Of a stretch of DNA of 64,000 nucleotides, positions 1 to 64,000 are shown piece by piece. The notes under the pieces are model-generated. The model ran no database searches. It had not been told where the DNA came from and worked only from the letters and a program-made list of their open reading frames with translations. The first letter of the stretch is position 1. Each line of letters starts with the position of its first letter. The stretch is from Octopus sinensis (taxonomy: Eukaryota): NCBI RefSeq assembly GCF_006345805.1, contig NC_042999.1, forward strand, positions 70,742,001-70,806,000, written 5' to 3'. The position numbers were made by a program, and so were the translations under genes.

Positions 1-59
1 CATTTTATGAAAAATCCTGTAGGTCGCAGAATCAGATGTTTTGTGGTGCTTGTTGCGAT

Positions 60-178
60 TCTTAACACTCTGAGTTCACCACATGGTCAAGTCTCTTTTA
101 CTATAACTTCGGGCGACGGGCCGACCAAATTTGTGAGTGGATTTGGTTGACAGAAACTGAAAAAAGCCCGTCCGGCTA
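60..178 (+). mobile_element. tRNA-SINE family A fragment (OK/OR-like)
   Basis: ggccgaccaaa..tgtgagtggatttgg..gaaactgaaa.aagccc block, also seen at ~17550, 27720, 32390, 35090 and 42900, followed by a (TA)n tail. Confidence 0.6.
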
Positions 179-669
179 TATATATATAGGCGGAAAGAAA
201 TTCATAAATTATTTTTTTTATTTAAGTGTAATGGAAAATAGTTTAAAAAATGTTTTAGATTCATTTATTTTTCGTTTGAGTTATAGAAAAAAGTTTAAAA
301 AAAGATCCCATGTATCATGGCGAGAGAAACAAATTCATGAATACGGTGTTTAATATGGTTTCACCTTGATAAAAAAAAAGTTAAGGGCTATTTAGCTGTT
401 TTTCTCAGTGTGCTTAAATTGCGCTGAATATCCAATGGGATTGCTCGGTTTGGCTCATTCCTTAAAGGTCTTCATTTTCGAAGACTAAATTCTTTCTCTT
501 CGAAAGTCCTCTCCCCATCCCTTCGAAAGCAAAAATTCCCTCACAAATTTCTTTATAATCGGTTCGTTGGCACAAACTTTTGTTCTCGTCATTCGTTTAA
601 TGTACATATTTTTTTTTTACACCTATTACACTTTTTTTTTTGTTGGTGGCCGGATGTTAAAGTAAACGT

Positions 670-673
<4 letters not shown>

Positions 674-705
<32 letters not shown>
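674..705. repeat. (TA)n microsatellite
   Basis: Direct reading. Confidence 0.95.
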
Positions 706-707
<2 letters not shown>

Positions 708-1339
708 GATAGAGATAATTAGAAACTGAAGGGAACATTTTGATTATAGTTTGATTGTGTGTATGTATAGAGCAGAGTTTGCAAATCCATATGGATCTTT
801 TGAGGTCCATGTGGATTTAAATGAAACTTTCTGGTCGGAGTTTTGGAACAAGCACCTTGAAACTTTTTTTAAGTACACAAAACACAAGGTCACTGAGATT
901 ATGATTTGGGTAGAAGAAAAAAATCTTTTCTTCGTTTTGGAGTATGCAACTATTGGTGTTTTCGTTTTTGACTTTTCCAAATTATATTGTCTGAATTGTT
1001 TTAAACAGATTACTTTCTGAAAGGAAAATATTTACATATTCAATTTTTAAAACTCCTGCCAGCTCTTAAACGAATCATAGGACTCGCTGTGTATTTCATA
1101 ATATATATTTTTCTTTAAAAAGTGACTTTTTGAGTTTTGTTTTGAATTTCGACAATTCAGAAGTTGTGGAGGGTGAAAAAAAAAACAAAAAAACTAAAGC
1201 GCAATACCTGTCGTCCCCACCCATATGTATTCAATAATGAAAGGAAGCTATTTAGTAAAAGTTACTTTCACTTCGTTGACGACAAAAGTGTTCGGATTTT
1301 TTAAACAAAAGTACCCCGTATTTTTGGGATTATTTCAGG

Positions 1340-1850
1340 TGGCTTCTTCAGCATACCTACACATGTGTGCCGCCCCACGACTTTGTCTCCTCATAACTTT
1401 CAGAAAAATGTGTTATATGAGAATTTGTTGTGAAAAACGTTTTCCTAGGGGTGGTGAGAGGAGTTTCGGAAAATTCACACGAATCGGCTTAGTTTCCTCA
1501 TAACTTTCAGAAAATGCGTATTTCTTAATGAAATCTGAAAATACCTTTCAGAGTGTGTAGATTACGGTTATATCGGAATTTAATATGAAAAAAAAAAAAA
1601 AGGTGGCCACTCTTCACAATTTTTTTCGAAATTTCAAGTTTCATTTTGTAGATACATATATGTGCAAAGTAAGTACATGTGCGAGCCCGCCATTTTTTTT
1701 TTCTTTTTCATAATAAATTCCGATATAATCGTAATCTATATCATCTGAAGCTTGTTTGTAGAAAATTTCATTTAAAAATATCCATTTTTGTGGAACTTAT
1801 GGGTAAACAAACTTGGTGGGTGGACACACTTGTGCAGGTATGCTTCTTCT
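1340..1850. mobile_element. Non-autonomous fold-back/MITE-like DNA element with nested inverted repeats
   Basis: Inner IR tagattacggttatatcggaattt.. (1558-1605) vs ..aaattccgatataatcgtaatcta (1688-1738). Outer IR agcatacctacacatgtgtg (~1350) vs cacacttgtgcaggtatgct (~1825). Direct repeat cctcataactttcagaaaa at ~1388 and ~1496. Confidence 0.5.
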
Positions 1851-1872
1851 AAGAGTGGAAATAGTGAAAATA

Positions 1873-3303
1873 CAGGGTGAGGCAGAGGAGATGGACGTTT
1901 TTGAAAAATTCACAAAATCATTAATTTTAGCAGCACAAATTTTATTGACATCAATTGGACAGTTCGACCGGGGATCTGGGAAGCCAGAAGGCTCCATCAG
2001 ACTGGAGCCTGGTGCGGCCTTCTGGCTTCCCAGATCCCAGGTCGAACCGTCCAACCCATGGAGAACGGATGTTAAATGATGATGATGATCAATGTGTTCG
2101 TATTGAATTAGCATTTTCAAAATCAAGTGTGGAAAACAACATCTATCATGCGGTGTCCATTTTCATTGATGCGTTTCTGAAGATCTTCTTGGAAGTTGGC
2201 CTCCACTCTCTCCAGCATTGCTCTGTTGATTTGGGTGACTTCCATCCGAATAGTTTCCTTCAAATCATCCAATGTATAAGGCTTAAGCACATACACATGT
2301 ACCTTGAGGTTTCCCCACAAGAAATAATCACATCTAGACAAATTGGGACTGAGGGGGCCAAGGAATGACAGCAAACCTGGAAATGAGGCAGTGACTGAAG
2401 AGAGGGCGAAGAATGTCCATTGATGCTCTGGTTGTGTGGGCCATTGCCCCATCCTGCTGAAACCACACATGTTGAATAGGCTTATGTTTTTGTTGTAATT
2501 CAGGCACAAAGATGTTTATCATCTCTATGTAACCCTTGGAATTCACAGTAACAGCATTTCCATTACTGTCTTCAAAATAGTAAGGACCAATGACGGCAGC
2601 TTTCTAACGGCACACCAAACCATAACTTTTGAACTGTGCAGTCTTTTGTGCTCTTGTTTTTTCAAGAGCCCAATAATGACAGTTCTGTTGATTCACCATG
2701 TCATTGAGATGAAAATGAGGTTGTCATTTGTCCAAAAGATTGCTTCCATCTCATGTGCAAAGTTAAGCTGCTGTGCATAGTCCCATGGTTTCAACTGTTG
2801 CCCAATGACTAACTTGTATAGGTGGAAATGCAGGTCTTCATGCAAAATATACCTTACTGATCGATTACTGATACCAAGTTCAATGGAATGCCTCCAAGCA
2901 GAGTGATTTGGACTCAGTATCAAAATTTGTCTGATACATTCCACATTTTCCGGGGTCCATACTGCTCATGGTGCCCCCACTGGTCTCCTATTCATTAGTG
3001 TACCTCTTGTACAAAGTGCATTCACCCAACATAAGATTGTGTTATGGGTAGGAATAGCCTGCTTTTGGTGAATGTTGAAGTGGCAGCGAAACTCATGCTG
3101 AACTACTGTGACAGACTCATTATTCTTCACGTAACTGTCATAGGCAAATATGCGATGCTCTATTGTCCACAGCATCATGGCTTCACCTGAAAAGAAAAAA
3201 AATGCCAAGACACCTTGGACCGAATGGTACCTGTCGGACATATGTCCCTCCCCCTGGGGCTGAGTAATATCCATTGCAAGAACGTCTTCTCTGCCCCACC
3301 CTG
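1873..3303 (-). mobile_element. Tc1/mariner superfamily transposon, DD41D (rosa/Visitor) type, decayed, with both TIRs
   Basis: TA|CAGGGTGAGGCAGAG.. at 1871 and ..CTGCCCCACCCTG|TA at 3305. Minus-strand transposase pieces include WFQQDGAMAH...WPP(x)SPNLSRCDYFLWG with 41 residues between the two Asp; there are stops and frameshifts. Confidence 0.88.
1956..2090 (+). mobile_element. RTE-LINE 3' tail with fold-back 5' end, nested in the DD41D element
   Basis: Ends gttaaatgatgatgatg like all RTE tails here. 1956-1992 is the reverse complement of 2018-2052. atcaat flanks both sides. Confidence 0.75.
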
Positions 3304-3471
3304 TATTAGCACAAGTGAAATGCATTGTTGCTAAGGACAAGCTGTATGTCATTGCAACAATCTCAAAAATATTCTGGTGTTATTTAGAGTTGTTTGCTGT
3401 GTAAAATAAGTTTGTGTGTGAAGCAACACATTAGGGTGAAGAAATTAAATTGATAATGTTGGTGTAGTTTT

Positions 3472-3552
3472 TGACTTCATATCTTGTGAGAATATCATTT
3501 ACTAAAAATAGTTGACTTCATGTCTTGTGAGAATATCATTTACTAAAATAGT
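3472..3552. repeat. ~41-bp tandem duplication
   Basis: ttgacttcat(a/g)tcttgtgagaatatcatttactaaaa(a)tag occurs twice head to tail. Confidence 0.85.
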
Positions 3553-3904
3553 TGTGTAGATTGAACCAGTGAATTTCTTTGTTACTAGTTTGAAGGAATT
3601 TGTATTTATTCTAGATATGAAATGACTCAAACACTGGACTAAATTCTTTTAAAAAAGAGGAAAAATCAGAATCATCTTTAGCATTTTATTGACTAGCATT
3701 GCATACAATATTATTGTAATAGAGAGAATTATCTGAAAGACCCTCACAAAGCATCAGCAATGAGTTAAGAAAAATCTTTACATTTATGCAGCATATGGAA
3801 AAACAAAAACTTAGTTTATCAGTACATTACAGATTGTCCCAAATAGTGTCCTATTTGTTGAAGACATGCTCTGATATGGAATAAAAAAAAATTAAAGTAA
3901 AGGC

Positions 3905-4602
3905 ATTCTATTGTGAAATTGGCCTGGCAATGAGGAGATACTCAGCTGAAGTCTCTTCAGGAAGATGGCCCTGCTTGATATGTAAGAAGGGTATTGGTAG
4001 AAACTCCATCTGTTGTACCCAGTGCAAGTTTTGAACACATGAGAGGTGTAGTGGTATCACAAGAAGGTTAACAGAAAATAGCCTTTGTGTGTGACAAATG
4101 TGCAGGTACAATAAGCACTAAAAATGCTCTGACAATAAAGTTCCTTAAATGCTTGGGGAGGTCATCTAGAAGTAGTAGATTGCTTCTGTTACCTAGGTGA
4201 CCAAGTTAGCAGTGGAGGAGGAAATTCTGAAAGTTTGTGTGTAAGAGACTGCTGGTTAGGTCATGTGATGCATAGATGAGACAGCTGTGTAAAGAAGTAC
4301 TGATCTCTGTGGAAGGGGTAAACCCGGGAAGACTTGGGATAGAATGGTGAGAAATGATCTTTAGATGCTGGGTCTCACTGAGGAAATGACACAGGACTGG
4401 GAGTTGAGGCAGTTTTCTGTACTTGAGAAGATACTTTGAGCTAAGTAAAATCACAGCCATACATACATACATACATGTTCTTTACAGATACCAGTGCCAA
4501 ATAAAATGCACTCATGCCAGTGTTGCATAAATGTACCTGTACCTGTGCCAGTAGCTTGTAAAAACCACCCATCACACTCTGTAAAGTGGTTGGCATTAGG
4601 AA
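3905..4602 (+). mobile_element. RTE-clade LINE 3' fragment (ORF2 C-terminus plus start of 3' UTR), decayed
   Basis: Conceptual translation SGRWPCLICKKGIGRNSICCTQCKF*THERCSG (Cys-rich knuckle), LEVVDCFCYLGDQVSSGGG, KPGKTWDRMVRNDL*MLGLTEEMT; then the shared 3' UTR motif cacactctgtaaagtggttggcattagga. Confidence 0.85.
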
Positions 4603-4710
4603 AAACATTCAGTTCTATTTTATTTTTTAGATTTTGCTATATTTATGCTGTTGAATACCTTTTTCAGCATTCAAGTGAATGCCCTCTTAATTTCAGCATT
4701 CAAAATTATT

Positions 4711-4885
4711 GAGCTGGCAAAAGAGGGGTACTGTTGCACAGAACAGGCAGTGAAAGTCAGTGCATAAGGGTTTGTTGTAGCCTCTGCACGTGAACTATAA
4801 GGTCAGCACAATCAATGCTTGAAAAAGAAGAGTGATGATGAAATGTCTGTCAGAGACAACTGAAAAAGGACTTGAAGTGGTTATA
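4711..4885 (+). mobile_element. Possible remnant of an RLE-endonuclease non-LTR retrotransposon (HERO-like) C-terminus
   Basis: ELAKEGYCCTEQAVKVSA*GFVVAS...ETTEKG..WL*AKR resembles the remembered xxEVGxRGF...AEKxSRWLW motif; very degenerate. Confidence 0.35.
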
Positions 4886-5444
4886 GGCAAAGAGAAATAA
4901 TAACAGGAGCAAAAAAAGGATGCTGCAAACTGCTAAACAGAGAATTGTAGGAGGGTAACTCAATTTGAAGTAGATCCACAGTGCAAATTCTTTCAGTGGT
5001 CTTCGTGGAAATAAGATTACCCAAAGTTTCTATATTCAGTCTCCACCAAAGGTAGCATTTTAAAAATCGTAGGAGAACACCTGGGAGTCCTTCATGACCT
5101 AGGTGGATTGTCTCTCCAAGAATGTCAATAACAAATGGGTTGAAAAACTTGCTTAAGAGGAGTTTTTCCTCTGAAGATTTCTCCTACTGTCCACTTACCC
5201 TGCAGTAAGCTTCTAATTAATCCAGTAACTTCTTTGAATGGTTCTGATTCAGATGACTGCACATTCCCATGTCAGAATGCTTTAGTGTCTTTGTTACATC
5301 GTCGTTTTCTATTATCATTTAATATCCATTTTCCATGCTGGCTTGAAAGTTGAGTGAATCTTTTGATTATGAATTTCAGCCGTAAATATGAATGAATCAT
5401 ACTCCCATGCATTCCATTAAAGAGGCAATTGGTTTCTTGTTGCT

Positions 5445-5800
5445 TCATCATCATCATTAGCATAATTTTGTGGCCATTTTCCATGCTGGCATGGGTTGGA
5501 CAGTTTGACAGGAGCTGGCAAGCCAGAGGACTGCCAAGCTCTATTGTCCGCTTTGGCATGGTTTCTACTACTGGATGCCCTTTCTAATGCCACTTACTTT
5601 ACAATGTGTGCTGAGTGCTTTTCATGTGGTACCAGCACTGGTGGAGATCACCAAGTAACTTACAAGACAAAGACCTTGACTAGAAGGGGGATAGTATTGA
5701 GGAAGATGGTTTTGTGCCTGTTGAGAGTTTAAAGAATTGTAGTGGGATAGAAATAAGTGTCTTGCTGTAGAGGAAATACATGGCTACTCTAATTAGAAAA
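5445..5800 (-). mobile_element. RTE-type 3' UTR/tail copy
   Basis: catcatcat..ccatgctggcatgggttggacag..ctggatgccc..ccagcact; the continuation matches 25900-26140 in the opposite orientation. Confidence 0.75.
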
Positions 5801-7397
5801 AAAAAAGAGAAAAAGTTAGAATGAAAGATAGAGAAAAATGGTGGTGGAAATGTGTTGGGACATACCCTTAAGGTACAGTGGGAGTGTGAATATAAAGATT
5901 GAACAGTGGAGGGGATAGAGAGGAGCAAGTTTCATAAGAGTGTGAGGAGGGATGGTTAGAGATGGAGTAGAGGTGACTAGTATGTGATAGTGAGAAATAT
6001 GGTAGATATGTGAGGGTATTGAGAGTGATAAGCAGATAAAAGACTTGTTAAGGATGGTGTATAGCAGAGGGGGTGAGAGTAATGGATGAAAGCACAGAAA
6101 AGAGGTGATTGGAAATAGTAGACAAGGAAGACAGTGAGAAAAGGATGAAGGTGACCAAAAAGGAGGGGATGCAGTGTGTGCCTAATCTGTTCTCAGGTGG
6201 TTACAGAAGCCAAGTAGAATCATAGAGGAGTGACAAGTGTCAGGGAATATTGAAACATCTCTCAGAATTTCCAAGTTATCTGGCAACCTTTGTTTCAATA
6301 AATAATACTGAACCTGTTTGAGATTTTTTTCTTGGGTAGTGTCTGTCATATCTCGTTATATTTGACTGGAAGGCAGTGTCTGCCGTATGTTGTTATATTT
6401 TGGCAAAAGGCAAAAACTTGATTCCAAAGTAGATTTTTTTTTCTCCTTTATGCATGTCACCTAATATTTCTGAAGTATAACATTTTACACTGTTTCATGT
6501 TAAAGTGGGTTCTTAACTAATTGCAATATAAGTCTGACAGCAAGCTCACAGTAAAACTATTTTGTTTTGCAATCAACTGGAATTTTCACCTGTGATTTTC
6601 CCTTAACTTAGCAATGATAAAGAAAGCCACTTGTATATCTCAGAGATTAGGAATTTCAGATTTCTTGAAAGAGAACCTGATGATACACATGAAACTGCTA
6701 ATTGAAGAGAGTGGAGACATCTCATTAAGATAAGTAATGCAGTCTTGAGTTTCTGATAAATCATTTGGCCAACCATCATTCTCATGTTATGTGTTAATTG
6801 CTACAAGCTTAATAACATCAAATTTGGTACTTTTTTCAATTTGCTCACTTCAAGGCAAACATGGTTGAGAGCTTGACAAGAAAGAGAGTGAAAAGGAGAG
6901 TATAAATATGAACATTCTGATGTGTGAGTGTGAAAACTGTGATGGAATGAAGGGGAGAAACCAAAGGCTACATATAGGTTTTTAGTAGAAGTTTGAAGTA
7001 AAACAAATCAAAAATAAAAAAAAAATACAGGTTGAGCTGGTTTTTGGTGTAGTAAAAAATCTGTCATGGTAAGAGAGAAAGCAAATGATGAATATCAAGA
7101 GGTGGGTGATTACTAAATTGGTTGGGGATGAGGTAATATAAGAGTGAAAGCTACACTGGTTGTTAGTGGGATAAATAGGATGGATTGAGTTCAATAGATC
7201 AACCTTTTTTTAAACAGGTAAGTGGTTACAGGAGAAAGGCTAATGAATATACTGGAGTATACTGAGCCATAAGGCTCAGTAATATATATATTTCTATATT
7301 CCAAACAACATTACTGTTCTGTATATTAATAAAATGTCCTGCTTGCTCTGGTGGATTCCCTGTCCAGCATTATGCATATCCAATTGTGGTTCTTTGT

Positions 7398-7795
7398 CAT
7401 CATCATTTAATGTCTGTGTTCTGTGCTAGCATGGGTGGGATGGTACCACAAGAGTCGGCCAGGTCAAAGCCTGCACCAGACATCTGTGACTGTTATGGCA
7501 GGATTTTAACAGCTAGATGGCCTTCCTAACACCAACCACTCAGCAGAGTGGACTTCATGCTTTTTATGTGGCACAAGTACAGGCAAGGTGAGAGTGCTTT
7601 TTTATGTAGTACAAGCACAGGCAAGGTCAGTTTTAGCAAAGTTTTTACTGCTGGATGCCCTTCCAAACACCAACCATTTTAGTCATCTCTTTTGTAAAGT
7701 TCAGATTCGTGAGGCTAGTGTTCACTAATTTATCCCATGTCTCTCCAGGTTTCCTTTTTCTACAGCTTCCATCCACTTCAAGTTTTTCACTTCTG
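7398..7795 (-). mobile_element. RTE tail copy plus ORF2 C-terminal fragment
   Basis: Minus-strand tail at 7398-7680. Minus translation KLEVDGSCRKRKPGETWDKLVNTSLTNLNFTKEMTK resembles the RTE ORF2 end. Confidence 0.7.
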
Positions 7796-8038
7796 GTGGT
7801 GAAAAGCACTTGTGGTGGTTCCACATAAAAGTACTTGTGTGGTGCCATGTAAAAGTGTTTGTGCAGTGCCACATAAAAGCACCCAGCACATTCTGTAAAA
7901 TGGTTGGCATTAGGAAGGGCATCCAACTGTAGGAACCATGTCAAATCAGACAAGTCTGGTGCAGCTCCCCAGCTTGCCGACTCCAAACTGTCCAATCCAT
8001 GCCAGCATGGACAATGGATGTTAAATGATGATGATGAT
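7796..8038 (+). mobile_element. RTE 3' tail copy
   Basis: aaaagcacccagcacattctgtaaaatggttggcattaggaagggcatcc...gttaaatgatgatgatga. Confidence 0.85.
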
Positions 8039-8399
8039 AACTGACATCTTTCAATGTTAGCTGCAATTCGGATTGCTAAAGTTAAAGGTTGAACTCTAAT
8101 ACTTATAATTTCAATTATAGGTAAAAAGGGAATTAAAAATGAGGGGTTACCTGAGGGTAAGAGGGATGTAAGTAATGAATATCTATTATTATGATAGGAG
8201 GATATAATTAATTTAAATCATAAGGGGAAAGAAAGAGAAAAAGATACAACTAGATGCCTTGTAATTCTGAAAACATGGAATTAAACCTAAGAGATTAAAA
8301 TTGATGCCTGTTTTCTAATGCAGTCTTCTCTCTTCCATAATACATCTGATTCTTCTTATATCATGCTTTTCTCTTAGCTCATTTGTTCTTCATTGTTTG

Positions 8400-9060
8400 T
8401 GCACACTAATATGACTTGTTTTGTAGTTGTTATATAAGGAATATGACATTAGTTCTATCTCTTCCTCATATAAAGTTAAACTGTATTCCATCCAAGTTAA
8501 TTCTGTTCCTCATCAAATGTGCAATAACACTGTAAATTTCATGATGTTGTCCAATAATTTGAAACCTCTAGTTAACTCTCTCTAGTACATCTCTTGCCCT
8601 TTGTAGCAGTTGATGATTATAGTTACACTTGCCAGTGGGTATGACTCCTTCCTGTGCTGCCTGATTGACTATTTGGGTGACTAGCACCTGCTTTCTTTCA
8701 CCAGGTATTTAAGTAACTTTAATCAACAGACAAGCTGCTTTCCCTACCTTCATATCTTTAGTTGCACTTGCAGCCATACTGCTGTCAGCTTTAATTGCTG
8801 GTCCTTCTGTTGGGTCTACATGGGGTAGAGTCAGTCTCTCTCTCTTGCATTTTCCATATTCAGCAGCCTCTTGTAGTAAGTGGCATTTCGATACTTCTTT
8901 CTTTTTGACATCAGTAAATAAGTGTGCCATTATCATTCCATACACTGTTCTCCCCAACTACATCCTGATTCTTTCTAGTGCACCGTTTTGCAATCTGGAA
9001 CATGTTATACTGCTGATCCATATATTGCAGAGATGTACAAAGCTTTCTACCTGCTCTTCT
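8400..9060 (-). mobile_element. RTE-clade LINE ORF2 fragment (pre-RT and RT N-terminus), decayed
   Basis: Minus translation LPHVDPTEGPAIKADSSMAASATKDMKVGKAA...IVNQAAQEGVIP...IINCYKGK...KLLDNIMK...IAHLMRNRINLDGIQFNF. Confidence 0.8.
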
Positions 9061-9189
9061 CTTGCTTAAATATACAGCTATGATATAATCAATAACTAGG
9101 TCAGCTTACCAACTTGTTCAAAAAACTTAAATATTTCAGATAAATTATTTTATTCCAATAATTTTTTATTATTTTTTAGTTATTTAGGA

Positions 9190-9735
9190 CATCATCATCA
9201 TCATTTAACGTCTGTTTTCCTTGCTGGCATGTGTTGGACGGTTTGACTGGGGTCTGGCAAGCCAGAAGGCCACACCAGGCTTCAATCTGATCTGGCAGTG
9301 TTTCGACAGCTGGATGCCCTTCCAAAAACGCCTACCACTCCGAGAGTGTGGTGGGTACTTTTTACATGTGACAGGTACAGGAGCCAGACGGGGTGAGGGG
9401 GCTGGCATTGACCATGTTCGGATGGTGCTTTTTACATTCCACCAGCCTGGGAGCCAGTCAGATTGCACTGGCATCGACCACACTTAGATGGTGGTTTTTA
9501 TGTGCTACCGGCACAAGAGCCAATCGGGGCGAGCGGGCTGGCATCAACCACATTCATGTGGTGCTTTTTACATAGCACTGGCAATGACTGATGCATGAAT
9601 GGTGCTTATTGTGTGTCACCAGCATGGGAGCCAGTCAGGTGGCACTGGCATTAGCCACAACTACAATTTCCATTTGATTGTGGCTTGATTTGATTTTGAT
9701 TTTGATGTACTTGACTCAATAGGTCTCCTCAAGCG
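9190..9735 (-). mobile_element. RTE 3' UTR copy with several internal hairpin sub-repeats
   Basis: Reverse complement of the 48-49 kb and 58 kb elements, including the tail, the repeated gtgcc..ggcac/aaaaagcacc modules and the aaatc repeats. Confidence 0.85.
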
Positions 9736-10282
9736 AATTTTTAAATAATTTGTGTGCATAGAAAGTATTCTTGTATATCTTTCTTTTGTTATTTTTTTTT
9801 GTCTGTTCAAATCTATACTAATTACCTGTAACCTTTAGTTAATCTCAATAGACAACCAAACAGGGGTCTTTTAAGTAATGACTCAACTACTAGAAATCAA
9901 GGCCAAACATCCCTCAAACCATACCTTACTATCTTAAAAGGAAGAGGGTATGTGTATCTAAGGTATTATAGTTTTGGATACATAATTTCTTAAGAGATTG
10001 GATGATCATTGCTGGAGTACCTTGTGATCATAGGTATACTCATTCAGGGGTGAGTTGGTGAACAACAGTAACACCAGCAGATAACTAATATGTAGAAAGA
10101 AAGAATTATCATTTGAGATAACCAAGGTATTTGATTGATGCATCATTGTTTTGTGTTCGGATTCTGATGGATCGATTTTGTCCATCTTTCCAGAGTTGAT
10201 AATATAAGTGCCATATAATCATTCAATTATCTATAATCTAGAAAGAAAATCAGATTTAGAAATCAAACAAATGTCAGTAATA

Positions 10283-10533
10283 CACGAGCATATGGCGTAG
10301 TGGTTAAGAGTGCGGGCTACTAACCCCAAGACTCCGAGTTTGATTCCAAGCAGTGACCTGAACAACAACAACAATAATAATAATAATAACATTGAAAAAT
10401 GCCTTAGGAATGAGAACCCAGGTTCGAAATTTCCTCAAGACACCTGAAGAAGGCTGGAGGGTCTATCAGCCGAAACGTCATTTTAACAACAAACAAGATG
10501 AGGACAAATATCCGTTAAATGTAACTAATGTAA
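10283..10533 (+). mobile_element. tRNA-headed SINE-like element carrying a minimal hammerhead motif (copy 1)
   Basis: A box TGGCGTAGTGG and B box GAGTTTGATTCC, then (AAC)n(AAT)n, body, hammerhead core and tail. 14-bp TSD aaatgtcagtaata at 10269-10282 and 10534-10547. Confidence 0.88.
10439..10486 (+). ncRNA. Type I minimal (Penelope-type) hammerhead ribozyme motif, stem I decayed
   Basis: CTGAAGA(10444-50)-A-GGCTG[gagggtctat]CAGCC-GAAA-C-GTC, with a palindromic ACGT stem III. Confidence 0.7.
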
Positions 10534-11132
10534 AAATGTCAGTAATATTTAAGTTATTCTTTGCATATGGGAAGATCTCGATAACTTTTTTTATTTTGAA
10601 GCCTTATTGAATTTAAAGGGAATGGTTGGAAGAGCTAAGAATGTGGCATGTGTGAATTCAAAGACCACATCTTTTGCATTGTCACAATGTTTCTTGTACT
10701 GCTATGTAAGTAATATGATATGCATATAACTTTGTCATATTTCTGTTTCATGTTACACAAAAATCTCAGCAAGAGGGCATGTTTATTGCAAATAAATAAT
10801 TAAATTCATATCTATATTCCTTATTGTTGGTTGTTTACAATATATTTTGTTGGAATGAATGGGGAAGGATAGTGAAAAATGCATTGCTATATTCTCAATT
10901 CTCTTTTAGAACACACTTTGATCTAAGGTAAGAATATACTATATCACCTGTTGATATTGCTCCTTATTTAATGGCAATACATTTGACAAAATATGAATAA
11001 ACAAACTCTAGCAAGAAAATATCTTGTAAAGATTGTTTTCGTCCAAATTTCATTCATTGAATGAGGTCATTGACGTCATAAAGAGAACAACAACAAAGCA
11101 CAAACACTTACTACTTAGACTGACAGGAGTCT

Positions 11133-11315
11133 AAGTAGCATATCTACCTCTTCATACTGGCAATTGTTTTTTTGTTCTCTCTCACTTTCTTATTGCTTCT
11201 TTCTCTTTTGTTTTTACTCTTCAGTAGTGTATCTGCCTCTTTATACTGGTAGATATTTTTGTCCCGCTCACTCTCTTATTCTATCTCTTTCTCTTCTGTT
11301 TTCACTCTTCATTAG
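11133..11315. repeat. Diverged ~90-bp tandem duplication preceded by an 11-bp hairpin (11111-11138)
   Basis: agtag..tatct.cctctt.atactgg.a...ctcact.tcttatt....tctttctctt.tgtttt.actcttca occurs twice; ctacttagact-gacagg-agtctaagtag. Confidence 0.6.
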
Positions 11316-12560
11316 TTATCTTATTGGAGGCTGAGACAGTAAGAATGCTATATTGGATATTTTAAAAACATAAGCAGTGTTTAGTAATTCATTGTACAGA
11401 ATTTGCCAATCAATGTTTTCAGGAAATAAACAGTTCTGTAAATATGTCTTCTTTTTTTTAAATGTAGTCATACAAGCAATTTTGTTTATTGGCTCCCAAT
11501 ATGATGATTTTGTTCTGTTTAGCTAGAAATTTCAGGAAGAGTTAGTAACTGCTCTGCTCAGCTCTGCTTCAGTGGACCATTTTCAGCCATAGTCATTCTA
11601 TCTTTATTTAAAGGTGCTATATTGAATTAGTTGAATGATCAAGTCAAAATTTCATTTATTTAACATATTGGCTTGATTTTGTATAGACAGAGGATGGAAA
11701 TCTGATATTATATGGTTTTCCTGTCACTGGTGGTTATATGTGGTTGGCTTAAAACTGAAACAAGGACATATGGCTTAACTCTTGTTTTATGTTAATTCAG
11801 TTGATTAATCTTTCTTCCTCACCTCCCTTCATCTCATAAAAAAAGACTGATTTTTTTGTTGTGCCAAATGAATTATTGTACCTCATGGCAGTACATGTCA
11901 GGGGCTGGTAAATGTTTGGTTTGAGAATTTGGCAACTGTTAACTTGGTTATGCATTGTTCTTACTATATTTCCAGTACACCATCAGATTTCTATTTATAG
12001 ATGTAATTTTTTTCTTGGATATGCTTTGTTATAATTAACAAATCCACAAGGAACTCTATAATTTTATATCATTGATTAATTAATGTACTAAACTATTTTG
12101 TGACCTCAAGCAAGGTAATTGTCTAAATCTACCTGGTATACAATTCCAGTATTTTTCAGTATTATCAAATTTAATGCTTGTCTTCCTATGTTGTGGGTAG
12201 GATATGGCTGTTGATAGTATATGTAAGAGTATCTATATCCCGTTTAATTACATTCTGATCTAATTACATTGACCTGGTTTTCCCAGATGGTTCATTGTAC
12301 ACACTTGCACTTTGCTTTTCTTTAATGCTAGTTTATTCAGTGCGTCATATTTAATTGCAGTCCCTCTTTTCAATTATTCATGCTTCACAAGTATCTATTA
12401 ACATCATATTTCTGGTATCTGCATCACTCAGTTTGGAGAGAGAGAGAGAGATCTTGTTATTACTGTAAAAATTAGAATGAAACATTTGATTCTATGAATC
12501 TTTTGGGTATTCACCATTCAGACACCTAATTTCATTTGTGCATTTCTGAATTGTGTTTAC

Positions 12561-12598
12561 CAAAGTTTTGTAAACACCAGGCTGTTTACAAAACTTTG
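12561..12598. repeat. Perfect 16-bp inverted repeat with 6-nt loop
   Basis: caaagttttgtaaaca-ccaggc-tgtttacaaaactttg. Confidence 0.9.
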
Positions 12599-13335
12599 AT
12601 ATTCTCCTTTTTCATAGTTTTAAGTACAAAGGGATCTGAAAAAAGAGATGTGGGTAATAAATGTGCTCACTGAATGTACTTTTAACTCTATTAAATAGCA
12701 GTGACCTATTTTAAAAACTAGTACGTATATGCATATATTTTAATAATTAAAGTATAAAACAGAAATAGGGAAACAAGTGTAAATATTTATGAGTAATATT
12801 TGTTTTCTAAGTAAATCTGTATTAACCACTTTTTATAAAATGTATCTAGTTATAATGAATTTCTTTTGTTAGAGTAGAATAACCTTTCTCAGTATGCTTA
12901 CCTGTTTACCTGGAAAATAGAAAATGTTAGGATAAAAGTAATTGTGTATTTATCTGAAGCTTTGATATATACCATAGCAAAATTTATTCAGAGAAATGTT
13001 TGCGAACTTAATTATGCAAATTAATGGAACCTTTTCATTTAAGAGTTATTTTTATAAGCAATGAAGAAGTGTTACGTAACTGAACTTGGTGGCATTTTGA
13101 TTTTTAGTTGTAAGTAGCATTTTACTTACACTGCTAATGTCTTTGAAATTAAGGCTGTGGATTCAGTATATAAACTTTTCAAATCTGACTCTATAGATTA
13201 TGATAACATACATTGCCAACGTGAAGACAAAACTTACGAAATTTAAAAAGGGGCTATAATAATAAAAGGATATAAATGTATTTCGTTTTGGGATTTGTTT
13301 TGCAAGATTCTTTATGTGAGTTCGTGTGTTGAAGC

Positions 13336-14292
13336 ATATTCTGTTGTGTCTTGAGAGAGTCATTCTCTTTTAGGGCCTTATAATTAAACACAATCACCGG
13401 TAAAATTTCCACTCATTTACTTATTTATTTTTCTAAAATTTTCATTGCGTCTTGCAACCTTTTCAATAGTTGTCAACTCTGTTATCCAAGCTGTGTTCTT
13501 TTTGTTTGTTTGTGTGCATGCACGCATGTGTGTGTGCACATGTATATATGTATGTATGTGTATACGTTTGTATGATGTATGTATTCTGCTTTCATGTTCA
13601 TGTGCTTGTGTTTTTATGTGTGTGTGTACCTCTGTCTCTTTGTGTGTGCATGTCTGAGTGTGTGTGTGTACGGGTCTTTTGCATCTCTGTACCGTGTTTA
13701 TGTATGGATGTTTATCTCCATATGTGTCCTTGTGTGAAGTGAAGTGTGTGTATATATGGTCATGTGTTTCAGTCTTCATTTGTGTATGTGTGTAGGTACA
13801 TAGGTTATATGAACAGACAAGCACACATACACACATGAAGACTGAAACACATGACCATATACACACACATACTTCACTTCATTCAAGGACATATGAAGAC
13901 ACATGTCCACACATATGGAGATACACATCCATACATACAAACACAATACATAGTTGCAAAAAACCCATACACACACACACACATGAATATGTAGGCAGAA
14001 TATATGCATACAAATGTACACACATACATATATACATATGCACACACACACACACATATATGCACATACACACAGACATGTGCACACACATGTGCACACA
14101 CACACATGTGCACAAACAAACAAAAAGAATGCAGCTTCAATAGTGGACAGTCAACAACTATTGAAAAGGTTGCAAGATGCAATGAAAATTTTAGAAAAAT
14201 AAATAAGTAAATGAGTAGAAATTTTACCCATGAGTGTGTTAAATTATAAGGCACTAAAAGAGAATGACTTCTCCCTAGACATAACAAGATAT
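13336..14292. repeat. ~950-bp palindrome (fold-back element) with (TG)/(CA)-rich inner arms
   Basis: 13360-13510 is the reverse complement of 14110-14270 (about 85% by eye); 13752-13792 pairs with 13823-13861; the central spacer is ~30 nt. Confidence 0.9.
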
Positions 14293-15229
14293 AATGTAAT
14301 AAGCTATAAAGTCAGGAATGTCTTTGTTTATCAGTCTGAACACCTTAAAGCAACTTAAATTTCCATATGGTCTTTAGAAAAAAAACAAACTAAAGAAACC
14401 ACAATTTATCAGATGCTAATGTAATAAGCTGTTTGTTTGCTGTTTTCTATAATCAGAAGTACCTATCAATGGATGATTTTTACCTGGCATATAATGGTGT
14501 AGCATTCATGCTTTTCTCAATGGCATTTGCATTATGAGGGAAAGGAAACAGTTTTACCCAGGAGTTGTAACTTGTCTTCCTACTCTGGGGTATTCACTTA
14601 AAACTTCAAGTCAAAGATTTATGACAGTTAGAATCACTAAAAAGATCAGGTAAGACCCACATCTGAGCACTATTCCCTGGATGAAAAGATGCAGCTTCTA
14701 CCCATGCATAGATCCTAAGTCTCAGCAGACCTGTTTTAAACATTAACTGTTTTTCTCTGCTTCTGTCACTACTGTAGTCCCATTTCTGCCAATATTATTT
14801 TAGCTTTTGGTATACAAATGTTGAAGTTGGATATCAACAGCATCAATCTCATCAACCAGGAGGAACCTACAAAGGTCATAAGCATTGCCCCTCCTTCTAC
14901 ACTAATAAAAAAGAAACTATTGAATTGCTGATAGGTATCTCCTCACTTGTTTTGGTATCTGTTTTCTTTGATAAGTATCTAATTAATGCAGCTTTGGAAC
15001 TGACTTAGCTGATTTTTGTTTATTTATCACTGATATTATTCCCTGTCTTATTATTTTGTGAATGTTTTGAGCTTATATCTTGTTTTTATATTATCTAACG
15101 CTAAAATGTAGTATTCAGATCTGTTTCATAGCTTTCTTCTGTCCATGATGTCATGACCTCAGTTAAATTTTATTATTCAATCATTCCCAAAGTTTTATTG
15201 GTTGCTTTTACAACTGCTTTACAGTTTTA

Positions 15230-15330
15230 CAGAGGTGCATGGCTTAGCGGTTGGGTGTTTGATAGCAAAATACTTTGTTTCACATTGCTCCGGTCCACCC
15301 AGCTGGCAAAAATGAATATTTCTGTGACAG
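15230..15330 (+). mobile_element. tRNA-SINE family B fragment
   Basis: gcatggcttagcggtt..tttcacattgctccggtccacccagctggcaaaaatga matches 33421-33570. Confidence 0.6.
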
Positions 15331-15705
15331 ATTGGCATCCTATCAAGGGTAGGGATATATATATCACAGATGATGATGAATCCAGGCAATTGACCTATAG
15401 CTCAGGAAGGACCTTTGAAAATTTTTTTCTAAAATTTGGACCCCTTACCATTAAGCAGATTGCCATGCACAATTCGTGGTATGGTGAGACAAAGCTAGAA
15501 AGAATGAGATACTGTAATGATGCGACATTACTAGTATTGTGCATTTGTAGCTTGTGGCAAGACTAGGCTTGCTTCCAAGTAGAAAGCATAAACCTTCTCA
15601 AGATTGTCAGTTTGTACCATAAAATGTCTCATACATTTTGCTCAAGATCAAGATACCAAGTTGTGGAATCCTCATCTGTTGTTCACTATGGAGTCCTTAT
15701 ATATG

Positions 15706-15708
<3 letters not shown>

Positions 15709-15742
<34 letters not shown>
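15709..15742. repeat. (TA)n microsatellite
   Basis: Direct reading. Confidence 0.95.
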
Positions 15743-15749
<7 letters not shown>

Positions 15750-15774
15750 TTTATTAAAAGCAGCAGAAATATCA

Positions 15775-15823
15775 CAAACATTGTTACTCAGCGTTTCACG
15801 TTCCCGTTCGTCGGACAGTTTTG
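15775..15823 (-). ncRNA. Type I hammerhead-like motif (U4C core variant) in a TA-adjacent repeat
   Basis: Minus strand: caaaactgt-CCGACGA-acg[ggaa]cgt-GAAA-cgc[t]gag-TA/-acaatgtttg. Confidence 0.55.
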
Positions 15824-17479
15824 TTACATTTTGTTTATCAATAAGCAAGATATATTCTCCATGACAAAATGCAGTGAGTAGTTTGTCCCCCAGTTTGAAT
15901 GTGCACCAAGCATATCCGGATTGACAACATTGCAATTCCACTTATCACTGCTTAGTGCTCCCCTCCGTAAGTTGATTTTGTTTTGCCCGTTTTCACATGG
16001 TAATGCTTTTATCTTTAATCAATGATTCAACTCAGCTTAAGATATCTGACGTAAATAGGATTCTGTCGTATTAACATCTTTTTAGTGGGACATTATTGCT
16101 GAAAGTGAAGTGCAGTGACTACAACCAACAATGAAAAAGGATCACCATCAGTTTGCCAAATATTTCAACTGAATGGGTATTGGCAAATTAATATATCAAT
16201 CTATTGGTACAAATTTTGCTAGGGTTGGAAAGACTAAGTTAAATTGACTTCTAGTCACTTACTGTTGTTTCTTTTATCCATTTTGGAATGATGGAAAAGT
16301 GTCAAATCTCACACTGATTTATTGTGCTCTATAAATAAGCACTATATGGACAGAATGTACAGATGAAATTGAATATGGAAAACCGTTTAGTGTGGCTCTG
16401 TAAACTTGGCAATCTAAAACTGGAATATTGATCACATTTTGAGTTAAATTTTATTTTTACTTTCTTTAGGAAAAACAAAGCTAGAAAAACAGTTACTAAT
16501 TTGAGATTTATTTGATTTCTTTTTCTCATTTGAGTACTTTTATTAACTTTATTACAATAATAAAATTCATGTACAGTTGTAATTAAAGAAGACGTGTTTT
16601 TCAGTCTTGTAACTTTTCCTTGTCTGCATAATATAAAATCTATTTTGGTGGCATTGAAGATTATTGGCACATGTAATGGATTAGAAACCACAACAAACCT
16701 CAACTGTCAGGCAATTAGGAAATAAAATATCCCAACTTACAGAGTTTTTTTTTTTTTTTAGTTTAGTTAACTTGTTGGCTGTCAACCTTTTTTTCTTCAT
16801 TTTTTTCTTTTAATTTTATATAACATGGAATTTAAGAACAGGAAATTGTAGTTTAATATGTTGGAATAGCTTCTCATTATAAAAATATTTTCAATAGTTT
16901 TTGCTGCAGCAAACATATCATTTGACAAGTAGCTTGCTATTCTAATGTAAAATGAGAAAAGTTACTCTGATGAAATAGGTGATTGCATCAGTTAATTATT
17001 ACTGTGAGTACTGTTAAGTTTTCTGTGATCCCAGTGTTTCTACTTTTAGGTTGTTACTGTCACCCTCACATTGACTTCTGTTGGCTGATGGACAATGTGG
17101 TGAAAATGCTCTTCCATTTGCACTCTTATACATTGGCACTCTTATCTCAAATCAAGTAAAGACCTACTGAAACAGCTTACAGTAATGGGATATTTAGTTC
17201 AACTTAAAGAAGAAAAAAAATTTTTTTCCTTTCTTGTTTTTTAAGTGGTTTAAGTATAAGGTAAACAAAGCATGTTTCCATGAGTCAAAATTTGCTTTCA
17301 AAATTGAAATATAATTTTACTTGCTAAAAACTTTTTTCTAAGTTTAGTTTGAATTATTTTTTAGATCCTCACTCCCATTCTAGTTGAAATGTTTTCATAA
17401 AACATTTCAGTTTTATTAATTGGAAATTTCAAACTGAAAGAAAAAAAAAAATGACACTTAAATCAAATCACCTATTTTG

Positions 17480-17845
17480 TTGCTTCCCAACCATGTGGTC
17501 TTGAGTTCAGTCACACTGCTCCCTGTGTGGCACCTTCTATTGAAGCCCAGGGCTGACCAAAGCTGTGTGAGTGGATTTGGTATACAGAAACTGAAAGAAG
17601 CCTTTTGTATGCATTTGTGTGCTTGTACCTCTTTGTTTTGATATTGTGACATTTGCAGATGAATATCATTCATTTCCAATATTTTGTGAAAATGTCTGGA
17701 TATGGGCAAATATTACCTTGCTTGGTAACTGAGGGTTGGCAACAGGAAGTGTACCTGGCCATATAAAATTTGCCTCAATAAACTCTGTCCAACTCTTGCT
17801 AGCTTGGAAAAATAGATATTAAAACAATGATGTTGATAATGATGA
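17480..17845 (+). mobile_element. tRNA-SINE family A, near full length, with RTE-like 3' tail
   Basis: cttcccaaccatgtgg..gagttcagtc head, gaccaaagc..gtgagtggatttgg..gaaactgaaagaagcc body, ggttggcaacaggaag...aatgatg tail. Confidence 0.75.
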
Positions 17846-17899
17846 ATGTCACATGAAATTTCTCTTACTGTGGCAAATTTTCTTCTTTTTCTGCATATC

Positions 17900-19635
17900 T
17901 GCGTTTGATGAATTTCTTTTTCAACCGTATGTATGAAAACTTTAAACTTCAGGAACTCACTTATGATATGTTTAAATCCCTTATCTTCATACAAGGCCTT
18001 ACGGCAACTGAAGATAAAGAAATTCGAGCAAGGATTCTCTCAAAAATGGAGCAAGTGAACCAAGACTTAACCCTACAGACCATTGTAGAAGAATGTCAAA
18101 CAATGGTAAACCTGAAACATGACGTGAAAAAAATAACGAAATTTGTACACATAAAAATACATGGTGTAAATATTAAACTACAGTTGGATATGGGTAGTAA
18201 TATTTCAATCATAAATATGGATATATGAAGAAAAATCAGGAAGCTGAGGTTACATAAAAAGCAAAAATTGCATGTGGTGTGATGGGTGATTAATTACATT
18301 TCATGGGCAAAATATGTACATGCATCACATTTTGAGGAAAAACACACGAAACAAAAATATTTATTGTGGAGAATACAATCAATCCATTTGGTACAGATTG
18401 GTTGGAGTTATTTGACTTAAGGCACCTCCTCATAAGTCTCTACTGCAAAAACATAGATGGTTGTCCCATTAAAAATGAAATCGTCTGAGGAATTGAAGAG
18501 AAAATTATGGCTAATGTTATCCAAGGACTGCCAGTGACTGCATAGGATATAAGAATGAAATCTGTAGGTGATGAGAATATTGCAAAAATGCTTTAAAAAA
18601 TAAGCAGAATAAAAATGCAAATTCAAGTAGTTTCTTAATATGCGACAATATTCTGATGTATGCACAAAGAGTTGTAGTACTGACTACATTACAAAAATCT
18701 GTATTGCAGCAATTTCACAGTGGACACCCTGGGAATGTCAAGGATGAAAGCTCTGATGAGGAGTTATGTCTATTGGCTGACTATGGACTGGGATATCGAA
18801 AATATGGTGAGAACTTGTTGAGGTTGTGCGCTTGCAGCTCAAGCGCGACTGGTGAAATATCAATCATGGTCGGAGACTGAGAACCCATGGTCTAGGTTAC
18901 ATATCAACTATACTGGGTTGGTGAATAGCGCTTACTATCTAATCGTGGTAACCAGCTGTACATAATGGCCAGAGGTATTCAGGTGCAATAAACCAACTGC
19001 TAAGGCAACTATAAAGTTCCTATATGAATTGTTTGCGAGATATGATGTTCCAGACACTTTAGTTTCTGATAATGGAACGCAATTCTTGGGGTATGAATTC
19101 AAGAACTTCTATGAAATGCATGTGATAAAGCATATTTTCACTCTACCCTACCACCTGAGGTCAAATGGGTAGGTACAAAGATTTGTGGGCATGTTCAAAA
19201 GAGCATTAAGAAAAGCTAGGACTGAATTAAGTAACAACGAAGCACTAACAAAATGAGAAATGAGATAAAGCCCAAGCAAAAAAAGATACTAAAAAATAAT
19301 AATAATAAATGAAATTTCTTTATACTCTTAGAATTCAAAATCTCAAAAGGGGAGTTGTTGTGGTGAGAGTACGACACTCTCTGACAAGAATAGATGGGAC
19401 CACTACATATAAATAATAGTGGTCTGACATAGTTGGCAGTTTGTAGTTTGGTCTTTGAAGTCCAGGTACAGTTTATAGTTTGAGTTAGTGTGTTGTAAGT
19501 ATTGATTGTTGGTTTGTTATGTGTTTGTTACAGCTGCTGTTTTATATCTTTTATTGTTATAACACTGTTACAGTGTATTCTTTATCATCAACAGTATCAA
19601 CCATACTATGATATTGGAAGCATAAGGATACAACG
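17900..19635 (+). mobile_element. Ty3/Gypsy (K02A2.6-like) LTR retrotransposon remnant: gag end, protease, integrase, PPT and 3' LTR; RT/RNase H deleted
   Basis: Protease LQLDMGSNISII; zinc-binding FHSGHPG.SRMKALMRSYVYW..C..C; integrase core WSRLHINY..VSDNGTQF..YHLRSNG; PPT aaaaggggag at 19345-19354, then TGTTGT at 19356 starting a ~280-bp LTR-like segment. Confidence 0.85.
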
Positions 19636-19849
19636 GGTATTTTAAAATTTGATCACTGATGTAGCTTTTAAAAATTTACCAAGTATGGAAGAACTTTTTA
19701 TAAGAAAATGTTTTAAGTTTTTCAAGTAAACTGTGATCCTTCTTCATAATCTGATATTTATTTAATATTTGATTCACTGTATTTAAATTTAATATTCAGG
19801 TGACAGTTTAGTATTGTTTAAGAATTATGCAATAGGTGCATGTATTGCT

Positions 19850-20105
19850 GCTTGCTTCACAACCTTGTGGTTCTGGATATGGTCTGTGTGTGGTATTTTG
19901 GGCAAGTGTCCTGTACTATAAATGTCCAATATTTTTGTTAAATTGAAAGTGTAGAAGCCTCTTGTATATGTATGTTTACATTTGTTTTAAAACTAGCAAT
20001 ATGTTGTGTCTCTTCAGATAGTGTTTCAGCATATAGAAACCACTGAAATACAAACAGGATTTGATATGTATGACTAAACTATTGAAGGTTGTGCACTAGT
20101 ATGGT
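19850..20105 (+). mobile_element. tRNA-SINE family A/C, decayed
   Basis: ttgcttcacaacc..tgggcaagtgtc..gtagaagcc..ttgatatgtatgactaaac..gaaggttgtgcactagtatggtc. Confidence 0.55.
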
Positions 20106-21689
20106 CATAATTTAATAATAACTGAAATCAGAAAATGAAAAAAAAAGAAAAACAATTCTATTAAATGTTTTTGATTGTCATTTTGTCGTATACATTTACT
20201 ACAAATTGTGTAAATTTAGATTAGACCATGGGTGCAATATTTTTTCTGTTCACTATATGACACTAATTGATATGTAATGTCTGTTGGAGCTGGTTGTGAA
20301 GTGATCACGTTTATTAAAATGTGTTATAAGACAAAGGACTGAACCATCTCATCTGACATTTGTAACAACTGTGAACTATAACCTTATTTGTTCTTAGTCT
20401 ATAGTTTACATTGGTTTACTTTCTTATCTGCCCTCTACTACCACCCCAACAATTTTTGACCCAACATAACTGATCACTAACAACTTCAGTTGACTCAGTT
20501 GACAGAATGCTATCATCAAGGAGCTTACTATCACCAGTGCTGCAACTGTCCATGACTTAGTTGCTTAGCTAGGTGAGCCAAGCCAACAGAAGCTATCTGT
20601 AATTAAGTTATTACATGGATATTTACAGCTAGGTATAATTATATAATGCTAACTGCTGCAATTAGAAGATGTGCTATATAAATCGTGCATTTTTAATTTA
20701 GCGAATTTTGAGAGATTTCGAGATTAATGCGTTCAGTTTTTTCATAGTACTATGTTATTTTGTTATTGTATAAAACTAAGAAAATTAGAAGAAAAGCATT
20801 CATTGTCTCATGCAATCTAATTTTTTTTTTCTTAGCTTATGTTTAGTCAATGCATTTAATAATTTCTTTTTCTATTCATATGTATTTAGTCTATTTTTCA
20901 AATTCGTCCAGTTACTAATTTTTCCCCTTCTTAGTCCAGTTACTAATTTTCCCCCTTCTGTTGTACAATTTTCAAGATTTTTATTGTTTCTAACCTTTTA
21001 AATGAGTTAGGATTTTTTGGCAGTAGAACAAACAAACCCCCCAACAAACAAACAATTTATTGCTGCCAGTTTATGTTAATCTTTATATGATATATCCTAT
21101 TCAGACATATTGCATGTCTATATAAGGCCTCAGGAACATGTAAATAATAATAATAGGTTTAATATAATTTTATTTTTGTTTATGGTGCATGATAAATATT
21201 TGTAAAATTTAGTCAAGGCATAAATGAATAATAACACCTTTCAGATTTGTGCCTTTAGGTCCATTATTCTTTTTAGGTGTATTCTAAACAAATTTACAAT
21301 AGGTTTGCTTTCCTGTCTGTTTATCCTCATTATTTAGAATGGCTCTTTGCGCTTAACATAAAAATTATTTGCGAAATTGAAATTACTGGAAGTTCACCAA
21401 ACTATTATGTTTGCTACTGCTGCTAGTGTTCTACACCTGTGTATATAAACCAGCAAAAACCTGTACATAAAGTAAAATACTCTTTTTACATGAATAGAGC
21501 ATAATTATCTGAGTAACAATATCTTTAATCTATATGCATATCTAATAGATTCCCTATTGATTTTGCTATCAATTTTTTATGTACTCTAAGTGAATCTTCT
21601 CTACAGATTCATTGTGTAATGGGATTCTTTAATGGCTATTGTATAATGGTGGGTTGTTTTCTTTCTGCTTTTCATAGAAGAGAAATTAG

Positions 21690-21810
21690 CATGCAACAGA
21701 CTTTTTACTGAATTTGAAATACCTGTTAAGTTACTCAAACTTAGAATGTTCAACCAGTAATTGCAGTTTTATCTTGTTAATCTGTTTAATATAGTAACCA
21801 ATGCCACTCC
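21690..21810 (+). mobile_element. Possible highly decayed RTE reverse-transcriptase fragment
   Basis: RLFTEFEIPVKLLKLRM and LFNIVTNA resemble RTE ILIEFGIPxKLVRLIKM and LFNxxLE. Confidence 0.3.
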
Positions 21811-23334
21811 CTTCTGACCTAAAAGATCTCTTTCATATGAGATGACTGCTGTGTTAGGACAATATCGCTACAATATACCTATGATGTCCATGTCTAGACA
21901 AGCTGGTTACTTCCATAACATAGGTCTACATAACAATGTTATTTCTAAGCATAAGTTTGAAAGCAGAGGCAATGGAGAGAAGTTCCAGCTAGATCTTGTA
22001 AACAGAATCTCCGCATGGTTTGAATATACAACAAATCTCTGCTATCCAAATGGCTGAAAATTGTCAGCAGAAGGTACTAGAAACCATGACCTGGATGCTG
22101 CACAGGGCAAGAAATTAATGGTTAAAACCCTTGCCTAAGGGAAGTTTCTTCTCTAAAGACCTGCTGTTCAGCTTTTCAGAGATTTTCTTGTCACTGCTCA
22201 AGCAGAATTGATTAGGTTAGTCAACTAGAATGATAATAATAAGCATTACTGTCTGTATGGAGTGATGATTTACAGTTTATTAGCAACTCCTGTTTCCTTG
22301 TTTGTTGCTTATGCAACAAGCAAGGAAAAACATCAAGCAATTATGCTAAGATTCCTTAAGATATTTTTGTTTTTGTGATAATACAATTGTACTAATAAAC
22401 ACTATTCAAGAAAAAAGCTAGCTTTTTTTTTTAAGTCGTTAATGTTTTACTGTAATAAAGTTAAAAGTATGGCCATAACCGTGTCGCACATAATATTATT
22501 GACAATGATTGGAAAAAAAATTATTACTGTGACATTTAAAAAAAAATTTTGTCATGTTTAAAAAAAAATGCATTTCCAGTTTTATCCATTTGAATTATGT
22601 CATTAATGCGGTTGAGAAAAGAATATTACATTTCATCCCTTTCTCACTTTTCAATCTGAAGCTGCTTATATAAGAAATCCTCAGTACCTCAGCAACTGAA
22701 GTTTTCACAGTCAGTTCCATTTCTTCAGTAAACACCATTTCAATGGTCTTTAGGTATTGAGAAAAACAAAATCACTACTTCCTGATTCTGTTTCTTTCCT
22801 AGAAAATCTCCAGCCCCACTTTTTTTTATTTATTTATTTATTTAAATAAACTTTATTGATAAAGGAAAGAACTGATTTCTTTTTTGTTGTTGTCATTTAC
22901 AAAATATTTGAGTGATTGCTTTCATTATCTGTCCTTATTTACGTATGTATAAAGAGAAACTATTAAAATCTTTAGCCTGCAGAATGTGTGTTGACCGTAG
23001 TCCTGCTCTAGCACAATAGAACGGAAATATTTTTGTAATTTTAATCCTATTTGTAAGTCAATTGAAATTTGTTTTGATTTTTTTTTTATATATATATATA
23101 TAGCTTAGTTAAGAGGAAGTGTTGTGCCTGTAACCATGGCTAGCTATCTGAGACTGAGAATAATGTAGTTTATTTTATAATCATGTATAATTGTGCATGT
23201 ATAAGCATGCAAGTATACAGGTTATTGCCTTAATGTTTCTTAAAGCACTTTTATATTATTTTATATTTTACAGATTTATTTGTTTTAATCTCATTAAAAG
23301 TTATTTATGAAGATCTAATTGTCTGCTTGTTGCA

Positions 23335-23570
23335 GGGTAATCATTAGTCATCTCCAATCAGACTTATGATCAAAAGTATTCCAGCCATGACCATCCCATT
23401 TATTTTCAGACGTAGTATAATTACAATTTTATTTGCTAATATGACTCATTCTTTTTTAAGATCGTAGAGTGTAATTTGAGGGAGACTTGATTGCTAATTC
23501 TATCTGGATGCATGGCTGTACAGGCTCTTGTTGGTTTCTTTTCTTGATTGGGGACTCTTAGAAAACAGCA
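23335..23570 (-). mobile_element. Unclassified interspersed repeat family D (also ~9860-10080, 24330-24460, 32650-32800, 35820-36280)
   Basis: Shared motifs ctactagaa..agccaaat.ccctcaaat..cacc.tact.tcttaaaa and gatggtcatggctggaat...ttgatcata.gtct. Confidence 0.6.
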
Positions 23571-25060
23571 AATCAAGCAGATGGCTGAGATGAGTTCTGT
23601 CTTTGGTTAAAAAGAAAATGAGTTTTACTTCTAAAAATATTTGTATTCATACTGAAATAATTTTGGCATTGTGTTGACAAAATTAGTTGGAATAGAAGCA
23701 TTAGTGTGGGAACTTCTGTCACGGACCATGCCCGTAGAGCTTTATTACATTGTTGGAAGGTCATAAAATACTTTGTTTCATTATGGCCTATTTCATATGG
23801 TCTTATTTTCAGGTTATGGCACCTCAAAACATCTGGTTGTTTTGGAACCTAATGTTGCTTTTAAATTTCCTAATCACATTATAAAAACTAGGCCAATGAC
23901 ATTTTAGTAGACATAATTACATTTGAAATAGCTTTTAAAGAAATTAGTTGAAAATTTCTCAAAAAGAAACAATCTATTGATTATAGTTTAGACTAGCTAG
24001 TGCTTCCATTGCCTACTTATTTTGGGGAGGTGTATGGCTAGGGAAATAATTTTCTACAACTATCAAGGGCATTGATGTTGTCTTGGGCAGTAAAATCCTG
24101 GACCAGACGACTAGTTTTGTAGTTTGTAGTTTAGCATCGGAATTCTCTGAAGTTAGACTTTATTCTTTCTGGTGTCAATAAAATAGCTACCAGTAATTTA
24201 AGGTATATTTAATTGGTTTTCTCACAAAGGTTGAATAAAATCAATATTACATAAATACCAAAGAGTAGTTGGTTGAAACAGAAGAGCACCTAAATACTGA
24301 GACTCTGCCAATGAGATATCTTATGTGATTACTTAGCCTGTTAAAAACAGCAGCCAAATTGCCCTCAAATTGCACTCAGCATTTTTCTTTAAAAAAAAAT
24401 GGAAAATATAAGGTAAAAATATTGGTAAAGAATGGGATGATCATAGGTGTTGTATCTTGCTGAAAGGAGAGGCTCTTAGTAATGAAGAGCAAGTCAAATA
24501 AGAGTATGCAAAACTTTATAAGCAACACAGCAATTTATGTAAGTGAGTGGGAGATATTCCCCTGGCTAGAACATATTCTTCCCTTTTATAATAGCATTTT
24601 CCACTGCATTATTAAATGCTCAATCCAAAAAAAAAAAGAGAAAAAAAAGGTTCAAATTTGTAGGATAAGTAAGCTATTTTCATTCAAAAACAGGTAGTTT
24701 CATTGGTATGCTTTTTTTTTTTTAATACTTAGGACTCTGAGTTGGAATATCTTTGGTCATAGATTTGCCCATTCAGGGTTAATCTGGGTCTGAACAACAG
24801 AAACCTTTTATTCTGTGTTTAAATCTTCCTTGATATGTTTCATCCCTTATACTTTGATGCTCTTTAGAATTAGTAACTGTCATTTATATTACTCGATTCA
24901 GTTGGCTGTAAGCTCCTATAAAATAATTGAGCTTCTTTGTAGTTGTGTAAAATGAATAAATAAATATATATTTCTTTTAAAATATGCACATGTTTAATTT
25001 TCTTTTATGTAAATTCTGTCTTTTCATGTCATTGATGTTTACTTTTATTTTGTATTTCAG

Positions 25061-25217
25061 TCAATGAAGGCACTGGTGTTACTGCCCGTCCAAATTATAA
25101 CTCTTTCATACATGCTGTACGGTCAATTGTGTGTTCCCAAGGATTCACTGGACTTTATCAAGGTGTTTCAGCAAACTGTTTAGGGGCTGGCATGGCCTGG
25201 GGAATATACTTCTTTGT
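25061..25217 (+). CDS. SLC25A32: Mitochondrial folate/FAD carrier, internal exon (equivalent to human exon 2)
   Basis: ttttcag|...|gtaagt, 157 nt. Translates (V)NEGTGVTARPNYNSFIHAVRSIVCSQGFTGLYQGVSANCLGAGMAWGIYFF(V), matching human [50 protein letters not shown]. Phase 1 start, phase 2 end. Confidence 0.95.
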
Positions 25218-25899
25218 GTAAGTACAACACATCTATTGTATTTTCTTTTAGTATTTGTTTTATATCCATTTTGCTATGTAGCATAAGTTGGATGGAAATT
25301 GTTTGGAATTTGAGATCACTATGTCTGGGTGTAATATTGTTGATATAATATGCTTTGGAAACTTTTCTGCTTTCAGCTATCTTTGTAAATCTGTGGCAAG
25401 TAGGCATAGATTCTTGTTTCAGTGAGCTAGGCTTCTCTCCACCTTAGAGAAAAGTGATGCCTTCTTTTGTTTGAGTTATTTACTGGACTGAATGGCTATG
25501 GATATCACTTACACAACCACCTTGAGCATTTAGTCATGTCACCAGTGGTAGCAGCCATTTTCTAAGGCTCTAGGGTAGTTGAAGGGGCCCTTTTTTCAGT
25601 ACACAAGGGAAAGCAGGGTGCTTCCCTCTTATCCCATTGAAGGTTTGTTAGACTTAGTAAAATGTCGTAGACAGCCTGGATCAGAAATCTGATGTGTTGG
25701 ATGTCAACCTGCCATTGATCTGACCAAGTGATGTTCCATTTACTGTATTTTGACCCACCTGCTCCAGGCCCCTTTTTGGCCTAGTCCCACCATCCTGCTA
25801 GCTACTTGTAACACCAGTGATTGTTTATTTACTGTTTTTGTATGTATTGGTGGTGATGGATTTTGTGTAAGCATGTTGGCTGTGAGTACACAAGCTCCT

Positions 25900-26140
25900 C
25901 TACAGCAAGAAACCTGCTCTGCCTCATTCTCTCATGCTTTTATGCCTCATCTTCTAGCATAAAACTTCCCTCCTCTCCTTAGGGTTTGTAGTCTTCCAAA
26001 CTATATGGTGATCTCACTAGTGCTGGCAGCATGAAAAAAGCACCCAGTACACACTGTAAAGTGTTTGGCATTATGAAGGGCATCGAACCATGGAAAATAT
26101 CCTGACATGCCAACATGGTATATGGAGTATGAAAATGATG
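25900..26140 (+). mobile_element. RTE-type 3' UTR/tail copy
   Basis: ggtgatctcactagtgctggc..aaaaagcacccagtacacactgtaaagtg..gaaaatgatgatgatg. Confidence 0.7.
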
Positions 26141-26151
26141 ATGATGGATCG

Positions 26152-26190
<39 letters not shown>

Positions 26191-26192
<2 letters not shown>

Positions 26193-26490
26193 ATGGTAGA
26201 TGGAAACTGAAAGAAGCCCGTCGTATATATATATATATATATATATAATGGTAGATGGAAACTGAAAGAAGCCCGTCGTATATATATATATATATATGTG
26301 TGTGTGTATTTGTCTCCCCAACATTGCTTGACAACTTGGTGTGTTTACGTCGCCATAACTTAGTGGTTTGGCAAAAGAGACTGATAGAATGTGTACTAGG
26401 CTTACAAAGAATAAGTCCTGGGGTTGATTTGCTCGACTAAAGGCAGTGCACCAGCATGGTCGCAGTCAAATGATTGAAACAAGTAAAAGA
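26191..26490 (+). mobile_element. SINE 3' half (family C tail) with a 55-bp tandem duplication of the gaaactgaaagaagcccgtcg(TA)n block
   Basis: Blocks at 26191 and 26246; the tail gtttacgt..aacttagtggtttggcaaaa..gcagtcaaatgattgaaacaagtaaaaga is also at 45840-45995. Confidence 0.7.
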
Positions 26491-26611
26491 CTGACCAGTA
26501 TGTGACTGACCAGATTATCAGATGTTATACATCATTGGTCACAATGTGCTTTGCATTGTTTTAGCTTTCAGATGATGCTATCCTGCTTGCTAGGTTAGCA
26601 GGCCAACATAC

Positions 26612-26755
26612 CCCACTGATCACAAGGGAGACTGGAGCAATGTGAAATGAGGTGTTTTGTTCAAGAACACAATGCGCTGCCCAGTCTGGGTATCAAACCC
26701 ACGGTCTAGTGATTGTGAGTGCAACAGCTTAACCATTAGGCCACACCCTTCACAT
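26612..26755 (-). mobile_element. tRNA-SINE family B
   Basis: Reverse complement gives A box tggcctaatgg, B box gggtttgatacc, then ttgtgttcttgaacaaaacac..atttcacattgctccagtc. Confidence 0.75.
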
Positions 26756-27447
26756 ACATGCACAGATATAATTAATAGTATATTACCACTCTTTGTTATA
26801 TGATTGTAGTGGCACAGTTCTGGAGAGCTTGGTTTTTTCCACAATGCTGCAGAGTTTTTAGTGCATCGTTTACTTACCACTGTCTTAACATTTGGTGATC
26901 AAAAAGATTATGACTTTTTGCTTTTCATAATTAGAAGATATTGTGTACTTCAGTTTTAACTGGAGAAAAGTGGCCCTTTCTTTGGTTGGTAGAAGCATGA
27001 TTTGTTTTGATCTCTTCTCTCTCTGCTCAATCTTGACAGTTTGGGCCATGTAGAGTGACTTTTCTTGACAGTTTTTTTACTCTTACTGTATATACTTTGT
27101 TGATTAAAAAAAATTTTTATCTCAGATTTTCACAGCTGTCATCATTTGTCTTGTTTATTATATAAGTTGGTTTCTTTATCTTGTTTATGTGGTTTCTAGA
27201 TATTTATGTCGGCTGCTCTCATGATTTTCTAATTTTACACAAGATAATTAATCACCTTTATATTAAAGTTGCTCTTTATCCCTACTTCCTCATGCTCATC
27301 ATAATTTGTGTTATTGATTGCTTTTGTGTGGTAAAATGCTGTACTTTAGGCAAACATCTACTACAGTCTCAGCCCTGTAAAAGAACTTGGAAGGCCTTTT
27401 GCAATACCTGTAAATCCAGGAACATTTCAGTACCCCTCATATAGATT

Positions 27448-27850
27448 ATCATCATTGTTTTAACATTTACTTTTCCATGCTTGCATGGTCAAACAGTATC
27501 TATTGAGCTAGATTCTTCTATGACCAGATGTCCTTCCTTGCTTCCAAGTATGATAATATTCCCCAAACTCCTTTGAACACAAATTGCTCAATGGCTGTAC
27601 ATATTTTTGTAGAAGACTGGAAATGAGTGATAATGCTTGTATGATGGTGAAGCTTTTTTATAATTAGGATGCAATGTCAAGAGAAGGGGGACACAAACAC
27701 ACAGGCATATACACAGTGGGTTTCTTTCAGTTTCTTTCGACTAAATCCACTCATAAGGAGGTATAATAGGAGGAGACACTTGCCTAAGGTGTTATAGTGA
27801 GCTTGAACTTGAAACCATGTGGCTGTGAAGTGACCGTAACCACTTGACCA
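27448..27850 (-). mobile_element. tRNA-SINE family A, full length, decayed
   Basis: catcat tail, ttctttcagtttc..aaatccactca body, gacacttgcc.aaggt, aaccatgtgg head. Confidence 0.7.
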
Positions 27851-29454
27851 AGCATGTGCTAGTTGTGCTAGTGTCTCTGGTTATGTTAACTGGTATTGAG
27901 ATGTTTTTCTTTATGTTAGTGACATAAGCTTAGTGATTTGATAAATGCAGATTGATAAAATAAATACCAGACTGAAATAAATATTGTTCAACTTGTCCAG
28001 TTTAGGAAAGGTACACCATGTGTGTTGTAAGAGACTTGATGTTAGGAAAGGGATCCTGCAGTAAAACACTGTCTCAAAAAGGGTTCCACAATAGTATAAT
28101 ATACAAGCATGGTTCAATGCAAAGTATCTTGTGGGAGTCTCCTTTCTCTTATCAAAATATGGGGAATCTGGTTTGAAGTAAGAAAGGAATTCAATCCATT
28201 TCTGATGTATAAATGCTTGATATCTTTTGTGGAGATTGCTATATAATGTTTAGGCTGTGGAATGTCAGACACTGACATCAAAGTGATGGAAGCATTGATC
28301 AAAAGGGAGAATGGGCATATGTTGTATGCAGGAGCTGAGATGGAAGAGGTGATGGGGAGGTAGACGATATAGGTATTTACCAACTTGCTGTGTTCTGTTC
28401 CAACTTACAGGGTTTTTTTGGTGTGTGTTTGTGTACATGGATATTGCACATAAGTTTCTTGTGTGTACTGTATTTTGCAGCATATTTTATTTTACCTCTT
28501 TATATATTATTATATGTTTTAATATAGTTTACATTTTCTTTAATTTGCTTATTATTTTATATTACAATAGAGATTACACACACCTGTTTGAATAACTGAA
28601 TATATTTTGCATGAAACCTATATAATATCAGGTTACTGGTTAAAAATAAAAAGTATGGTGTGTGTGCATTATATGTAAATTCTCTGCTTATGTAAAAAAT
28701 CAATTGCATTAGTATACTGGTATTTTTTTTTATTTTAGTTTTATAAACAGCTTTTCAAAACGTTTAGTGTAGCTCTTAGTTTTGGAAATAGTTTATGATT
28801 AACATTTTGTTTGTTTTAAACTTATACATTTCTTTGGTGGATATAATCTTCACTGGAATGTCTTTTGGCTTTGGATATTTTTGTTGGTACACTGACAGTA
28901 GCATAAGTGTTTTCCTTCCTATTTGAAGCTATTTCACCTCACCTATGCTGCTAATTCTCTTGAGAAAGATCTAATCAGCATATTTTATTTCTTCCTCTTT
29001 TATAAATCACTAATTTTGTGCTTATATAATACAGTGTAGATCTCTTCTAAGAGAAAAAAAATTTCTCTGTTGATTACTATTGATATTGGAATTGTAGTTA
29101 ATAGGATAAAATGTAGAAATAGATATTTGTCATGCTGAAGAAGATGTTAATATCACTAATTACCTGTTCACATAATTCATTACCTTCAACTGGTTTGTTA
29201 CAGAGCGCTTTCTGTCAAATGTTAAGTATGATGGAAGGATATTGTAACCATGACAGCTTGTCAACTCTGGGAAAATACTTAACCCTTATGCTACTAGAAC
29301 ATTGTCAATTCCCACAACTGAAATTTAGGATACAAATTATTTGCCAAACCCATCAGGATTTAAACAGAGAAATGTTCTCAGTAACATAGAACATTAAGCT
29401 TACTCCCAATGTTCATGAGTAATATATCGCATTTTATCTTGATAAAAACTGACT

Positions 29455-29610
29455 CATCATCATTTAGTGTCCATTTTCCATGCTGGCATGAGTTGTATGG
29501 TTTGACTGAAACTGGTATACTGGAGAACTGCACCAGGCTCCAATCTATTTTGGTTTGGTTTCCACCAACCCCAACTCCACAGAGTGTACTGGGTGCCTTT
29601 TATGTGCCTT
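29455..29610 (-). mobile_element. RTE tail copy
   Basis: catcatcatttagtgtccattttccatgctggcatg..agagtgtactgggtgccttttatgtg. Confidence 0.75.
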
Positions 29611-30119
29611 ACTCAAGTACATAAATTAATCAGAATGTATGTATGTCTACACACACTCGCACACACATTGAAATAAATAGAATGCAAAAAGACCTGTCAA
29701 CATTGATGGTTTCTTTGTATCTCTCTGTCTTTAACTGGTAGATTTTATTTAGGTTGAGAAAGAAAAAAGTATTGACAGCTTGTTAACTCTTGGGAAATTA
29801 ATTTTCTAAGATGTTGATATAAGATAAAAGAGAGTGTAAATTAATTTATGGCTTCAGTATGTTTATCTGGTAGAAATACAAAAACTGATTGAAGTCATAC
29901 ATATCAAGTATGAATAAAAATATCAATCTACTACCTTTAATCATACCAAAGATTATCATGATTTCAATTAATGGTTAGAAAATTTCTTTTGATATGTCAT
30001 TCTTATAAGTAGTTGTATTCTTGCATTCATCATCTTGCTACTGTTTGATCTGATTCCTCTTTCATTTTCTCTTATTCTTTCTCTGTCTGAATTTCCAGTC
30101 TTTGATTGTGTTTGAGACT

Positions 30120-31085
30120 GATAGAATCTCATTGGTGAAGAAGCTTTCATTCTGTTGATCAAAAACATCATCAACAGTTGATATGATGTTATCATCATTG
30201 CGATACTGGTTGTCACCAAGTGTTTTTTCATGTTAAAGAATACATCATAATCAGATGGGGCCAAATCAGGAGCATAAGGCGGCTTATCAACCAGATCATA
30301 GCTACAGTCACAGACAGCAACCATTGAAACCAAGGACTTGTGTACTGGTGCACTGTTCTGATGAAATAAAACCCCTTTCCATCAGTTTTTCTGGGCATTT
30401 AGTCTTGATAACCTTTCATAACTGCAAGTTGGCACAGTGCTCTTCATTGATGTGGTTCTTTTGAAGATAATCTATAAACACAATTCCTTTTACATCCCAA
30501 AAACCTGAGGCTATCACCTTCCCTGCAGATAAAACAATCTTGGCCTTCTTTGAAACAGGTGAATGGGTGGGGTGGTGTTTCTACTGCATGGATTATCTCT
30601 TTGTTTCTGGTTCAAAGTGATAAACTCAACATCCATCTTGGGTTAGGAAAAGTTGAAGGAAACCAGCTAGATCTGCTCAAACAATGTCAGACTTTCCTGT
30701 GATGCAATCAGCCTGGTATGCTGTTGATCAAGTGTCAGAAGACATGATACCCACCAAACAGAAACCTTCATCATACCAAGTTCATTGCGCAGAATATTTG
30801 CAACTGTCTCACAGGATATGCTAATAGCATTGGCTCTTTGATTTATAGTCAATCACCTCTCATCCATCACCATGTGGTGAACACAATCAATGTTTCACTC
30901 AATGGTTACTGTTGCAGGATGTCTAGACATTGAATCATCTTCAAGACTCTCTCTCTTGCTCTCCTAAATTCAGCTGCCCACTTTTACACTGTTGATAAAG
31001 CTGGAGCAGCAACCATGTCAGTATGAATGTTCTTGGGGACTAAACCCTTTTTCTGCAGATACTTAATAACACCACAATAATGTCA
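30120..31085 (-). mobile_element. Decayed mariner transposase, TIRs not recognised
   Basis: Minus translation GVIKYLQKKGL.., ISCETVANILRNELGMMKVSVWWVSCLLTLDQQ (WVPxLLT motif), PPYAPDLAPSDY; many stops and frameshifts. Confidence 0.85.
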
Positions 31086-32299
31086 GATGTCAGTTTATCT
31101 GAAAGGAAACCATGCAGTTGAAATTAATGCATGCAGTAAGAAAAGTTGAAATTAATGCATGCAAGATTTCACAACTTCAGCATCAATTCTTTCAAATTCT
31201 GTCTTTGATTTTTTCAGCCTACACTTTTAGAAAAAAAGGCCAAATTGTATAGCTTTGTACAAACAAATAGAAACATTTATATATTTCAGTTTATAAATAA
31301 TTGATAATTTAAAAAAATTTACCTGAATGTTACAATGAAGCATTTCATTAATCAGTTAAAACATCTTTTAAAGATGCAACAAAATGTCTGCCATACGATA
31401 AAATCAAGTGTAGGTTTTCTGAAATTCCATCTACTTAGTTTGTTGGTTTTTCTGGATGTTATTGCATTTATTATGAATAATATTATTGCAATATATTATG
31501 ACATAGATCAAGTATTACCCTCCAAGCTCAAATCCTATTTGGCTTAAATTTTTTTTTTATCTTAAATATCTGACATTGTGTATATCTCATACTGAAGTTG
31601 ATTCAGTTGATTGTATTACATGTTTGTGGCCTTGTGCCAATATTAGAAATTATTACAAGTTATTTAACAAAGATATTTAGTCTTGCCTTTGTAATACACT
31701 GTTTTGAAATTCAGCTTAACTTAGCTCTCCTTTCTTTTCTCTGGTGTTGATAAAATAAATGGCCTTTGTCATCTGTTATAAACCATCCAAGCAGCAACTT
31801 TACAGCTTTTTGTATTTACACGTATGGTTGATCTTGCTAATATTGGTATCAAAAACCAAATAGGTACTGCCTGTTTCATTGTTTTTTTCTTCCTTCCTTG
31901 TTTCAACTGAAGAACTGCATCATGTATCCTCCTACATGTGAATGAAATTTCTGTTTTTGTTGTTCTCAAAGCTACCCTGTTATTAGTAACACTTACCCAT
32001 TTCTTGTGGTCAATATGCCACTTGATCAGGTTGTACTTAGATATGTCTGTGAAGCACAACTTTGGTCTTCTCTTTCGCACTTCTTGAGAAAGCTCCCGTT
32101 GCCTTCCATTCATTTCACATTGTAACTCTTGCTGATACAAGATTAGTTTTCAGGTGTTGGGATAATTAATTATTGGTTATAATCTTTCGCCTATCTGATA
32201 TTGTGAAATTATTATTAGAAATTATTATTGTGAATTGATATTTAAAAAAGATTGAACCACCTGCTGCTCTTTTTGATTTGATAACCATAATTGTCCTGC

Positions 32300-32620
32300 T
32301 TCTACTGTATGGTTAAGAAGTTCACTTCGCAACCACATGGTTCTAGGATTCAGTTCTACTACTTGGCATCTTAAGCAAGTGTCTTTTCTCCTGGCTGACC
32401 AAAGCTTAGAAGGAAATTGAAAGAAGCTTTGTGTGTGTCCTTGTTTTAACATTGCATGATGATTGTCACTGTCATACGAGCAGTGTTGTTTGTTTCCATT
32501 TGGCCAATTAAGAAACATTTCCCTGCTTACAAACAGGTGATGGTTGGTGGCAGGAAAGATATTTGGTCGTAAAGAATTTGCCTCACTATTAAATGAACAA
32601 TCACTGGTATTGAGACAATA
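32300..32620 (+). mobile_element. tRNA-SINE family A with RTE-like tail
   Basis: tggttaagaagttcacttcgcaaccacatgg..gcaagtgtc..gaccaaagc..gaaagaagc..ggttggtggcaggaaag. Confidence 0.7.
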
Positions 32621-32929
32621 AGAGACACACTCACTCACTCACTCACTCTGCTGGAAATAAGTTAAATTTCCTGTCAGTTGCATCCTATCATCTTCAAAAA
32701 AGAAGAGATATTAGTCCTATATACAAAAAAGATGAAACAATCAGTGTTGTAAGACCTCAGATTATAGAAGAGACATAACAAGAATACCCACCAATGTCAT
32801 GCCATTTTGATAAAGTTTTTAATGGCACTCTCCTAGTGAGGAATCTAGATCAATGATATTCTTAATTTTATTTTAGACATTTTAGAAATTTACGTTATGT
32901 TCTAAACAACAACTGCACGTGTGCGCGTG

Positions 32930-32933
32930 CACA

Positions 32934-32978
<45 letters not shown>
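32930..32978. repeat. (CA)n microsatellite
   Basis: Direct reading. Confidence 0.95.
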
Positions 32979-32981
<3 letters not shown>

Positions 32982-33420
32982 TTATAAGTTATTTGTAATA
33001 TTCAAGTCCTGGATCAATGGGCTTGTTATTTATAAATTTGTGTATCCTTATTTCATTTTAGTATTTTAAACTCAATATATTTAATAAAATAAGTTAACTT
33101 CATAAAATAATCTATATGTCCAAAGATAGACTGTAACTGTAACAAGCCTCAATCTGCAATTTATGAAATACTGTTGTGGCTCTAACATTGTTGCAGCACC
33201 ATAATGGATGATGGGGGAAGTGAACACAGCTTAGGATGAAAAGTTCTTCCTTGCTGATAAGCCTATCTTTTGTTCAATTGATCTGCAGGTATTTTGTGTA
33301 TTTGAGGCAGTATATTTACATTTATATATATCAGTTCATTTAGCTATATGATAAGTTTCAGTTTATCGGAGAATGTTATGTGATATGCTATTGACAGTTT
33401 GTAATTTGATTAATGTCAAG

Positions 33421-33725
33421 AGTGAAGGCGCATGGCTTAGTGGTTAGGGTATTTGGTTCCTGATCGTATGGTCATGAGTTCATTTCCCAACGACATGTTG
33501 TGTCTTTGAGTAAGACTCTTTATTTCATGATGCTCCAGTCCATTCAGCTGGCAAAAATGAGTAGTAGTAGTAGTAGTAGTAGTAACTGTATTTCAAAGGG
33601 CCACCCATGTCACACTCTGTGTCATGCTGATTCTCTCTGAGAACTAGGTTAAGGTTTCACAAGCAGGCTGTTTCATTGATCAGATCAACTGGAACCCTTG
33701 TCGTCCTAACCAACAGAATGACAGT
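33421..33725 (+). mobile_element. tRNA-SINE family B, near full length
   Basis: A box tggcttagtgg, B box gagttcatttcc, CORE/Meta-like ttgtgtctttgagtaagac..gctccagtccattcagctgg, internal (GTA)n. Confidence 0.8.
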
Positions 33726-34129
33726 CAGTGTCAAGAAGTTTGAGTGATCTATTGGCTCTTACAAACATCCCTGAGGCCTATATCTAGTGTGAACCAGTTC
33801 ACAAATATTGGGTTAAAATATTACTGTTTGATCTGGTAGAAATGTAGTGAAATGATACAGTAAATCAGGTTATTCTTATTTTACTTGGGGGATTTTTCTC
33901 ACTTGGCAACTGCTGTTCTGTTCATGTCTGCTTTCAGTATTGTTTTACTGAGTTTACTCCTTTCTCTAGCTTGTTCTGTTGTCTCTCTGTTTATCTAATT
34001 CTCTTCCTCACATACTTTGTTCTTGAGTTGCCCCAGCCTGGTTTACAGTTTTGAACCTTAGCTTTCTATTATTTCTATATGCCTGAACAAATTATTTCCC
34101 ACAAAGTGTATAGCTGATATGTATATATT

Positions 34130-34345
34130 AGAAGGCAGCAAACTGGCAGAATTGTTAGCACTCTGGCCAAAATGCGTAGCAGCATTTCATGTCTTTATGT
34201 TCTGAGTTCAAATTCTGCTGAGGTTGACTTTGCCTTTCATTTTTTGGGGTTGATAAAATAAGTACCACCTGAACACTGGGCCAATATAATCGACTTACTC
34301 CCTCCTCTGAACTTACTAGTTTTGTACCAAAATTTGAAACCAATA
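34130..34345 (+). mobile_element. SINE with a Deu/Nin-like domain
   Basis: gagttcaaattc (B box), then gactttgcctttcat..ggggttgataaaataagtacc, which resembles the Deu/Nin domain from memory. Confidence 0.6.
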
Positions 34346-35059
34346 TATAATGGAAATAATATCAATGAATTGTTTGCTCTTTGTATGTGCAACTGTGGTT
34401 GGCAGGAAGGTTAGTATTCATTGGAATTCACAGATTTATGTAATTTGTGTTAACATGTGGGAAGTCACCATTATTTGTCAACCAAAACCTGCAAACCTCT
34501 GTCAAAATTTGCCACCAGATATGTGGCCAGTCATGATTTTCTTTGCCACAATTAAGCCTCTGATAACACCTGCCTGATAATCTTGATTTTAGGAAGTCTT
34601 TAGCAGTTATCCAATCCATCGCCTACATTTGTCATTTACAATTTTGGTAAGTAGTTTGTAATGATGTACCTTTTCACTCTACATATAACAAAATTGTAAA
34701 TTCTTGACTGACAACCTTCTTCTGCTTCTGGTTACCATATGATATTCTGGTGTATACTATATGGTAAATAGATGGATTTGGATAGGTTGGTTAAATTATG
34801 TTAAAGTGTTGTTAAGGAAGAAACTTTTTTTTTTTACATTAGTTACATTTAATAACTTCTTATCCCTGGTATAGTTTTGTGATTAAGATAGCATAAAATG
34901 TTTGACTTCTGTAACTTTAAACCTTACTTTTGATCAGATTTGTTTGTAGGGCATGCAATGTGTATTCTAATTATACCTTGTACTTTTGGAACATCATTGT
35001 GTGTGTGTGTTGAAGTACTTCATATTAACATTTTGAATGTGTGGTTCAGAAGTTTGTTT

Positions 35060-35385
35060 CTTAATCATTTGGTTTGTTCTATTATGTGATGCTTAGGGCT
35101 GGCAAATCACAATAAGTGGGTTTAGTAGATGAAAATTGAAAGCAGTGTGTGTGTGTATATCTCCTTGATTTTGATAGCATACAATAGTAGTAAACAAATG
35201 CTGCCTTCATATTAGGGTGTCATTTGTTTTCAGTATTCTGTAAACATATCCGGCTAGAGGGAATATTATCTTGTTTGGAATCATATTCTTGTTGGCAACA
35301 AGAAGGGCCTCCTACCATAGAAAATTTGCCTCAATAAATTCTTTGTGACACTTATATGGAAAAGTAGATACTAAAGTGATGATAG
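35060..35385 (+). mobile_element. tRNA-SINE family A, decayed, ending ~85 nt before exon 3
   Basis: gtgggtttagtagatgaaaattgaaagc..gttggcaacaagaagggc..agaaaatttgcctcaataaattc..gatgat. Confidence 0.6.
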
Positions 35386-35470
35386 TATTTACATTTTTAC
35401 TCCCACAATTTTTTTTATTAAAAAATGATTTTTATTGTGTGATTCATTGTTATATTTTATTTCATTTTAG

Positions 35471-35559
35471 ATATAACTATGCCAAAACACAAATGCAAGC
35501 TGGCGATCAGAAAGTTTCTCTAGGTGCTAGTAGCCATATTTTAGCTGCTAGTCAAGCAG
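35471..35559 (+). CDS. SLC25A32: Mitochondrial folate/FAD carrier, internal exon (human exon 3 equivalent)
   Basis: ttttag|...|gtaagt, 89 nt. Translates YNYAKTQMQAGDQKVSLGASSHILAASQA(G) and keeps frame with the flanking exons. Confidence 0.93.
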
Positions 35560-35892
35560 GTAAGTGAATATTAATACGTATTACATATATTTGCTTGTGA
35601 TATATATATATATATTTTCAGGGATGCCTGTAAAAGTTTCTAATATTCAAACCATCACCATTTTCATCAGATTTTTAATGTTATCGTATCTGCATATTTA
35701 GCTGAATATTTTTACAACAGTATAGGAAACTTGCTACTATAAAATAATTCTTTTTTGATTTCAACCATTTAGACATAGGGAACAAGCTCTGTTAATTGTA
35801 CATAGAGCCAGTGCAAGAGCCTTTAAGCAGTCATTTGACTTACTAGTAATAACAAACAAATCTTCAAATTATACCCTACTGTCTTAAAAACA

Positions 35893-36182
35893 AAAAAGTG
35901 GTGGTCTGTGGACTGGTGCCGGTGTGCGAGCCACCAGCTGCCAGTATGTGGCGAATTTCCAGAAAAGAAAGCAACATTATAAAATGCTTATGTAATAGGG
36001 TATTATTTGTTTACAAAATAAATATAAGATAAAAAAAAATGTCAACTTTTATTATATTCATTATATATATTGTTTCCAGTATAAATTAATATTACTAAGA
36101 AATATTACTGGTCCCTGGTAAATTGGAAAAAAAGAGAAGAAAAAACACTGGTATGCCACATCAGGTAGTTTGAGAAGCACTG
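35893..36182 (+). mobile_element. hAT/Charlie-like MITE nested in repeat family D
   Basis: gtggtctgtggactggtgccggtgtgcg 5' part; 3' end tttgagaagcactg followed by gtctagag (Charlie-type target); the left TIR is not intact. Confidence 0.5.
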
Positions 36183-36864
36183 GTCTAGAGAATACTGTAG
36201 CAAAGAATGGGGAATGACTACTTGATCATAGCTAGAATGTCTTTGATTATTAGTCTGCTCGATCAGAGATAGGCAAAGGTAGCCAACATATTGAAAGCTT
36301 TCACACAGAATGTAATGTTTGCTTTTTTTTTTTTCAATCTTGATCTATATTTTGAAGTTTTGATTAGAATAATTGGACTTATAATATTCCTCATTTACTA
36401 CATCTTGATCAGGGAGTTGATATTATATCTGCTAATGTGTATAAAATTGAATTGTCTATTGTATTTTCTTTTTGAGAAATATACACCATGTTTAGTAAAA
36501 TCATGTTATATTGAGCATTGCTAATAGATATTATCCTTTGATTGTACCTAAGTGTACAAACAAGTTTAGCCAAGATGCTGGTGCAATTAGCAATACCTAT
36601 TCAGCTGTTTAATGCAGTAGGATACTAGTACTTAAGCAGAAGTTTATTGTCAGTTGCTATGCAAGAGGACCACCACATATTGAACATTACAGTGCAATTT
36701 GTTACTGTCATTTTTCAGAAATGTTATTGTCACATGTTATAAATGTGAAATCTATAAAATTTAATGATCAGAATATTTTTGAATTTGTATTTGATGTTCC
36801 ATAATTGCTTTTTATGATTGTGGTAACATTAATTATTTCAATTTATTAATCTGTTTACTTTCAG

Positions 36865-37028
36865 GTGTTTTATCTTTACTAGTTGTCAATCCTGTTTTTG
36901 TTGCGAAGACACGCCTATGTTTACAGTATGAGCAAACTTCAGAAATTCATAAAAAAACATACTATAGAGGATTGAGTGATGCCTTAGTGAAAATATTTAA
37001 GCAGGAAGGTTTTAAGGGTTTTTATAAG
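36865..37028 (+). CDS. SLC25A32: Mitochondrial folate/FAD carrier, internal exon (human exon 4 equivalent)
   Basis: tttcag|...|gtaaat, 164 nt. Translates (G)VLSLLVVNPVFVAKTRLCLQYEQTSEIHKKTYYRGLSDALVKIFKQEGFKGFYK, containing the carrier signature PxxxxKxR and EGxxGFYKG. Confidence 0.95.
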
Positions 37029-38269
37029 GTAAATTCATTCACATCCTTATTCTGTTCAATTTCTTATTGCCCAAATTTTTGAAGCAAGTAAAACAATTAT
37101 GAGAATTAAAAAATATACTAAATTTTAATCTTATCTTTCAATAATTGACCTATAGGACACTAGTGGTTGGAAAATTGAGATTGCAAGAAATATATACTTG
37201 TGCAAGCATTTAATTTTTTTATATTTGAAACTGCAATCACTATAGCAGTAATGAGATACAGTAGCTAGATAGACTACTGACCATATGGTTTAAGTTATAT
37301 TATTTCATGGCTGAATGCTTACTGGAATGAAGAACATCTAACGGCTAAAAAAAACCAAACGAACAAAAAATGATATCTACCTATTGAGCTGTCTTTTGTG
37401 TACATACACTCTCCAATATATGTGTGTAGTATCCATTGTTTTTGTTTTTTGTTAGAATGTACACTACTTTCAGTAGCAGGCATTTTTTCCCTCATCCAAC
37501 AGATGTGGATAAAAACGGATTTTCTCACATTTGATGACAGCTTATGAATTCAAAGTTGTTGTGACATCTCTATTTCTGTCTCACTCACACATGAAATTAA
37601 ACAGTGGTCATTGTCAAACATTTTTTGACCTTGTATGAAGATAACTATCTATTCATTTGAAAACTTTTTATACATGTGCTTCTATTTGGAATTTTTATTT
37701 TTTTGCTAAATGGCATATAAATTATGGGGACATATGATGTCTTTCTTACTGCTAACCACTCTACTGCACTTTTTTTGCAACTAACGAGACTGAGGTGAGC
37801 TGAACAGAATGTATGTGTGGTTTAGGAGTAGGGAGTGAGTACAACATTTCTAAGAAGTATTCAATAGTTCACAATGTAAATGTTACAGATATTGTTTGTT
37901 ATAAGTTAAAATGCAATCATCACCATCATTGTGTTCTCATTCAACTTCGGCATGTTTTGGATGGGTCATCACATTCTGAAACAGTTCTTATTTGGAGCAA
38001 CTAGTTATTTCTTCTGGTGGATTGGAGATTACATATTGCTTCTATATTCAATTTTTCATCATTGTTTCAATTGGTAGCTCCCTTTCCTAATGCTAGTTGC
38101 TTTGCAGAGTATACTTCATGCATTTTATTGTGGCACCAGGAAGGTTTCTTTGTTCTCTGGAAGACTAAAGATCCTCTCTGATTTATGTTGTTTTTGTTTA
38201 TATAAAGCAAACATGATATCTTGCTTTGTTTGGTGTTAAATGTGTTAAAGTCAATATTGATGATAATGA

Positions 38270-38495
38270 TTTTTTTATGCAGCACTGGCGTGTAAAAAGT
38301 ATCTTTGTTGATGCCATGTATAAAGCACCCATGCTGGTACCATGTAAAATGCACTCAGTACACTCTGTAAAATGGTTGGTGTTAGAAAGGGTATCCAGCC
38401 ATAGAAATCATCCCAAAACAGACAATTGGATGGAGCTTGGTGCAGCTCTCTGGCTGGCTAGCTTTTGTCAAATTCTCCAACCTATGCCAGCATGA
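38270..38495 (+). mobile_element. RTE tail copy, decayed
   Basis: aaatgcactcagtacactctgtaaaatggttggtgttagaaagggtatccagcc..ccaacctatgccagcatg. Confidence 0.75.
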
Positions 38496-39927
38496 GTCTC
38501 TAAGTATTTGGTGAAGGTTTTGATTTAATCAATTCCTAATACTTGACTGGTACATGCATCAAGATCAGAGGAATGAAAGGCAGCATCAGCCTCTGCAGCT
38601 ATGGATTTTGCCTGGCATTCAGCCATTTCTACTATACCATTGTCCATACCTATGATAAATTGATACATCAGACATTTTCCTCTAATTTGATCTCAGTAAA
38701 AGTTATTTACAAGCTTTGGCTAAAAAACAAAAAACAAAAACAAAACAAATTCCCAAAGCAAGATGGAGTGAATAATTAGAATGATATGTATATATATATA
38801 TATAATCACCATTGAACATCTGCTTTCCATGATGAATGGGTTGGATGATTTGACAGGTGCTAGCCAGGCAGAAGACTGTGCCATATATATATATATCATC
38901 ATCATCATATATATTAGTTGTGTGTGTGTGTAAAAACAAAACACCACTGCTGGTGCTATGTAAACACTTCTATAGAAAGTTATCATTCTGGCTTGGTTTC
39001 TATGGCTGGATGCCCTGCCTATCACTAATCACTTTAGGGGTGCACTAGAGAGGTTAATAAGCCCTCCAACTGTAGGGGCCTCACAATCTTACACTTTCTC
39101 CTCCACTCGTTTGCCTCCCACTTTAAACTATGTACTGGGTTTTTTCTTCATGGCACCAGCACTAAGGGCCTTCTCAACCTAACTTCTGTTTGCTCATCAA
39201 CCACTCTAGAGAGTGTGCAGGCAAAGGTGTTTTCCATTGTGGCACCAGCATACAAGGTGATGGGGTGCCTTGTGTGCTGTAAGTATAGAGGGTACTCAAT
39301 TATCTAAGACATACTTTTGCTAATTGAGTAGAGTTAACAGTGGAAGGCTGGACTGGGAAGGTGAAAAGTAAAAATGAAACATGATTATAATTAATTTATG
39401 CGAGATATTTTATCATGTGCATAATAATTTAATGGATTTCAAATATACCTCACAAAGAAAACATCTGGTACTCACCACAGCTTACCTTGTGTTACATGTA
39501 AATTTTTTGGTGATTATTCACCCAATCAACTGCAGTGGAACTGAAGACGATTATTCATTTAGTAGTAGCACAATATATAGTAGTTACCAACATGCATATA
39601 TATCATACATGCCCTGAAAGTGATGCTTTGGCATGTCCTTGGTTGTGTTAATTAAATTAAACTAAAGAACACACAAGATTCTAAGCTATTGATTATTCTT
39701 TGTGCTTGCTTGAGTCTACCTAAGCAACAAAAATTCTGCTTTGAGAGTTGCTTGCAGTTGTAAAACCACTTGCCACAAGTTAGTTAAAAAAAAAGACAAA
39801 GTTTTGTGTTACCATGACAAAGTGGATGTAATGCTGTGTGTGCTCATGCATATAAATATTTATTGATTATGATTTTTCACATCAATTGCAGACTATTTTG
39901 CTTTTTTTTTGTATTTTATTTTTATAG

Positions 39928-40041
39928 GGTTTCATACCAGGTGTCTTTGGGGTTTCGCATGGTGTTATTCAGTTTGTAACTTATGAAGAAATGAAATCTC
40001 TATATAACAAGTATCACGAGAGACCTATACATTACAGGCTG
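39928..40041 (+). CDS. SLC25A32: Mitochondrial folate/FAD carrier, internal exon (human exon 5 equivalent)
   Basis: tttatag|...|gtaaga, 114 nt. Translates GFIPGVFGVSHGVIQFVTYEEMKSLYNKYHERPIHYRL (human [38 protein letters not shown]). Confidence 0.96.
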
Positions 40042-40157
40042 GTAAGATTTGTTAATTTTTCCTTCCTTTACCTCTCCCCTTCTCATTAACCATTTCCCAC
40101 TTGTTTAAAGAGGAAACTAACTGACAGATATCTAAATGATTTAGTAACAATATTATA

Positions 40158-41605
40158 TCAGGTCATCCCATAAGTTCTGTCCGATTTTACCTTTTTTAAA
40201 ATTGAATGAAATTTAATAGTATTTTAGAATGTCTAATGGAATTAAAAATTATTTTTATGCATTTGTGTACATTTAAACTAATTAAATATTATTTTACAGA
40301 ATAATAGAATTAAAATTTCTTCGATTAAAACCCTTTCTAACATGGAAGTATCCAAAGAGCATTTAAGGCACATAATGCTTTATGAGTACAAAAAAGGAAA
40401 CTCTGCAGCCAATGCAACTCGAAACATACACTCAGTTTATGGGAAAGAATGCTTGAATGAAAGAACTTGCAGAAGATGGTTTGCAAAATTCAGAAGTGGG
40501 GATTTCAGCTTTGAAGATGAAGATTGAACAGGACGTCCAGTTGAGTTTGATAAGCTCCTTGAGGCATTACTTGAAGAAAATCCTGAATTATCAGTTGAAG
40601 AATTGGCAACAAAGCTTAGTTCAAACCATACAACTGTTCATCATCATCTTCAACAACTTGGAAAGGTTCCTAAACTTGGAAAATGGGTGCCTCATGAATT
40701 GTCCAAAAGTAACCACAAATCCTGAGTTGACATTTGCTCTTCTCTCCATTCTTGCAAACTCATTTCACCCTTTTCGGATAGACTTGTGACTGGTGGCGTA
40801 AAATGGATTTTTTATTAAAATGTTAAATGTCGTAAACAGTGGCTTGGTAGAAGGGAAAATGGTCCACCACAACCGAGAAGGGAACTTCATAGAAAAAAGG
40901 TTCTTCTCTGTATCTGGTGGGATTGCAAAAGAGTAATTCACTTTGAATTGTTACCACCTAATTCAACAATCAATGCTCAAGTTTACTGTCAGCAATTAGA
41001 GCGTTTGAACCAAGCTTTGAATAAAAAAAGACCCGCTTTAGTCAATCGAAAAGGAGTGATGTTTCATCAGGACAATGTGTGACCCCACACTGCAAAGATC
41101 ACATCAGAGAAGATTGAAGAGCTTGGTTGGGAAAAAATTCCTCATCCACCTTACTCTCCCGACCTTGCTCCTTCAGACTGCCATTTATTTCGTAGTTTAC
41201 AGAATGATTTGGGGAACATAACTTTCGCAAGCCAGGAGGAGGTTGAAACTGACATTTCAGAGTTCTTCGCTTTGAAACCAAAAGGGTTTTGTCCAAAAAA
41301 TTCCTCATCCACCTTACTCTCCCGACCTTGCTCCTTCAGACTGCCATTTATTTCGTAGTTTACAGAATGATTTGGGGAACATAACTTTCGCAAGCCAGGA
41401 GGAGGTCGAAACTGACATTTCAGAGTTCTTCGCTTTGAAACCAAAAGGGTTTTACATTGATGGGATTAAAGAGCTTGTAAATAGATGGAAGGAAGTCATA
41501 GATAATAAGGGAAAGTACATTGATGATTAAATTTCAATTAAATATCACATTTGATTACTTGTTTTCTTTATTCAAAATTCGGACAGAACTTATGGGATGA
41601 CCTGA
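40158..41605 (+). mobile_element. Mariner (DD34D) transposon, both TIRs intact, inactivated
   Basis: TA|TCAGGTCATCCCATAAGTTCTGTCCGA ... TCGGACAGAACTTATGGGATGACCTGA|TA. 1448 bp, or 1285 bp without the internal duplication. Transposase 40342-41530 has WVPHEL, HQDN-34aa-D and YSPDLAPSD, 4 in-frame stops, and its first catalytic Asp is mutated (TGGVKW). Confidence 0.97.
41132..41453 (+). repeat. 159-bp tandem duplication inside the mariner
   Basis: Copies at 41132-41290 and 41295-41453, with gtcc filler; one substitution seen (gttgaa vs gtcgaa). Confidence 0.92.
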
Positions 41606-41737
41606 TACAAACATATGTGATTGGATTTGGATAATGAAAACACTTGAAGAGATTATGTAGAATTATTGCTGTTTAACTCTGTCAGTCTGCTAATGTTTTA
41701 TGTAAGAAGATAATGTGTAATGCAACAATTAAAGACT

Positions 41738-41739
41738 AT

Positions 41740-41770
<31 letters not shown>
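41738..41770. repeat. (ATTT)n microsatellite
   Basis: Direct reading. Confidence 0.9.
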
Positions 41771-42189
41771 TAAGGAAATAAAAGTTTCCGTATAGCAAGC
41801 CTACTATTCATTGAAAATATGTTTAAACATGCTCAATGCTTATGTCATTATCATCAGATTCTTTTAATGTCCACTTTTACATGCAAGCACAGGTCAAGCA
41901 AAACTTGTTGAAACAGATTTTTTTCAGCCAAATGCTCCTCCTCTTTCTAACCCTCATTTGTTTCTAAGCATTGTAATATTTCCCCACCTGTTCTTTGAAC
42001 ACCAAACAGTTCAGGCATTTTATAGAAAATTGTAAACAAATGATACTGGTACCTCAATATGGCCAAAGTCCAGCGACTGAAACAAACGAAGGAAAAAAAT
42101 TTTGAAAGATTTGTATGAACAATGACTTTGTTTTCAGTCAGTGTGTAAAAACCATGGCAAAAGGAAGATATAAACACACACGTATACAT

Positions 42190-43005
42190 TTACATACCCT
42201 CATACATTTGATACAATAGGCTTCTTTTGGTTTCTGTCTACCACTTAACTCACAATACATTATTTGGCCTGAGACTATATAGTAGTAGACATTTTCCCTA
42301 AGAGTTATGCATTGGGACTGAACTCAGAACCATGTGTGTGTGAAGTGAACTTCTTAACCATACAGCTCTTGCCTGTGCCTTCCTAATCACATAGCCATAT
42401 CTACACTGACACACATACACATTAACAAACCAAGCAGAAACATGTTAATTAAAAAATGTAATTAGGAAGAGAATTGTCTTAGATGAAATGCAGTTTGGAG
42501 TTTTTACCTCACCTCCATCCCAAAGTTGACCTTGGCTGGATTTGGCTCACAGAGCCAGAACAAATACTGCAAAGTATTTTGTCCTACACTCTAATGATTA
42601 TGCCAGTTCACTGTCTTATACCATCATCTTATACTATTATCATCATTGTCATTTAGCATGGGTCAGATGGAATTTGTCGAGGCAGATTTTCTATAGTTGG
42701 ATGCCCTTGTTGCCAACCTTGTCCCCAAACAGGGTAATAGTACCCCATACCCAGATATATTGTTTCATGGAAGACTAGAAACAAACATCTCTTGCATGAC
42801 ATTGATGCTTGTTTACAATCATGATGTTAAGACAGGGTACACACAATCATGCACATGCGCGCGCGCATACACACACACACACACACATTCACACATTTGA
42901 TGAGTTTCTTTCAGTTTGCTTCTACCAAAACCATCCACAAGGCTTTGGTTGACCCAGGGCAGAAGACACTTGCCCAAGGTGCCATGCAGTGGGACTGAAC
43001 CTACA
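42190..43005 (-). mobile_element. Two decayed family A SINE copies (about 42190-42380 and 42640-43005)
   Basis: ttctttcagtttgcttctacc..atccacaaggctttggtt..gaagacacttgcccaaggtgccatgcagtgggactgaac; gactgaactcagaaccatgtg..ttcttaacca. Confidence 0.7.
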
Positions 43006-44236
43006 TAGATACGTATAGAAATAGGAATATTGGTTGGTTCTATTTGTTTCTTTCTACCTTAGTGATTTGACAATTGCCTATAACTGGATATTTTACTTCT
43101 TTTTAGTTTTCTGTATTTTTCTAGAAAATTGTTTCTTTTTTTTATATTTCCTTTTACCTGTAAAGTTAATTTGTTTGAGTGCTGAGCTTAAACCAGATTA
43201 CCACTGGCCTACACTTATTTACGTAATAATGAAAATCTGCTATTTTGCTGAAGAAATGTTAATCTTCTCTACTGCTGTATTATATTTGCTGGAACATTTG
43301 CATTGCAAAGGTGATCTTTTCTGAAGCTGTTCAGCCTTGATCAGTTTCATTCACTTAATGACTTTGGCAATATGTCTAGATAATGCAAGCTTCATTTACC
43401 TTTCTCATAAAAAAAAATAAAATCAATTTAATGTTTTTATTTTCAATTTTCTTTTCTTGCACGTCATTTAAAAATTTTTTGATGAAATTTTTCTTTATTA
43501 TTGAATTTCTGTCTGCTGTTATATAATCAGCTACTAGAATTAGTACTGAATAACTTAAAATTTATTTAAAGGTTTATCATCAATTCATATAACAGTGGTA
43601 TTTTTTTTTATTTTATGCAATGCTAGGCAAGCACACTGAAATAGTAGTTTCTTGGTTAAGTTTAAGTAAGGTCAAAATTTAATATTCTTAGTAGAAGCAG
43701 GAAATGGTAGATTTTACATTAATACTTTTTGAAACTATAAATCTAATAAGTAGACTGCTTAACTGTTTCAGTCAATCAGCAATATGATAAAAACTTAGAG
43801 AGGTTTAGTAATATATCTAACTTTATCTCTTTCTTGTTGTTTAGTCAGAAGTTAACCCTGATTGAGCAGACATTCTGCAGGGGCCATTAAATCTTTTTAG
43901 GGCTTCATTATCTCAAATGTACTTCAGCTTTTTACAAAATGGTAGGCTGTTATTAAAGTGATATTTAGCTGCAGTTTCTAGTAAGTAGAGCGACTATGTA
44001 GAGAGAGATTGTTTCATATTTTGCTAGTGTTGATCATCTGTTCATGTTGGAATGAGGTTTGGGAATGATTTAATTTCCGTATGATGGGTTGATATTAAAA
44101 TAGTTAATTATTCTTTTCACTAGGGTGTTAGTGATGTAATAGTTAAGATTGAATCATAGACTTGATTTTCCGGGTGATTACTTTTTTATAGTGCTGTGTC
44201 ATATTGAAAATTGGGATTCTAACTTATTTGAATATA

Positions 44237-44600
44237 CAGTAGAACCTTGCAGTGCACCATTGTCTGAATAATTTGCTGTACGAGCCGAGGCTCGTGTGAA
44301 TTTTTGTCTTGAAGTATGGGTGGAAATCCTTAGTATGAGCGAGTTTCATACAAGCGACTGCTAGCTTGGCCTTGAGCTTGTACGCATTTGCCCAATAAGC
44401 ACAGCCTCCACTCGCTCAGTTCATGTTTATCTCAATGTAACAGCAGACCTGTTGTGTTTTACCCAGTGTTTTTTTTTTAGTTTTGTGAATTTTTTTGCTG
44501 TTATTTTATAATAATTAGTTATATTAGCCATGCGTCCTAGTTAAATGTTAAAGAAACATGCAAAGCACTCTTCATTAAGGTATCCACTGGCAACTATATA
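44237..44600 (+). mobile_element. Possible Tigger/pogo-like 5' fragment
   Basis: TA|CAGTAGAACC start and a CpG-containing body; no right TIR found. Confidence 0.3.
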
Positions 44601-46091
44601 AATTGAACCATCAAAAATGGATATATTTTGGTTTCAAGGCTGGTTTTTGTTGATTGTTCTTGGTGTATCTCTAATAAAATAAAAGATATTAATAGACATT
44701 ACATTATTTTCTTATGGCAAGCTTGTAAGTCATAGATGAACTATTCTTTTATATAATGTATATAAAAAAATATGTTAGCTGTGTTAAAGGATTGCTTGTT
44801 AACTAATATTCATCCAGAGTTAATGTATCTTCTGATATTTCGTCTATTGTGCTTAATTGCTATTAACAATTACCATCCTACTATGTTTATTCCACTTTTT
44901 CTTTTTGTTATACATTCATCTAAAATGTACAACTAATTAATTACAGTCTGGATTCTCTGGTCAGATTCGTTTTGATAATCAATTTCTATTTTGTTTTTTT
45001 GTTAATTTTTATAAAGTGTTTTTATTATGAAAGCCTTTATGTTGTTTATACCAACCAAGTCTGAAATAAAAGATATTTGTTAAATAGGTTCCTAGATTAT
45101 TGTTAATTGTTATACTGATATATTTAAGGCATGATACTATTCAAATATTTGGGTCAAACACTGGTTCCTTCTGTGACTTCCAGAGGCTCTGATATGGATT
45201 TATCCATATTAATATCTTAGCAGTTTAGAAGGACCTGCAAAGGTTATGGGCATTGCTTCTCTGCCTCTGACTATCTTAAATATGTTCACCCCCCCCCCAC
45301 TACCTTTGCGGACTATAGGTTGTCTACACTGGTATAGACAAATGAATGATGCATTTACATGAGGTGCACTTACATAGGTCAGTGTATTGTGAACATGTGG
45401 TGTAGTTAGAGACAGTGTGAACATGCAGAAGATATAAGCAAAAGACCAATGAAAAATATGATTGGTGGAGGGGAACAGATTTTTGTTTCCGTGTTTATCT
45501 AATGTTCTTATTGTTTTTAATTTTGAAAGTTTTTTTTTTAAATAATTGATTCATAACAACCTCCATAACATCTAACATAAGATTGTTTATATAGATATTT
45601 TTATTTTTAGCTATGTTAATAAAATTATGTAGATACTTTATATGCTCTAGTTGAAATAGAAAGTAGTTTCTTTCATTAAGTTTTCTGTCAGTTCATATTT
45701 CATGGTTATTTAGATTTTCCAACATTTATTTTTTTCCTATTCAGTGCTCCCAACCCATTTTTGGTATTTATTTATATCATGTATTGAATACTAAGTATGA
45801 AAATAGTCCACATTGATTGAACTCTCTCTCTCTCTAATGTTGGTTTACGTGTCAGTAACTTAGTGGTTTGGCAAAAAAGATATAGAATAAATATCAAGCT
45901 TAAAAAAAAGACGTAATTACTGTTCATCTCTGACTAAAACCCTTCAAGATGGTGCTCCAAGATGACTACAGTCCAGTGACTGAAATATGTAAAAGATATA
46001 TTTTTGTTCATTCATTCACTTGTTTTGCGTCTGTTTTTCCATGCTTGCATGAGTTGGACAAATATGTTGATTTATGTTGATTTATGTTGAT

Positions 46092-46569
46092 ATGTAATAA
46101 ATAACACACATTCCTCTCACTTATATGTACTATTCATTATATTACATATTCTTCAAGACCAAATTTTTATGAAGCATTCAACAAAACAGAAACTTTCAAT
46201 GATTAAATTTTCAATATCAAATTTATTATTAGATTAAAAAGAAATTAAAAAGATTTGAAATTTTTTTCCCATAGAATAATAAATGGATTTCAATATCCAC
46301 CCTGGCAATCAGTAATTTCTTTATAAAAGAGGACATTTAAGTAAAGACAAGAGGTAAAGCCTACAGAGATCGACACCATTATAAATTTCTGGAAATTATT
46401 TTAAGCAATCTCCTTGATGAAGACAAATATAGCTCCAGTGGAATTTGAACTCAAAATGGAGAAGAATGAAACTAAGTCATGAAATCCATTCATTCTAGTG
46501 TTCTATATTCTCAGCCATTTTCAGTGCTCTACTTCATTTAAACAATAATTAATAACCACTGTAAACTTT
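46092..46569 (+). repeat. Left arm of a locus-specific inverted duplication (partner 53035-53677)
   Basis: For example caatctccttgatgaagacaaatatagctccagtggaatttgaactc..gaaactaagtcatgaaatccattcattctagtgttctatattctcagccattttcagtgctctac is the near-exact reverse complement of 53232-53370. Confidence 0.93.
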
Positions 46570-47141
46570 GTTCTCTATAGTTTTGTAGAGTATAAATTTC
46601 AACTAGTTAAGCCATTGTCAGACTGCGATGCATTGATGTTAATCTTGGCTTTATATAGTTTTTGTTGAGGTAAAATCTTCCTTGGATGTGTGGGTTTGAG
46701 TGGAGTGGTAATTATGTGTTAGAGTGGATTGTTATATTACTGTTCATCTCTTTGACTTAGAATTTATTCATGTATATAGAACTTTGTAAGCAGGTGTGTT
46801 TCTTTTGGTTGGTAGTTATATGATATGTCAGTGGTTTTAGTCATTTTTGGTTTTATTAGATATAATTCTTTGCTTTGACAATGTAGAGATGAAAAGTATA
46901 AAGTCCAGTTTTTAAAAACTTAATGTTTAATAAAAAAAAATTTCTTCAAAACATCACTCCATAACAACCCATCCTAAAACCTAACCACCACTCCACCCAG
47001 ACCCATACACCCAAGGAATATTTTAAATCAAAAAGAAATGATATAGAGCCATAATTAACTTCAATGCATCACAATCGGATGATGGCTTAACTGCTTGGAA
47101 CTTCAAAGCCTGAAGTTACTGTCAATAATATTGTTTAGGAA

Positions 47142-47146
<5 letters not shown>

Positions 47147-47200
<54 letters not shown>

Positions 47201-47260
47201 AATATTAAAATATGCTAGACCACTGGTTTTAATTGATTAATATCAATTCTACCCTTATTA

Positions 47261-47302
<42 letters not shown>
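47147..47302. repeat. Two (TA)n arrays separated by a ~75-bp spacer
   Basis: Direct reading. Confidence 0.9.
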
Positions 47303-47306
<4 letters not shown>

Positions 47307-47431
47307 GAAAGAAGGGCACTCAACACATTTATTGGGAGTTACATGTATAGATCAAAACAGTTTGTGTGTATGTGTACTGTTGGCGATTTTTTTCCTCCGT
47401 CTTCCCTTCCTTGGATCTTTCCTTTTCCTAT

Positions 47432-47466
47432 GTTTCTGATGAAGAGCTCTGCTCAAAACGTTAAAT
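47432..47466 (+). ncRNA. Type I minimal hammerhead motif with G12>A, in a Penelope-pLTR-like repeat between (TA)n arrays
   Basis: gttt-CTGATGA-A-GAGC[tct]GCTC-AAAA-C-GTT/-aaat. Confidence 0.65.
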
Positions 47467-47548
47467 CCTTCTTTCTTTCCTTTCCTGAGCATCCAATAAC
47501 ACTATACTTGTTCCACGGTCTCGTGTTGTTGTGTTTTCATGTTTGGAT

Positions 47549-47553
<5 letters not shown>

Positions 47554-47601
<48 letters not shown>
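47554..47601. repeat. (TA)n microsatellite
   Basis: Direct reading. Confidence 0.95.
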
Positions 47602-47603
<2 letters not shown>

Positions 47604-48023
47604 AAACTCCGAAGTCTCTCACCTTGTGTAATTCTTCTAGCAAGAACAAGATGACTGTTGTTTTTTTAATATACTTTCCTATGTGTATTGGATACCCTCT
47701 CTCTATCTTTTTAAACTCTCCTTCCCCTCCTCTCTCCCTCACACATACACACCTATTAAAAGGAGATGTTTATGTGTTTAAAGCAAAGGGACAGCAGTGG
47801 ACCAGCTACTTTCTTCTTGTTTTGACTAATCACCCTATTTAAATAGTGTATCCTATGGAGGATTTTCACTTTCTTTTCTGTATTGATCTGTTTATTTAAT
47901 GCTCCTTCCTCAATGTTAAGCTCATGTTTTTTTGATTTCTTCCTGCTTATCTCTTTCTGTTGCTTATCTTTTCCGTACTGATTTTCTTTTTGTTAAAACT
48001 TGGCCATTTCCTCTTGATAAACA

Positions 48024-49335
48024 TCCGGCACCTGTGTCGGTGGCACATAAAAACACCATCCGAAGACCCGGCAAGACTAGTCAGGCCATAATCTGTGGCC
48101 CCAACCTGGGACGTAGTCAGTCCACCTGTGCATACCTTCCTTCTTGTGACACTTGTGAAGACCTTTTGAGGCAAGTGAAAGTGAAAATCAAAATAAAATA
48201 GATGAACATCAATGGAATTTGTATCTTTGTGGTACCAGGGCCGGTGGCACACAAGATAACCATCCGAACATGGCCGTAGCCAGTACCGCATCGACTGGCC
48301 TCTATGCTGTGGGCTCATAACAAACACCATCCGATCGTGGCCGTTCGCCAGCCTCATCTGGCACCTGTGTCGGTGGCACATAAAAACACCATCCGAAGAC
48401 CCGGCAAGACTAGTCAGGCCATAACCCGTGGCCTCTACCTGGGACATAGTCAGTTCACCTGTGCATACCTTCCTTCTTGTGACACTTGTGAAGACCTGTT
48501 GAGACAAGTGATCAAATCAAATCAAATCAAATCAAAATAGATGAACATCAATGGAATTTGTATCTTTGTGGTACCAGTGCTGGTGGCACACAAGAAAACC
48601 ATCCGAACGTGGCCGTAGCCAGTACCGCATCGACTGGCCTCCGTGCTGTGGGCACGTAACAAACACCATCCATCTGGCACCTGTGTCGGAGGCACATAAA
48701 AACATCATCCGAAGACCCGGCAAGACTAGTCAGGCCATAACCCGTGGCCCCTACCTGGGACGTTGTCAGTTCACCTGTGCATACCTTCCTTCCTTCTTGT
48801 GACACTTGTGAAGACCTGTTGAGGCAAGTGAAAATCAAATCAAATCAAATCAAAATAGATGAACATCAATGGAATTTGTATCTTTGTGGTACCAGTGCCG
48901 GTGGCACACAAGAAAACCATCCGAACGTGGCCGTAGCCAGTACCGCATCGACTGGCCTCCGTGCTGTGGGCACGTAAGAAACACCATCCGATCGTGGCCG
49001 TTCGTCAGCCTCGTCTGGCACCTGTGTCGGTGGCACATAAAAACACCATCCGAACGGGCCGTTCGCCAGCCTCGTCTGGCACCTGTGTCGGTGGCACATA
49101 AAAACACCATCCGAGCGTGGCCGTTCGCCAGCCTCGTCTGGCACCTGTGTCAGTGGCACATAAAATCACCCACTACACTCTCGGAGTGGTTGGCGTTAGG
49201 AAGGGCATCCAGCTGTAGAAACACTGCCAGATCTGACTGGCCTGGTGCAGCCTTTGGGCTCCCCAGACCCCAGTTGAACCGTCCAACCCATGCTAGCATG
49301 GAAAGCGGACGTTAAATGATGATGATGATGATGAT
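48024..49335 (+). mobile_element. Head-to-tail trimer of an RTE 3' UTR, plus three 61-bp sub-repeats and tail
   Basis: Unit starts at ~48024, 48358 and 48673, with the sub-repeat run at ~49015, 49076 and 49137. gaagacccggca corresponds to the ORF2 end (EKTRQ) seen at 58003. CpG-rich; ends aaatgatgatgatg. Confidence 0.9.
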
Positions 49336-49405
49336 GAAACACTATTTACTCATAACAGTAGGAGAACATTTATATTATGATTGATATTCATTACACCATG
49401 CAGTA

Positions 49406-49765
49406 TACATTATTTACATTTGATGGATATTTGTCCTCATCTTGTTTGTTGTTAACTATACCATATGCCCACGGGCATATGGCTTAGTAGCCATATGGCA
49501 TATGGCTACTAACCCCAAGATTCCGAGTTCGATTCCACGCAGTGACATGAATAATAATAGTCAGAATAATAATAATAATAATAACATCATAAAATACCTT
49601 AGGAACTAGAACCCAGGTTCAAAATTTCCTTAAGACACCTGATGAAGGCTGGAGGGTATATCAGCTGAAGCGTGTTAACAACAAACAAGATCAGGACAAA
49701 TATCTGTCAAATGTCAATAAGGTAAATAATGTACATAATTCGTCTTCTCTTAAATCTACAACTGT
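49406..49765 (+). mobile_element. tRNA-headed hammerhead element (copy 2) with an inverted tail fragment at its 5' side
   Basis: Head gggcatatggcttagtag..ctactaaccccaagattccgagttcgattcc; core CTGATGA 49639-45. 49406-49456 is the reverse complement of the tail. accatgca(g/a)tat flanks at 49395-49406 and 49766-49777. Confidence 0.88.
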
Positions 49766-50002
49766 ACCATGCAATATGTGGTATAATCTACTGTTCTTTT
49801 GCTGACTTCACTTATGGCTGTGACCATACTGGGGCACCACTTTTGAAGGTTTTTAGTCAATCGTATCAATCCTATTAACTCAGTTGACCATTTCTTTTAT
49901 CAGCCTCTATATAATGAATTGCTAAATTTGTGTTTTCACATTAACATCTTCCTATTTGTGTGTATGTACATATGTGTGTTTGTCTGTGTGTGTATGTAGC
50001 CA

Positions 50003-50320
50003 TATCATCATTGTTTTAACATCTACTTTTCACATATATATGTCAAACAGAATTCATTGGACAGATTTTCTGTGGCTGGATGCCCTTTCTGTTACTAATC
50101 ATCACCTGTTTCTATGTAAAGTAATATAGTCCGCTTTGGTTGGACATGTTTTCATGGAAGGTTGGAAACAAAAGAAATCACATTTATGGCTGAAATTGTT
50201 TACCTCTATTGCACAAAACACAGAGACAGACACACATGCATGCGATAAGCTTGTTGAGTTTCCATCTGAGAAATCTACTCACAAGGCTAGTATTTTTTCA
50301 CCAAGGCAGTACTGCATTCC
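50003..50320 (-). mobile_element. Decayed family A SINE
   Basis: atcatcattgttttaacatctactttt..ggctggatgccc..gagtttccatct..aaatctactcacaaggc. Confidence 0.6.
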
Positions 50321-50578
50321 ATGCTTAACAGAATGTTTATAAACTGTTTCCAACTTGTCACACATCTATACTAAGTCTAAGAAGATACAAAATTGTGATA
50401 GACCAGTTTCTGCGTATGTTTTCTTAACTTCAATTTGCTGCAAAACTAAACTTCACAGCCAAGTTATGGGTATTTATCTATTTTACTTTGTCAGAAGAAA
50501 CAGAACAGTACGGTGCAGGTTCTCTTAGGTTTAAATAAACCTAGATAATAGAATTTGTAACTTTTTTGTTTTCTTTTT

Positions 50579-50582
<4 letters not shown>

Positions 50583-50632
<50 letters not shown>
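50583..50632. repeat. (TA)n microsatellite
   Basis: Direct reading. Confidence 0.95.
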
Positions 50633-50635
<3 letters not shown>

Positions 50636-51237
50636 ATGGTTGAGTGAAGCTAATGAAGTTATTTAGTGTAAATGTTTTTAGGTTACTGATTCATTGGAAA
50701 ACATAAGAGAAAAATGTAGTTTTATGAATTATCACCATGGTAAAAATGAAAGAAACAGTTTTAATGTGCGTCATTGCAGGTGAATGTAGTATAATCAATA
50801 AGTTCAACCCTTTCGTTACCATATTTATTTTGAGATGCTCTGTGTTTCTTTCAATTAATCTTAAATGTAACCAAGAATTATAACTCAAGTTATAATTAAG
50901 CTAGTGTCAGGAACATAAATTGTGACTCAGGTTTGGTGGAAGATTTTAATTCAAAACTTATGAGAACAAGATATTTGTACTACTGCACCAGAGGTGTTCT
51001 CAGTATTGATATTGAAAGGGTTAAGGAAGTAGTGACCATCCTTGTCATTGTAAAAAGGGGAGAACACCCAAATAGCTAGAATGTGTTGGTGTGGAAATGT
51101 CTGTTCATCAGGTAGTTTTCCTTTTTCTTTTCCTGAGACATTGGTACCTGATTGGTAGGTACAGCATTCCAGATGTATGAGTGGTACTATATCATATGGT
51201 GTGTGTTTAATCAACAATTATTTATTTTCTGTATTTT

Positions 51238-51440
51238 ATCATCATCATTTAACATCCATACTCCATGTTGGCATGGTTGGACAGTTTGACATTAACTGAT
51301 GTGTCCAATGACAATATTGAGTTTCAATGTCTGCTTGGTGTTGCTTTTATGGCTGGATGCTCTTCCTAATGCCAACCACTTAGTGTGGACTGGGTGCTAT
51401 TTTTGTACCACCAGCACTACTGAGGTTGCCCTGCAGTTTA
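51238..51440 (-). mobile_element. RTE tail copy
   Basis: atcatcatcatttaacatcc..ccatgttggcatgg..ggctggatgctcttcctaatgccaaccac. Confidence 0.75.
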
Positions 51441-52184
51441 CAGGACTATAAGTCCTGGGGTAGGTGGTGTGGGTCAGTTTCAGAAGTCAAAACCTTTTCT
51501 GTGTATGGGAATTGTGTTTGGCTGCCATGCGAAATGATCAGATTGTAAGATCAATATTTGTAGGGAATGTGATGGTTTTTATCTGTGAGTTGTTCATGAG
51601 TAGTGAGAAAGTAATTTTGCAGGTTCACTTTTTAGGTTTTAGAGTGTGGCTCAAATGTTAAACTTGAATTGAAGGATGTTTGGCAGGATATCCTTGTCTA
51701 GCAGAAGTTTCTGAAGCTTGTGGGTAATGTCTCATTCTGGTTTAGCTCTGTGTCTCTAATCTTTTCTTTTAGGTGATAGCTTTCCTGATAATTTCTTTCT
51801 TAGTAACCATATTCATTCACCAGTTCAGTTCTCTACTCATTGTCTCCTTTATTTTGACTCCAACCAGTCATCTTCTCTCATAACCAGGTACTCTTTTTGT
51901 GGTTTTTGTTAAGCCTATGCTCAAATCAACTTACCAGCGTAGTTCAGATTTTCATAGCTGATAAATTGCTCTGTTCATTTGAAGACATCCAGATTAAAAT
52001 GATACTTTCTAGCACTTTTAGAACATTATTTGGTGTTTAGTAATTTGCTCAAAATAAATTTATATAAAAAAAGAAAAAATGTTTGGATGCATGATTTCTA
52101 CACATCTAACATTGATTATGTTAAAGTATTGAAGATAACATATCATTCTTTCACTCACTTTCTTCTGTATTTTTTGTCTTGTAG

Positions 52185-52330
52185 AGTTCACTGGAGTACA
52201 TAACTTTTGCTGCCATATCAAAAATGATTGCTGCTGCAGCAACATATCCATACCAAGTTGTTCGATCACGGCTTCAAGACCAACATGCATCCTATGTGAG
52301 TTGTAGAGACGTCATAGAAAAAACATGGAG
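52185..52330 (+). CDS. SLC25A32: Mitochondrial folate/FAD carrier, internal exon (human exon 6 equivalent)
   Basis: cttgtag|...|gtaagc, 146 nt. Translates [48 protein letters not shown](R); PYQVVRxRLQDQH is diagnostic of SLC25A32. Confidence 0.96.
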
Positions 52331-52629
52331 GTAAGCCACTATTTCTTATCTGGAGGAACTTGCAAGTGTCTCTCTTTGTTCTTTTTTGCATTCTTTTGCT
52401 TCTTCATTTCATGGGGGAGGGGAAAGGACCTGTGTAGTCATTTTTTTTTTGTATCTTACATTCACACAAGGATGTAAAAATAATATTCATTTATTTGGTC
52501 TAATTTGATGTTTGTAAATTTTTATGATAAAAAAAAGAATGAATTTTCATTTTTAAGGCTGATAAGGTGTTGATAGTTAATCATGTCATGTCAATGCGTT
52601 TTATGGCCATGACCTGTAATTCTCAAATG

Positions 52630-52790
52630 AGTTGAGTGCAAGCATGACCGTGGTTAAGAAGTTTGCTTCACAATCACATGATTTTGGATTTTATTATCCT
52701 GCACAATGCCTTGGGTTAGTGTCTTTTCCCACAGCCTTGGGTTGGCTAATACTTTGTCTTTGGGAGGACTGAAGATAGACCACAGCTGTG
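52630..52790 (+). mobile_element. Family A SINE 5' part
   Basis: gtggttaagaagtttgcttcacaatcacatg..ccttgggttagtgtc..agccttgggttggctaa. Confidence 0.6.
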
Positions 52791-53034
52791 GAAACTCATC
52801 ATATATATGAATGTGTGTGTGTTAGTCCATGTATCCATGTCCTTTGCTGCTGTATGTTGACTCTAAAGGATCTAAACATTGGCAAGAAAACTGAAAAAAC
52901 CAATGCACTTCATATAGATTCTCTTGTGATGTTGTATATAGTTATATACACCCATGTCATTTTGGTTTTAGAAATAGTTTTGAAAGTCTGCAAACAGTGA
53001 TTACAGCATAGGTAGCTAATTTACATTTGAGAGT

Positions 53035-53677
53035 AAAGTTTACAGTGGTTATTAATTATTTGGAGAAGTGTTTTTTACTTGGTCAGTCTCTTTGGACATG
53101 ACTGAATTAGCTGACTGTAAGGCTCTGCTTCTGTTTTTTTCTAAGTGCTCGTTTTTAAATAACCAACAACTGGTCAGACATTTTGGCAGCAAATCTTTGG
53201 TGTGACACAGAACCAGCAACCATGGTAATAGGTAGAGCACTGAAAATGGCTGAGAATATAGAACACTAGAATGAATGGATTTCATGACTTAGTTTCATTC
53301 TTCTCCATTCGGAGTTCAAATTCCACTGGAGCTATATTTGTCTTCATCAAGGAGATTGATTAAAATAAGTTCCAGTGATTTATAATAGTGTCAATCTCTA
53401 TAGGCTTTATCTCTTGTCTTTACTTAAATGTCCTCTTTTATAAAGAAATAACTGACTGATTGCCAGTGGATATTGTAATCCATTTATCATTTTATGAAAA
53501 AAAATCAACTTAAAAATCTTTTTAATTTTTGAAAATAAATTTATTCATAAATTTGATATTGAAAATTTAATCATTCAAAGTTTCTCTTTTGTTGAATGCT
53601 TCATAAAATTTTGGTTTTGAAGTATATCTAATGTAAAGAATAGTACATGTGAGAGGAATGGGTATTGTTTATTACAT
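53035..53677 (-). repeat. Right arm of the inverted duplication, with ~170 bp extra at 53062-53231
   Basis: Reverse complement matches 46092-46532 and 46543-46569. Confidence 0.93.
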
Positions 53678-56600
53678 TAATGTTGATTTGATTTCAGATT
53701 GTAGTATGATGTGTGTTTGTGAAGATATCTGATGAATTAGGTCAAGGAGAGAGAAACTGAGATTGTGTTAGGCATAATTAAACATGTCACATTTTACCTT
53801 CATGTAGATTATCTTCAACTCAATAACAAGAGCAAAAATTATATGGTTACATTTAAAAAGAAGAAATTTATAAAGATATTTTTTTTTGCTACTTAAGTTA
53901 TTTATGTGTAATTTAAGCAAAACAAATTATATATTTATGTGATTTAAACAACTCAAATTATGTATATGTGACGGAAAGATATGAGGCCTAGCAGTTAATG
54001 TGTTAGGCCCACAATCAAGGTCATGGATTTGATTCCTGAGCCAGATGGGGCATTTCTCATTGCCTGTGTCTACTCCGCTGAAAATTATTACCAGTTGGCT
54101 ATTGGTGAAGTCCCCTCTCCCTATTATGCTCTAATTGGTCAAGTGTGAGGGGCCTAAGAGAGTGCTTGTGTCTAAATATGCACATAAAACAATTAATGAA
54201 ATTATGATGCAAGTTAAGATCATACAGCTAAACATTTTATTTTCATGTAGATCCTTAAAAGTAGCATTGGCTTAACAGTAAACAGTTGTAGGTTTTTCAA
54301 GTAAATTTATACAAAATTGTCTCCAATGTGAGATGTAACATCTAAAGACCAGCCTTATACACTTCACCCTGAGTCTTACTTGGCCTCTGTCTTCTACAGG
54401 AAAAAATGTTATTTAGAAAGTGATCCTTTTGAAAAAGATTATTTCTCAGAAATGGAATCTCCACTATATCTTGAACTCCGTTGTTCAAATTCTTCATTTT
54501 ATAAGATATTTCCATGTGTAATCTCAGTTGTTGAAATAATAGTAATCCAAAGAAATTTTATAAATACATAAAAAAAAAGTGTGGTGGGGGTGATTATTTG
54601 ACATATGTCAAAATGAGGATCAGTTAAGCCCGAGATTGATTTAGTTCACTATAGCACACTCCTAAATTTGTGGTCTTGTATCTGTGCTAGGAATCACTAT
54701 TGTGTTATTGTTGGAAGTGGTACTTAAAATGCATTAGAAATTATTGAGCTTTAGATATTTTGACTATTTAATGAAATTAATCTTTTCTTTGAAAAATTTT
54801 GTTGAATGTTTGCTAAAACTTGTACTATAAATTAAAAGCAATTCAATTTCATTAGTTGGAGTTATTTTCATTTTTAAAGGATTGAAGTTATTAATGAAAA
54901 GACTTCTTTATTAGACTTGTTTCATAAAAATTGTATTTAATTACAAATAGGCTTGAGAATATTTTAATGAATCTGCATTTCTTCTAGTAATGCTAAACCT
55001 GCCTGTATCTTTCAAAATAATTTTGCTTTTGGAGGTGTTTAATTAAAACTTTTTTTTATCGATATGTTTAGAATATAATTGTCAGTTTTATTAGAATTTT
55101 AATTAGTAGCATGAATGGTCTTGGGGAAAATAGAAATAAAAGTTACTCTCATTAAGCAGTATAAACTGTTGTAGTAAGTTTAATATTTGCTAAAATATAT
55201 TTCATTTGTTGGAATATATTTTAAGACTGTTCATATACTATTTAATATTTTAGTATTATGTATGATGTGGGTTAAATAATTTTGTGTTAATCTCTGTTAA
55301 TGATGTCAACTTTACATCTCATAAGCCAACCTAAATGAACTTTACATTTGTCTCATCATATGATTAGAGATAGTGTTAAAATGTCAATTGGTAGGTTTAG
55401 TTTAAAAATGTCAGACAGTAGGATATTTATAAAAAGTGATGTTTTTGAAGTGTAATTTTAATTTAATGTTTTATATATGATTTAAGAAATTGTATCATCT
55501 TTAGTTTAAAATCTACTGATTTTCGTGTAAGTTTCAGATTTGAAAATACTCTCCCCAAAACCTATCACCAATGTCTTGGTGTCTTATTGTTCTAAGATCA
55601 AATTCTGCTGAGATTGAACTTGAAGTTAGTCTTAGTAAGGTGCAGGAGTTGATTCAGTCATCTGTGTAACCTTTTTACTATATTTGTTCTAAATGATTTA
55701 GTTTTAAATGTTTAAAAATTATTTATATAAATGATTAAATTCATATTGTATTTATAATCAGTTTTCAGTATGAAATTAAGAAGCACCTACTAAAGACTGT
55801 TTATATTGTTTGCATTAAGTCTTGTTTGGCACAAACAAATGAAGTAGGCTATTTTTCCACATTTACCCGTAACATGTCCTTAAGTAAGGGGTAAACTCTG
55901 TAAGTATGTCTCTCCCAGGTTAAGATCTCAATAAGAATAAGCTGAAAGTCTTACTTAATGGTTGGGGTGATATATAAAGGCTGTAATACTTGAAATATTC
56001 TAGTGCCTTTCTTACTACTTGTGTAAATGATTCTTCTATTTTGTGCAATACTCTTACAAGTGATTCTGGGTAAGGAGTCACTAGGGCACAGGAGCCGGCT
56101 CAGATCAGTAGCTTAGTGTTGGGGGCTAAGATGTGTCTCAGGTAGAGTCATTGGCTTGTGACTAACAGCTTGGAAAGGAATGGGTGCTGCTAAGCTAACT
56201 TGCTCATGATACATTCATGATGATGACAAGCAAACTAGAATCCATACAGGATCAGTTGTCACCCAGATTAACATCAAAGAGTGGACAAACCTCAATTTTG
56301 CCAACTCATTATTGGGTAACAAAAGACAGAAAAGTGGCAAAATCTGGTTGTGATGTCATTAAAAATACCTTAGTGATTACATGGTCAAGGGATAGGAAGA
56401 AAGGAAAGATTCTTACAATTCTAATCCATGTCCAATAGTGTCGTTCTTTTACTTTGGATGTTTGTGTAATTCAAAAGGAGAAATAGATTTTATTGTGAAA
56501 TAAAAGATTTTTAATTCCTAATTTTGTATAATCATGCAAAACTGGCTGTGGGAATTATATATTTGATAGAGCAGAAAAAGTTTGCCTTATCATCCCTATT

Positions 56601-57990
56601 TTTCTTGTGGAAAGATAAGATTTTCCATGTGCTGCTAATTGTTGCTCTAAGGGTGACATAGCTCAAAAGTAATTGAAAAACCTTGTTGTATAGGCTTTTC
56701 TTGATGGTGAGATACATAGAATTTATAACAAGAACTACAACAATAATAATGTGCTGCTTGCTTATTATTAAAAATTCACTTTAACTTGATAACTTTTATA
56801 ATTAAAATGCTTCAAGTGCATCCTGCAGATCTTTACCTAATCAAATTCAACACCACCAAAAAACTCATTTTTTTTGTGCTTTTCATCGTGAGATAAAATG
56901 GAGGAATACAATAAAAAGATGAATGTGATTATAGTGATGAAACTATTGTTGGATGGACTTGATGTTTGAGACTACTTTATGAAAATCTTAATCTTGGCAA
57001 AATTTGTTGAGGTGTAAGAGTGTAAACATCAGTCAGAGTGTGTATTTAGGAAACACCTGTGCATGTGTTGGAGAGTTGTGTATATGCAAACATATACATT
57101 AAAAAAGATATTTGAGATAAAATATTAAAATCTTATGAGATATATTTTGTAACTCTAGTTACTGTGTTTTGTCAATTTATTTATCTTTCCACTTCAGTCT
57201 ACTTTGGAATAGAACAGGTTTATTATATCTATACCTCTCACTGTCTTATCTAGGATTTCATTTCGGTTCAATTTGCTAATGTTATCTCTCTGTAGCATGC
57301 TTTGTATTTAAATTGTGAGTGTGAGAATTTATCTGTAGTTTTAGTTGTGTGCAATGAAGACTAACATGTTTTATGTTCTATAATTATTATTTATCATCAA
57401 TTGATATGAGATGTGCCCTTGTGTTTGTCACACTGCTGGTAAGCAATGCTGTAACAATAATGATGACAAACTGAAAGTAAAGTCCTATGTCTTGTGGCTA
57501 TAACAAGGTCAGTGGACATAAATGATGGGAGTATTGGAATAAATGTCTTATATTCAGTACTTGACCCTTTAACATTCAAACCAGCCAGATCAAGCCTCTT
57601 ACACCTATCTTGCAACGTTATTCTAAAAGTAAACAACCAGTTATCAAAATATGAGATAATATATGATTTCCTCAAAGTAATGTGAACAAATAAGCATTAC
57701 ATTTGACTGAGTAATCTTAATACTAAAAGGTTATCTAATCCCTCTAGATTTTCTTTGAAAATTGTGTGTTTGATATAGCTTTTTAACTTTTTGGAGTTGA
57801 GAAAACACTTCTTGGAATCTACTGCAGTCAATCCAGTTGTCTGCACTACTCTATAAATTTCTGACTTTGTATCATTATGAGAAATAGAAAATTTATCAAG
57901 AATATAACGAAAGGGAACTGTCATTTTTAATGACAAGCGTATGCTATGATGTCAAATGTTTTTTAAAAATGCAGTATTTCTATTAAATTT

Positions 57991-58630
57991 GTGCTGTGCG
58001 CGAGAAGACCCGGCAGGACAAGTGAGTCCACAACCCGTGGCCTTCTACATGGGATGGAGCCAGCCTACGTATGCATACCTTCCCTTCTTGGGACACAAAA
58101 CTCTACTTGTGAAGACGTGTTGAGGCAAGTGAGGATCAGAATCGAAATCGATCAATGGAAATTGCGGATGTGCTACCAGTGCCGGTGGCATGTCGAAACT
58201 CTGCTTGTGAAGACCCATTGAGGCAAGTGAGGATCAGAATCGAAATCGATCAATGGAAATCGATGAATGGAAATTGCAGATGTGTTACCAGTGCCGGTGG
58301 CATGTAAGAGAACTTTCCGTTTCGCGACCGTTGCCAGCACCGCCCCGTTTCGTGTCCGTTGCCAGCCTTGCCTGGCCCTCGTGCCGGTGGCACATAAAAA
58401 GCACCATCCGTTTGTGGCCGTTTGCCAGCTCTGTCTGGCACCAGTGCGGGTGGCACGTAAAAAGCACCCACTACACTCACGGAGTGGTTGGCGTTAGGAA
58501 GGGCATCCAGCCGTAGAAACACTGCCAGATTTGACTGGGCCTGATGAAGCCTTCTGGCTTCACAGACCCCAGTAGAACCGTCCAACCCATGCTAGCATGG
58601 AAAACGGACGCTAAATGATGATGATGATGA
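57991..58630 (+). mobile_element. 5'-truncated RTE LINE (last ORF2 codons plus 3' UTR) with an internal ~100-bp duplication
   Basis: gctgtgcgcgagaagacccggcaggacaagtga = AVREKTRQDK*; duplication 58105-58203 / 58204-58315; tail aaatgatgatgatg; CpG-rich. Confidence 0.88.
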
Positions 58631-58789
58631 TTATGTTGTTGAAAAGTGTATTTCTTTTCTAATTTAACTGAAGTTTAATAGTTATATCATCATTATGAAT
58701 TATTCCTAAATTAACGTAATCTTATTAACGGACCTCCTCCCACCAAAAGAATGTGTATTAGGTACCATGGTTATGCATATAAACTATAT

Positions 58790-59070
58790 ATCATCATCAT
58801 CATCATCATTTAATGTCCATTTTCCATGCTGGCTTGTGTTGGATGGTTTAATTGGGGCTGTTTTGGCAGGGTTTTTATGGCTGGATGCCCTTCCTAACAC
58901 CAACCACCTTACAAAAGTTAAGCTCCAAAAGTTTTCATCATCATCATCATCATTTAACGTCTGCTTTCTATATTGGCATGGGTTGGATGGTTTGACATGG
59001 AAATGGCGAGCAGGGAGTTGTCCAGACTCCAACTGTCTGCTGTGACATGGTTTCTGCAGCTGGATGCCCT
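58790..59070 (-). mobile_element. Two short RTE tail copies
   Basis: catcatcatcatttaa(t/c)gtc..ggctggatgccctt starting at ~58790 and ~58937. Confidence 0.75.
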
Positions 59071-59529
59071 TACTAATGCCTTCTCTCGGTGATTTACAAT
59101 TGGTTGAAACTGTTGAAATGGGGATTGCTGCCTGAAGTATTTACTGTTTATACTAGTACTAGACTACCCATGACCTGTTGGGTCACTGATGATTCAGGTT
59201 ATAAAACATTGAAATGAAAGTTACTTTTATGATGATTCAGTTAAATATTTCAATTTGTTCGGGTCATCATAGGTCTGGTTTACAAGTTCATGCTTAAAGT
59301 TTTATTGGTTATTTACTACATCTAATAGAAATAGAACTCCTAGGATAAACTTGAACTCCAGTAACAGCATTTATTTAGTATGTGCACATTTCTACAAAAG
59401 CACAAAAGGAATTCTTATATAACGTAAGCATAAAATTAATGGAAACAATTTTCACAGTATTATATATTCCCATTTCAGGGTTACGTTACTTTCAGAGTAT
59501 TTTCCCATAATATGCCATTTTGGCTATTT

Positions 59530-59631
59530 ATGAAGGTACCCCCCAAAATTATGTATCTTGGGAATCTGTGGTCTGATTTACGCAAAACTTATTTTATTCT
59601 GTTTGTATTCACATTTCAGGGGTACCTTCAT
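59530..59631. repeat. 13-bp inverted repeat, probable MITE remnant
   Basis: atgaaggtacccc ... ggggtaccttcat. Confidence 0.5.
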
Positions 59632-60376
59632 TTCATAGTATTTCTCCATTATGCACCAGATTGACTGTATCAAATTACAGGCAAGCACATATGTAAGCAC
59701 GCACACGAGCATGCATGCAAGCAATCACAGAGTTTTAGTATTATATAGATTGAGATTATCCTTGGCAAAAACTCCAAATATATCTTATAGGATATATGGC
59801 ACAATTAATTGTGTGCCAGTTTTCTTTCATATTCTCTTGTGTTCATTCTTTGTTATACTTATGTATTTAAACGTTAGTACATTTGTATTTATAAGCCTTT
59901 TTTGATAAATTTTTTATAATTGTACCAATCTGTAATTTATAAAGTAGAGACATATTTTGAATAATTGTGATTGTGAAACAGATAGGAAACAAAAGTAAAA
60001 ACATCTGCTTCTTTCCTGTTATTCCTGCACTCACAAATGTATAACTTACGCATACACAGACATAAACTCACACACATTTTTATACGTTTATGTGTTTATA
60101 CTTTTATGTGTGAGTGTGTATGTGCGTGCGTGCATGCACATACACACACAATTATTTATATATATGAATGTGTGTCTGTCTGTCTACCTCTCTATCCATC
60201 CATCCATCCATCCATCCAAAGCAAATAAGCAACAAGGATGCCCAGGTATTAGTGCATTACGACACTAATACCTTGACGTCCTTGTTATTTGCTTTTTATT
60301 CATCTTACTCCAAGCTGTGTGGATAATACTGGAGTGACTTGGTGCCTCAACTTAAGCACCTAATTCAACAGAATCT

Positions 60377-60377
<1 letters not shown>

Positions 60378-60438
<61 letters not shown>

Positions 60439-60671
60439 CTAAAATCTCTAAGAGATCAGTGCAGCAATTGTACTGGCAAATAATATTTATAACCATTTGG
60501 GGTTAAAAAATCCAGTAGAGTCTGCTCGAGTGGGCAACCATGTTTAAGTGGCTATGAATATATATATATATGTATGTGTATATATATATGTATGTGTATA
60601 TATATATATATATATGTATGTGTATATATATATATATTATGTATGTGTATATATATATATATATGTATGTG

Positions 60672-60720
<49 letters not shown>

Positions 60721-60940
60721 ATATATATATGTATGTGTATATATATATGTATGTGTATATATATATATGTATGTGTATATATATATATATATATGTATGT
60801 GTATATATATATATGTATGTGTATATATATATATGTATGTGTATATATATATGTATGTGTATATATATATGTATGTGTATATATATATATATGTATGTGT
60901 ATATATATATATATATGTATGTGTATATATATGTATATAT

Positions 60941-60979
<39 letters not shown>
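60378..60979. repeat. (TA)n and compound (TA)n/GTATGT satellite
   Basis: (TA)n at 60378-60435; repeated gtatgtg(ta)n units at 60556-60979. Confidence 0.95.
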
Positions 60980-61182
60980 CATCATCATCATCGTTTAACA
61001 TCCGCTTTCCATGCTAGCATGGGTTGGACGGTTCAACTGGGGTCTGGGGAGCCCGAAGGCTGCACTAGGCCAGTCAGATCTGGCAGTGTTTCTACAGCTG
61101 GATGCCCTTCCTAACGCCAACCACTTCGAGAGTGTAGTGGGTGATTTTATGTGCCACCGACACAGGTGCCAGACGAGGCTGG

Positions 61183-61184
<2 letters not shown>
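60980..61184 (-). mobile_element. Young RTE 3' tail inserted within a (TA)n array
   Basis: Reverse complement of 49125-49335 with about 6 mismatches; (TA)n on both flanks. Confidence 0.9.
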
Positions 61185-61236
<52 letters not shown>

Positions 61237-61344
61237 TAGTGGTTATTTTAATTAAATTTAATTTATATAAATTATTTTATGTATTGGCTTAAGTCTTTCT
61301 TTGTTTGATTTGCATAATAGTGGTTTTGTCTCTAATTTAATTTA

Positions 61345-61382
<38 letters not shown>

Positions 61383-61419
61383 TGGATGGAACTTTTGAAT
61401 GAGAGAGAGAGTGAACCTG

Positions 61420-61730
61420 GAAGACATGGGGCAAAGTACTAAAGGATGACCTCAGGATGCTGAACCTTTCAGACGAGATGACAAAGGACCCAGATACATG
61501 GTGTCTTATTGTACTGAAGAAGACCCGTCCTCCACAGCAGAAGTGTTAAGGCTGCATCTCCTGGTGAAGAGGACTGCAAGAGTTCTGTGTCAGCACCATA
61601 TTAAAAGCTGTAGACTTACAGCTAAATCAGACTGGAACCTGGTGCATCTGTCTGCCTTGCCAGCTCTGACCAAACTGTCCGACCCATGCCAGCGCGGAAA
61701 ATGGACGTTAAAGGACAATGATAATGATAT
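61420..61730 (+). mobile_element. RTE ORF2 C-terminus plus shortened 3' UTR
   Basis: KTWGKVLKDDLRMLNLSDEMTKDPDTWCLIVLKKTRP, then the tail gtccgacccatgccagc..ggacgttaaa. Confidence 0.75.
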
Positions 61731-61773
61731 GTGCAAGCGTGCGCACACACACACACTCACACACACGCAGAGC

Positions 61774-61806
<33 letters not shown>

Positions 61807-62869
61807 TATATATATAATATATATATATATATTTACATGTACTTAAACACACAAACATGTGTATGTAAACGTGTGTTTGTGTGTATTGATATTATCATTT
61901 TTCCATTCTTGCATAGGTTGAATGAGTCTTTATCTTCAGTTCAGTGTCTCACTATTTGTTATGGTCCTGTCTCATCTGGTTCCTGAGATTTAGCCTTATA
62001 TGTACAGCCCTCCTCGTGTAATGCCAAGAGAGTTCATTAAATCAGATTTCTCTTATCTCTCTCTGTTTTTCTATCTGCTGATTTGTATGCGCTAATATAC
62101 ATCCTCTGTATTCAATGCCCATGTGTAATATTCATGTAATGTTACACAGTGCACACATGTATATTACGCTTTGTTACCTTCCCTTTGAAAACCTCTTTGG
62201 TGTTACCACTAGTTGTAGTAGTTTCTTGATGTTTTTTTACTTATTCTTGTTTTAGTTACTATGCTTTTGGAACACTTTTGTCTCATGTAATTTGTCACAA
62301 TGAGTTGTTCATTGCTGATCTTATTGCAAAACTTATTTCAATCTGGCACTTATTTTGCCTTTTTTTTTTTTTTGTTAAACTGCTTTTTTAAAGGTCATAA
62401 ACGTCAATCTTTTTTTTTTTAAATATTAGTCGAGTGTAAAAACATGCTCACACACAAAATTTATTTATAAAGATCATGGGCTTCTGTATAGTTTCCATTT
62501 ACCTTATTGTTCTCACAAGATTGGTTAAGCTAAAGTAAAAGACACTCAAGGTGTCTCACAAATTGCATTCATAACCATGCGGTTGTAAAATAATCTTAAC
62601 AACTACCTCAACACCCCACACTCTTCTATATGATGTGGCTATGGAAACTACATACATTATGGTTAATAAACATATTTACTCTAACTTTGGAAATATAATC
62701 TCCAGATAAACCACAGAAAGAATGTAGCTTGCCTAATTTCATATTTTTTAATAATCATCATTCATGTTTACCTCATCAGTCACTTGCTGAGATCCAGAAT
62801 AATATATTTTATACAACATCTAACAAACTGTCATAGGTATGTTGTTAATGAGGTTGTTATATATGTTGC

Positions 62870-63420
62870 CTTCTCTGTCACTTGCTCACTCACCTGTCTA
62901 TTCGCCCTTGTCCACTCACTAATCAAACCTTGGTCACACATACTTACTCACTCACTCATGCTCTTTAATTCACTTACTCACTCACTCAATTACTCTTGCT
63001 TGCTCGCTCATTCACTCTTGCTCCCTCATTCACGCACTCTTGCTCACCTATTCACTCACTCACTCTTGCTCACTCATTCACTCTTGCTCACTCATACTCT
63101 CTCTTGCTCACTCATTCACTCTTGCTCACTCACTCACTCACATGCATTCATTCACTCACTCTTGCTTGCTCATTCACTAACTCACTCTTCACTCATTCAC
63201 TCACAGTCTTGTTTGCTCATTCATTTACTCTTGCTCACTCATGCCCTCTTACTCACTCATTCTTGCTTGCTCATTAACTCGCACATTTAGTCTTGCTTGC
63301 TCACTCACTCACTCTTGCTCACTCTTGCTCGCTCACTCACTCTTGCTCGCTCACTCACTCTTTCTTGCTCGCTCACTCACTTAGTCTCACTCAGTCACTC
63401 TTTGTCACTCTTCCTTTCTC
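62870..63420. repeat. Degenerate (CTCA)n / ctcactcttg minisatellite
   Basis: Direct reading; it explains the HS/L-rich pseudo-ORFs at 62784-63508. Confidence 0.9.
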
Positions 63421-64000
63421 TCTTCCCTCTCCCTCTTACTCTCATGCAAATAAACTCTTCTCCACATACCAAGTCCACCCCTCTTTTACTTCAGTTGTAA
63501 ATTTATGAGTATTGGTCCTAAGTACTCTACAGTATTAGTTTTGCCCTTTTCACTTCCAAGGTCTGGAATTAGTTTTGTCTTTTATGCTTTGTCTACTGTC
63601 TTAGCTTGGTCATTTGAGAGTTGATAAAGTAATTCCTAATGCAGAGTTATTGTCATAAGCTAATACTCCAGGTTACTGGAGTTGGAATCAATAAAAATGT
63701 GCTAATTCTGACTGTCGTTTTGAATCATTCAACACACTGGAGAAGCATTTATTTGATATCAAGCATGTGTTTGAATTAAAACCTTTTATGAAGATTTGGT
63801 CAACAAAAATATTTCACTCAGAGCTATTGGGTACAAGTGACACTTTTAGAAAGTCTACCACTAAACAGTTGCAATCTGAGGATTTAACATTCGTAAATTC
63901 TTGTTGGAATTGAAAAGCTTAGCCTAGGATCTGACAAAAGTGGAAGATTGATTGTTGAAGGCATTGTATCTTCAGTGACTAAAAGAGAGGCCCTGTTGCT

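What the first reader, a model, noticed from the sequence alone, without database searches (positions are those of the whole stretch)
46060..53690. Locus-specific ~480-bp inverted duplication bracketing exon 6
Seen: 46092-46569 and 53035-53677 are reverse complements (about 80-95% by eye, plus a ~170-bp indel). Both include AT-rich sequence and the same decayed SINE with shared mutations, so this looks like a local duplication rather than two dispersed copies. The arms lie 5.6 kb upstream and 0.7-1.3 kb downstream of exon 6. The left junction carries (atgttgattt)x2.7, a motif found just outside the right arm, which suggests template-switch or snap-back repair. Known: reverse-complementary intronic matches promote back-splicing and exon skipping and form ADAR substrates, and coleoid cephalopods edit heavily. 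Inference: exon 6 (146 nt, frameshifting if skipped) may be circularised or skipped, which would give an RNA-structure control of the carrier.
Basis: partly seen in the sequence, partly recalled or inferred. Interest (0 to 1): 0.7.

Follow-up and report, generated by a model that had tools for sequence, protein, structure and literature searches.

The report
Intronic inverted duplication around carrier exon
Two diverged, reverse-complementary copies of a ~0.5-kb piece of intron really do sit on either side of one exon of a mitochondrial carrier gene, but this is an ordinary kind of genomic by-product and nothing in the sequence shows that it controls the gene.

Summary
Positions 46092-46532 and 53232-53677 are reverse complements (blastn E 2e-163; 92% over aligned columns, 88% counting gaps). 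A further 32-43 bp block also matches, and a 171-bp piece is present only in the right arm. This is the best inverted pair in the 64-kb window.

Each arm holds one decayed SINE-like repeat plus about 215 bp of AT-rich sequence found nowhere else in the window. The two SINE-like copies share 98 differences from a fresher copy at 34 kb. Only 7 and 5 differences are private. They are therefore copies of each other, not independent insertions.

The arms lie in the introns on either side of a 146-nt Mito_carr exon (SLC25A32-like) with strong splice sites. In silico they form about 440 bp of duplex.

- The ATGTTGATTT motif is a direct repeat outside both inverted arms. That is the layout of a target-site duplication next to terminal inverted repeats, not what snap-back predicts.
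- A second inverted pair from an abundant repeat (97%, 208 bp) also brackets the exon.

Genome-wide copy number, presence in other species, circRNA, exon skipping and editing could not be tested. The most likely reading is a neutral local inverted duplication that probably acts as an ADAR substrate. Interest is low.

The parts
46063..46091 (+). Perfect tandem repeat TATGTTGATT x2.9 (= ATGTTGATTT, ATGTTGATTT, ATGTTGAT) abutting the outer end of the left arm
   Evidence: TRF, 100% matches; exact-pattern search; sequence read
46092..46315 (.). Left arm, non-SINE AT-rich part (GC 23%). It pairs with 53449-53677.
   Evidence: 89.4% identity over 216 aligned columns, 7 indel events, K2P 0.115. No third copy in the window by blastn or by an nhmmer profile.
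46316..46532 (-). Left arm, decayed SINE-like repeat (sense on the - strand; B-box-like GAGTTCAAATTCC at 46440-46452)
   Evidence: 95.4% to the right-arm copy with no indels. 66-68% to the dispersed copy at 34120-34350. 98 shared versus 7 and 5 private differences. Motif found.
46533..46543 (.). 11-nt filler in the left arm where the right arm has 171 bp
   Evidence: Alignment of the arms
46544..46586 (.). Left arm, inner block. It pairs with 53060-53018: exact for 26 nt, then fading.
   Evidence: blastn 94% over 32 nt; 34 of 43 identical
52185..52330 (+). Bracketed coding exon ('exon 6'), 146 nt, of a mitochondrial carrier gene (SLC25A32-like). Strong 3' and 5' splice sites.
   Evidence: Sequence. 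Pfam Mito_carr E 1.3e-5.
53018..53060 (.). Right arm, inner block
53061..53231 (.). Right-arm-only 171-bp piece lying exactly at the 5' end of the SINE-like repeat. Unique in the window.
   Evidence: Alignment. No other match by blastn word size 7 or nhmmer.
53232..53448 (+). Right arm, decayed SINE-like repeat (sense on the + strand; GAGTTCAAATTCC at 53312-53324)
53449..53677 (.). Right arm, non-SINE AT-rich part
53674..53683 (.). Perfect 10-bp palindrome ACATTAATGT spanning the outer junction of the right arm
   Evidence: Sequence read directly
53680..53689 (+). Single copy of ATGTTGATTT, 2 nt outside the right arm, on the same strand as the left-junction copies
   Evidence: The only three exact copies in the window are here and at 46064 and 46074. 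Empirical P of such a shared direct 10-mer is about 3e-4.
49125..49332 (.). Upstream member of a second inverted pair that also brackets exon 6 (abundant repeat family)
   Evidence: 97.1% over 208 bp with no gaps to 60978-61185. Cofold ddG -314 kcal/mol.
60978..61185 (.). Downstream member of the second inverted pair

Best explanation
This is a real, moderately old, local inverted duplication of a piece of intron. The duplicated unit was about 0.5-0.65 kb. It consisted of a short block, an already heavily decayed SINE-like repeat, and about 215 bp of AT-rich unique flank. One copy now lies in the intron upstream of a 146-nt exon of an SLC25A32-like mitochondrial carrier gene, and the other lies in the intron downstream.

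Shown: the two copies descend from one another or from one common, already decayed source, and have since diverged by 5-12%.

Inferred:
- The duplication arose from DNA repair or replication rather than from insertion of a mobile element, and it is selectively neutral.
- In the pre-mRNA the two arms can anneal into an imperfect duplex of about 440 bp that loops out the exon.
- The most likely consequence is ADAR binding and clustered A-to-I editing of the arms, with at most low-level back-splicing or skipping.
- It is not a regulated switch of the carrier.
For: - The match is real and extends beyond the SINE on both sides.
- The arms share 98 differences from the fresher 34-kb copy, against 7 and 5 private ones.
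- The non-SINE part and the 171-bp piece have no other copy in 64 kb by blastn or nhmmer.
- Neither arm has a target-site duplication of its own (read).
- Six-frame Pfam scans of 45.9-53.9 kb find only the Mito_carr exon, and no transposase, reverse transcriptase or integrase.
- The 8-12% divergence rules out an assembly artefact.
- Pairing capacity: duplexfold -574 kcal/mol, cofold ddG -423 kcal/mol with 442 intermolecular pairs. 434 L-R pairs persist in the MFE of a 3.6-kb construct that includes the neighbouring foldback and the exon.
- Ordinariness: a second inverted pair from an abundant repeat also brackets the exon, and many others span other exons.
- In O. vulgaris most A-to-I editing is in intron and 3'UTR hairpins, and only 296 high-confidence circRNAs were found (PMC9699675).
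Against: - Genome-wide copy number of the arm is unknown. A mid-repetitive composite family of about 10^4 copies could place two members 7 kb apart by chance without a third in 64 kb.
- The direct 10-mer outside both arms (P about 3e-4) is not predicted by a simple inverted duplication.
- The SINE part is significantly better conserved than the flank (95.4% versus 89.4%, Fisher p 0.019). This could reflect rate differences in AT-rich sequence, gene conversion or constraint.
- No RNA data were available, so pairing, editing and splicing effects are all inferred.
Confidence: 0.6

Rival explanations
1. The two arms are independent insertions of one composite repeat family: a roughly 0.5-kb non-autonomous element that contains a SINE-like module. 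Their proximity and inverted orientation would then be coincidence, as with inverted Alu pairs.
For: The arms end at the same points on both sides, as family members would. The region is rich in interspersed repeats. Absence of a third copy in 64 kb does not exclude a family of up to about 10^4 copies. Genome-wide copy number could not be tested.
Against: Neither arm has flanking target-site duplications of its own or recognisable termini. Two members within 7.6 kb at only 5-12% divergence is improbable for a low-copy family. A very abundant family should show more copies in 64 kb, and none are found even with a profile. The direct repeat outside the pair is not explained.
Confidence: 0.2
2. 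The arms are the terminal inverted repeats of a single 7.6-kb unit (46092-53677) flanked by a target-site duplication. This would be a composite or macrotransposon-like segment that moved within the intron while carrying exon 6, or inserted as a block.
For: The layout is exactly direct repeat, inverted arm, interior, inverted arm, direct repeat. The adjacent 10-mers are TTATGTTGAT and TAATGTTGAT (9/10). The exact 10-mer ATGTTGATTT lies on the same strand at both outer junctions and nowhere else in the window. Empirical P is about 3e-4. Long TIRs with 9-11 bp TSDs are known for Mutator-like elements (background knowledge).
Against: The interior holds a conserved, correctly oriented, correctly ordered coding exon with intact splice sites. 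There is no transposase remnant in any frame. The arm termini resemble no known TIR, and the arms are built from a SINE-like repeat plus unique flank rather than a transposon end. No paralogous empty site exists, and the flanks do not continue one another across the abundant-repeat fragment at 46023-46060. The motif coincidence was noticed after the fact.
Confidence: 0.05
3. The inverted pair is a maintained RNA-structure switch. Pairing of the arms loops out exon 6 and diverts transcripts to a 146-nt circle or to a frameshifting skip, tunable by ADAR, and so sets the level of the carrier.
For: The arms flank the exon and pair very stably in silico, with no competing partner in the window. Skipping 146 nt shifts the frame. 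Reverse-complementary matches promote both back-splicing and exon skipping in other animals (PMC8330042, PMC8938519). The SINE half of the duplex is better conserved than the rest.
Against: No RNA evidence exists. Splice sites are near consensus, which favours constitutive inclusion. The left arm is 5.6 kb from the exon, and the exon is short for a single-exon circle (background knowledge). Another inverted pair also brackets the exon, so this layout is not special. Octopus circRNAs are few and low. Indels and mismatches have accumulated freely in half of the duplex.
Confidence: 0.05

Closest known systems
Reverse-complementary matches (RCMs) in flanking introns, such as inverted Alu pairs at mammalian circRNA loci and RCMs in C. 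elegans that promote back-splicing and exon skipping (PMC8330042; PMC8938519)
   Same: There is one arm in each intron flanking the same exon. The complementary stretch is long (about 440 bp), partly made of a SINE-like repeat, and predicted to form a strong inter-intronic duplex.
   Different: No circRNA or skipped isoform is shown. The arms are not two members of a dispersed family but a local duplicate that includes unique flank. The left arm is far (5.6 kb) from the exon. The exon is short and has strong splice sites.
Long intronic inverted-repeat dsRNA as ADAR hyper-editing substrates, and ADAR antagonism of circRNA biogenesis (PMC9699675 for octopus; PMC8938519)
   Same: An intramolecular duplex hundreds of bp long with about 92% pairing lies inside one pre-mRNA. 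In octopus most editing is reported in intron and 3'UTR hairpins.
   Different: Editing at this locus was not and could not be examined here.
Replication- or repair-based inverted duplications (template switching of the FoSTeS/MMBIR type, fold-back or quasi-palindrome strand switching); from background knowledge
   Same: An inverted copy lies a few kb from its source. There is an indel with filler sequence at one internal junction (171 bp versus 11 nt). A 10-bp palindrome sits at one outer junction.
   Different: Junction microhomology is only 2 nt (AT). The shared flank motif is direct, not inverted, which a simple snap-back does not give.
DNA transposons with long terminal inverted repeats and 9-11 bp target-site duplications (Mutator-like, Pack-MULE, composite macrotransposons); from background knowledge
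   Same: Inverted termini are flanked by a direct repeat of about 10 bp.
   Different: There is no transposase remnant and no other copies. The interior is host intron plus a functional exon in its native order.

Membership tests
Intronic reverse-complementary matches that drive back-splicing or exon skipping | Reverse-complementary sequences located in the two introns that flank the same exon(s) | tested here: met
   L 46092-46586 lies in the upstream intron and R 53018-53677 in the downstream intron of exon 52185-52330.
Intronic reverse-complementary matches that drive back-splicing or exon skipping | Inter-intronic pairing is thermodynamically favoured over pairing within one intron | tested here: met
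   Cofold ddG is -423 kcal/mol. 434 of 447 paired L-arm nucleotides pair with R in the MFE of a 3.6-kb construct. The arms have no other partner in the window. This is in silico only.
Intronic reverse-complementary matches that drive back-splicing or exon skipping | A back-splice or skip junction is observed in RNA and depends on the arms | not testable with these tools
   No RNA-seq access. The published octopus circRNA set (296 circRNAs) is not listed in the held supplements.
ADAR hyper-editing substrate | Long (>100 bp) largely paired intramolecular dsRNA | tested here: met
   About 440 bp, 92% paired. In silico only.
ADAR hyper-editing substrate | Clusters of A-to-G RNA-DNA differences in both arms | not testable with these tools
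   No transcriptome data.
DNA transposon with TIRs and TSD (including composite or macrotransposon) | Terminal inverted repeats | tested here: met
   The arms satisfy this formally.
DNA transposon with TIRs and TSD (including composite or macrotransposon) | Direct target-site duplication immediately outside both termini | tested here: inconclusive
   The adjacent 10-mers match 9/10. The exact ATGTTGATTT lies 8 nt (L) and 2 nt (R) from the termini. P is about 3e-4, but the coincidence was noticed after the fact.
DNA transposon with TIRs and TSD (including composite or macrotransposon) | Transposase gene or remnant inside, or other family members with the same termini | tested here: not met
   No TE domain in six frames of 45.9-53.9 kb. 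No other copy in the window. Not tested genome-wide.
Repair- or replication-based local inverted duplication (template switch or fold-back) | Inverted copy close to its source that includes unique, non-repeat sequence | tested here: met
   The shared 215-bp AT-rich flank and the inner block are unique in the window.
Repair- or replication-based local inverted duplication (template switch or fold-back) | Junction microhomology or templated sequence consistent with the switch | tested here: inconclusive
   Only 2 nt (AT) at the outer junction. The shared motif has the wrong orientation for a simple snap-back. A palindrome at 53674-53683 could allow a strand switch.
Repair- or replication-based local inverted duplication (template switch or fold-back) | One arm absent (empty site) in an outgroup genome | not testable with these tools
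   No cephalopod sequence was reachable. The protein database returned only 4 ENA fragments at 67% identity or less. Metagenome scans were uninformative.
tRNA-derived SINE (identity of the repeat inside the arms) | Short dispersed copies of one family | tested here: met
   Copies at 34.1, 55.5, 42.5, 31.7 and 16.0 kb plus the two arms.
tRNA-derived SINE (identity of the repeat inside the arms) | tRNA-like head with polymerase III A and B boxes | tested here: inconclusive
   A B-box-like GAGTTCAAATTCC is present. No Rfam tRNA match at E<=10 in the arms or in the fresher 34-kb copy.

The most novel reading that the evidence does not exclude
The 10-bp direct repeat outside the two inverted arms is a true target-site duplication. 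Under this reading, 46092-53677 is a 7.6-kb unit bounded by inverted repeats that was cut out and re-inserted (macrotransposition) within the gene while carrying a functional coding exon. That would be a caught-in-the-act example of DNA-level exon mobility in a cephalopod. A second, equally unproven reading is that the pair is an editing-sensitive RNA switch for the carrier.
Probability: 0.03. Interest if true: 0.7.

Novelty: new member of a known kind. Interest (0 to 1): 0.2.

Why it matters
If the arms do pair in vivo, this locus would be a convenient natural test of whether a long intronic duplex in a heavily editing animal leads to editing, back-splicing or exon skipping. It has a single-copy duplex rather than a repeat-family pair, around one short frameshifting exon of a housekeeping carrier. 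The junction layout (direct repeat outside inverted arms, plus a palindrome at one junction) is a small puzzle about how such duplications arise. Beyond that it is one more intronic inverted repeat in a repeat-rich genome. It has no sequence evidence of selection and no demonstrated effect on the gene.

Tried and rejected
1. Reaching orthologous loci. A protein search with the exon 6 peptide returned only four ENA fragments at 59-67% identity and no cephalopod protein. The route through the look-up of encoding contigs was therefore closed, and I ran no further search on it.
2. Copy number outside the window. A 29-mer from the non-SINE arm part has 0 hits in JGI metagenomes. As a control, a 25-mer from the window's most abundant repeat hits only 2 contigs and matches only 40-70 bp. 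That collection therefore holds essentially no related genome, and the null result is uninformative.
3. Transposon reading.
4. Were the flanks once contiguous? The right outer flank does not continue the abundant-repeat fragment at 46023-46060. The score is no better than shuffles.
5. Does homology resume beyond the arms, for example after the foldback at 46594-47103? It does not.
6. Is the 171-bp piece templated from nearby? No other copy was found.
7. tRNA ancestry of the SINE-like repeat. No Rfam hit. A weak snoRNA-like hit at 46111-46191 (24.6 bits against a gathering score of 50) was rejected as chance.
8. Exon 7. It was not found up to position 64000 by tblastn or motif scans, so the skip junction cannot be placed in the window.
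9. Rejected as an explanation of the motif: read-through or retro-copy of the arm plus its flank. Every model that copies the flank predicts the reverse-complement motif.
10. The published octopus circRNA list was not among the held supplements.

Full report

A seed-and-extend search of 45.5-54.5 kb finds two ungapped inverted blocks: 46306-46532 / 53232-53458 (227 nt, 95%) and 46120-46235 / 53538-53653 (116 nt, 89%). Gapped blastn joins them into one HSP, 46092-46532 against 53677-53232 (452 columns, 88.05%, 17 gap columns, E 2e-163). It also finds a separate block, 46544-46575 against 53060-53029 (94%). That block is exact for 26 nt and fades by about 46586/53018.

Between the two blocks the right arm has 171 bp (53061-53231) where the left arm has 11 nt. 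In a self-comparison of the whole window this is the highest-scoring inverted pair. With 8-12% divergence and 6.4 kb of unique sequence between the arms, it is not a collapsed or duplicated assembly artefact.

**2. What the arms are made of.**

The inner 217 nt of each arm (46316-46532, sense on the - strand; 53232-53448, sense on the + strand) belongs to a short dispersed repeat. A fresher copy lies at 34120-34350, with decayed fragments at about 55.5, 42.5, 31.7 and 16.0 kb (nhmmer arm profile against the 34-kb copy, E 1.7e-4).

The repeat carries a B-box-like GAGTTCAAATTCC. No Rfam tRNA match is found in the arms or in the fresher copy. I therefore call it SINE-like; tRNA ancestry is not demonstrated. 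From memory it resembles the abundant Octopus SINE, but that is a lead and not a test. The organism itself was not verified with tools.

Against the 34-kb copy the two arms share 98 differences, with only 7 (L) and 5 (R) private. On columns where a second dispersed copy backs the reference state, the counts are 73, 7 and 5. The two arms therefore descend from one already decayed copy.

The outer 215-230 bp of each arm is AT-rich (GC 23%). It has no other match in the window by blastn or by an nhmmer profile built from both arms. The same holds for the 171-bp piece. The alignment runs uninterrupted across the 3' junction of the SINE-like repeat, and homology resumes on the far side of its 5' end. 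The duplicated unit was therefore flank, repeat, flank.

Divergence is uneven:

| Part | Identity | Mismatches | Indel events | K2P |
|---|---|---|---|---|
| SINE-like part | 95.4% | 10 | 0 | 0.048 |
| AT-rich part | 89.4% | 23 | 7 | 0.115 |

The difference is significant (Fisher p 0.019). Faster decay and slippage in low-complexity AT-rich DNA is the simplest reason. Gene conversion or constraint cannot be excluded with two sequences.

**3. Context.**

The bracketed exon is 52185-52330 (146 nt). It is preceded by a long pyrimidine tract and ...ttgtag, and followed by gtaagc. Its translation, [49 protein letters not shown], matches Pfam Mito_carr (E 1.3e-5).

Further + strand exons lie at about 25039-25215, 36888-37028 (Mito_carr E 3.5e-11) and 39928-40023. 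No downstream exon is found up to 64000, so the downstream intron exceeds 11.7 kb. The numbering 'exon 6' is plausible but not verifiable here. The left arm lies 6.1 kb after the previous exon and 5.6 kb before exon 6. The right arm lies 0.7-1.35 kb after exon 6.

Six-frame Pfam scans of 45.9-53.9 kb give nothing except the carrier exon. The intron between the arms is ordinary repeat-rich sequence:
- a foldback at 46594-47103;
- four (TA)n tracts;
- a 333-bp tandem array at 48022-49054;
- fragments of an abundant repeat family.

**4. The junction motif.**

TRF finds a perfect TATGTTGATT x2.9 at 46063-46091, abutting the left arm. The exact 10-mer ATGTTGATTT occurs only three times in 64 kb. 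All three are on the + strand: at 46064, at 46074, and at 53680, which is 2 nt beyond the right arm (sequences).

The extended match is ACAAATATGTTGATTT against ACATTAATGTTGATTT (13/16). The 10-mers that directly abut the arms are TTATGTTGAT and TAATGTTGAT (9/10). Sampling 300,000 random position pairs in this window gives a shared direct 10-mer in such flanks with frequency 3e-4. The coincidence is unlikely to be chance, although it was noticed after the fact.

The motif is a direct repeat outside inverted arms. Any model in which the arm was copied together with its flank (snap-back, read-through, retro-copy) predicts AAATCAACAT at the left junction, and that is not observed. The layout is that of a target-site duplication flanking terminal inverted repeats.

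That reading has serious problems:
- a conserved exon sits in native order and orientation inside the unit;
- there is no transposase remnant;
- there is no paralogous empty site;
- the right outer flank does not continue the abundant-repeat fragment at 46023-46060.

The right junction is a perfect 10-bp palindrome, ACATTAATGT (53674-53683). A nascent strand ending in ...ATGT could be extended on either strand there. This offers a strand-switch route that would write ATGT-TGATTT repeats and then ATGT-AATAAA... at the left site. It needs several steps and I regard it as possible, not shown. I leave the motif as unexplained.

**5. RNA-level potential.**

On the + strand transcript the arms are complementary.

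| Pair | duplexfold (kcal/mol) | cofold (kcal/mol) | ddG vs monomers (kcal/mol) | Intermolecular pairs |
|---|---|---|---|---|
| Arms L x R | -574 | -635 (monomers -68, -144) | -423 | 442 |
| 49125-49332 x 60978-61185 | -446 | -446 | -314 | 206 |

In a 3.6-kb construct (45800-47300 joined to 51900-54000) the MFE keeps 434 L-R pairs, against 13 pairs of the left arm with anything else. The arms would therefore pair if both are present in the same unspliced RNA.

This is not unique. The pair in the second row of the table is 97% identical over 208 bp and also brackets the exon. Many weaker pairs from the same family span this exon and other exons.

Several points argue against regulated skipping or circularisation:
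- both splice sites are near consensus;
- the exon is short for a single-exon circle, and the left arm is distant (background knowledge);
[quoted passage not shown] The authors ascribe this to ADAR melting intronic duplexes. Most A-to-I editing there lies in intron and 3'UTR hairpins (PMC9699675).

RCMs do promote both back-splicing and exon skipping in other animals (PMC8330042; PMC8938519).

**6. Explanation and rivals.**

- Best (0.6): a neutral local inverted duplication of an intron segment made by repair or replication. It now forms a long intronic dsRNA bracket whose most probable fate is ADAR editing.
- Rival (0.2): two members of a composite repeat family that lie close together by chance.
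- Rival (0.05): a TIR/TSD-bounded 7.6-kb unit.
- Rival (0.05): a maintained RNA switch.

The remainder is unassigned. The first two are separated by a single genome-wide search that I could not run. No cephalopod sequence was reachable.

**7. Novelty and score.**

The kind is well known: reverse-complementary intronic repeats, ADAR substrates and small inverted duplications. This is an undescribed instance with a mildly puzzling junction. Nothing in the sequence indicates function. Interest is 0.2.

Noticed in passing
49125-49332 and 60978-61185: A second inverted pair also brackets exon 6. It is 97.1% identical over 208 bp with no gaps. Both copies belong to the window's most abundant repeat family (...TTTCCATGCTAGCATGGGTTGGACGGTTCAAC...), which has about ten more copies in both orientations across the window.
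   Followed up: partly
48022-49170: A tandem array of a 333-bp unit (3.1 copies, 87%) with nested 62-bp sub-repeats (4.5 copies). It forms a GC-richer island (46% against about 32%) in the intron between the arms and is derived from the same abundant family.
   Followed up: no
46594-46735 and 46961-47103: A foldback or MITE-like inverted repeat (78% over 143 bp, 225-bp spacer) starts about 8 bp after the inner end of the left arm. Homology to the right-arm side does not resume beyond it.
   Followed up: partly
40819-41453: A mariner-type transposase remnant on the + strand lies just downstream of the preceding carrier exon (Pfam Transposase_1 E 2.9e-27, one in-frame stop). It contains a 159-bp tandem duplication that is 99.4% identical (41132-41290 / 41295-41453).
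   Followed up: partly
47146-47193, 47266-47303, 47553-47601, 50582-50633: Four perfect (TA)19-26 microsatellites lie in the same intron. They are mutually and self-complementary, so they add further potential intra-intronic pairing.
   Followed up: no
53674-53683: A perfect 10-bp palindrome, ACATTAATGT, lies exactly at the outer junction of the right arm. It is formed by the arm's last 4 nt, TA, and the first 4 nt of the ATGTTGATTT motif.
   Followed up: partly
60500-61000 and 62700-63500: There is a long imperfect TA/CA-type microsatellite of about 0.5 kb. Further on is a roughly 0.8-kb CT-rich repeat block with strongly negative GC skew (-0.29 for 62-64 kb).
   Followed up: no
L001 737-761 and L002 186-210 (JGI metagenome contigs Ga0210324_1403623 and Ga0164306_10019889): The 25-nt terminal motif of the abundant repeat family (CCATGCTAGCATGGGTTGGACGGTT) occurs exactly in two environmental contigs. 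They match the window over only 40-70 bp, so the motif is conserved beyond this genome or those samples contain related animal DNA.
   Followed up: partly
52331-64000: No further carrier exon is detectable downstream of exon 6 within the window. The downstream intron is therefore longer than 11.7 kb, and the predicted skip junction cannot be placed here.
   Followed up: yes
17857-19148 (+): Stop-free stretches here carry motifs I recognise by eye as retroelement protease (LDMGS) and integrase (HSGHPG, SDNGTQF). The two stretches I submitted to Pfam gave no hit at E<=0.01, so the retroelement fragment is suspected, not confirmed.
   Followed up: partly
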